A DNA stretch of 64,000 nt from Trichoplax adhaerens (lineage: Eukaryota > Animalia > Placozoa): contig NW_002060949.1 of NCBI RefSeq assembly GCF_000150275.1, forward strand, positions 333,861 through 397,860. Direction: 5' to 3'. The position numbers and the translations under genes were made by a program. The notes beneath the pieces are model-generated. The model saw only the letters and a program-made list of their open reading frames with translations. It was not told where the DNA came from and did no database searches. Shown here in pieces: positions 1 through 64,000 of this stretch. How positions within the stretch are numbered: the first letter of the stretch is position 1; every line of letters begins with the position of its first letter.

Positions 1-3000
1 CAAATGAAAGCAATTGGCAGTTAATTTTTGATGGCAATGAAACAAGAGAGTTTAACGATATGGGACTGCATCCTTATACGGTATATTCATATCGTGTTAT
101 GGCATATAATTTAAAATACGGATTGAATGGATCAGAAAGCGAATCTATTAACGAAACAACAAAACAATCTGGTATGATATGATATAAATTGATAAACTAT
201 ACAGCAATAATGATGGTGGGTACATGTAGGAGTATATGTACGAGCTTATGTTTAGTGTATATAAATGATTAATATTATATGTATGGAACTTACATATATG
301 AATTGCAATCTTCTGAATATGTACGTATAAATAAGTACTTATAAGTAATACTTATGACTATTATACGTATTTAGCTCCAAGTGCACCGCCACAAGAAGTA
401 AAAGTATCAACAACAAATTCGACTAGTCTAAATGTAGTATGGCGATCACCACCTGATGGTAACAAGAACGGCATTATTACAGAGTATCTGATTCAATATA
501 AATCGGTATCAGAAGCATCATATAAAAATGTCAGTGTCGAGGGTAATATATTCAGTGTTGACCTTGTAAGTTTACAAATTTTCACCAACTATACGATAAC
601 GGTAGCTGCCAGAACTCAGGTTGGCCTAGGACCTAATAGTCCTAGTATAACAAGACGAACAGACGAAGACGGTTAGTTAAGTATATGAATTTACACTAAA
701 ACATGCTTACACTGTAATAAATTTATATTAATTATATTCTACATTATGTTATAAATATAGTATTCAAAGTAGTAACATTTAAATACTGTAGTTAAATATA
801 ATTAAATAGATAGAAGAAGGTAATGTAAAATTATTTACAGTACACATATTACGGAAACAAGATAAATATACTGTACTAAATGTACTGTATATTACAATAC
901 AATTATTAGCTGATATTTTATATATATACTGTAGTAATAAATAAATTCAATTATTTTATAGTAAGGAAATCAAATAGAGTATTAGATACGTTAATACGTG
1001 ATATTAAACGTTTATAAAGAGAATCATGTTTATTTATTTCAGTTCCTAGTATCGTTATGGATGTATCTGTAACGGTGATCAACTCGACTTCTATTAATAT
1101 TACATGGGGCGCACCATTAAAGCTAAACGGATACGTAGGATATAAATTAGAAAGGACATTAGCAAATGAAAGTCAATGGGAATTAATCTTCGACAGTACA
1201 ACAAGGGGATTTACTGATACAGGATTACATCCATATACAGTATATTCATACCGTGTTCTCGCATATAACTTAAAATACAACTTAAACAGCTCAGAAAGTC
1301 AAGAAGTTAACGGAACGACAGAACAATCTGGTATAGTATACAAATATAAAGCAATATAGTCTTTATTTACTTATTTAATTAATTAGTTAATAAATCAAGG
1401 ATATTATTTATGTAGCTATATACTATATTGTATAAATATGTATAGATATATGTGTAATATACATATATATATAAAATTATACTGCACATATAATACGATG
1501 GGAATTATTAATTATCATATATGCGTATTATATAATACACTTAGTTCCAAGTGCAGCACCACAAGAAGTAAAAGTATCAACAACAAATTCGACTAGTCTA
1601 AATGTAGTATGGCGATCACCACCTGATGGTAACAAGAACGGCATTATTACAGAGTATCTGATTCAATATAAATCGGTATCAGAAGTATCATATAAAAATG
1701 TCAGTGTCGAGGGTAATATATTCAGTGTTGACCTTGTAAGTTTACAAATTTTCACCAACTATACGATAACGGTAGCTGCCAGAACTCAGGTTGGCCTAGG
1801 ACCTAATAGTCCTAGTATAACAAGACGAACAGACGAAGACGGTTAGTTAAGTATATGAATTTACACTAAAACACGCTTACACTGTAATAAATTTATATTA
1901 ATTATATTCTACATTATGTTATAAATATAGTATTCAAAGTAGTAACATTTAAATACTGTAGTTAAATATAATTAAATAGATAGAAGAAGGTAATGTAAAA
2001 TTATTTACAGTACACATATTACGGAAACGAGATAAATATATTACTGTACTAAATGTACTGTATATTACAATACAATTATTAGCTGATATTTTATATATAC
2101 ACTGTAGTAATAAATAAATTCAATTATTTTATAGTAAGGAAATCAAATAGAGTATTAGATACGTTAATACGTGATATTAAACGTTTATAAAGAGAATCAT
2201 GTTTATCTATTTCAGTTCCTAGTATCGTTATGGATGTATCTGTAACGGTGATCAACTCGACTTCTATTAATATTACATGGGGCGCACCATTAAAGCTAAA
2301 CGGATACGTAGGATATAAATTAGAAAGGACATTAGCAAATGAAAGTCAATGGGAATTAATCTTCGACAGTACAACAAGGGGATTTACTGATACAGGATTA
2401 CATCCATATACAGTATATTCATACCGTGTTCTCGCATATAACTTAAAATACAACTTAAACAGCTCAGAAAGTCAAGAAGTTAACGGAACGACACAACAAT
2501 CTGGTATGATCTACATAAGATGATAATACTTTATTATGCGGTTGATATGTTTTATCGTTTAATCTTTATGTATATATGTAGATTTATTAGTAAATAACAT
2601 TTATAAAACATTACTTATTTTATGTCTAGTACCAAGTGCATCCCCACAAAAAGTACAAGTAACGACGATAAATTCAACTAGCTTAAAAGTAACGTGGAAA
2701 TCACCTCCTGATGGTAACAAGAATGGCATTGTTATTATATATCTGGTTCGATATAAATCAGTATCAGAACTGTCTTATAAAAATGCCAGTATGAATGGCA
2801 CCATTCTCAGCGTTGATTTGGCAAATTTAGAGATTTTTACAAACTATACGATATCGGTAGCAGCCGGAACTAGTATTGGCCTAGGGCCATATAGCCCCCA
2901 AATAACTGGTTTAACCGATGAAGACGGTAAGATGATTTTTATCCATATATATAAATTTGTATTTCTATCGTTTCTATGTGTTTAATTCATAAGATTCGTC

Positions 3001-6000
3001 AATCGATGCAAGGAAAAATCAGCTTACGGTAACAAACTTAGTTATTTAATTCAGTCTAAATCATTCCTCGCTTCATTTTACAGTGCCTCTGGATCCTCCA
3101 AGGAATATCTTAGTTGTTGATTATAACGCCACTGCTCTTCGAATACTATGGTCTCCACCAGTACGATCATATGGTAGAATTGCATATCTCGTTTATCAAA
3201 TAGGATCCGTGGCTAATACTGCAGATCTATTAATTTATAATGGATCCTTAACTGAAGCATATGCCAGAAATCTGGAAGAGTTCCGTAATTATACTTTCTT
3301 TGTGAAAGCATATAATATTAAGTATAACCTTGAAGGTCCTTCAAGCATCCACGCAGTTGGTGAAACAAGACAAGAAAGTAAGTTTATTCAGTTGTACCTT
3401 ATGCTTCTAGTTAAAAGGCACATATTTAACTTGGCATTTTTTTTGGTTTTGTTTATCAAATTGGCTTTTGGTATCATTTATAAAGAACCTAGTGAATCCC
3501 CTCAGTCTGTCATTGTCAGAGCCTTTAATTCAACCAGCCTAAATATCACATGGAGTCCACCACCGATTTTGCATCAAAATGGACACATTACCCAGTATAG
3601 ATTAATCTATTTCAAAGCTAACAATAGCGAAGTTTATTCTACCATTGTAGTTAACGGAAACAAGAGAAATATAATACTGGTTGGTTTAGACAAGTTTACC
3701 GCTTACAACGTCACAATAAGTGCTGCTACAGCTGTTGGTTTTGGCCCGTATAGCTCTTTAGTGAGTGTAAAAACGGATGAAGATGGTAAATCAAAGTCTC
3801 CATTTATTTAACCTAAGTTGTTCGATGCTTCATTTATTCTATTATTGACTACATTTATATGTGATCTCTAAATTAGCGCCTGAGAGCCCAGCGAACGATT
3901 TTAATGCGTTTACTATCAATTCTACGGCTATCTTTTTAAACTGGACAGTGCCCATTGTACCTAATGGCATCGTTGAATATTCAATTTATCAACAGCTCGA
4001 TTATTTGAATAGTCCTCAAGAAATAGTCTATCAAGGGCCTGATACATCTTATGTTGCCCGTAATCTGCATGCTTACTTTAATTATACTTATCGGATAGTC
4101 GTATATAATAAAAAATACAACTTAGAAGGTCCAAGTACTAAATCGATTAAAAGGCAAACTGATCAAGACGGTTAGTGGGTTTCAGGTGTTACACCTACGG
4201 CAAATAATAATAGAATATTGCTTGAGAAAATTGATGAGTAATTGTAATACTTTGTTTCAATACCATTATTTGAGAGAAGTTATTTAGGTAGTCCGAGAGT
4301 CTAGCGTTACAAATATTACCTTTAAGCATAACGCAATGAATGATCTTACTGAGATTCACCGCTATTTATCATATGCTAATGATAGTTATTATATACTTTA
4401 ATTTTTTTCACCTATGCAGCTCCAAGTGCTCCACCAAGGAATGTTACTGGTTTTGGAAATTCGTCAACTACCATTTATCTTAATTGGGATCCACCCTCAA
4501 TTTTTGATGAAAATGGTATCATCCTTTTGTATTCGATTCGATACATGAATATCCAAACAAATGTAACCGTGCAGAAGGAAGTCGTTGGAACTAGAAATTA
4601 TGCCCTTTTAGAGAATCTTAAAAAATGGAGCGAATACAGAATTGCGATCTCCTGTTCCACAGTTATTGGGAGAGGACCTTTTAGTGCAATTCTCTCTGTC
4701 ATGACTGATGAGGATGGTATGATGCATTTTATGAAATGTAGACTGTATTTAAATCCATATTTTATTAAATTTCTCACTTTTAAATGTTCTAATGTGTTAC
4801 AGTACCGGCGTCACCCGTACGGGATTTGAACATAACTGCCGTCAATTCTACCACTTTAATGGTGTCCTGGTTACCGCCCACTATCCCAAATGGAAGGGTT
4901 AAATTTCTTGTGTACTCAAATGCTGTTGATACAATTGGCAGCATACTTGCATGTAATGTAGAGCAACTGCATTGCAGCATAGTTGGTCTTCAAGAGTATA
5001 CGGACTACAACATTACTGTCGTCGTTTATAACTTTAAATATGATCTACTTGGACCGCCTAGCGAGAGCGTTGTTGGAAGAACTCTACAAGACGGTATAAT
5101 GGTTTATGTTGGAGACACTTTGTTTTCATTTGTGATTATTTTAACATTTGTTTTGTTCTATAGTTCCTTCAGCGCCACCAATGAATGTTTCTATTACTGT
5201 GCTTAGCGATACGAGTTTAGGAATACGTTGGAACGCTCCATTGCAAAAAGATCAAAATGGGATTATTACATCTTACCAGATTCGCTACAATATCAGCTCG
5301 TTAAATCCTATTAAGGAATCTTATTTTACAAATTATACCCTTTCCGGTTTATCAATTTTTACTGTTTATGGCATAGAAGTAAGAGCTAATACAGTAGTTG
5401 GTTCCGGACCATGGAGTGAAATTATATATAATAGGACGGATGAAGCCAGTAAGTTTCTTTATTATTTTGACCTTCAAATTTCAAGGAACTGAGCAAATAT
5501 ACTATTGCGATCTCGCACGCAATCGTACTTGGAGTACGTTACTAACTATTTAATATTTCGTACGTTACATTTATAGTTCCGGCTTTTAGTCCGAATATAA
5601 CAAGTATTTCTAATATTCAAAATACCACGGTTACATTGCACTGGCCGGTAAGCATGCAACATTTCAGATACGAGATTAAGGTTGACGTTAGCCAGTAGGC
5701 ATAAAATTTTGTTTCCTTTCTAGGCTTTAGCATTATCTGAAAGACATGGAATTATCATTGGCTTTCATATCATCCTAAACAATACAGATTTTGAAATATT
5801 TCAAAATGTCACCATATCTGCTGCTGATGCTAGTGTTTCTATTGGGGAGAGAAGCTACGTCATTACAAATCTGAAACCATTTTCTACATATGATATTGCA
5901 TTGCAAGTATTTAATAAGAAAGGCCCAGCAGCGATTGGATTTACTAAGTCTGTAAAGACGACGGAAGGAGGTAAATGAACAAACAGAAGAAAATTCTATT

Positions 6001-9000
6001 TTATATTTGCGGCTAGACAACACAATAATCGGGAATAGTTTTACTAATCTAGTATTAAATTTGATTTATAATTGAACCAGTTCCTACAGGTCCACCCATT
6101 AATGTAAATGCAAATTTGGTAGCAAGGTCAACATCTTTAAACATCACCTGGCAGTTACCGGTCGCTGATGATAGGAATGGAATTATCGACCGTTTCATAA
6201 TTTATTATGAACCTTTCGCCACTTCATCAACAATTCAGCAAACTGCCGTAGCCGGAAATATTACAAATTATCTTCTGCAAGGCTTACAGATTTGGACAAA
6301 CTATTCTATTTCTATCTGTGCTGTTACAATAGCTGTAGGACCTTGTAGTATAAACGTTTATACCCAGACCGATGAATCTGGTAGGTTCATACGAAGCGTC
6401 AATTGCCGTACTGGAAAGTTTACTTATTTCTAAATTGTTAAATTTTAGTTCCAAAGAACCCTCAAGACTTGACTGCGACTACAGTATCGACAACTCAAAT
6501 ACGTTTAAGTTGGAGGGCACCATTAGAGCCGAATGGAATAATTAAATATAACGTCTATGGTTCTCAAGTCTCACAACCTCCATATATTATCGGATCAACT
6601 GAATCATTATTTTTTTTCGTGCGTGGCTTGAAGCCCTACCATTACTACTCATTTTTTGTAAAAGCTTTAAATAAGAAATACTCGTTACTAAGTAACCAGA
6701 GTAATCTTGCAACAAATCGTACTTTGCAAGGTAAGATTGCGTAATAATACTTCACATTTCAGCAGAATTAGTGTTTGTTATCTCAGCAATAAATCTTTCT
6801 TTTTATACTTAGCTGCTCCTGGGCCCTTGCGTAATGTTACGGCCATACCACTATCTTCAACTTCTATTAATATCAATTGGCTGCCACCTTTACCGGAAGA
6901 ACTTAATGGAATAATTAGTAGATACAATGTCGAGTACAAACTTGTTGGGCGCAATGAAAGCAAGGTCGAAACTACTCTTAACAATGCAACGACTTCACTT
7001 ATTATTAGTGGCTTACGGAAATTTTCCGAATATCGAATAGTAGCTTACGCCATTAATGATTTCTTGGTGAGAGATGGCAACGGAACGACTTCTGCTCCTA
7101 TCACAGTTATAACGAAAGAAGATGGTAAGAAATCAAATTAATGGATGAACTTGAAATTAAATCCAACCTATTCTTATAGTCTGTTATATTACAATTTCAG
7201 CACCAAGTCAAGGACCCGTTCCGTCAATCATTGGTATTACAGATCGTCGCATTACTATTACTTGGAATGTATGTAATAGAATCTGATATCTGTCGTAGAA
7301 ATGAGCGTAACAGAAATGATAATAATAATGACTTTGATGATGTAATTATCTTATTAAATAAGGCTTGTAATTTTTCAGAAACTTGCCGTACAGTACAGAA
7401 ATGGGATAGTCAGAGGATATGTTATATCTTACTATGATCCGTGGAATATGATAAATAAAAACGTAAACTTAACTAGCAATGATTTATCTCTAAATGAGAG
7501 TAGCTTTGTTTTCGTTGTGAAAGCATTACATCCGTTTACAAACTACTCATTCGGTATCGCAGCGTATACTTCTGTCGGAGTTGGGCCGGCTAATGTTCAA
7601 GCACATGCTACAACGAACCAGTCTGGTATATTTGAATCGTATTAATTCTCAATTTTGCTGATTAAAATCTAGAATCAGTTACTGATTTATATAGTGGAGT
7701 GCGTTAGGAGACTTAAAAACTTATTTTCTTTAAACCTACTTTTCATTCTTGCAGCTCCGGACGCAGCTCCAAGAGGTGTTCAGGGAACAAACACGAGTGC
7801 CACAAGTATTTTGATAATGTGGTCTCCCCCAGTAGCAATTAGTATTAACGGAATCATCACGAAATATGTTGTGAAAGTGAATAATTTTACCAGAGAAACA
7901 ACTCTAAACCAAATTGAAGTTGCTCAACTCTCAGTCTTTACAAAATATGCAGTCCAAGTCGCTGCTTATACTGTTGATATTGGTCCTTTCAGTAGCCTCA
8001 TATACATTTACACGGATGAATTGAGTAGGATTTGTGAAGCTATTTCTATTCTGCTGAGTCGTAGCGTTAGCAGTTAGGTGTTTTCTTACTAAAGTTCACT
8101 ATATTTTCTTGTTTTTTAATAGCTCCAGGATCCGTCGCTGTGTTGAATGCAACAATAATTCCTCCACAAATTCCAGTAACTGACCGTTCTCCTGTTGGAT
8201 TGCAAGTTAATTGGTTTGCACCTGCAATGCCTAATGGAATTATTATAGACTATGTACTAGAATATTTCCCGACTAGAAATGCGAGCTTGATCCGAACTGT
8301 TACTGTCGATTGCTGTTTCTATTCTATTAATGATTTAGGTATTTCATAAAGTGTAAAATAAACAAAGTATCTAGGAATTATATCAAACTTATCATTAAAC
8401 TTTCGGCTCGGCTCCATATTAAAAGTTGCTTGAATCTTTCAGTTGCATTTCAGTATTACAACGTTTCGTTGACTCCTTCTACTTCCAAGGGATATGGTAG
8501 CACGGCTATGATCATGATTAGAACAGACTCTACGGGTAAATTACTGTATTAATGAATCGTAAAAATGTATTCAATAGCCTGAAAATTTTTTATCTATTAT
8601 GTAGTTCCGTCCGAGGTTCGCTCTTTAGAAGTTGCACGGACAACATCTACAGAAATAGATATAGAATGGCAATCCCCGTTGCGTCCAAATGGCTTAGTTA
8701 ATTACACTATTTCTTATAGAACCAGTCGTGCATCGCTCGATACTGTAATATATACCAACGATACCTATGCTAAATTGGAAAATCTAGAAAAATATACTTT
8801 TTATCATATTTCCGTTCAGTCGTATAATCGAGAAAAATTATTGCCCAGTTCTAAATCACCGATGAATATTACTATTCGAACACAAATAGCTGGTAAACAA
8901 TTAATGAATTATTATTCTGATATCTTTACATAATTTATTAAAGAACGTGAAAGACTTGTATTTATATTAATGACTTAAATAATCTTAAATATTCTTAAAA

Positions 9001-12000
9001 TTTTGTAGCTCCTGATGATTCTCCACAGAATGTGACGGTGATGGCAATTAATCAGACAAAAATATTTGTATCATGGAAACCACCTGCAAAGCCAAACGGT
9101 GTAATAGCAAGATACGTAATAAGGCAAACCAACACTGCTAATGAAATCATTGGTGTTGACACTTACGTCAGCAATAGAACTAACGAAACATTGATTAATT
9201 TGTCACCAAATACGCTGTATGGAATAAGTGTACGTGCTGCGACTTCGAGAGGAAATGGACCATTTTCGCAAGCTGTATTTATAAAAACAAACCGCTACGG
9301 TATGGTCATTCTATATTAGACTATAGGTTATCAGTCGTGTAACATCGTTAATATCGTAACTATTGAAACTTTTTATTGTAGTTATATCGCCAGGTTCTTC
9401 TCCGACAGTAAATCAAACTGGTTCTGATAACGTTGTGATAAATATCCAGCCACCCAATCAAGCTGCTGGAACTAATAATGCACTGTTAGTATGCCAAAAT
9501 TTGGGATACGTACTGCCCTGTAAATAATAAAGATATACCTTATCGTGTACATGTATCCGATTAGCGGACACATGCTATGCTGTTTTTGATGGTTAACTTT
9601 TCTTTTCCAAAACGAATTTTGTGTTATAGGTATTATCAAGTGATTGTGGTTCGAGTAGCGAAAAATGCTGAGCTTGATCTTTCACCAATTCAGTTATCAG
9701 AGCGAATCAGACCGTTTAATGATAGCAGGCAGCCAGATTTAAACGTTCCTTATATAACATGCCAGTTCCTTGCTAGTGACTATAGTAAAAGAAAGGCGTT
9801 TATCATTGGAAGTAGGTCAGAAAAGTGTAGTGGAAATGTAACTAGCAGCCAAAGCAGGAGGAAAAGAGCTACGTCATGCGACAACTACGATTATAAAAAC
9901 CCTTCGCTATCTCCAAGTTCATATTACTTATTCTTTACTCGTGCCATTCTTGATTGTACCGATCCTACACAGGTAAATGCCTGCATTAAAAACTTCAACA
10001 TACAGTACAGTTTCGTACTACATTGGTATATGGTGGGCATTATTTGTAATATCTAATAATCGTAACTGCTTACATTCACATATTTGCTTAATTCATGTAT
10101 AGATCACCTACTCTTTCAGCCAAATTTCCGTTACTATCGAAACTGGTATGTACCATTTAGCGTTAGTGTATGTATGTATGTATGTATGTATAAGTTAAAA
10201 TATATTCGAAACTAATGTAACCTTCTCAAGTGACTATATATTTCTGATTTGTTTAGCTTTTAATCCAAGCATAACTATAGCCATTGCTATCGTTGTTTCG
10301 ATAATCATTCTTGGTATTGCGACTGGAGGTTTTATCTATTGGAGGTTAGTTTATCAAGGATTTTTTGGCTCTCCTAGAGTGCTCGATAGCATGCATATAT
10401 AGTAATCTATTAAGCGACACAAACTATTGTGGAGTTTGCCATGCTTAAATTAACAAAGTTGATGGCTGTAACGTAAATAATACGATATAGGAAATATTAC
10501 CAACCACTCCACAAAGATAGCAAGAGCAATAATTCGTTACTACTGACACAGTTGACTGATAGCCATGTGAATAACCATATGCAAGATATTACCGAAAGAT
10601 CAGGTATCATGGTTGTAGTCAAGAGTTAATATTGATACGCTGTAAGTTAAAGTGAAAACCGTTTCAAATACAAATATGAAATGCCCTTTTATATTTTATT
10701 ACAGGTAAGCCAATAAGTGCCTCGGAATTCTCACTACATGTATCCAATTTGCATAAGGATGGAGATATTGGATTCTCTCAACAGTACAGTGTAAGATCAT
10801 TTAATTAATTATAATTAATTACCGATTAAAAACGTGTACTGAATATTAACTGTTGATTTAAATACTTTATTTTCATTCTAACCATTTATACAGCCAATTT
10901 TTTTGCTTTTGGTATTAAGTTCTGATCGTAAATTTTTTTAGACCATTCAACAAATAAATAACAAGCATGAATCAAATTGCGGGCGACATCCTTTCAACAT
11001 TAAGAAAAATCGCTATGCCAATATTACATGCTGTATGTAACCGTATAATTGGAATACCTGCAATATTCTTTTTCATTCCGTTATAGCGACTTAATATTAT
11101 TACAGATGATCACTCGCGAGTTAGACTTGCGCCTGTGGATGGTGAAGAAGGGTCGGATTATATTCATGCCAATTATATTGATGTATGAAATCTTATTCTT
11201 CTGCAGGAGTCTATACTTAAAAAATAGTTTAACTGTTCTTTTTATTTATTAATCTAATTTACTAACTAGGGTTTTGGCGAGACTGCAGCTTATATTGCAA
11301 CTCAAGGTAAACTAGATGTGTTTATGAATGAGGGTTTGATTCAATGCAGTTATATCTTAATGTAATGTTTAAGCGTAATTTTAAAAACCTGCATGCAATG
11401 CTTTTAGGACCTACGAAAGCTACAGTTGCTGACTTTTGGCGCTTGGTGTGGGAGAAAGAGATATCTACCATAGTGATGTTAACCAATGTCGTAGAGAATC
11501 GAAGAGTAAGGATGTAATAACGTACATGCAAGTGGATGACATTACATCAATTTATTAAATTGTAAATCTCTAATTTGTCTTGTCCGCAGGAAAAGTGCCT
11601 TCAATACTGGCCGACGGAAAATGAAGAAAGATTTAAATCAATTACAGTTAAAATTGTTGAATCCTTTAATTTAGCAGATTATACTGTAAGGCGGTTTGAA
11701 TTATGCAAAGTAAGGATAACTAGTTATTGATTACGAGATCTAACACTTTTAAGCTTAAATGTTCAGGTGAAATCATTCTGTAAATTTTTTACATTCTTTA
11801 ACAGGAAGGGAATGAGAAGAGTCATGAAACTACTCAATTCCATTATACGTCTTGGCCTGACCATGGTGTGCCAAAGCATTCTACTTCAATCCTTAGTTTC
11901 GTAAGGAAGTCTAGCATTTTTCATAGTAATAACAAGACAGGACCAATGCTTGTTCACTGCAGGTTAGCCTGATAACGTAACGATTGAAAAAATATGTAAT

Positions 12001-14470
12001 TGATAAATTGGATTAAAATTTAATCTTATTATTGGCTTCTTTCTTGTTTGTGAAGTGCTGGTGTAGGAAGAACAGGAACCTACATTACACTAGATGCTAT
12101 GTTGAAAAGATTAAGAAAAGATAAGACTGTTGATGTTATGGGATTTGTTGTGAATATGAGAAAAAATAGAAACTATATGGTTCAAACCGAGGTATTATTT
12201 GCTGATTGGAGAAGGTCCTTTTGCTCACCCTTAAGCTATTTCTTCTTTATTCAATATTTAGACGCAATATATATTCATACATGATGCTTTGGTCGAGGCT
12301 GTAAGATGCGGAAATACATCAGTTGCGGCACATAATTTTTCTGAATACTATCGCAATTTGAAAATGCAGCAACCGAATGGTGATAAAACACTGCTAGAAG
12401 CTGAATATTCGGTAAATATACAATTATTATATATGAAGTATGATATATCTGAATATGTAGTCATGCAGAATGTGAAGATCCTTCTCATTATCAATAGAAT
12501 CTTCGAAATATTTCATATGATCGAAAAATTTGTGAGGGAAAGAAATCATATAACGTAAATAAGAACCGAGATAAATCTATATTTCCGGGTAATTTGCGAC
12601 TAGTAGAAAGCTCATTTATTGCGATATTTTTTACCAATTTATTGAGCTTTATTATATGAGAATGCTATGACTGCTATGTGTTAGATGACGAATACCGTGT
12701 TCGCTTATCAATGGTACCTGGAATTGATGGATCTGACTATATTAACGCTGGTTATGTTGATGTAAGTAGATTAAACATGGTGTGTAAGGAGTCGGAAAAC
12801 ATTTTTATTTAATGGTGATCATCGAGGTGCATAAAAGAGAGAATGAAATTGTCTTGAGATTTATGTAATTAACATTTTGTTTATACAGGGATATCGTCGA
12901 ACGAAGGCGTACATTGTGACACAAATCCCCTTAGACAGCACTATAGGAGACTTTTGGAGAATGATCTGGGAACAACAATGTCGTGTAATTGTAGCATTAA
13001 CTACAGAAAGTGATCACGAACTGGTTTGCAACTAGCTCCTTATCAGCTGGATTGTTTCTGTTTCACCAAGCATTTTAATTTTTAGTTCTAAGATTTTATC
13101 CATTAATTTAATTTCAGTATGCTAAGTACTTACCCAGCGTCAAAAAGAAGAAGATATTTGAAGAAATATCTGTAGAAGCGTTAAAACAACGTAAAAATGA
13201 ATCTTACGTGTCAACTGATCTAAAATTATTTCATAAACAGGTTCTTGATAATGTTTTAATATTAACATACCATATATTATGGCAATCATATTAGTAAAAG
13301 TGCTTTTCGCTTATCTAAGTATTTTATTGTATTGAAGGAGTCAGCTTCGAAAATTGTCCGCCATCTTCACTACCTAAATTGGAAGAATGAAGCTCTATCA
13401 CAGCACAGTCAAGATATTGTAGATTTAATAGATCAGGCTGAAAAAATACAACCTCCGAACCGAAATAAAGCCATGACTGTCATTTCCAGGTACTGACATT
13501 GATTGCAAATGAGTTTAGTAAACAACCAGTTGAAACTATTCCTTTCTTTAGAACTGGAACTGGCCCCGCTGGAATGTTCATCACACTCGCAATATCACTA
13601 GACAAACTTAAAACAGAAAAAGAAGTAGATATTTTTCAAATAGTAAATAAATTGAGGAGCCAAAGACCAGGCATTATGCAAACACAGGTAATATAACACT
13701 TATTTGGTATTACTGTAAAGATACGCGAAAGCACTGCATGAGCAAATTAATAGATGATAATATTTACGAATATGCTACGAAAGATGAGCTTGAAAATCTG
13801 GGTATTTTTGACATAATGAAATCTCACTAACCGAGGAGTGATGGCATACGTTACTATGAGCTACGGACTTATAATATGATATAATAACGGCTGTAATTAT
13901 CAGTAAATAATGCCTTCAATAGCAAATTTCTTAAATGCTGAAAGAGATTTATTTTTGGGTACTGTATGTTAACACCAGTTTAAGTCACTAAGTAATGCTA
14001 AAGAGCGATTAAGTGGAGCAGTTCATTCCGATTTTTGAATACTATCGAATTAATTCAGAAGCAATAATAGTGTATAAAAGGCGATTTTGGCAATATATTG
14101 TGCATATATTTTTGTTACCGTTGCAGCTATGAGTCTTATTGAAAATAGTGCATTCTTTAATTATAAAGATTTTTAAAGAAATATATGAAGCATTATTTGT
14201 GCATCATAATTGCCATGCTCAGTCTCTCGAATCTTGTAATTATATTCGACTACCAAATGCTCATCTATGTAGAAAGATAAGGCAGCAATCTTTGATAAAA
14301 TCGGAATCATCAATTTTCTTTTGCTATAATTTTATGTAGTGCTAAATAATATTTTAGGTAATATTGTAATCCATGATCTTCCAATTTTTTTGCTAAAGTC
14401 GCGCATCATATTCTTATTTCAGGACCAATATACGTTCTGCTATGAAACATTGGTAGAATACATGAAATGA
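1..14470 (+). CDS. Receptor-type protein tyrosine phosphatase, multi-exon, 5'-truncated by the window: at least 21 FN3 repeats, juxtamembrane domain with furin site, TM helix, tandem PTP domains D1 and D2
   Basis: Successive FN3 exons, mostly one repeat per exon with phase-1 borders, run from <1 to about 9299. TM exon at about 10257-10344 ([26 protein letters not shown]). D1 motifs: [69 protein letters not shown]2 motifs: [18 protein letters not shown]. Last exon is [15 protein letters not shown], with TGA ending at 14470. Confidence 0.95.
374..2503 (+). repeat. Near-identical internal tandem duplication (period about 1170-1173 bp) of two FN3 exons plus the intron between them
   Basis: About 374-1330 is almost identical to about 1544-2503, including the ~370-bp intron. 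ORFs 1057-1359 and 2230-2523 encode the same FN3 apart from TTEQS versus TTQQS. Confidence 0.95.
10167..10190 (+). repeat. Short (GTAT)n microsatellite in an RPTP intron
   Basis: About six tandem GTAT units. Confidence 0.7.
10705..12411 (+). other. PTP domain D1 (catalytically intact), spread over about 10 exons
   Basis: KNRY loop, WPD loop (SWPDHGVP, about 11850), P-loop [10 protein letters not shown] split by the intron at about 11962-12055, and Q-loop QTETQY. Confidence 0.92.
12498..14470 (+). other. PTP domain D2 (pseudophosphatase)
   Basis: PTP scaffold motifs are kept, but the WPD loop reads WKN and the P-loop reads [11 protein letters not shown], with no catalytic Cys or Arg. Confidence 0.85.
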
Positions 14471-17400
14471 TTTGCGCATATTTCAATACTCCACGAAGTA
14501 TCCTCTTTAGAATTAACAAAAATTTTATCGCTTATTTGTACTTCATATGCGAATGCAATCCATCTATAGGCATACATAGTTTTCAAGCTATGCTAATTTT
14601 TTTTATTGTCCGCAAATATTAATTATTTTTCGGAATTATTAATTGTACTATTTAGAAATATAAACTCAAAAATGAATCTACTATTTTAATTGCTTGTTGT
14701 TTTAAATAAGATATTTATTTGCGATACAGCCACAAAATTTATACTGCTGCAGAAGTATACGGTAGTTTGTAGCTTTACTAATACAATTTCAGTTATAAAC
14801 TTAATAGACTTGGTACGCAAATCTCTGTCTTCACAATCATGCTTGTTAGTTATACAGTTGGCAAAACTGACTGTAAAAATTATACTTTAGCAAATCTACC
14901 GCGTATAAGCTAGAGTTATTTGATAGCAATTAACTGTCCGCATGCAATGTCTTACGTGGAATTCTTATATTGATTGTCCTCTGATTATAGTTTTAGTGTC
15001 AAATATTAGTGCTATCAACGGTTGTGCCACTACGGATAAAAATTAACTATAAATGGTTATTATCTTATGAGACTCGCCTTTGAATAGTTCAAGTGTAAGA
15101 AATCATTAGTGATTTATATTTTTATTTGTTAAGATATCAATAACAACGGCAAAGGGTAAGTGCATAAAAGTATATATATATAATACAGGTCATGCATCAA
15201 TTTTATATATATATTTACACTATATTTATACATATATGCATCCGCATTCTATAAGACTTTATATACTCTTGTAAGAAAACGTAACATACTTCTTGTTGTC
15301 GTTCTTAATTAATTTATATACTTTGTCTCTGAAGTATACAGTACTTGGACTTCTTCAACATTTTATACCATGTGAATAAAATTTCATCTAGCATAAATTT
15401 TGCTTAGATCATATCATATTACTTATATTGTATTTAGGTCTGGTATACTCGTGTGCAGTGTGGATGCGATAGATTGTAACTAAGAATTATGATAACGGTG
15501 CATCTTAGCTCTGTAGTTGTTTCATTAGAAGAAATTGCGATAGCGTATACCAAGTAATTACTATCTAATTTCAAACGGTGTTTTTTTTTACTGTAATGGG
15601 CAATTAACTCAGACTTTTGCACTAGTAGTTTACGAATATTGTAACACGAGAATAATCGTCGTTAGCCTGATAGCAAGTGCGCCGATTGAATTATTTTATG
15701 GTAGAGAAACATCTTTTCGACCTTTTCGACTACTTTAGCTTCGGTATAGGATGTTGACAATACCTAATACTACGTGTGTGACAGTAGAGGTTTGCTTAAT
15801 TTTAGCAAATTTAAATTTGAGACTGTAGTGCAGCCCCAAATATAGCTTGGATTGTGATTGCAAGACTATACGAGAGTAGTAGTACTCGTTTGTTAGATTG
15901 TATGATTTTGAAGATATCTATTTGTAGAAGAGTTTTACGTACGTATTGTCTTGATACTATTGAGATTTTCATAATAAGGTTCTGAGATAATAATAGATAG
16001 CGTTAATTATGTTAGTGCTGTGAGCATTGTATTGCTAAGACGCGTGAATAATGAATAGCTCGTGCGATGATAACTGTTATCTTGCGACTAAATTGGCAAG
16101 ATATGATTGTAATGTGTAAAATTTATTCTGTAACAAAGAACAAATAAACCGCGAGCTTTTGTTGTAGTGATATAGTCCAGATATGTAGAAGTAGTCCTTG
16201 ATAAATAAAAACAAAATGATTTATGTGATAAAGTGAACCTTGCAAGAAACTGTAGTTCTTGTTGTTATACTTTTGAGAAGACACTTTATCACATACTGTA
16301 ACTGTAGTTGATTATAGTTTCCATATTACGCCAATCTTAAATTTAAAACTTGCTAGACTTATAAATAGCAATATTAAGTTTTGCAATATCTTAGAGAGAG
16401 CCTAATGCTCCAGAGTCAATCATAGACGATTATGATAGGATATGCGTAATTTAACTTCATTTTTTAGACCCAACTTCCTTAGTAGAAATCTTATTAAATT
16501 CTTAGCGACTTCGTTAGACGTAGTCTAGACTTTCTTCATAAGAATACTGTAATTTACAGGGCCAAACTGGATTTCCAAGAGCATCTGAATGAGACACTTT
16601 GGATGTGTTAGATTTATTATTGAATAATTTACTAAGATTATAACTCTGCATGCGGCCGTTCTTAATATAATATTAAAAATCCATTTACGACGGCGCGTTT
16701 TCATTAATGAATGTATTAATAATTTCTCTCAGTTCTTTATGCATAGTACTATTAATAAGGTTGGCCATGGACCCTCACTAGTAGCGTACTTCCTGATCGT
16801 AGGTTGCCTAGTGACTTTACTCTAGATTAGTCCCTGGATTTAATACTGGCGTAGCGGTAAAGCAGTAATAGCAATAGGAGAAGTTGTCTCTTCTTATTGT
16901 GCTAATATACTTAGCCAAATTTTGGTTTGGTAGCAACGAGTTACATCTTTAAAATATTAATAGAGACTTACAGTAAAGCATCTGACAATGATAAGGATCT
17001 TAGCAGTTATAGTATTGAAACTGCAATATTTAAATTATTATATATACTTATATATCAGAATTTTCGGTCCCTAACAGGTTGACGAAGACAGAAATAGGCT
17101 AATCGAATATATACGGTATTTATCAACAATAATAGCGTACAAATTGAAAATGTTGTAGAAGACATACACTATTTCAAGCTCAGTTCATCATTTACATGAA
17201 TTCTTATTAAATAAATAAATTAATACTAATTTATTAGCGGTTAAAATTAAAGTTATTCGTTTATATTGGAAGCGTCTTCTATATTAGGACTAAGAGTTGC
17301 AAATGTGTTATAAAGTACGGCTAAAAATAATCACAAACATGATTATTTACATTACATTTAATTGAATTGAAATTCTAACTAGTAGTTGCTTAATATTGAA

Positions 17401-18823
17401 TATTTCTCTAAAATCTAGAAATAAGATACAGGGACATATCGGTATGCTGCATCTTTCAAGATCGTTATATCCTGTTCTTTAACATTAAGTATACTATCTT
17501 TTACCTCTACGATTTACACGCTTGCAATAAATTAGTATACTATGTACCATTTACTACGATTGAAGCCTACTCAAACGAGTATAGAGACATAGTTTATAGT
17601 CTTTCTAATTCTATATACTTGCCATATCTGCGCGATCATTTGTAGAATTATAGACGATAATGATTAATTATAATATAAATATACTGTTATGCTTAGTTCT
17701 ACAGCAGTGCTTTCTATGTATATTAGATTCCCAAAGTATAACATTATTGATTTCTCTTCATCTCTCAGTTGCTGGGGCTATGGTAGTAGTTTGCGTTGTT
17801 CAGTTATTCTGACGTTACTTTACCGCAGGGTTACACACTAGCCTGTTGTACTTTCTCTTTCTAACATGATACTTGCTCTTCATTAGAGAATATCCTTCTA
17901 CTTCTTATATACAACACCGCGTGTGATCCTGATATCAAACCTAGATTTAGCTAGTATTTTGAATTCACTGTTACACATAGCAAACAGTATACAGTTGTAT
18001 ATAATTCATTAAATATAATATATATATATATATATGTATTTTTAGTAAATTAATTCAGTTAATTTTACTGTTATATACTGTATGTAATGTACTTATATTA
18101 AATAGCAAATTTTAGGTAAATTACAGTATTTAAAATATCAAAGAATTATTTTCTAAGCGATATTAATACAACTTAAAAGGTAAACTGCTATTCACTACCG
18201 TTTACTTTTGCTCAATGTGTACACCGACCATGATGTAAAGAAATACACGTAGATCTAATGGCAATGCTGAAGATTATTCGCTAAAATTTAAAAACAAGTA
18301 TTATCAACTTTATTATTAGTTAGCAGTTAAAACCGTAGATTTTAGAGCTAATAATTTTAGAGCAATTTAATAACTTTGGGTACAATTTTCAAGGTTCTTA
18401 AATACTAGAGTTTGAGTTTTTTTCAAACTTTTTACCTAAACAAAGTATAAAATCTGCCCCAACTTAAAATGATTACATAATCTGGTGGATGAAAAGTTAA
18501 ACTACCATAGAGTATATTCTCTTTATAAATTTATATTACGGCGATGTCGAAAGTTTATAAATATTAAATCATATATTGTTTATGTCACTGTTATAATCAC
18601 CGATGGATTTTAATCTAGAGTATGCACTGACAGATATAATAAACATGTAACTATTCTGTTATTACTGAACAAGAAAAATGATAAAGAATACTTGTCTTAG
18701 TCATAGCCATACAGAAGATGCAAATGTAATTTATCGAGTCGGCATATTCACATGGAAGTTAAATCAGTAGATGTAAGTATACTGTTATAGTACAAAACAG
18801 TAAGTATACGTGATTAGGTAGCC

Positions 18824-21800
18824 CTATACAGTACTTTCATATGTTTTATATGTATCATATCTACAAGAAAAAATCTGTGGGTAATCTTCTGATGAGTGAC
18901 CACTAAATGTTGATGTATCAAAGGCACTAATTGTTGACATTTGTAAGCATAATTCTTGTCCATAGCCAAGAGTTGAGGTACCTTCATCTTTGCCCTTTAA
19001 TTGAGCTAGATGATGATTCTGACTGTTTCTTGAACTCATATTATCTAAATCTAGGGATATCGTACTAGGCATGACGATCTTGTTCTTAAAGGAAGGAAGA
19101 ACTTCATAAGTACTACCTGGAGTCTCATTTTCGGGCTTATTGTCATCAATATTGTTCAATTCATCGTAATCAAAATCTTCATAGTATTCCGCTTGGCATG
19201 GTGCTGGGGGTAATGGACGCAATCCTTGATCTACCAATGGCTCTGGTATTGTCTGAGCGATAGAATGATGTGCTTTTATGTCATAATAGATATCACTGTA
19301 TTTTAGTATTAACTAACCTCTACTTAAATTAGTTTACATAAGTCGGAGTATTAATGCACTACTTATAGTTTAGACTTACCGATTTATTTTTATAGAAACA
19401 ACATCCAAGGAATATGTATTTAGATAATTTCATTCTGTTATGCAGTAAATACGAAATGTTACTTTACTATTTTGCTAACAGATTTGTAATGCCATCAGTA
19501 TTAAAAAATTAGAAAGATCACAGCATAGTAAATGAATTATTAGCTGTACAGAACTGATACTGTCTATCATAAAACGTAAGCATCGTAGGGAATGTATTCA
19601 TTTATTTATGTAAATACTTTTATAGCATAGTAGAAACCTCAAAAAATTATCATTTCAGTATTAAAACGATAGTTAGGTACTAATTTGTTTAGCTATTCTT
19701 GACTTATTTGAAAAGCATGTAAATACATGTTTGTAATGTTTTGCCGAAAATTAAATAAACTAGCAGTGAATGCCCGTTACAGCAACAGGTCCCACTTATC
19801 ATACAGTAATTACTTCACACGATGCTGTAGTAAACCTCGCTTATGAGCTAGTATTGTATCATAGTACTGTAGTTAACTGTACTGTACCTGTAGTCTAATA
19901 TACCACACCCTACAGAACATAATTGTTAATAGTAAGGTACTTTGATCAATAGAGTCATATTGGAGATAATTATAGTAGTATTTGACTTCATTTGCTTGCA
20001 TTGAAGGTTTAAAATAGCACGATTAGAATATAGACGATTAAATGTTATAAAAATTGACAGTTTCGCGAACCCTACTACATTTTCAGAGTGTGTATAATTT
20101 GTCATTAAATTATGTTCACCTGTTTTTTCTTTCCATGACTTGATAGATTTTAACGCTTACTAGTAATATTACTACGGATAAAACGAGGACAACTGCCACG
20201 ATGACAACATTGATATCTATCATATTTGGTTGCTGGTCTGGCGTTCCTATAAAATAACGACAAAGCGAAAGCAACTCTTTTGTAACATTATTTCAACAGC
20301 AAGCTATATTATTCTAGGCTTCTTACTACTCATTTTAGACATATATATATTATGGTAAATAACGTGGAACTCTAAATTTGATGTTTTGTTAAACAAATTA
20401 TAATCAAAAATTTGTCAAAAGTCCATGTTTAATGTTATCATTTCATAACTGTGCATAAATTACTCTACGTTGCGTGTGCTCGTTGGAACAGATTGAAGTT
20501 CATCACTGCTAAATAATATTCATACACCTTCGCTACTTTATTTCTTTAAAGTAGCATGGAAGATTACGCCTTANAAGTATTCTTACAACTTTCTAGTTTA
20601 CTCTAAAAAAACAGCCAGAATATCAATTATGATGGTAATACGGTACCTGTCTGTGAATCTGTAGCACCATAATACCCATCTGTTATACCAAGAGTAGGTT
20701 CTATATCTGGCGGCTCTACTGTAAGAATCGACTCTGCTACAGAGCTATTGCCAACGGCGTTTGCCATTATAATTTGAACAAGATAAGGTTCTTCGACTGA
20801 GATATTAAAGAGAGAAAATTGCCTTAATGATCCATCATTGAAAGTATAGGACGTAATGAAGTCTGTATCTCTTTCAGTTATAGTAATATATGTTCTGGTT
20901 AAGTTGCCATTGGTTTGATTAATTGGAAACTGATAGAAAAAAGATTATTGAAATATTGCTATTAGGCTTATATGATTAAGTAATTTATCACATCGATGAC
21001 TATTTCATTATTTAATCTTTATAGAGATTTTTAATGCTATAGGATTGATTATTTTATAAATATGGACTGTGCAAGAGGCGATTACCTCCCAAGACAAATG
21101 ACAATTGTATAAGATATTATATTCATCTTGTGGATTACAAAGAAAATGCAGCTTTAACGGTTTTCCTTCGGGTTCTGCATGAAATTAAAGCTCATAGTTT
21201 AGCATATAATAGAATTTAAGGCTTTATTAATAAAATTAATAATTATTTACAATACATCTCACTTTACCTGCTTCAGGAAAATAGACGTATTTCGATTTTG
21301 ATAATGCACTTTGTTTTCCATTCTTACCAATAGCAGCTACATTAACTTCGTAATTTGCGCCGTATCTCATTTGCTTAGTTAATATAATGGATCTAGATTC
21401 GACTTCATTGACAGCTATACATTTTCGCTAATGAAGATAAAATGAAAATTTTTCTCAAAATATATATTTCTGAGAAAAATTACACATTCTCGTTCTACGG
21501 CTTCTTTATTAGGGTCTATTTTACTTTCATAATATTATTAGTTTTCTAACTACTGTGTGATTCTCGAAAATTTTTGGTAATATTTCGCTGTTTGATACTT
21601 TATGGACTCTTATTTATTCCAATAGTAGGAATTATGATAGTATGATACGACTGTGTGCTGAGTATAACACTAATATTATTGGAAATCTAATTTTCATAGC
21701 GTGGTGAACGGATTATACTAGTATTACACAAAAAGTATAGTGCAGTCCTACTCATGTCATGTAGTAGTACATGTGTTATTATTGTTAATAGCCTAGATAA

Positions 21801-24800
21801 TAATATCTGTTTAATTCCCAAATTCAGGTTGTATAAGCCGAACATTGTAATGAAAACTGAGTCCATTACAAATATAATGTACTGTATCATGTTTCAAGCG
21901 CTTTAGATGATCTTTAGATACATCAATTTACCTCTCGAACTTGCTCTATTATTGGATAAATTTCTCGATAACAGACTCTATAACCAGCAATTAAAGCTTC
22001 ATTTAGGGCATCAGTGTATGGATTATGCCATTCAATGTTCACAGAATGGGATTCACTATCAGTTATAACTTTATTAATAACTGGAGATAAGGGTACAGCT
22101 ATAGATTGACAATAAAAGAGCAAGAAAGAATTCTTTGAGAAATTACGTAGCAATTAATGCAATCTAAACGTACCCTCATTGCATTAATGAAATATTTGCT
22201 TGTCATTGTACAAATGAAATCAGTACTATATGTGAAATAAGAAACGGGAATAAATAGCTATGAGGCTAATACAGTATATTTTAAAGTAATTATAGGAATG
22301 AATAAATTCATTTTTAGCTTCAGAGTTTTCATTTATCCAGATAGAATTTTAGCATACTACATGCATTATAGTATGTTATATATTGTAATGTATAACATGC
22401 AATCAAATTTTTATTCACGCATTAAGAGAACAATCTCTGATAACATGAAATTAGTAAACAATACCAAAATGCTACTGGCATGTACGCTCACCTTCTTTAC
22501 TCGCATTCAGTCTTTTCGAGCATACTCGTGTTTCTCCGTAGTAGTTACTGCCTATTACACAAAACATTAGATCAGCATCAAAAACAGCTGATATCTTACA
22601 TAGGGTTCCTTTTTGTAGACAGAAACGGATGCTTCTATTTGATGTCCTTTTCGGGAAATACGTAGTTCGCCGGATATCATAGCTGATTGCAAAGAAAGTA
22701 TTTACGATATTCCACGTAATATAAACTTTCGATCCAAGAAATTTAACCTCCAAATTGTAAATGTATGGTGGACCTAATCGAAATTTTTGTTTAGTATTGC
22801 TATAAATATTTGTGCCATCGAAATAATAAACTCTAAATCCAATCTATGTTAGCTTTCAATTTCATTAACAATGATCATATAATTTTTACAAGGGATCATT
22901 ATATTACTAGCGAGATTTACTCATAGAGATCTATCTGCGATACCGTATGTAACAAAATAATTCTTATTAATTTAGTCAGATTACCAGCAGGAGCTTTTTA
23001 GAAATAACGAAGATCTCTATAAATTTTTCCAGTATTATGAAAAATGCACTGCTACGTTTACTTTATTTATGCCTACTAGCTTACCTCGAACTACGAGCTG
23101 TACTAATTGCGTTTCAGCACGGATATTATTATTCTTATCCGTTGCCGTACAGTAGTAATCACCAGCATCTTCACTAGTAATCTGATTGAAAAGTAATTGT
23201 GTGGTTATGTTGCTATGCTTATTTCCGGTATGATTTTTTACCGACACTGTATTCGGAGGATAGCTCTTACGCCAATAAAGCTTGATAACTTTATCTGTTT
23301 CACTTGACCAATTATATACAGTACAGTTAAATACTGTTGAAGAATTAATATCTGTTTCATAATGTCCAGAAGGCATAGTAGTTAAATAGATAGATGCTGT
23401 CACTAAAAGGTAGATAATATATAAATTAGGTATCTTTTCTCTAAAAATATAAATTACTTTACATAAATGAAATATAAGATTAGCCGTTTATTAGAATTCC
23501 CATATTCTAGTTTTTATTTAGCTTCTAAATCTATTTTATTGTAAGATCAATGTATATATATATATATACGAGTATATTCTGATTTAGCTGAATAAGAAAA
23601 ATTTATGAATTATAAAGTGTTGGTTCCTTGTAAATGCTCGTACTTAGCTACTTAGTAAAATTTTATTTACCACTACGCGGTAGCGTTTCAGATTGATAAT
23701 TAATAATATATAATGTATAAAACATAACCAGTTCTTTCATTGATTGTTAACTTACGTCTCCATTTGATTATATTAGTGCTAGATATAATGATAATAACTA
23801 CTCGGTATTATAAAGTACTCGTGAAAGGTATATTGTATCATGATTATTATTAAATACTTGGATTGTAGTGAAAGTAACAGTGGAAATAGCCATATACTGC
23901 TCAAGTATAGCCGCTTACCTGGAAAACTTTACAAGTCTAGAAACTAAAACCGCTATGATTTCGTACATTGCCAGTAGCTGACAATGATATTAAATATGTC
24001 ATTAAATTACCGATTCTGCATAGTTTTTAGATCTAACATCATAAACTTATACGATTAATATTCAGAGCCTTTGCTTAATATACTCAGAAGCCATATCTAT
24101 AAACTCTTACGGTACAGAAATGCTCTATGTAGTCCTTATGTTATTCTAACATCTAATCTTATCCTTACTATTTTACTAGGATTTCTCACCTTACGGTATT
24201 TTTAACCGATGGAACTACTGTAATGCTCGAATTAAAATTAAATTTAATTTTTGATAATAATATTTTTAACATACTGCCGATGGTAAATATTAATCAAAGC
24301 TAAAATACGTACTGATATTCTTAGTAGATTTAATCTTTAAGAACCCCCCTGTACATGAAAGAGGCAATAGAGGGCAAGTAAAATAGAAGGATTAAAAATA
24401 TCTACAAGGATGTAGATGGACCTGCTTTAGATTGTTTTATTGCCCACTAATATAGCCTCTGCTATGATAGTTCGAATTCGTAAACAAGAATACTTATAAA
24501 ATCATATTAATTTCCAAAGCAATGCACGGTATAATTCTTTGACGATAGATTAAGAATGGCTTTCCGTAGTATTAATCACTAAAATACTCTTAATAGATAA
24601 TTTCGCTATTTTTGGCTAAGATTTTAATAGCCATTCATAGAAAACGAATAATACTGGCTGCCAATGTGATAGTTAACGATTACTTCTTTAATAAGATGAC
24701 AGTGGATATGCAAAGCTTTGCGTAAAAATTAATACTAGATATTCATATTGCAATTCATAGAATCTTTAAACTTGATTAAGGTTAGCTTGATAAATACGTA

Positions 24801-27800
24801 ATGGTTAAATTATTTAGGCGCTTAGATTAAAATGTAAGGTTACTAAATTATAATAGAAGGTCATATTTTTTTAACATGAAATTTGATAATTCCTTCTAGT
24901 ATGCTATCATAGTTAAGCTATTTAGGACAGATTTAACGCAGATGCCCAGCGGTTAAACATTCTTAACCTTATCCTTTAATTTTAGTTTGTTTTTCTGTTA
25001 TGCCGAACATATCATGTTTTTACTTTTCTTATGTTCTTTAGTCTATATAGTTAATTGATAATATTGAATAAGTACCTGAACTAATCTTAATTCTTCTAAA
25101 TAAAACATTAATATCTATACTGATACTACGAGTTTAAACATATAACTAGTATTTTGTCTATTACAATCAATCGAAAAGAATATCTTAATAGTAACAAACA
25201 GCATTTTTATTGTCTTAGCTTCCAACAGTTATGGCAAACGTTAATATTCATCTTCAATTCGTATATCGATACGGTAATGTGACTAATATCAAGAAGAACT
25301 TTCTATTGATTAGAGGTGCCGTACACTTTACAACATAAGATAATTATATTCTGTATCATAAAGATCATCGTTCAATGTCAGGGAAATTAAGTATGGTAAT
25401 TAATTCTGATATTTTCATGTACTATATGAGTATGTGGGGAGCTTATTTGCCAATCGATATTAATTCATGGCGATTATAGCTATAATTAGTTTGTATCCAG
25501 TGTGACGCATGAATTTCTATTATAACTTATTAGAAGAGCGAAAAAATGGCAGTAATCGTAAATTATTTAGCCAGCGAAAGGAAAGGCATTTTGATTAAAA
25601 CGGGTTATTATACGTGTAATTCAGCACAAGATGCTTTATGTGTCGAGCTCTACAGATGAATTTATTCGATAAATTCAAATATTATCTGCAGATGATAGTT
25701 CAAGATAAAAATAATAGGCAAAAGTTTTACATCATTTATAACTTAAAGTTTAAAAGAAGACCCTTTTCCTTATATCTTATGCGTAGATAAAGGTGAATGC
25801 GATGAGATTAGGAGGGTATAAGCCCAGACGGCAATAGTCAACAAAAGAGGATACGCGTATCTGCCTATCAAAGAAGTTATTAATTATACTTTAGCCATGG
25901 AACAATATATAGACAATTATGAAATACAGTATACTACAGTAAATTGTATTGGATGTTGGTAATTAGAAGCACTAGTTATCTATAATCCATAACTTCGGGC
26001 GAATGATCAATTATTATTGATATTGCCTCCATTTTAACTTGTGTTATTTCCAGATTTTTAAAACTGAGGTTTAAGTATGATGTTCTGAAACGTCAGTAAC
26101 CTATTTTTAAATACCAAGCCTAGCTCTATTAACATCTAGGTTTACAATTTCTTTCTAGATAAGGATATTTATCGATAACAATCAGTGTTCTAACAGAATG
26201 CTATAATATTACAATTTAAATCCTATGATAGCTGTGTTGATCATAATTACGGTTGCGATATATTAAAATTTTCTTCCTTTAATTATCGTCGTTTAGAATT
26301 TAATCAGTCCACATTAAGTAAGTTACATCCATATAGGAATGCTCGGATTATGGACTTTAAATATAGTTTAAGCACTTCTTGATGACGATTTTTCTTCATT
26401 GCCGTAATGAAAAATCGATGAAAACATAGGATCAAATTACACCGATCTCTGTTAGCTTATGTTGCGGTTTCACATTTTTTTACCACAATTTGAGCGTATA
26501 CTGTATTGTGCTCATACAGTATCGTTCAGTACGGGTATTCTTATCATTTATTCTATATCTTGTAGAATAGTTTATCGGTCAAAAAACTAACTGTCCTTAG
26601 ATCCATTAATTTTTCCCTCTATAGGTTTTGCCACTATCCTAATTCCAGGATTGTATCTTACCTTGAATCTGAATGAACGTATTTATTCTATCCAAAAAAT
26701 AAAGTATCTGAATGATATTTAGCCTTGAGGGCTATTGTTAGATATTCTTGGGTAGATATTATTTCCTAAAATTAATTTATTAATAACATCATTAAGGAGT
26801 GATTCGAGCATAGCGTTGTTTTTGAACTTATGACTAGTTTGCATTATTTCATATGTTTGTAACTTTAATAGCTATTTGCATCATTGATGCTAGTGTCAAA
26901 TTATGACTATCAGATGTAAGTAGATTAACAGATGGATTCACTTAATACATTTTGGCTATTGGTATATTTTCTTCGTAAATGAGAGATCTGACTTTTACTC
27001 AATCGCCAAATATTAGGCAATATTAATATCCATTCTTGGTCATTTCTCGATGACTATTTAACATCTATGGTATTATTTTTTGGCATCATCATTTTATCTG
27101 ATAGATTATTATGGCTGTAGAAGCTAATAAAACTAATTGCTGAAGATGGCTAACTTTACGGACACAAGATATTCTCTATCTGACACAGTACTACTTTTCA
27201 TTTAATACAACCTACGAAGTTAGTATCTAGTAGTTGGTATTTAGGCATGAAAGAGTTGCAGTAATACTTTTCATCAAAAACTCCAGTTGAAACGAAATAA
27301 AATCATCTCAGAAGTGTTGAATTCCAAGAAATAAACAGGCATAATGTTATCATCAGTCATCAATTAAATCGTGTTGTATCCTTTTATTATTTTCCCATTT
27401 ATGGCAAATGAGCTTTAATACTCAGCAAATGATTTAATCGATAAGGACCATATGTTTGATAGCTATTATTTTGACTGTGCTGTTACATTCTGACAATTAT
27501 AATTCCGGGAGGTCTATCTAGTTATCGATGGTACCGCCAAATACAAAACTATTAATCTTTTAGTATTTCTTACGTCTTTCTTGAACAGATGAAGTATTCA
27601 TCATACTTTATCATATTAACAATCGATTGATTATCGTGGTTTCTTCAGTTTTTTCGATAAAAAAGTTATTTATTTAATGTAACGATTGAAAGTAACAATA
27701 GAAAGTCTAAATATATTGCGACAGAGTTAGAGAATCATCTTCTATTTTAAGATGAACAAACGAAAGATATCATGAATTATTTGTATCTAGTATAGTGAAT

Positions 27801-28664
27801 GATTTTATCAAGACTGCTATATCATCCCTCCAAAATCTATCTGTACTCTGATTGCCAGCATAAAAAAATGTCTAACTGAAAATTAATTTTAGTAAATAAA
27901 AATCACCTATAAACTATCGTATTATTCTAGAAATGATTATAAATTTGAAGGCAAATGGAATAGTTGTAGTGTTATAAAAGTATACTCATATTCTATCAAA
28001 GGGGATGGTAATACCTAATTAAAATCTTAGCCTAATCTCTCGAGAAAGATTTTCCTTCACTACTAGCCAACTTTCATACATTAATGTTATTGGAGATATT
28101 ATTTTAAATAGTTTTGTAGCAACATGCTTGGCTTTAATAATGACACTAACCAAAATTTTGTCTGTAAATAATAATAAGGCTGTCACATTGTTAGTGCATG
28201 AACGAAAGTGTTAACGTATAACTGAAATATGATAATCATACCTAAGATTTAAAAACAATCAATGTGCTCCAGTTACTGAGCTTTGAAACATTTTTGTATA
28301 TTGATATATTTTGTCAAATATCGAAGCATGTATGTGAAAATTGCATCGCAATATGGTAAGCCAATAGTAAAACAAATAAAATTAATCAATATAATGGTAC
28401 GAAAAGATTGCGAATGTGGAACAAGAGATGATGAGTAACAATTATAATCGAAAGCCATACATCAATTTCAATTTTATCTGTGATATTTTCATTAAGAAAT
28501 TATTTTTACCCGCCTGTAGCAGCATCTTGGTTGCCCAGATTAAACGATTATCTTAATTATTAGTAATAATTTTATCTTTAATACGTACCAATGCTATATA
28601 TCAACTTACCTATTTGTAGTAGAAAATAAATGTAGCAAAATGGTAAAGTATTCGTCCTCTTCAT
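18824..28664 (-). CDS. Single-pass receptor: signal peptide, Ig, 3 FN3-type domains (cytokine-receptor-like), TM, Tyr-rich tail ending in PDZ-type ESTV
   Basis: Approximate exons: 28664-28610 (MKRTNTLPFCYIYFLLQI, tentative signal exon, phase 1), 23402-23085 (Ig: FNC..LYW..DAGDYYC), 22773-22490, 22099-21931, 21427-21268, 21175-21086, 20929-20647, 20246-20120 (TM VVIVAVVLVLSVVILLVSV), 19433-19380, 19252-18824. Phases are consistent where checked. The 5' end is less certain than the rest. Confidence 0.8.
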
Positions 28665-31600
28665 TTTCAATGGTATATTATCAAATGACATAACTAGAAG
28701 AACTCTTATCTTAATTTACCAACAGTGAGATAAAAATGATTGAATGTGATTGAATAAATGAAGTACTGCGGTAAGAAAGCTGTATTAATCGATGATAAAA
28801 TATCGATGCTAAATGACAGAAAAGTGGACTGTTACATCAAAAATATGATATTAACTATTTTGACCAATATCGACAATGCGTTTTATAACAATGATTTTGA
28901 CTAAGATTGACAGTAAATAAAATTTTGACGTAATAATAGCCAGTAAAACAATGGAATTGGTGAATTCAATTGAATTTAAAGAAATTTTGCGTAGAGTAGA
29001 AGATCAAATTAAAACTCTTATATCGTTATATACTATCTTAGGGTAACTGAATTATCACGTGTGATATTTATGTTAAATTGTTGATGACATGATGGAATCG
29101 CTATTGTTTAAGGTCCCTTTTTATCTTTAGATATCCTATTAAGTCAGTTAGTAGTTTTGTTGTTGACAACTTTTTTGATCAAACGATGTAAATCAATTCT
29201 GTACATTTTTTGAAGGGTTTAGTTATACTCGCGAGAAAAACTATCGCTGACTCCTGGTGTTGAGTTAATACTAACGAAAGACAGTATATATATACAGTAT
29301 AATAATTTGGCTATTAAAGTTCATAGAATAATTTTATATTACTTCATTTGATTAATTAGGCACTTTCTCCATAGTTGGTGATCCTGACGCTGTCGTCGTT
29401 TTATTATATCAGACTGTTAATCCTTCCATAGAGCATAATTTGGAATAATTCGCATTCTGTGATATAATAATATAGGATGGCATAACATCAAAGTATCTGA
29501 TCTTAGCTCATAATTTTTGGGATCCAGAAAATTCTAAGTTATGGGTGTGGTCGGCCACTCTTAATCCTTAAAATAAGATATTATAAAGCTGCAAGAACTG
29601 CACTTAACACTGCTATATATGTTGATACTACTGATAGTAATGGATATTTCGCGAAAATATCTATCGTTATTTTATTTACAACAAAGATTCTGAAAATCTT
29701 TGAAAACTCGTACATGGTTTTTTTAGCTTACAATGAAATTAATGGAAGGATAGAAGAATTAAATAAATATCAAAGGTTTAAATTTCAGGCATTTTCTGCT
29801 ATTTATTGCAATCGTCAAGAACTAGTCGGAGTCGTCACATTGAACTCATCTACGTGCTGAATGATATAATGGAAATACTACATGGTTAAAACTCAAGCCG
29901 CAAATAATGAAAGAGATCATCATTATACCAAAGCGCTAAATGTTGTTCTGAAATTAGGCCTCTATTTTAGTATTCTCAATAAAATAGAATTTAAAAAAAT
30001 AAATTGTTTAAATGTCAAATTATTACTTTATCTAATGATTTTATTTTGTCTACAAGGTTATAAACAACTTTAAGAGAAAGATTTTACAGAAGGTGCGAGC
30101 TAAATGACGATGAAATGTAAGATAGAACCAATAATCCTATGGTTTATTGATGACTTCGTTTACTATTTTAATAACAAGGGCTACTTAATCATAATAGCGT
30201 TCCAGATATTGTTTCAAACTCACTAAATTTTGTCGGCATGACAAGAATTAAAAACAACGAATTGTATATATAAGCAGATCTATTTATTACGTAACAATAA
30301 AGATTTTATCGAATCGGCTATTGACAGTATTGATGCAAGCAGGAAGTAACATTTTATTTACATCTCCGTTTATCAATTGATTTTTTGTTATTATTTTGTG
30401 ATGCGGAAGATATTGAAACAGCCTCTAGGTGATGATGTTAAATTTCCATTAGCGATGAAAACTGTTGACATCAAAGATAAGCAAATTTGGCAATCGTTAA
30501 AAATATGTATGATGTAGGTTTGTCATAAATTTAAAAAAACTAATTATTTATCATGTAGCGAGGTTATCATAGCTATAAAACAACGTTGTATAAAGAGTGC
30601 TACAGTACCGTTATCATAATTATTATAAGAATAAAGAAGATTTTTTTAATTTGTTGAAATACCTTAAATATGTAGGCGTAGATTATTTTTAAGTCCCATA
30701 ACTATTCATTGAGTTCTTGCATCTCCTGCGTTAATTGGTTCAGGATTTATAGCTATAATAACCAATATTTCGTTTACTGCAATTAGGAATTATCTTTAAT
30801 CGTAATTACTAATGCCGTTTGGTGTTATCATTTATGCGAGTATGAACTTTCGAGGATATGCTGTACAATATCTCGTATGTCTTAAAATTTTTGTATCTTA
30901 ATACACTTTAGAACCTTCCATTTACGTCAATGAATTAACATTAAACAATTAGAAAGTTAACACTTCGTAATAAATTAAAATTTTTTTAAATTTATTCCCG
31001 TATGATGAAAATAATAAGTTATTTATTATTAAGTTCATGTTAGTAGTTGAACCCTTCAAACGAATTTTATGGCATGCAGAATTCGTAAATTTCCTATAAC
31101 CAATATAAAAGAAGAAATTGAAAAATTTGCGCAAGATGTGGCTTTTCTTTATGGTTTACAATGTATTGATATTAAATTTAATATATTTTATTATACTTTC
31201 TAGTATTCTCTGGGCTTATCAGATAGTTTCGTCCGATTAATTAGGACTCTACCAGAATAATAATACTTATTATACCATAAATTAATTTAAATATAAAGTG
31301 GTCAATTTCTGCTTTCATACGATACCATTTCACTTCTAACCGTTTGATATTGATACTAGACGAACCATTCAAGTAATAAATCGTTTGCATCTTATAGGAT
31401 ATCAGGTTTAAAGTATTTATACATGCATCTGATTTCATACCTGACTCGTATAAATGCCGTTGATTACGAAATAAAATGATAAAATATATGGCGAAGTATG
31501 CGCTATTACATTGTCAATAAACAAAATTTGAACATTAGTTTATTAGCAAACGAAATTGAAGCTACACGTTATTGCAACGCTAACATACAGTAAAACTAAT

Positions 31601-33172
31601 TATTATATGGCTATTTATCAATCACAGTATGGCATATTAATTGAAATTGTAGTCTGCACACAAGGAAAGAAATATAATAATGTGTACATATAGTTATCTA
31701 ACATCGTTAAAATAAGATAAAATAGCTCTATTGTTATCAAAGTAGATTAACAGTTATGTTAATTATGTCATTCCTACTAGTTGGAGCTACTTAATTGACA
31801 AAAATAGATATGTCTGCGATTTCATTTCAGCCGCGGAGGCACTATTTTGTGAGTTAACTCCTTCTCTTAATTCACCTGTTTCAGTTTCTATAAAGCTATA
31901 AAGCAGATATTGAACATAAATAAAACAGATTTTACTCTTGCTACGCAGTAAATACTAGCCAATTGCTAGATTACGCTCATGTTGGATTATAACATCTGTG
32001 GTATTTATACGGCACCGCATTAGGAATTACAACATCATCGGTTATTGATCAACTAAAGCCGTGATTAAAATCGATTAGGAGAAAAACTGACGTTATTAAC
32101 TAATATAATTCATCTTGAAATGTTTTTAATTGCAGTATTACAAATTTCTTTTATTCTTTGAACATCAATCTGCGATACCTTGCTACCAATTGAGTGGAAC
32201 AATAGCAATTCTAAATCTTGAGCTCTATCAAACTACAATATTACAATGGAACATCTAACAAAAGATTCAGTAATGTGGAAGAATATTCGTATATCAATTT
32301 AAAATTAAGAGCACTTCACTAAGAATAAAATGATCGTATAGTGTAAGGTTAAGCACTTGGAAAGCGAGTAGAATGTGATGTTACAAAGCCTTGGCGTTAT
32401 TTATTATTACACCCAGTAACATACTAACTCAGATAAAGGCATAACTTAAACGGTGACATTCCGATAATTATTACCATTAAACGTAGTGTGCAATAGTTTC
32501 CATTAATTGAATAAATAAACAAAGTAAGAATGCCAAAATTAATGTCAGAGTTAATGGCAAGGAGGTTTATTCTTCTCCAATCACTGTAAACTACCATTCA
32601 GAATGCAGCCTAAATATTAATCGTGTAATCAGCGACTATATTGTATTTTGTAGAGAATTTTAGAAATTATAGTATCTATTTTTTAGTTAATTCTTAATTG
32701 CTTGAATAATCAATGTTGTTCCACTTAAGTCATTCGAAAGAATACTGCTAATGGTTTTTAAATTTTATTCTAATACATATTTAAGAGAACTAGAAGCCAA
32801 AGCTACTAATGCTAATGTACTGCTTAGATATTAGACTAGTAAATATCTTAATATATGTTTGTAGTATAGCTTTGCGTCTATAGTAAATCAAGTTTATCCT
32901 TCTTTATCTAAAGACAAATATTATACATATGATATTGCAGAAAAAAACTTACATAGTGATTACGAATTGAAGCTTAACAAGCAAGTTGACTACCTCTTAT
33001 TCCAATATCAGTTTACTATACGATTTATAATTCAACTTATAACGTTAAAAAAAATGGCAGACAGATGAGGTCTATAGGATTCCATTATTGTCTGCCTAGC
33101 TGTAATGTACAGTGCCATTATATAAATACTCTACAAATGGCGAATCGTTTTTGCAGAGTAGTGACAAATGCT

Positions 33173-36100
33173 TCACTGTAATCGCTTCATAATAACTTTG
33201 TTATATTCTGATAACAAGTCTTCTACACCTTTAGAAATGGGCTTATAGTCACCTTCCCTTGTTTTGCTTTCGATAACTATGCAGGTAGTTCGAGTTAAGG
33301 ATTAAAGTTAAAATGAATGTAAGGAATATCAAAGTGAAAACATTCTTTGGATATTACGTTATATTTATTGCTATCTCTAGGATACATTCCTTCATCACAA
33401 AATTATTCTGCTCATAATGCTGCCACTTTCTTTCTAAGTTAGCAAGCTAAAGGAGATAAACGAAAAGGTCGCGTTATGAAGTAATAAAAAAGATGATTTT
33501 TTTAAATATTGAAATCATGTATTATAATCATTGGTCTCAAATAAGGGCATTGTCTTACTTGTGAATGAGTTTCGTTGGCATTTAGTTCGTTCTTTTCAAC
33601 TTCATACTGGTTATGTAACGATTCAATTACTACATTGCGATTACAGACAAAACATGAAAGACGGTATTCATGTAATGTGTTCGTTCAAAAGATTTATTAG
33701 CTCTATTTCTGTTTTAGCTGACCTTTCTTGAATAAATCCTTTCTTTTCTTTAAATTTTCTTTTTCAGTATTTAGACGCTGAAACGTAAATATATAACCTT
33801 AAAAGAATGTAATGATCCTATATATATCTGATTAAAACTTAATTGAAACTAGTCTCAATTACTACACTTTTCATAAACTAAAAATATAAACAGCAAATTT
33901 CATCCTAATAGATTATTCTTGCATGGTTTTACCTTTCTTTTATCTTCGGCAGAATTTTTTAGCCCAGCAATATCTTTGTACTTCTCAAGTTCCTATTGTT
34001 CAAATGAGTAATCAAGTAATAATTAATAGAACCGCGGCCACTTTAAGAACGTAATATATTATCAAAATTGATATAGTACGATACAGATTATAAAGATACA
34101 GACATCACACACAAATATTATTTGCATAATCTTCGGATTACACTGAATGTTTATTACAGTATAATAAACACAAACTTATGACCCCAGTTATGATAAAATT
34201 TTGACCGATATAGGTACGTAATTGATAAGAGAATTAATTTATCTAGCCAGTAATAAACCGCCTAATATTGAATATAAACTCTTTGTAAAGGTATTTTGAG
34301 AACGAATCAGATATCGCTTTCATACGAGATATTTCAAAATTATTGGATATACTCCAGTAATAAAAGCATAAATATGTCCTGGTGCAATACTACGTAGCTC
34401 TATGAACTTTTTTAAATCTCGTTATATTCTAAGTCGAAGTTCAGTCATGCAAAAAGTAGGAGCGATTAGAGATATTATGTAAAGGTCTTTATTGCAGATA
34501 ATCTTAATAGATTAAATCGACACCTTGACTAATTTTTTCGTTAAATTACAACTGAACAAAATCATAGAAATATAAGTAACAAACAGCTGATATGATTAAA
34601 ATAGTGTTAATAAAGACATGTAGATAAATGACTTACTTCAATCATGGTCTTCTTTTTGTCCTTCAATGCCTTCAGCTCCGAAGTGATCTTATTCTCTAAC
34701 TATTTAGATCAGAATTATTAGCATTTTACTTGAAAATACCAGCCTAATATTTTCCCTATCAGGAATTAAAATAATCTTTTAATTTACCTGTTCGACTTTT
34801 GCTAAATCTAACTGTAATCTTGAGCTCTCTACGTTAAAACAGAATAACAATCATCATAAATTTCAAGTAAATCATGCTGTTAGTAATTCATCGAATTCTT
34901 GAAGATTTACCAGCGTCCAACCCTTTAACGGTTGATTGAGATTTCTGCATTTCGTACTCTTTGAAAGATAAATCTTCCTATTTATATTGAAGCGTATTAA
35001 ACATTGTATCGGATTCATTTTAAAAATTATCTTAAAATACAACGATGGTGAGGACTGGGTTATGTCAAAGTTACTTACATTCATCTTTTGCATTTCTTCC
35101 TGAGTTGGCATGTGTTTGCTTCTGATCATATTCTAACGTTACAATCAGAGCAGCATTCGATCATAGGAAGAAAAATTTCATAAAAGCTAATTTTTATTAT
35201 CATTGTAACATCTATAAAGATTAATGATTTGCTCAATCTGAAACTTACGCGGCTAATCCTTTCCAATAATGCGACATTTTTAAGTTCCATTTGATTATTA
35301 TTTTCCTGTGAAGTAAATGTTGACGACATTAGAACATTTAAGGTTAAAGACACCATAATTTAAACTGCTGCATCTCTTACAATTTCTGTAGCCTTAGTTT
35401 CTTCAAATTTTTCAAGAAATTCTTTAAAATAACATAAGAATAAGTTTAATATTCGAAAATTTCGGCAGTGATACAATATTCTAATATATTAAAATGTGAG
35501 ACAAGTTTGTTATAGTGGAATAGCTTAAAGCTGTACTACTTGCTACTTCCAAGAGAGAACGTCATAACCCACTGCCAGTCAATACTAACGACTTACGCGT
35601 TTTCGATCACAGCACCTCGATTATAGCGCAAATATTCTATTACTGTTAGTACTCGATAACAGATTGCACTAAGTAGTTTAACTCTTAAAAGGTATATTAT
35701 AGCAACTGGAGTTAATAAACTGACTCTGTAAACTGTTAAGTTTTTGATATTACGTCAATGCAACATTAGTAGTTCAAAACGACCTCAAGTACCGTACTGT
35801 ACTAAAAACGAAGTGATCATGTATTGTTGAGAATGGAAGCGTTGCTACAGTAAACTAAAGGGTATTGTCCTTAATCATTTGTAAACTAGCTTTTGTAACA
35901 GTAAAATGCTGGTGCATATGTAGTTATAATTACCTTTAATTTACGTATGTTACAACGAATTATATTTTATACGGACATCCATAGCTGTAGAGTAGTGGAT
36001 GTAAACTCGCAAAATTAATATATCAACTGAATAAAGTAATAATACGTCCTAAGATATTTAAAATTTATTGATCTTCTAATCTTAACTATTCTTTATCTAA

Positions 36101-39100
36101 GATATTAAGCATTAAATCATTACTACAAACCATCCATTGCCGCTTCGCGTTTCTTTAATTCTTGAAGTTTGATATTTTGTTCACCTAATTATATTTAGAT
36201 GCATTATCGTTATGCAAGTTTTTACTTAAAAGGATGCATAGGAAAGTGATAGGATTTACCAGAATTACAAAGTTTCTAACCTTGAGATTCTTCCAATTCG
36301 CCATCTAATTGTTGTATTTGTGCAGTAGTATTTTCTATACTGTTTTCGATTTCTGTAAGCCTGTACCCAGAAGTAAAATTATTTTCGAAAGTTACTTAAT
36401 GACTAAAAGTACTCTATGAATCCTTTTGGCTTGCAACTGTTAGTAATTACAAATGCTACCGCTGATGCATCAGCAAAGTGGAAGAAAATGTTATTAATGC
36501 AATATTACTTTACCGAAACATACAGTTGACATGATAACTAGAAGTTGCGGCGTGTGAGTACTATGCGTTATATGTGATCAATTATACAGCATTTTGTTAT
36601 ACAATTTACAAATTAATAAAGGATAATATAATTTATAAACCAGCAGAAATATTGCTGATGACATGTTATGATATGGAAGAAGCCGTAACGACACAATTGC
36701 GTGAGGTAGTAGATATAAAACTTAAGACGTCACACTTATACAAATAGATCAGACTGAGTATGAGTATAAATTGTCACACAGATTGTATTTTTTATGCTTT
36801 AATAATGAGAATTAACAAGTAAAGAGGGAAGCGATTAAACTATAGAATTACTTTTTTTCCATTCTTGCCGATTCTTGACTATTCTCTTTAACCTAAAATG
36901 TAAAATTAAGTTTTATGTAATGTAAGATAAATAAATAATCAATTGCAATAATCTATGAGTAGTATACCTAAAAGTATTTAACAGCAAGATTTGTATTTTA
37001 TAATTATCTACTAGAATCCTGTATCAATAAATCGACAATACTTACATAGATATTTGCATATTATACAAACGATAGCGGTCAAAAGACTTAACTACGGGTA
37101 CCTGTTTCAGTAGGCGCTCGCGTTCTTCCATTGGAGTTCCCTTAGATTCATTGTGCATTTCATCCTGTAAACTTTGACGTTTATCTTCCAACTCACGGAG
37201 TTGTTGGTGTAAATTAACTGTTAGGTAAACATAATAACAACGCAAAAATAAATTAATATCTGATAATGCTCCTTAGAGTTATACTGGAACTTACACCTGT
37301 GACTAAATAATGAAATACGATATCGCTACCTGCTTCTTGCTTAATTGGCGAAGAGCTTAGTTCCTTGATAAATGATAAGAAAAATAGTGAATAAATAATC
37401 AAACAAATACACAAGCACTAAACTGCAATAATTTTCAAATATGTGAAGCTAAACTGAAATGTTATGTATCTGAACAAATAAAACCTCTTCCATATTTTGA
37501 ATTTTCATATGTAACATATCAGATTCAGATTGTTGCGATTCTAAGCGCTTAAATATGAAACAATTATTAATTAGATTTTTTTTCTTCGTATACAATATTC
37601 ATTCTTGTTACAGAATCATATAAAATTCCGTACTTGCTGAAGTTCAGCGTTTAGATTCTTCAACTTCACATACTTTGCTTTTTGAGTGTTATCCTAAAAT
37701 GATCAATCAAAAATTATAAATTATCCACTTGATACATATGACAAAGCAAATAGGACCATGGGTATGATTGTATAAAAATCTTTTATACCATGTCAGCGAC
37801 AAGATTGTCAGCTAAACGTCGTTCTTGCTCAATATCCGTCTCGAGACCTCGAATCTGCTCCTCAATTCTATTAAGTAATGGCAGGAATATTTGTAAAAAT
37901 TTTTACTGTCTTTAGTTACTGAGCAAAGAAGCAAGCGAAGGTAGATTACATAAATTGCTAGCTAAAAGTACTACTTTGATCTCGTGGTAAAGATTTCGTC
38001 AATTTTTCTAGCTTCTCTGTTGTTTTTTACTTGTACCTGATCGGTTTACAAAATTTATGAAATTATCATTAATCAATAACAGAATTTGTCATCGTTAGTT
38101 AAATAAATGAAATAACGTTGGCATACTGATCTTGTATTTTCTATTATAACTTCCATTCCGGTATCAGTGGTGACTTTATCAAGTAGCTAAGGTCATTTGA
38201 AAAAGACAATAAATATATTCAGCGTATTAAATTCTTAAATGGGTCAGATTTTTCCTGTAATTAAAATTTGCTATGATTTACAGTATTGTAGTCTCCTAAA
38301 TTTCCTTGAAGTTCCTTAATTTCATTCGCCAATTGCTCAGCTCTAATAAAGAAGCGCATTAATTTCATAAGTTTTAGCTCTTTTATAAGATATAATTGGC
38401 GATCGTCGTCGTATACATACTTCTTTTCGTATGTGATATACGTCGAGCTATCTTGATTCATTTGGTCGATTTCTCTGGATAGCTTGATATTTTCGGTATT
38501 CAATTCTGCAATTTTTGCTCTGTAATCATGGTGAATTTGAACATATTCTCAATGTATAATTTTCAATACGATGTAATGATAATTAACATTTAGATTATAA
38601 TCTTACCTCAATACGCCTAAGTAATAGGTTTTGTCTTGTACTTGCCTCTGCGGACCTAGAAAGAACCAGTAAAAATTATCAACTAAAAACTGATATCATA
38701 AAACAAGTACAATTTAGGATAAGCTATAACAAGGCTAAGCAGTTCATACGATAGTATGACAGTATAAATTAATTATGTGAACATACACGCACCTTTTGAC
38801 GCAGTTTTCATTCCGGATAATCCATGTTGTGTCATAGGGCGATCATGTACCGTAATCTGTGAGGATAAAACTGTTGGCCACGTTAAAAAATTAGTCGCAA
38901 TACGTATTCAAGATGTAATGTTAGTGACATACTGTATAATAGAGCTTTTTCAAGAGTAATGAGACTATTATTGAATTATTACCTCCTCCTCCTAATCCAC
39001 CTGCTCTAGATCCAGGTCTGACAGATGCAGTCCCTCCATTCTGCTAGTTTAATGCAGTTATATTCCAGAATTACTAATTAAATTATTTGTTCATCCGTAA

Positions 39101-39662
39101 TCAATCTAGTTATATAATATAACCATATCATTTAATTGTTTACCGCTCCTAGAATAAGAATAAGTGAAAGTTCATTAAGATAATGTACAGCATGATGAAA
39201 TTTAATCATACAAGAAGTAGATACTAAAACTTTTCTTCAATTTTTATCAGAAAATATAATAAAAGCACAAATATCGTGAAATTTACCTGTCTGAAGACGT
39301 CGGGCGCTCGCTATGAACATGAAATTATAAAAAATTTTAAGTCACATTAGTATTGAGTTTACTAAAATATATTTAAAATCTAGCACTCTGCAGCTTAAAA
39401 TCTATCTATAGTGATAAACACTAAGATTTACGATCAGAAATAATGTTATCCTAAAGTGACAAGGTAAATTGCTATTCTTATCTGAAAAGGACTGGTGATT
39501 GTTAGTACAAATAGAAACTGACAATATAAGATAATGATTAGCTAGTCCTAGCTAATACGAAACAGATTTTGAGATTCATTAGTATGACATACCACTGCCA
39601 ACTCTGTCCGATCGGCTACTAGGCCGGTTAGATTGCGACGGATGAAGCGTATTTTTTGACAT
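33173..39662 (-). CDS. IFT74: Intraflagellar transport protein 74 (IFT-B core), more than 20 exons
   Basis: Spliced peptide [61 protein letters not shown] matches the IFT74 N-terminus. Coiled-coil exons follow ([45 protein letters not shown]). Stop at 33173-33175; ATG at 39662. Confidence 0.95.
39144..39148 (-). other. Predicted 5-nt microexon (GAGCG) of IFT74
   Basis: Minus strand reads ttcttattctag|GAGCG|gtaaac. It bridges a phase-1 donor (exon 39310-39287) to a phase-0 acceptor (exon starting 39043 or 39040). Confidence 0.75.
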
Positions 39663-40481
39663 TCTAAGTAATGTAGATGTTAAAGTAAAAGTTACTTTTT
39701 GATTGCAATTACGAGAATCAAAGATGATTTAGCTAAACAGATGGGTGATGACCAAAAGTTTAGTATTTCAGATATCGTTACAAATTCAGGGTACGATTAT
39801 AATTCAAATACGTTGAACTTCACTATTTTAAACGTAAGTAGACTAGTACCATCATTGCAGATACGTTATTTACTGCATGGAGATGTTGCTTGTATCAAAA
39901 TATTTAAATGACTGCTTACCATAGTACGATTTATTGATAAATTCGTTATTAGATATGATCTTACAGTATTAATGGGAAGTATCCTCAGTTAAAGTGTGAA
40001 AAAATTACTTACTGATCGGCAAAATTGATGGTTTTATTACAAGAAGTCTCCTAAGTATGTTCTCGTTTACGTTTTCTAAAATTCGGGTATCGAATCTCTG
40101 TAACTTAATTTTTGATAAATCATATTTAGAGTTATGCTATCACATAATATAATTACAACGATTATATTCTTTCCATTTACTATGCTAAACTTCGGAAAAC
40201 AGATCATGAAAATGAATATCACTAAATTATCCATTCTTAATGCAAGTAGATCAAGATTGGAGGTTAAATCTCTACTGATAGTATTTCAAGAAGTGCTAGA
40301 ATTTCATTTAACGGCTGAACTCTTCTGAAGCGCTACACGGATATGAATACTGGTTACGTACAAGGGCATGAAATAGACATTATAAAAGTATCGAGTCAAA
40401 AAATTTCAGAATACCTCGGTAAGATGGCGAATATTTTAAAAGAATCGATAAGATACGTGGTGAAGTTCGTATGAAGTTCTT

Positions 40482-40495
40482 GTATCCATAACAAC
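40482..40495. promoter_or_regulatory. RFX X-box upstream of IFT74
   Basis: GTATCCATAACAAC is an exact match to the X-box consensus GTHNYYATRRNAAC. It lies about 820 bp upstream of the ATG of a ciliary IFT gene. Confidence 0.75.
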
Positions 40496-40514
40496 AAGAT
40501 TTACTGCCAGCAAC

Positions 40515-40835
40515 CGTACGAGTATACTGTACAGTGTACAGTTGTACACTACAGTACTGTATACTGTACTGTACCATGGGACTACTGTATACTGTACAGT
40601 ACATGTAGATGAATGTCATACTGTATTGTACGGTACTGTACAGTACAGTATTTACCGAACTTCGTATGAACAGACATACAGTACTGTACTGTACAGTGTA
40701 CAGTACACTAAATGTACAGAACAGTACTGTACTGTACAGTACTACTGAATTGCCCATTTAGTGGAGATTCTGTACCGTACAGTGTACTGTACAGTACAGT
40801 ACGAATGTTACTGTACCATTCTACAGTACAGTACA
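40515..40835. repeat. Dense irregular array of TACAGTA/TACTGTA/GTACTGTACAGTAC palindromic units in the IFT74-GCDH divergent intergenic region
   Basis: Many overlapping tacagta, tactgta and gtactgtacagt motifs in about 320 bp. They produce the low-complexity YSTVQY ORFs on both strands. Confidence 0.85.
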
Positions 40836-41063
40836 TTTCATTTTTAACTTGACCTTTCAGAATTAAAGTACAAAACCCTAGTCTGAACATCAATTTAAAA
40901 CCAACAAATACAGCGCTGTAACTCAATTGTACTGTGCTGTATAGTAGACCATCAAATATCAAAACTATCTCCATCTTTGCTTACCCTCCTTCGTGTGATA
41001 GATATTTCGACTATTTTATACAACGATAATTAATACTTTAAAATATTGTCGATTATACAGTAC

Positions 41064-44920
<3,857 letters not shown>

Positions 44921-46946
44921 TCATACGTTAAACACTCTATAAGCAACATGCTTTATCTCTGCTGTGTAATAAATATGGGTTCTGGTTCGTTTTAAAAGCA
45001 ACTTGAGGAACACATTTTGGATACGGTCATTATAATTGTGAATGGCATAGTATGACATTTACTATTATTTAGTAGATATAGAAGATGCTTCGACTTTTAA
45101 CGCAACATAAGTAATCTCAAGCAAACTTAAATACGCATTCCAAATAAAGTTTATATGTAACGTCTACTAATGCTTGTGACTGGCTTTGATTACTGACAGG
45201 GTACTTCATGTCATGTTAAATTTTTCTACGCGTTTCGATATTCTGTGAAGCTCACGCTTTACAGCAAAGCCATATAGTTATACATGATAGTGCTTATTTT
45301 GAAGAAATTACAATCGTTTAGAATGTAGCATTTAAAATCTTGTCACCTACGCTATGGAGCTTCAGTAAGAAATAATCACCAATCACTTATCGAATCAGAA
45401 TGAAATATTGAGTTATTTACTCGGAAAAGCTTACGAAAATGGTAGTAATTCTCTACACAAATAATATGCGAAATCGTAATCACTATCATACTCGGTAAAA
45501 CTCTCGTACAGTAAGTATGCAATGCACTGCATGTACCGTACAGTACAGCATGCAGAATCACTATACTAACTGATGATATTGTAAAGTGGACGCTCAGCTG
45601 TAAATGTAACTACATATTAGAATTCTGTTTTGAAACTTTCCATGAATGTATATTTACATCAATGGCCTGTGGTATCTCATTCTTCTTAGTCATTCTCTAC
45701 TGCGAAAATTTGCCATATTTTATATTTATAATCATTTTTTATACATTGCGATAGTCTTGCCTGGGATACAGTCTGTCGCAACTCTCTCAAGCAATATAAA
45801 TCTAAAGTATCGTACTGTACTCTCCTAATCGCTAAACTGCTTAGAACTTCCCTTCTAGAAAGACTCAGAGATAAAATTCTTTGCATGACAAGTATAAGAC
45901 TTAGGCTACGTCTTTATTCTAAAAAATTTATAGAAACAGCTCACAACCAGCAATCTCTATCTTCATTGTGGCTTTATATACGAACTTAAATAAGATAAAT
46001 ATAATATAGGTCAAAAGTAGACATCCAATTAGAAGATATCAACTCAACTACATTACTGTAAATACGACAAATTTTAGCTCAGTTTAACCCTATTATTAAC
46101 TCAAATGGTATAAGAAAATCATTAGGAATTAAAATAAAAACTTTTAGTATATGTTTAAGCTTGTCAGTTAATCTTACCTGAATGGGCATTTAATCTAAAC
46201 ATTAACTAAACTGGTGTCCTTCACTAAAATGGTTACCAGCCTTGCTTATAAATTATGCAAAATTACATTGCTGTACATTATCCTGAAATATGCGTGTGAT
46301 TACTGTAAACGGATCCTTTATCTAGATTTAGTTTACTAATGTTAGCTTGACCAGGTATTCTATCATATACAAGTATTCTATAATTGTTGATTGTCAACAG
46401 ATTTATCTATGATTAGGTAGCTAATTTATTAATTGATGCAAGAAAATCTAGGGTATAATCTTTCCGAGCTTGGATGAATATTTGTTTGATCAATTTTAAT
46501 TGTTTTGAAGAATTAATTGTGTAAATGATAGCATATGCGAAAGAATATGAAAAGGTGGCATAGTCCGATAAATTAGCAGAAAGATAGAGAAATACGAGAG
46601 TTATAAAATCTAACCACCATTCTGTAGCTAACAATGAGTTATTACGTGATTTCTTTGTTGCTAGTTTGATTGGTCGCAGTAGGAGAATCTGTTTTTATTT
46701 TTGCTTAATATTTTGAGTATTGATCCTTATTTTAACTATAGATTTGGCTTCTTTCAAATAAGTTTGACAACTATTACTGTCTTACAATGAATAACGATAG
46801 CCATTCCCCAATTAATTTATTTTAGTTTAAATTATGACTTCACAAAATGTACAATGGCTTTTAATTCCATTCTACTCATAGAATTTGTTAGATTCTTACT
46901 AAAGAGAGTCCAAAATGTATTGTACCTTTACGTAGAATCTAAAAAA

Positions 46947-49900
46947 ATGCTTATAAATTTTACCACGCTCACTTTGTTAGTAGTATTATGTTCTGGTAAT
47001 ATCTAATATCAGTTGCTACATGCATGCTGCTGCTTATTTGCTCTAGGTGTACCTTTAAACCCAGAATATTAAAGTTCTTATTAGTTACATTATTGTGATG
47101 TACTGTATGTGTTGTATCCGAGTGTTGCGATAATGTGGTTTAGATTGAGTCAATACAAGTAAATATATACAGTATACAGTATATAGCGTATAGCATTGTA
47201 TTAGAATGTCGATAATGTATTACGGTGATGTTATGGAATGAAGCTAATTGCAACAACGGGAAGGATTACCATACAAACCAATATATCCGCGCAAATCTTT
47301 AAGCAGTGCATGGGTATTGTTGTTTTAGTGAGTTGCTAAAATTTCTTCAGCACCAAGTAGTTCTAGATTAACCTAGATTTAGTATGAATGGTAAGTTCTA
47401 TGCAGTTCTTCATCGCATGCCTCTTATTTATCTCGATATCTATCTTTCTTGAATTAATGATATACTGTACGTACTACAATTGATATTTCAATTAGTTGCT
47501 ATCATTTTTGAATTCCGAGTCATGCGTCATCTTCAGTTTTTTTGATAGAGCTTTTAAGATATTGATGATCATAATTTATACAAAGAACAATTACAACGTG
47601 AAGTACTCTTTAACTTAAAGGAATCTTTCATAACTTTCAAAAAATACTTTCAATGAGCAACTACAGGTTTATTAGCAGGCGGTACTAATTAAATGATTCT
47701 AGAAAATACTATAGCAGGAAGACGAAAGATAAAGGATATGCTGGTTGTTATATTTATGATTACGATAATAAAGATATAATATTATTTGCTGTAGTTAATA
47801 ACGTGCTTTATAAAACAGTATCGTAATATTATGTAAAATGATTCTTGGTCTTTGTCAGCTGCGACGTATCTGCACCGTATGCCTCAAAACAATGAAGATG
47901 GTAATTTCTCTATTCAGCTATTCCCTATTGAGTCCATTATAAAGTAATTACAAAGGATGGCAGATTCGATTGTGTGCTAAATTACGTGTAACCTCAGATT
48001 TTCGAAGCTTAATTTTTTATCAAGAAAGTTACAATACAGATGAGATATCACAAGGGTAAAGTAAGTAATAGGTAACTAAAATCCTTACTCTAACTGCCTG
48101 TAAGTTTCGACAATAAATAAAATGCTATTATTATTGCTTTGCTGAGACTAATTATTGTAACAATACTATTTTCGTCACGCAGAAAATATTTCAAAATTAC
48201 TGTAAATTTTAATTTATTTTTATTACCTATCTTATGTCATCAATAATTGCCTTCTTAATTGGATATAAATTGATTGAACTAAAAAAGTTAAATAAACAAT
48301 TGCTTCCTGCTGCGTTTTGTACCTCTATTGGACGCATTACAATGGTACGATCCTAAATAAATTAGCCATTAGCCATTACCCATCAAGGACTCTTCAGTTT
48401 TGCTTCTGTGGATAGACATCGCGAAAGAAATGAAACATGAGATTTATTATCACTTCTACTTGGTTTTTGAGAATAATCATTACGAGTCTGCTTATAGGTT
48501 CAATTCTTAACAATGGTAATAATCACCGTAAAATTACACGTAATTAAAGATTGAAACGAAAAAATTTCAAGCATACCATTAGTTTCTCCTCTTCTTTTAA
48601 TAGTATAGTCTACGAGTGTATATATATATATATAAATTTTTAATATCATTATTGAGTACTTAGAACTTCAAGTTAATATTAAGCTTAGCTGGAAATTTCA
48701 TTGTCTGGCCTCAGCGTACTTCGGTAATAGGCGTGGAACATAAGTCTAAATGATTACCTTTATATTTACTGTAGTCCTACCCTTTATTAATAATTAATAG
48801 CAAACTTAACTGCACTGAAGTAATGGTGATACTAGTGGTACAATATTTCGATAAGAAATCTACTTCGTAACGCAAATTTTTATAGGCAATAAATAGAAAA
48901 ATATGGTTATAAACCTTGCTTATTAACTATGTATTTCATGCCGATTCTTTTATTTAATATTAGTAATCTCCACACAAATTAAGAAAGAGAGGAAGACAGT
49001 TCTATTCGTTACTCTTAATAATTCAATCGATATTATATGTCCATTTCAAAGACATATTATTACAAGCTTTAATGATTGCCAGTATAGTTGGTTAAAGGAA
49101 CATAATGATTCTTACGGAAAGAAACAACTCCCGGCAGACTTACTAGTGGGTTTCAATTCATTCGGTCAAAATTTGAATATTTCTTATGTGACGAAAGCAG
49201 ATGAGGGCAACTACATTTGTACATGTAAATATCTTAATGCTAGTAGGACGGGTTTAGTTAATATTTCCACTCTTGAGCTGCACATTGGAGGTAAAGTCAA
49301 AAAAGTATTCTTAAGTCACAATTATAATTACTTATCAGTTATAAAATCTATCGGAGGGACCTGACTTCATACGTAATTTTAAATACCAAATTTAACTAGA
49401 GCCTCCAAAAAAAATTTTGCATGCCGACATTTCAACGAAGGGAATTACCACAACTGTTGCTTGGAATAAATCTAACCTGTGTCAGAAATTAAATGGTTAT
49501 CGATTTCAGGTCAACTATACTGATGGGCAACGTTGGTACATTGGATGTAATAATACGACAAAATGCTCTTGTATTATGAGCCGTCATATAATAATAACAA
49601 GTATAGAAATAGTAATTACTGCTACTAATAAGTTTGGATCAACATCAAGCGATGGATTTATTTATTACATGGCGAATAATGGTATGTTATTTGCTAGAAT
49701 GCTAAATAATGTAGCCTTACGGTGTTCATGCTACCGTAAACCATAAATTTTTATGCATTTGCTATATTTATAGACTTGCTCGAACGTAGCTTCTTAGTAT
49801 GTCCGATAGTTTTTATTACTATATAATTCTGTAAGTGTTTTTGTAATAAAAATTTATCTGCGATCCGTCTGAAGTACAAAAAATTCAAAACTCTAAATGA

Positions 49901-52900
49901 AATTATTCTTTTAGTAAAGTGTAAGATAGCAGGCAATGCTTTCGACCTACTTAGTTCGCTATCAACTTATAAATGGTAAACTTTGCTTTAAAGTTGTGCC
50001 GTATCCACCAAACGCTGTTATGGTGAACGCAGAATATAGATCTATTACAGTTCGTTGGAGAGCACCACTAGGTTATACATCAATGCTACTTTACGAATTT
50101 ATAGTATATAAACGACGTATTAAACCATTAGTTCTGATGGAAAAAGAATATAAGGTGAGTACTAAATTAATCGAATTCAAAATTTGGGTATACATCAACA
50201 TCCTTTAAGAAAAATTAGTAACTTAGACTATAAAAAATGTTCACTTTATAAACTACAGGATATTCAGATACTATTTTCCAATTTGATGAATCATGAATTA
50301 TATGTAGTATTATCCGATATGCGTTACAATCTCGCCAGTTAATTATCGTCACATAAGATGTCGCAGTTTCATAATAGGATATAGTGCGTATCAATTATTA
50401 TATTTTAGAAAAGTAATGCCTTATGAAAGAGAAATCTATGTACTGTATAAGTTTATATATCTTAGCCTGCAGTGATAACAGGTACGGATATATATGATAC
50501 TTGGCGTCGTATTACTGTCTTGAAAATAAATCTGATCTTCTCAATAATCGTGATTTCAATAATTTTAACTTTGCGTACTTGCAGAATGTTGTTATTTCCG
50601 CTGACAATTTGGAAACGAGCTTTAAGCACACTTTCTTTGATTTGATACCTGGAGCAACCTATGAATTTTATATTGTCAGCAAAACTCGTTATCAGGAAGT
50701 GAGCGAGCCAACAAGTAGAGTGAGAATAAGCTTACCTGAGGAAAGTAAGAGGCTTTATATTATTTACTTCGTAAATTTTTTAAATAGACAACCTTGTCAT
50801 TGTAATTTTTAAGGATGATAATTTCAACTATAATAGAAGGTACGGTATTATAATTGAAGTGTGTTACATTTTTAGTATCATTTACTTTATTTATTATTAT
50901 TAATACCATCAAAGGCGCGGATGATACCACATTTTGTAGTCATATTTTCTTGATCCATCTTTCCCCGATAAAGGACGTAAAATGCATACTATCGTAATAA
51001 ATTTAACAAAATCATTTTTGGCTTAACAAATTTGCCAAAAAGTTTTACACTTTTATGAATTTATAATAAACCGAATCGCTAGAGTTATTTATACTGGTTT
51101 AATTGCTTAAGATACATAGGTAGGGCTATTGCGTACTCTATGAGCTTTGATTTTGTTTGCAATGCTTAAATGGGAATTTCAAATGTGTTACCAAAGCAAA
51201 TGTATACTGAACTCTATCAAGACTGGTGTTTACTACTCGAGAAGATAAATCTTTAGTCATATCATATTCCTATAATGGTGTTTTGCCTAAGAAATATTGC
51301 AGATGAGGAAAGTCAGACTGGGAATATCTCGAAATTCAAATCACTAGACATTGTTATTCTTGAATCGCTGACATTATGAGTATCGACTGGAAATTCATCA
51401 CGTACCTGCAATGTATATTTAATATCATTTCATGATTTTGTACGTACAGTACCGGTATACTGTATAATAATAACCCAGCTGAGGTAAAATATAAGATAAG
51501 TAAAACATTTTAACGCCTTATACGCTTACAATCCAAGCCATCATATCGTTGTGCGTCGCGAATAATAAATTTTTGATGCGTTCCTACAGATTGTTTAAAT
51601 CCGATTACCGCTGTTGTGAAATTAAACTTCGTTTCTACACGCCATATTCAGATTAAGTGATGTTTTCACGATAATCTTTTTGTGTAGTGAAATGAAATAC
51701 TTTTTTTGTCATACCGGTTGTATGCCATCATTAATCTGTAAAATTTTTGTTCATTAATTAGAACCGTACGCTGGACCTACAGATCTAAAATGTACTTGTT
51801 CAGAACATGATCCAATGGGTAGACTTTGCTTTTGTCATTGGAAAGTTAGTGTAATCTAATTTTCAAAGAAACATTATTAATTGAAATCGAATTATTCCCC
51901 AAGTTATGCTCCGTTTTATAATATATATTCTAAGATTCAACATCTGATCAAGATAATCTATGATGCAAAATTCTTATGTGTGATTGTACAGTTTACGAGC
52001 AACGTTGAGTTACACGAAATAACAAATATGTAGTGCATATTATTTGCAACTTGGTGAGAGTTGCGATTAACTGGAGAAAATCATAATTATAATTTCAGTT
52101 CTGTTAGTTCATTAAAATTAGATATCATGATTGCCATATATTCTAATCAATTTTTTACAGTTTAGTCAATTTTTTGAACAAATTATTGTTAAATTCTACA
52201 ATGAAGAGACTTCTTAGCTTAATTACCGTCTTTCAACTGCCATAAAAAATTTTCTTATTTAGTTTACTAATAGTAGACTTCGAGGTAGATTATTTGATTG
52301 CTAAAATTGTAGGTTATACAATGGATATTGTAAATTTGGCTAATTGTAATTTATGATGATGCGTGATCTTAAATTTTAGTCAATTGATCCGTGGCTAGCC
52401 TACGGTGTTATAGTGGAATATGATTTATATTACATCGTGGCCTCAGAGGATTTGGAGAATAGAACAGCAAATAAAATATCAGCTATGGGCAATATAACTA
52501 CTGTTGAATTAAGAAATCTTTCTTCAGAGGTTTCGTACACTGTAACAGTTGTGGGTAGAAATAAGGCTGGTAGTAGCGTTAGTAGCAAACCTTTCACCAT
52601 TCAGCGGATTCCAAACACTAAGAAGGATTCTTCTGGTAGAGTATCATTTACATACTCTCTTAAGAATTGTACTTAAAAGAGAATTGATTAGTAATTATTA
52701 AAATTGTTAATAAGTTTGTATTGCAGCTGAGCGTTGATCAAACAAGGTTACTCCTCTGATAAATTATTGACTGTGTCACGTGTATTAAACTTTAAATAGG
52801 TACCCCTCCGACTACAATCCTCATTATTATACTGGTGGTATCTGTTCTTGTTGTTTCTGCTATATTAATTCTGGCCGTTGCATTTTTTTATAGGGCGATA

Positions 52901-53711
52901 ACATACAGGTATTGATACGCACCAATCTAATGTACGAATAATTATGTCTGCAAAGCTTGCAGTAAACTAAGAAAAATACTTACAAAATTAAAGAAAGTTA
53001 TCTAATATATGAGTTAGAATTTTAAATGATTAAGAGTTGATAATTCGCTAACTTTTTTTTAATTAATTTATTTAATAGACTGACAAGCAAGGCCAATGAA
53101 GATGATCGTGATTCATTGATGTATGTATTTGCCGTATAGAATCTAATAGTAGATTCGTGTTCAATGAATATGATCATGATACTAAGATGTTAATGTAGAT
53201 GTAATTCTGTGCTTAGAAGTTGTCAACCATAAATACTGACTCATTATACTGTAATGCAACATCAAAAAGAACGTTACATAATTGATAGTAAATGATATTT
53301 TATGATTTGAGTAGCGATAGAAATTTGTGCATAAATTTAAATCAAAGTATTTATATACTACCAGAACTTACTCTGTCTGTTTGGATTTAGGAAAGAAACG
53401 GATTCAGTGCAATCACTGGCAGAGGTTAGGAAAAGCAATAGCTAGATAATAGTTTTATTTAGCCGCATGTATTTGTACATGTTTGTTAGCATCTAATTTT
53501 AAATATAATGCGCTTTAAATTTTAGTCACACATATATGAGCAAATATCGTTCAGGGGTTCTACATCTATAATTCACGTCAATCAGGCCGAAGTGAATAAG
53601 CAAGAAGAAGATGGAATGCAAGATAACAGACTTTCAATGTCGACAATTGACAGCTGTCCATATTCTAGCGTAATTATTGCCTCAGGTTATCACGAAAGCG
53701 ATGATTGTTAA
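46947..53711 (+). CDS. Single-pass receptor: signal peptide, Ig, 3 FN3-type domains (cytokine-receptor-like), TM, short Tyr-containing tail; probable paralogue of the 18824-28664 gene
   Basis: Approximate exons: 46947-46995 (MLINFTTLTLLVVLCS), 47859-47900, 48964-49290 (Ig: YICP..YSW..DEGNYIC), 49400-49681, 49994-50154, 50584-50745, 51762-51843, 52379-52636, 52800-52908 (TM ILIIILVVSVLVVSAILILAVAFF), 53079-53120, 53391-53424, 53526-53711. Phases are consistent where checked. Confidence 0.85.
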
Positions 53712-55274
53712 ACTAATTCGGCTTCCTATTAAGAACTTTTAGCGGTAATTGTGTTCTATTTTGTAAACTATTATGATTATTAAGATAGTAGTAAACTATA
53801 ATACAGCTCTGAACTATCATTCTACGTACGCTAGTTAAGGGAATTTAGAGTAAAATCTTTAAAATAACCTATTAATAGACGGAGTTGAAAAAACAAGCGG
53901 TAACCAGCTTGGCTTATTGTTTATATTTAAAAGGATACAAAATATTATATCTGTACATTTATCGTTTTCAACCCAAAATTTTGATCATCTTGTAGTATAC
54001 CAATTACTCTAAAGGACATCTACAAGGCTTTAGAAAAATAACTTGCTGCCAAAGATTTAAATACATACTACTAATTAACGATTTTTCTTTGTGCTTACAT
54101 ATTTGATACACTATACTAATTGCAAACGCCAAAAGTTGCAAGCTACTAAAGGTGCTAATCATTTTATGTACTGGTGCTATGATAATGCTTTGTCACATTT
54201 TAACACTAATGTTATTCACATTTGCAATAGACGTTTCGCTTATACATGTAATATTAACGCAAATAAATAAAAGTGATCTAAAAACGGAGTATAGAAATAA
54301 AGTAATGATTATATCATTATCCCCATTGAAGTATTTTCAACATGATAAAATAGTTACAAATTTCGTACTAAACTGTCAAAAATTTATATTTTGGAATTGA
54401 AAAGTTTTAAATTTAAATTTAAACTTATATTGCTAAAAAATTGGAAATTTTACTATAATCAATTATTGTACTTGGGCTTGCTTAGATTAGACTCGATAAT
54501 TAATATTCTTAAGAGCATCATTTTAATATTAGGATATAGTAAATCAGAGTTAGGAGTATTTTGCTTCTGAAGAGAAACGTTGCAGTTTAGGAATAACTAT
54601 GATTACGATACACTGGGTACAGTTTAATTAATTTAATACCGTCAATTTAATATCTTCTATAGCAACGAGTACTGTAAATAGTATGACATTATTATATGTA
54701 ATATTACTGTTCAATAGCAATTTAAGGAAGAATTTTGCTTTTCTGAACTGGAATTATAAGCCGAAGTTTTAAAAGTTTATCACTTTAATATAAAGTGAAA
54801 TTTTTAATCAAAAATGTTCATAATAAGGCTATCACTTAAACGTATTTCTTACAAACGATATTACCTACTATATAGATAATTTTGTGCAATACTACGCATA
54901 ATTACTTTTTGGATATTTTTATACCAGATAGATTAAGCTAACTTGGTATACGCTTACAAGTCAGAAATGATTCTTAAGATAAGAGTATGATGTCATGCTG
55001 CACGATAGCATATGTCTTCTAAAGATACGTTTATCAGCTCAAAAACCGTCTGACTATCAGGTCTAGATATTCTGATGTGGAAAAATTATGTAGAAGCGAT
55101 CAATACCATAAATAGAAATTGCTAAATCTTGCTTTGGCGAAATAACAAACGTTACAGTAGAATAATGGATTTATTTATGATATTCACTGATTTAACTACC
55201 ATATCGATAGCCGAGAATATAATATAGAGCTTCGTAATTAAAATGTTTATGAAAACTGTTAGGGAGAAAATCAT

Positions 55275-58200
55275 TCAGTCATTAACATGAGAAATATTGT
55301 GAACACGTCTACGACTTGAACTCCATCGACGTTTCGGTAAGTCTGGCGACGATAGTCGAGGAGAAGATGGAGTGGAAATTTTTTGTAAGGTAGTTTCAGA
55401 ATTATCTGGTGTCGCATGGTGAAGGTTATTGGCGGCTTTTGGCGAATTTAACTTTAACAGGTCAATTTTGAACCCTTTCTTCAATGTTTCGCGATCTATG
55501 GGTGCAACAATGTCAGGAATATTATTCTTATTCTGAAATCCTGTAGGTGATAAGGGGGATGAAGTTTCAGATTTTGTTTTGTCGATTGGAATTATAGCAT
55601 AATGCCCGTCTATATCAGTTGAATCCTTCAACGAAGTTTCGAGATAGCCATCTTCTTCACTGTAATCCGAGTTTTCGATTTTCTGCTATTAAAAGTTCGT
55701 AAATTTTGTAATTACTGTAAGACGATACTAAAGCAATAGATAGGATAGTGAACACCATTTACTGTACTTGCTTACCATTTTGGATTGAACAACGCAATCA
55801 CACTGCTTTGCGTTTTCCTCATCATTGATAATATCTTTCGATATCCTTGTTTCAGGTAAGATATCAGGTGCGATACTACCATTGTTCTCAGATTGTAAAG
55901 TATTTGAGAAATTCTCCTTAACTTCATCATTTATAGCAGATTTTACTACAATAGCATAAACAGGGTCATTAGTGTTTTTGGTATCGCATTTCGTTTTTAA
56001 TTTATTTTTTAGTATTATAGATGGTTGATCCATAAAAGAATTTTTCTCTCTTAAATTTGATTTGAGATTACTTTGCACTAAAGTGTCTTCATTATTAGCT
56101 TTAGTTTCTATCTCTGGACATTGACGAGTAGCCAATTTCTCGTTTCGAAGGTGATTTATACGTTCGTATTTGTCCTTAATACTCGTCGATCGCCGTATTG
56201 TAACTCCTAGCGTTGCCACGTTTTCAACTGCTGACTGGACAGTATCAAGAGTTTTAATCGAAGATTTTGCACCAACGCTACAGTATAGCTCTTTGTGTTC
56301 AGCGTTTAAACCTTCGCCAGGATTATTAACTATTGTTTTTTTAGTAGTTTTATTTTCAGAATCTAACGGAATATGGGTGCCTGCTCGTCCTGAAATGTTT
56401 GGCTTTATTCGCAATGATGACGTACTATTTGTTCCATGCTTAATTCGAGACGTGTTAGTGGTACTCTTATATTCAATTGGCAGAGTACGAGTAGTGTTTG
56501 ACTTCTTTACCCGCGCGTAAGTATGGTCTTCGCTATGATAGTGAGATCTACTTTCTAAGCTTGAAACAGTATTTTCTTGTAAATTTATCTTGCTAGATTT
56601 TTGCATATGCATATCCCGGACTAAAATAATAGAAAATTTAAATTTTAAGCGTACAGTACAATTATGTTCTATATTGAGTAAAGCAAATTGCATAGTGCAT
56701 TTATAGATCATTCCATTTAACATCAGCTAATAAAGTAATTGAGTATACTATACGATTCTACTGTTATCATTAAGCAATGTTTGATATTACTTAAATAAAG
56801 TTCCTTTTTCTGTAGATGTTTCCACAGCTTCATTCCGATAATGCATATAAAGCTTAGTAGAACTATGCCGGCAACAGAGAATCCAACACCCATACCGATA
56901 ATAGAAGGCCGAATACCAGGCATGCTGGTTATAGGTGACGTTATTGATTTCGCTGTTATGGGTGTAGTAGGCGAAGTCATAGTCCGTGTTGATGTCGATT
57001 GACTTTGCATTCCTAAAACAATTAATTATTACGAGTAAAAGAATTAAAATATTTATGAGCTTACGGCAACATGTCAAAATTTAGTTGTAGCTATTGATAA
57101 CTACGCAGATCATACTTGTCGATACATGAATCGTTGGACTTGGTTTGCTATTTCCGTAACTATCCGTTGTTGTGACATATATTTGATACACCTCATCAGT
57201 CGATAAATTGGTCAAGTTTGTTGAAATACCGCCATGATCGACAATTTTTTTCAGGTAGCGAATTGAATTAATAGTTCTGTAGTGAACTAAATAATGCAAT
57301 AAAACACCATCAAACCTTGCTCTAGACCAGCGGACGAATAGTATTGTTTCTGTAACTGCATCTGCAGTTACAGTTTCTGGAGGCATGGGTAAACCTTTGA
57401 ATTAGAAGTAAGTAAGATATTTAATTAAACGAGCTACAAACTTACTAGTTTCCAACCTGCATATCATCTATGAGTATTAAATCGTTTCTAATTTGTTCAT
57501 AGAGATGTTTTACATCGCATGATAGAGTTTATATAACATTCGCACATTAACCTTTAGTTTTTTTAAGCAGCCAACTGCTGTAAATAACGCCGACAACATT
57601 AATAGCTGCAATTCGACATTGATATAGAGTCCGTTCTTCTAAATAGCGGACTGTCGCCTTTGTATTGTTAAACTTTTTAACATCACTTTTGTAACAACTG
57701 TTGCATGTTGAAGTGATTACAACATCAGATGTTGTGTAGCATTCTGCATAATAAGTTATTGCAGACAGATTATATCCACCATTATATGATACATCGTCCC
57801 AGAAGACAGTTATGTTGGTCATATTACTATCAATGTTTCGGATTTTCGGCTGATTGGGAAATCCTGAAAATTAATGTAAAAGAAATTGAATGAATGGTGT
57901 CATTGTCTGAGAGTCAGAAAGTTTCACTGTTACTACGGTATCATTCAGCGATCTTTAATTGAAATATCGTTTCAAATTAATGCACTACTGATATAACGGC
58001 ATATAGAGTACTGGAATATTATAACGGTAAATATTAACAAGACCTTTAGTAGCAATTATAAAGATGTCGCTATAGCTACTTCCATAAGTGTTGGTGAATT
58101 GAAGCTGAAAGTCATAGCTAGTATTTATTGCTAGATTTCTAATGAACGTTTCCTGTACGCCTATTATGGAAGCTTTCTCAACCATCGGTTGTATTGCCCG

Positions 58201-61200
58201 AAATCGCAGATCATGACTTGGCTTATATCTTATAAGATACTTTACGGGCAGGACAGGATCAGACACAGGTTTAATCCAAACAATTTGAGATGAGTTTGAA
58301 GTTGTTATTGCTCTAATAATCTTGGGTTTACTTGGCTTATCTGGAAAACATTTGCGATTATATTTGTATACAATCAACTAATGAGAACAACAATTTACTA
58401 CTTAACGAACGTTTACAAAAATTAGATATTAGTTTAGCCTAACCTTTCGTTTTGATTAAAACTATCTTACTGTTGTTACTCTCACCAAAGTCATTTACGG
58501 CAGTAACCCATATATAATAGATCGATCTTGGATAGAGATCTTTAATGATGCAATTATTAATCAAACATAATACTTTTCTGGTAAGCCATTCTGTATTATT
58601 ATTTTTAAGTTGATAATAGACTAGAAAATGGAATGATTTAGTTATTCCTTGATATCCAGGAAGAAAAGTGACCAGGCAACTCCTATTTGTAACATCATTC
58701 ACGGTTATATCGCTAACTGTTTCCGGGGGAGCTTCAGCATTTTAAAGGAAAAAAATATCAAAATTATAAACATTGAAGTCATGGTATTTTTCATTTACGC
58801 AGTTAGCACAAAATCTTGTTAAATGTGTCCTATGTTAAGTAAATCATGAAGTATTAACAAAAATGTGATGCGTAAGAACCTGCGATGATGATTGTTATAT
58901 TCTTTCGAAGTTTGCCATGCTTGTTTACCGCTAGACAAAAATAAGTACCAGTATTTTGCAAACGTAGCTTTGTCAATACCAATCCGTGAGGACTTTTACC
59001 AGCTGATATTATTTTCGGCTTTTCTCTTGAGTTACGATACATTAAGTAAACTTCTGGACTAGGCATACCATTCGCGTTACAAGATAAACTAAAATTACTG
59101 TACCGCTGTATTATATAAGGACTATGGCCATTAGGAATCATTCGCATAGAATTTGGTGCACCTTCATTAAAAGCGTATCGTTATGCTACATTATTATCCA
59201 ATTGAAATATTTGCTACTTGTGATATTTTACGATACCTTCTACTTGTATCCAGAACTTCTTAACATAACGCGTATTATTATATATCCGTAGAGTAACAGA
59301 AAATTCGTAGCTTCCAGTAAATTCGAATGTTGCCGATGGGAATGACAGAACGTCGATTCCACTACCTTGTTCAGATGTACGACAAATACTCTGGATTGGA
59401 TCGGCTATTTCACTGGTATGCTTGAAATCAGTGGTACAGTTATAAGCCACTCTTTTGCCATTGTAGTACCAGTCCGAGGTCGTAGCGAATCTTTCTATAT
59501 AAGTCAGATTTGCAGTAACATTTGTGAGCTGCCCTGCAAGTACTGTTTGATTTATTGGATAAACTGTAATATCATCCACCGAGTATAGTTCTAAACGCAA
59601 AATAAATAAGAAATTCATTGATATTATGCGATAATATGCTGTGGTCAGGGACTGATACTCTTGTAGTGGTATTATCGTACAAAATGATTTATTGCAAGGT
59701 GACTCTTCAGCTATGCCGCTCGTCAGTAGTAGTCTTAAGGAATTCACAATACTTCCAATATAATAACCAGAAGTAGCTACGTATACCGTAAACAAACCTG
59801 AATCACAAAAGATGCCAGTATATCCAACATCATCACAAACGCACTTAAAGTCTGGTACAATGTTTTTACATACGCCGTGGATGCATGGGCTACTTGAGCA
59901 TGGATTTATTGCTAATATACAACCATTGATTTACATAGGAAAATTTCAAATTACATTATAATAATATATATTTATCTTTTGGAGAATAATGATAGCCCAA
60001 CAAGTAATTTAATAGTCTGTTATCTAATAATCACCTATTTCACATAAAGTACCCGTTCTTGTTATGGGACAATTACAAGTCACATTGTTAAATTTTCCTG
60101 GAATACAAGTGGCTGTGGAGTGACATGGAGAACTAACGCAAGGATCGGCTATCGTGTTGAAAAAATACGTAGTAAAATCAAAGAAAGTTATTTAGTTAGA
60201 TACAGGAAGTGAATCTCCGAACGTTTGAGTGTCTCTAGTACTGATACGTGATGTCAACTACCGTATTATATGGTTTTGTGATAAGAACATGAGAAAATAT
60301 GCACGAAAGAAACACATCAGAATATAGTAGTAGATATTCGCAATTACAGAACATTGAAGCCTTAAGATTTAGCTTGCATATGAACATTATCTTGTCGCTC
60401 GTAACCAAACTGCAATCATTAGCTTAAAATAATTTATCGCCATTTTGCAAAAACCGTAAATCAGAGTAATTACCTAGTTCACATATATCTCCAAAATAAC
60501 CTTTTTCACATTCACAAGTATAAGGACGCTGTACATTAGTTTCTTTGGTACTGCAGATCCCTCTTTGAAGACAACTGCCTGAATTGCAGTGTAGTATATC
60601 TAACAGTAGATTTTTATTAATTTTAAAGTACCCTGAAATAAGGAACCTTCGATTGCAATTTTATGTTAAATATAAGGAACAAAAATTAAATTTAAAATTA
60701 TAGCTTAAAAGCTAATGATATAGGATGAGTCACCGGATTTTTAAGCGCTTACAAGGCATTTTGTATTTTTTATTAGAGAAAAACACTCAAATACTTTCGC
60801 AAAAAGATCATTTATATAGGGCATAAATAAAGCTGAAATACTGTAATGATAATGTATTCTATTAATGCCAGATACATCATAGAGGTTATTACCAGTATCA
60901 GCTCGAATACAAGTGTCTGAATTTAAAATATTTTCTTAGTATAACTCCCGAAAATGGACTTTCTTACCGATATCGCATGTCAATCCCGTCCAATTTGGTG
61001 GGCAAATACATAAAAATTCAGACGCATTGTTTGTATTAATACAAGTAGCATTAGTATGAGCGCAAGGTCTCGAATCACAACTTGTTGATTCACCTATTTT
61101 GAAAAAAATACATGAGATGGTTACTGATACTCATAGTTATGTCTCGTTCGTTTCTCTTTATCAGCTGCTAAAAATATCTATATAATATACTTAGCGTAAC

Positions 61201-61493
61201 GCAAACACATATGTACTGCATATACAGAGTTTTTATTGTATAATGCAGATTAAGTAACCATGAAAGTTATCTTGATAATTACAACTTTACGACAGATAAT
61301 AATCATGGTAATAACTTGATACTATACGAAGAATTATAATACATATTACGACATTAGTTCTCATAATAAGCTTGGTGATCATAAATTTCAATAATTTGTA
61401 GATCTTACAAATATAGATAATTTACTCACATTTCATGAATATTGCGAACGTAGCAATGATGATACAAAAGAAGCTGCTATTTGCTGTAAACAT
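55275..61493 (-). CDS. Single-pass receptor: signal peptide, 4 EGF, 2 Ig, 4 FN3, Ser/Thr stalk, TM, long low-complexity non-catalytic cytoplasmic tail
   Basis: Signal exon 61493-61430 (MFTANSSFFCIIIATFAIFMK). EGF exons at about 61094, 60599, 60148 and 59911 (e.g. CDSRPC..ATC..FLCICPPNWTGLTC). Ig exons at about 59590-59237 and 59162-58880. FN3 ORFs at 58439, 57985, 57547 and 57081. TM exon 57012-56791. Tail exons 56620-55776 and about 55685-55275. Confidence 0.88.
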
Positions 61494-64000
61494 TACACTT
61501 GACTTCGTGAGAATGTTCATTGCATTAGAGTTATCACCGAATGCTTCTTATTTGATTAAATATTAATTAGTCCACCGTTTAAATCAGTTCTTTTGTAAGA
61601 GACTCTGTATCTCTCGTTTGTTAGATTAGTTTGATGGCAGGAAGTTATATTAGCATGTGATTATGGTTGTCTCTAAAATTGCATTAGAAGAGTACATAAA
61701 TGAAGGCATGAATTTGCGTATTACTGTCAATAGTAAACAACAATAATCCATCACGTGGCAACTTTTGTCTAAATAAACATACTCGAAGTACAAACGATTT
61801 ATGTTATTAAAATCCGATCTTAAGTTAATTGTGCGCTTGAATGTTTATTACCAACATTTTATCACTATCAGTGCTGGTCAAATTTTTAGCTATTCGATAG
61901 ATAGGATATTTACAACTACATACAGTTGCCTACTACTTGAGGAAATTTTTCTCAAACCATGCTTGCAGTGACTTCAGTGAATCATCTCACGTTAGAGTTT
62001 TCCTCAGTTTTAATAACTCTAATTTCGAGTTAGTGAATTGCGAACCAAAGGGATAATTTTACTCATTCAAGATAATAGTATAATTTAAAGTAATGTGTAG
62101 ATTTAGCATATGGTATTAAGAATATTCTTTAGCTTATTTCAGTTGGTTTGGTCTAATATCGCGGCTCTTAACTAAAGCTATGTACACAAAAACTTTTTAT
62201 ATAACATAGATCCCAAATATTCGTATGATATTAATGTATAGTTAACAGTGCAAGTACATGTAGAATGTGTACAGTGCTCAAAGTACCGTATAAAGAAAGT
62301 TTGTTCTACTAAGTTCAACTAACGACATCTAATTCATACTACATCAAAGATTATAATCCAATAAATGTTTTCTAAAATCGCCCGTCTGTTATACATATCG
62401 TTGCAACTTAGAACGAAAATATTCATTTAGTAAATTTATGGGCTAAGCAAGATAATTTAAAATTCGGTAATATGATAAATTGTTCATTAGCAACTATAAA
62501 TCACTTTGCGTTATGCTCGCTGATATCAGAATCAATAACTACGTTAAATTAAAATAAAACTGGCCAAAATCCATAGATTAATTATAATCGCAGAATTATT
62601 CTTTGCAACATAATGGTTAGGTAAATAGCCAATTTCGTAAACTTACGGTAACAGATTTGCACAATTACCCGGAATTACAATAAGGGAAAATTAACGATAT
62701 GCCACTATATTACAATAATTATAAGTGTGTATGGAGTGAACTGGTGTCTGCAAATAACTAGTAGCTATTTACTATATGCCTATGTATTAGTAAGTGATAC
62801 GATAATAGTATCTCGAAATGTATGAGATAAATCAGAATTATGAATTTGTCTGAGCAAGAAAATGACCATTGTCTAAAACTAGTTCTATATTAGAAACTGA
62901 AGCAATACTTGCCATTCATTACATCGTGTATGTTCGTATACGCGCATATTGCGGAACTGTGACTCTTATGAAGTCATACTGTTTACTTATATGCAATCAT
63001 CGCTGGATTACGAGTGCATTTGTTCCGTAGCATATGTATAATATATACGCGTATACTATGTATACAGAGATTGAGAAGTGAAATAAGTGAGTGGCTGTAA
63101 ATTATTGTAGAATATAGTATAGCTGTTAGCAAACAAGTATGTGAAATACCAGGAGCGGAAAGGTTATAGTATTCAAATCTTGTTAATTTTACGTAAACGT
63201 ACTATTACTGTACTCATAAGTATAGCGCTTTCATGGAGCTGTCCATACAATGCCCGTAGCTTGATTAAGGTAAACTGGTTGGCTTTACTGGAGTCAGTAC
63301 CGTCAGCGAAGTGATGGGTATTTGAGCTAGTATCGTACATCTAATTGCTACAAGTCAAATGGTAGCTTAATGCCTTAATTGAAACTGATGTTGTAAGTCA
63401 AGTACTCGTACGTGTTAAATATATATTTAATTAATGCCTGTCATGAACTATAGCAGTGACCACAGTACGAGAGTTATAATTATTACTGAATCGTAAGGGC
63501 AGACGAAATAAATTAAACTCTATTTACTGATTGCATCATTATCGAAAAAGATTTGTTAATAAAGGTAATACACAAATTATGGTCTTTGATTCGTATGCCT
63601 GAATACAGAGCGAGTTCAGCTCTTCTATTAAAACTTATAATCACTTTCTATTGCAGTTCAGATATACGAATTATATTTAATAGCATTAGAATCAAATCAA
63701 AGCTATCTACTGATGTTAACTACAATCAAATCTATATTAGGAAGAGATTATATAATAATAAAATTATCGACTAGAAAGTAATGCTAATATTAATTAATTG
63801 ATATTTACAGTAGCAACTTAGTCTAGGGGTACATATAGATGATCGTGCAGTTTTCTGATGAAAAATTTACAATCACTTGATAAATTTCTTAATATCAGAT
63901 TTACTTTTGTAAATAGATGATTGCGAGTATACAATACTGTATACGTTACAGCTTCAAACAAATATAGGCCTAGATGCATAAACAATACAGCAAACTTGCT

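What the first reader, a model, noticed from the sequence alone, without database searches (positions are those of the whole stretch)
46947..53711. gp130/class I cytokine-receptor-like ectodomain in a compact non-kinase receptor of an apparently early-branching animal
Seen: the spliced protein is Ig, then a Cys-containing FN3, then two FN3s, then TM. Its segments line up with my recollection of gp130 D1-D4. The end of D2 and start of D3 read GCNNTTKCSC..SIEIVITATNKFGSTSSDGFIYYMANNVVPYPPNAV, against gp130 DC..TSC..NIEVWVEAENALGKVTSDHINFDPVYKVKPNPPHNL. D4 reads EEKPYAGP..HWKSIDPWLAYGVIVEYDL..YTVTVVGRNKAGSS, against EDRPSKAP..VWKTLPPFEANGKILDYEV..LTVRNLVGKS. The WSxWS position reads VSEPT, and D2 lacks the first canonical Cys pair. 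D4, however, starts PTDLKC...CHW, which echoes the PxNLxC...CxW cytokine-homology signature. The tail has YEQI and PYSSV; the gp130 SHP2/SOCS3 site is YSTV. Established: JAK-coupled class I receptors (gp130, Domeless) are best known from bilaterians. Inference: this could be a proto-cytokine-receptor family, or a convergent Ig-FN3 receptor.
Basis: partly seen in the sequence, partly recalled or inferred. Interest (0 to 1): 0.8.

Follow-up and report, generated by a model that had tools for sequence, protein, structure and literature searches.

The report
Cytokine-receptor-like membrane protein of Trichoplax
A real, already catalogued but unstudied gene of the simple animal Trichoplax encodes a single-pass membrane protein whose outer part looks most like vertebrate gp130/IL-12-receptor-type cytokine receptors; that would place this receptor type before bilaterian animals, but the family's hallmark motifs are missing and membership is not proven.

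Summary
Window 46947-53711 (+) carries an 11-exon GT-AG gene, TRIADDRAFT_57819 (P0008, 553 aa). Its Trichoplax sp. H2 orthologue (P0001) already bears the automatic name 'Interleukin-12 receptor subunit beta-2'. The architecture is signal peptide, Ig, a Cys-containing FN3-like domain D2, FN3 D3, FN3 D4, a TM helix and a 92-aa tail without a kinase.

The gp130 reading is partly supported.
- The best single alignments to solved structures are IL-12Rbeta2 (28.5 bits) and gp130, in register across the domain borders. Prolactin receptor, CRLF1 and EBI3 follow.
- Two generic-FN3 controls, one from this same window, hit phosphatase and adhesion FN3s instead.
- For the ESM Atlas's own model, all ten listed structural neighbours of D2-D3 are class I/II cytokine receptors (TM 0.61-0.77). 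gp130 is the top neighbour of the whole protein.

Against membership:
- Pfam sees only fn3 and Ig.
- There is no WSxWS motif, no first Cys pair and no Box1.
- No JAK-specific domain was found in the genome.
- D2 alone is not significant.
- Both AlphaFold runs failed.
- No relatives were found outside Placozoa.

Best reading: a placozoan-restricted, non-kinase receptor with a cytokine-receptor-like two-domain binding module. It probably signals through tail tyrosines rather than JAK.

The parts
46947..46995 (+). Phase-1 donor CTG|GTAATA.
   Evidence: It is intact in Trichoplax sp. H2 with one residue changed. It is not part of either database model, so its use is inferred from the need of a type I membrane protein for a leader.
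47879..47899 (+). Alternative first exon of the JGI model P0008 (MPQNNED). It has no signal peptide, so it is probably a wrong or incomplete 5' end.
48437..48514 (+). Alternative first exon of the H2 model P0001 (MRFIITSTWFLRIIITSLLIGSILNN). It is signal-peptide-like and is spliced directly to exon 3, skipping the Ig exon.
48964..49290 (+). Exon 2: one whole Ig domain (phase 1-1), with the DEGNYIC motif.
   Evidence: Pfam Ig_3 at E 6e-5 to 4e-4, below the cut-off, plus I-set and ig weak hits. It is part of P0008. The H2 protein sequence is identical.
49400..49681 (+). Exon 3: D2, a divergent FN3-like domain with four Cys (C144, C166, C172, C174 of P0008). It is the candidate N-terminal domain of a cytokine-binding module.
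   Evidence: No Pfam hit for the H1 sequence. The orthologue P0002 hits Tissue_fac at E 6.5e-4, 20 bits against a cut-off of 27, over model positions 11-106 of 107. It is under purifying selection. C166 and C174 align to the second disulfide of PRLR, IL-12Rbeta2 and gp130.
49994..50154 (+). Exon 4: first half of D3 (FN3). It starts at the linker VVPYPPNAV.
   Evidence: Pfam fn3 on P0008 residues 215-307; exon check.
50585..50744 (+). Exon 5: second half of D3. The WSxWS position reads VSEPT.
   Evidence: The HMMER alignment to gp130 places 'sept' opposite gp130's WSDWS region.
51762..51844 (+). Exon 6: start of D4, with PTDLKCTCSEHDPMGRLCFCHWK (four Cys, C...CxW-like).
52380..52635 (+). Exon 7: rest of D4 (FN3).
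   Evidence: Pfam fn3 at E 9e-6, 26.2 bits, above the cut-off.
52800..52908 (+). Exon 8: transmembrane helix (ILIIILVVSVLVVSAILILAVAFFY) and the start of the tail.
   Evidence: It is the only confidently modelled segment in both AlphaFold runs: a helix from residue 434 with pLDDT 83-91.
53079..53120 (+). Exon 9: tail (RLTSKANEDDRDSLM).
   Evidence: It is present in both database models.
53391..53424 (+). Exon 10: tail (KETDSVQSLAE).
53526..53711 (+). Exon 11: the end of the tail with the tyrosine motifs HIYEQI, CPYSSV and GYHES, then the stop codon. There is no proline-rich Box1 anywhere in the 92-aa tail.

Best explanation
Shown: the gene is a functional, placozoan-restricted gene for a type I membrane receptor. 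It consists of a leader, one Ig domain, a two-domain unit D2-D3, a membrane-proximal FN3 (D4), one TM helix and a 92-residue tail without enzymatic domains.

Inferred: D2-D3 adopts the bent two-FN3 'cytokine-binding homology' arrangement of class I/II cytokine receptors. The overall layout (Ig, binding module, FN3) copies gp130/IL-12Rbeta2 domains D1-D4. The protein binds a secreted protein ligand at the D2-D3 elbow, possibly with the Ig domain as a second contact, as in gp130-type receptors.

Inferred: because the tail has no Box1 and no JAK-specific domains were found in the genome, signalling is probably not through JAK. It more likely runs through phosphorylation of the tail tyrosines (YEQI, YSSV) by another cytoplasmic tyrosine kinase and recruitment of SH2 proteins, or through a partner chain.

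Open: whether the module is a true diverged homologue of the vertebrate one or an independently bent FN3 pair.
For: Real gene.
- Eleven GT-AG exons translate exactly to P0008.
- The D2 exon is conserved under purifying selection in a second placozoan: 69% aa identity, third-position bias 15/16/51, dN 0.196, splice sites kept.
- The locus is intact in Trichoplax sp. H2.

Architecture.
- Pfam finds fn3 twice and a weak Ig_3.
- The TM helix is clear.

Cytokine-receptor likeness.
- PDB phmmer gives IL-12Rbeta2 as the best single alignment (28.5 bits, i-E 7.4e-6, query 91-374 against chain 86-370). gp130 scores E 1.2e-5 (query 163-386 against chain 146-370). PRLR scores E 4e-3 over its whole two-domain module, CRLF1 0.09, and EBI3 0.47 with P0001.
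- A 3-sequence profile still ranks gp130 first.
- Controls: the Opisthorchis FN3-repeat protein P0004 and a Trichoplax RPTP FN3 pair from this same window hit RPTP, Dscam, contactin, neogenin and titin. They hit no cytokine-binding module; they touch only membrane-proximal FN3s of IL-27Ralpha and LIFR.
- The orthologue's D2 gives Tissue_fac as its only Pfam hit (E 6.5e-4, nearly full model length).
- For D2-D3 of the ESM Atlas's own model (pLDDT 0.69), all ten listed structural neighbours are class I/II cytokine receptors: IFNAR1 TM 0.77, IL-11Ralpha 0.72, gp130 0.71, PRLR/EPOR/GHR-type 0.66-0.68, with 183-187 of 200 residues aligned.
- For the whole protein, gp130 is top (TM 0.52, 391 residues), followed by OSMR and IL-12Rbeta2.

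Non-JAK signalling.
- The tail sequence has no PxxP or PxP motif.
- JAK FERM_F1, FERM_F2 and Jak1_Phl were not found in the genome.
- STAT_alpha (2 loci) and SOCS_box (5 loci) were found.
Against: - No curated cytokine-receptor family (IL6Ra-bind, EpoR_lig-bind, Lep_receptor_Ig, Interfer-bind) is hit.
- WSxWS is replaced by VSEPT and the first Cys pair of the N-domain is absent.
- D2 alone has no significant PDB match, either as a single sequence or as a 2-sequence profile.
- Dscam scores about as well as gp130 as a whole-sequence E-value.
- By language-model features, the nearest clusters of the whole protein are generic Ig-FN3 adhesion proteins; a cytokine-receptor cluster comes only at rank 13.
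- The structural evidence rests on one moderately confident ESMFold model. Both AlphaFold2 runs failed (pLDDT 41 and 33), so no search against solved structures with a model of my own was possible.
- hhalign finds no link between D2 and the other Tissue_fac-like exons of the genome.
- No relatives exist outside Placozoa in 1.8 or 5.8 billion proteins, so homology cannot be bridged by intermediates.
- Ligand, expression, isoform and phosphorylation are all untested.
- The genome scans for JAK domains are exon-by-exon and weak.
Confidence: 0.5

Rival explanations
1. It is an ordinary, fast-evolving Ig-FN3 cell-surface adhesion or co-receptor protein. The likeness to gp130/IL-12Rbeta2 reflects only shared FN3/Ig ancestry plus a language-model guess at the inter-domain angle. 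There is no cytokine-type ligand binding.
For: - Pfam finds only fn3 and Ig.
- Dscam, contactin-3, RPTPdelta and titin are among the PDB hits.
- By language-model features the nearest clusters are turtle, fasciclin-2, iHog and neuroglian.
- The Ig domain has the canonical DxGxYxC motif and gives no Lep_receptor_Ig hit.
- The gene sits among other Ig/FN3/EGF receptor genes in the window.
- There is no WSxWS and no Box1.
- The big-search hits for D2 are FN3 repeat proteins.
Against: - Generic FN3 controls hit adhesion and RPTP FN3s at E 1e-10 to 1e-28 and hit no cytokine-binding module. This protein hits adhesion FN3s only at about 1e-5 and places cytokine receptors first per alignment (against 84, 86).
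- The titin and P0003/P0004 scores are sums of many weak repeat matches: the best single titin alignment is 18.6 bits, and P0004 averages about 9 bits per repeat.
- D2 is not recognised by the sensitive fn3 model.
- All ten listed structural neighbours of D2-D3 are cytokine receptors.
Confidence: 0.35
2. It is a canonical class I cytokine receptor, a gp130/Domeless orthologue, that binds JAK through its membrane-proximal tail and activates STAT.
For: - Collinear alignments to gp130 and IL-12Rbeta2.
- The Atlas structural neighbours.
- STAT and SOCS-box genes are present in the genome.
- A review states that Placozoa lack only one unit of the pathway (PMC11193209).
Against: - The tail has no Box1/Box2 and its only proline is in CPY.
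- There is no WSxWS.
- There is no YxxQ motif.
- The three JAK-specific Pfam domains gave no match in the genome.
- No orthologue is detectable in any other phylum.
- The canonical JAK architecture and the assembled pathway are reported as bilaterian (PMC3670263).
Confidence: 0.05
3. It is an annotation artefact or decaying gene: the exons are not co-transcribed, or the protein is not made.
For: - The three models disagree on the first exon and on inclusion of the Ig exon.
- No transcript-derived copy of the protein was found in the collections.
Against: - All 11 exons are open, in phase and GT-AG.
- Two independent annotations agree on exons 3-11.
- The D2 exon is under strong purifying selection between distant placozoans, with conserved splice sites.
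Confidence: 0.03

Closest known systems
Tall class I cytokine receptors of the gp130 family (gp130/IL6ST, IL-12Rbeta2, OSMR, IL-31RA, LIFR)
   Same: - N-terminal Ig domain, then a two-domain module, then FN3, TM and a non-kinase tail with tyrosine motifs.
- Best single PDB alignments, collinear over the Ig/D2, D2/D3 and D3/D4 borders.
- Top structural neighbours of the Atlas model.
- The second N-domain disulfide aligns (C166/C174).
- The H2 orthologue is automatically named IL-12 receptor subunit beta-2.
   Different: - Only one membrane-proximal FN3 instead of three.
- No WSxWS (VSEPT).
- The first Cys pair is missing (VAW in place of CxW).
- The Ig domain is of the canonical IgSF type, with no Lep_receptor_Ig hit.
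- No Box1/Box2 and no YxxQ.
- The sequence similarity is only marginal (E about 1e-5 against the PDB, nothing in billion-scale searches).
Drosophila Domeless and molluscan IL6R-like receptors, the earliest accepted membrane class I receptors (PMC3670263, PMC13203501)
   Same: They are invertebrate, gp130-like, non-kinase receptors with a binding module followed by FN3 domains.
   Different: Those are bilaterian, keep a recognisable cytokine-binding module and act through a JAK (Hopscotch). No sequence relation to this protein was detectable here.
Class II cytokine receptors and tissue factor (Pfam Tissue_fac plus Interfer-bind)
   Same: - No WSxWS.
- The N-domain has only the second (C-x7-C) disulfide. 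The tissue-factor Cys49-Cys57 spacing is from my own knowledge.
- The orthologue's D2 hits Tissue_fac sub-threshold.
- IFNAR1 is the best structural neighbour of D2-D3 (TM 0.77).
   Different: - D3 has no cysteines, so the class II C-domain disulfide is absent.
- An Ig domain precedes the module and an FN3 follows it.
- The H1 sequence itself does not hit Tissue_fac.
- hhalign finds no link to the other Tissue_fac-like exons of the genome.
Non-signalling alpha receptors (IL-6Ralpha, IL-11Ralpha)
   Same: Ig plus binding module plus spacer plus TM plus a short tail without Box1. The IL-11Ralpha cluster is a close structural neighbour (TM 0.72).
   Different: Their spacer is an unstructured stalk, not an FN3 domain. 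They keep WSxWS and both Cys pairs.
Ig-FN3 adhesion molecules and receptor phosphatases (Dscam, contactins, titin, LAR-type RPTPs)
   Same: Ig followed by FN3 domains, phase-1 domain exons, PDB hits at similar whole-sequence E-values, and nearest by language-model features.
   Different: True generic FN3s of the same genome match these families 5 to 20 orders of magnitude better. D2 is not recognised as fn3. No adhesion protein is among the ten listed structural neighbours of D2-D3.

Membership tests
Class I (haematopoietin) cytokine receptors | Two tandem FN3-like domains set at a sharp elbow (the cytokine-binding homology region) | tested here: inconclusive
   In the ESM Atlas's own model (pLDDT 0.69), D2-D3 superposes on ten cytokine-receptor clusters at TM 0.61-0.77 with 183-187 of 200 residues aligned. 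There is no independent confirmation: AlphaFold2 failed twice, so no search of solved structures was possible.
Class I (haematopoietin) cytokine receptors | Four conserved Cys (two disulfides) in the N-terminal domain | tested here: not met
   The first pair is absent: VAW stands where PRLR and IL-12Rbeta2 have CxW. The second pair is plausibly present: C166 and C174 align to C3/C4 of PRLR, IL-12Rbeta2 and gp130. Two further Cys (C144, C172) are lineage-specific and conserved in P0002.
Class I (haematopoietin) cytokine receptors | WSxWS motif near the end of the C-terminal domain | tested here: not met
   The position reads YQEVSEPTS.
Class I (haematopoietin) cytokine receptors | Match to a curated family model (IL6Ra-bind, EpoR_lig-bind, Lep_receptor_Ig, LIFR_D4 and others) | tested here: not met
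   hmmscan of the exons, P0001 and P0008 lists only fn3, Ig and chance families. Genome scans for PF09240 and PF09067 were empty.
Class I (haematopoietin) cytokine receptors | Membrane-proximal proline-rich Box1 (JAK docking), with a JAK present in the genome | tested here: not met
   The 92-aa tail has a single proline (CPY) and no PxxP or PxP. FERM_F1, FERM_F2 and Jak1_Phl gave no match in the genome. Those are exon-wise scans, so absence of a JAK is not proven.
Class I (haematopoietin) cytokine receptors | Statistically significant sequence similarity to accepted members | tested here: inconclusive
   Against the PDB: IL-12Rbeta2 E 3.4e-6, gp130 1.2e-5, PRLR 4e-3. A profile gives 2e-3. Nothing is found at E<=10 among 5.8 billion proteins or at E<=1e-3 among 1.8 billion with D2.
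Class II cytokine receptors / tissue factor | Tissue_fac-type N-domain followed by an Interfer-bind-type C-domain with its own disulfide | tested here: inconclusive
   The orthologue's D2 hits Tissue_fac at E 6.5e-4, 20 bits against a cut-off of 27. The H1 D2 gives no hit. D3 has no Cys and no Interfer-bind hit. IFNAR1 is the top structural neighbour.
Generic IgSF/FN3 surface proteins | Ig and fn3 domains recognised by the general Pfam models | tested here: met
   fn3 at E 8e-12 with two stretches (D3, D4). Ig_3 at E 4e-4, sub-threshold. D2 is not recognised.

The most novel reading that the evidence does not exclude
D2-D3 is a genuine, highly diverged homologue of the cytokine-binding module. 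That would mean membrane receptors of the haematopoietin/interferon-receptor superfamily existed before the placozoan-bilaterian split, in a form without WSxWS, Box1 or JAK. This receptor, and perhaps its neighbour at 18.8-23.4 kb, would bind one of the secreted four-helix, IL-6/Unpaired-like orphan proteins that other agents of this scan flagged in the same genome (unchecked leads s1-733977, s1-766204, s1-752961).
Probability: 0.2. Interest if true: 0.85.

Novelty: new variant of a known kind. Interest (0 to 1): 0.6.

Why it matters
Dedicated membrane cytokine receptors of the gp130/Domeless type are currently traced only to bilaterians (PMC3670263, PMC13203501). The latter paper explicitly names placozoans as unsampled. 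Only the atypical CRLF3 is discussed for earlier branches, and with contradictory statements for Placozoa (PMC6797617 against PMC12026705).

A placozoan receptor with a gp130-like ectodomain but no JAK-docking tail would suggest that the ligand-binding module is older than its coupling to JAK. It would also give a concrete protein with which to test that order of assembly. And it would offer a candidate receptor for the orphan helical secreted proteins reported elsewhere in this genome.

If the likeness is only convergent, the gene is one more lineage-specific Ig-FN3 surface protein of modest interest.

No paper in the library mentions this gene. Its only label is an automatic best-hit name.

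Tried and rejected
1. AlphaFold2 on P0008 alone, and with the only available alignment (P0008, P0001, P0002), gave mean pLDDT 41 and 33. The models are unusable, so fold search (Foldseek/VIA against the PDB) was not run.
2. Relatives for a deeper alignment were sought three ways: the billion-scale HMMER search with D2, word searches with P0001, P0008 and D2, and the own genome with P0001. Only the H2 orthologue and one exon-sized Logan ORF turned up. One search was a parameter slip, corrected.
3. The significant-looking hits of D2 to a 6102-aa verrucomicrobial protein and a fluke protein, and of P0008 to titin (E 1e-11), were rejected as repeat-sum effects. Each is the sum of many weak per-repeat matches.
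4. D2 alone against the PDB gave nothing significant, either as a sequence, as its orthologue (PRLR E 1.1) or as a 2-sequence profile.
5. A link between D2 and the other Tissue_fac-like exons of the genome was tested. BLASTP gave E 0.024 with one of them and hhalign was null. Rejected.
6. The neighbouring 'second family member' at 18.8-23.4 kb was compared exon by exon. Only the Ig exon is marginally similar (E 0.008), and Pfam sees Ig plus weak fn3. A MAFFT alignment of its exons to P0008 (A1) was visibly wrong and was not used.
7. The single weak Interfer-bind match in the genome fell inside this window (8697-8864) but is one FN3 of a large receptor phosphatase: a chance hit.
8. A joined, typed spliced model was never sent to any tool. 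All whole-protein work used the database proteins P0008 and P0001, and all other work used exon references. In one search the exons were concatenated inside a script only to verify coordinates against P0008.


Full report
**Source and gene model**

The window is G000:C1408:333861-397860 of a 105.6-Mb, 1414-contig assembly. That size and contig count, together with the exact protein match below, identify it as Trichoplax adhaerens. Earlier agents of the scan say the same.

On the + strand, stop-free segments and GT-AG junctions give a gene of 11 exons:
- E1 46947-46995
- E2 48964-49290
- E3 49400-49681
- E4 49994-50154
- E5 50585-50744
- E6 51762-51844
- E7 52380-52635
- E8 52800-52908
- E9 53079-53120
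- E10 53391-53424
- E11 53526-53711

From E2 onward the translation equals, letter for letter, the 545 C-terminal residues of P0008. P0008 is TRIADDRAFT_57819 (XP_002113913.1, UniProt B3S1M8), an 'uncharacterized protein'. The Trichoplax sp. H2 orthologue P0001 (RDD46155.1, 463 aa) differs at two residues. It carries the automatic name 'Interleukin-12 receptor subunit beta-2'.

The three models differ only at the 5' end:
- P0008 starts at 47879-47899 without one.
- P0001 starts at 48437-48514 with a leader-like peptide and skips the Ig exon.

E1 and the Ig exon are intact in H2. The upstream gene, an acyl-CoA dehydrogenase, ends about 2 kb before E1.

Whole-protein work used P0008 and P0001, and everything else used exon references. 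In one search the exons were concatenated in a script only to verify coordinates.

**Is it a real coding gene?**

The D2 exon has an orthologue on a Logan contig from another placozoan read set (P0002/L012).
- 64 of 93 residues are identical.
- Differences by codon position are 15/16/51.
- dN is 0.196 with saturated dS.
- The AG and GT splice sites and all four cysteines are kept.

That is strong purifying selection. Transcription itself could not be checked with these tools.

**Architecture**

- Pfam finds fn3 in D3 and D4 (E 8e-12 for the protein) and a sub-threshold Ig_3 in E2.
- Pfam finds nothing in D2 and no cytokine-receptor family.
- The TM helix is obvious and is the only confident part of the AlphaFold models.
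- The 92-residue tail has tyrosines in ITYRL, HIYEQI, CPYSSV and GYHES. It has a single proline, so there is no Box1.

**Relatives**

- A full HMMER read of 1.8 billion representatives with D2 found only P0001, P0002 and a few repeat proteins. The scores of those repeat proteins are sums over many weak repeats.
- Word searches with P0001, P0008 and D2 found nothing else, even at E<=10.
- The own genome has no second copy at E<=0.01.

The gene is therefore placozoan-restricted at the level of detectable sequence.

**Test of the gp130 idea by sequence**

Against all PDB chains, P0001 gives these hits:

| Chain | E-value | Query range against chain range |
|---|---|---|
| Dscam | 1.3e-5 | |
| gp130 | 5e-5 | 78-296 against 153-370 |
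| IL-12Rbeta2 | 8e-5 | 26-283 against 114-369 |
| RPTPdelta, contactin-3 | 5e-4 | |
| Prolactin receptor | 3e-3 | 30-202 against 7-181 |
| CRLF1, EBI3 | about 0.5 | |

The prolactin-receptor alignment covers that receptor's whole two-domain module.

With the Ig domain included (P0008), IL-12Rbeta2 becomes the best single alignment. It scores 28.5 bits (i-E 7.4e-6) over query 91-374 against chain 86-370. It runs from the last Ig strand through D2 and D3 into D4. The nominally better titin hit (E 1e-11) is the sum of four weak alignments, the best of which is 18.6 bits. A three-sequence profile keeps gp130 first.

Two controls show that this pattern is not what FN3 arrays give in general.
- The fluke FN3-repeat protein P0004 hits phosphatase, fibronectin, contactin, tenascin and titin FN3s.
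- A pair of FN3s from the receptor phosphatase in this same window hits phosphatase, Dscam, neogenin, contactin and Robo FN3s at E 1e-28 to 1e-10.
- The only cytokine-receptor entries in these controls are membrane-proximal FN3s of IL-27Ralpha and LIFR, not binding modules.

The orthologue's D2 has Tissue_fac, the class II receptor N-domain family, as its only Pfam hit. It scores E 6.5e-4 over nearly the whole model, below the cut-off.

In the alignments, C166 and C174 fall on the second disulfide of PRLR, IL-12Rbeta2 and gp130. The CxW of the first disulfide is VAW.

Against this, D2 alone has no significant hit in any form.

**Test by structure**

AlphaFold2 without a usable alignment failed twice (pLDDT 41 and 33). 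I therefore could not search solved structures with a model of my own.

The ESM Atlas holds this exact protein with a model of moderate confidence (pLDDT 0.69, pTM 0.53).
- For the whole protein, the nearest model clusters are gp130 (TM 0.52 over 391 residues; a second cluster at 0.51), OSMR, a 'cytokine receptor' cluster and IL-12Rbeta2. These rank ahead of Robo, contactin and a phosphatase.
- For D2-D3 alone (residues 117-316), all ten listed neighbour sets are class I or II cytokine receptors: IFNAR1 0.77, IL-11Ralpha 0.72, an IL-27B/IL-6Ralpha-type cluster 0.72, gp130 0.71, prolactin/EPO/GH-receptor types 0.66-0.68 and IL-31RA 0.61. Between 183 and 187 of 200 residues are aligned.

Two domains can superpose that well only if the inter-domain angle is similar.

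This is a single prediction by a language model and counts as one line of evidence. By language-model features, the whole protein sits among generic Ig-FN3 adhesion proteins, with a cytokine-receptor cluster at rank 13.

**Pathway context**

In the genome:
- STAT_alpha matches two loci above the cut-off.
- SOCS_box matches five loci.
- STAT_bind gave nothing.
- The JAK-specific FERM_F1, FERM_F2 and Jak1_Phl gave nothing.
- IL6Ra-bind and EpoR_lig-bind gave nothing.

These scans work exon by exon and are weak evidence of absence.

In the literature:
- The canonical JAK architecture and the assembled pathway are placed in Bilateria (PMC3670263).
- Membrane IL6R/gp130-like receptors are traced to molluscs and arthropods, with placozoans named as unsampled (PMC13203501).
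- One review says Placozoa lack only one unit of the pathway (PMC11193209).
- CRLF3 is reported both absent from and present in Placozoa (PMC6797617; PMC12026705).
- The placozoan immunity survey does not discuss such receptors (PMC6321704).
- No paper cites this gene.

**Interpretation**

Shown:
- It is a real, conserved, placozoan-restricted gene for a type I membrane protein with Ig, three FN3-type domains, a TM helix and a short tyrosine-bearing tail.
- Its weak but reproducible and specific nearest matches in sequence, and the only usable structure model, point to gp130/IL-12Rbeta2-type and, for D2-D3, class I/II cytokine receptors.

Inferred:
- D2-D3 is a bent ligand-binding module.
- The protein binds a secreted ligand.
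- It signals without JAK, through its tail tyrosines or a partner chain.

Membership in the class I family is not established. The WSxWS motif, the first disulfide, a curated family match and Box1 were all tested and not met. The mix of features (no WSxWS, only the second N-domain disulfide, the Tissue_fac hit, IFNAR1 as best neighbour) is as close to class II and tissue factor as to class I. That would fit either a very early offshoot or convergence.

My confidence in each reading:

| Reading | Confidence |
|---|---|
| Receptor with a cytokine-receptor-like module | about 0.5 |
| Plain adhesion-type Ig-FN3 protein | about 0.35 |
| Canonical JAK-coupled receptor | about 0.05 |

**Earlier notes of the scan (leads only)**

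- Three notes describe secreted four-helix IL-6/Unpaired-like orphan genes in this genome, for which 'no receptor is known'.
- One note describes a class II/tissue-factor-like membrane protein.
- I found Tissue_fac-like exons at other loci but no detectable relation to D2.
Beyond the Ig domain it shares hardly any sequence.

Noticed in passing
window 18827-23403 (-): A second receptor-like gene with the same exon skeleton: Ig exon about 23053-23370, Cys-containing FN3-like exon about 22484-22765, two FN3s each split in two (the last starting LHFLCNPQDEYNILYNCHLSW), a TM exon about 20119-20292, and a long tail exon 18827-19312 with RPLPPAP and several tyrosines. Only the Ig exon is marginally similar to P0008 (E 0.008). 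Pfam sees Ig plus weak fn3.
   Followed up: partly
window about 3050-13700 (+): A large receptor-type tyrosine phosphatase gene. It has a dozen or more FN3 exons, a TM near 10.2-10.4 kb and two PTP domains (WPDHGVP and VHC..AGVGRTG near 11.8-12.1 kb). The genome's only Interfer-bind match (E 0.17, window 8697-8864) is one of its FN3 exons, so it is a chance hit.
   Followed up: partly
L020:16838-23083 (-), about window 55270-61520: In the H2 annotation the gene just downstream, on the opposite strand, encodes a 1280-aa protein with EGF, Ig and fn3 hits. The window is therefore a neighbourhood of Ig/FN3/EGF surface-receptor genes.
   Followed up: no
window 47879-47899 and 48437-48514 (+): Two alternative first exons are used by the two public gene models. 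The second skips the phase 1-1 Ig exon, which could be a real Ig-less isoform or an annotation error.
   Followed up: partly
L015 (G000:C1400:1370063-1370332, -) and L016 (G000:C1404:2026302-2026565, +): Two exons elsewhere in the genome match Pfam Tissue_fac (27.9 bits, above the cut-off; 23.5 bits). They are 41% identical to each other and share a W...C...W..C-x7-C pattern. They may belong to the class II-receptor-like gene(s) noted by another agent. No profile link to D2 of this gene was found.
   Followed up: partly
L013 (G000:C1414:9845024-9845248) and L014 (G000:C1413:8995512-8995727): Two loci match STAT_alpha above the cut-off, suggesting two STAT genes in Trichoplax. STAT_bind found nothing in the exon-wise scan.
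   Followed up: no
P0003 and P0004: D2 shares a W-N-x-S-x-x-C-Q-x-x-x-G-Y motif with tandem FN3 repeats of a 6102-aa verrucomicrobial 'Ig domain family' protein and of an Opisthorchis protein. The E-values (8e-14, 1e-9) come from summing 29 and 6 weak repeat matches.
   Followed up: partly
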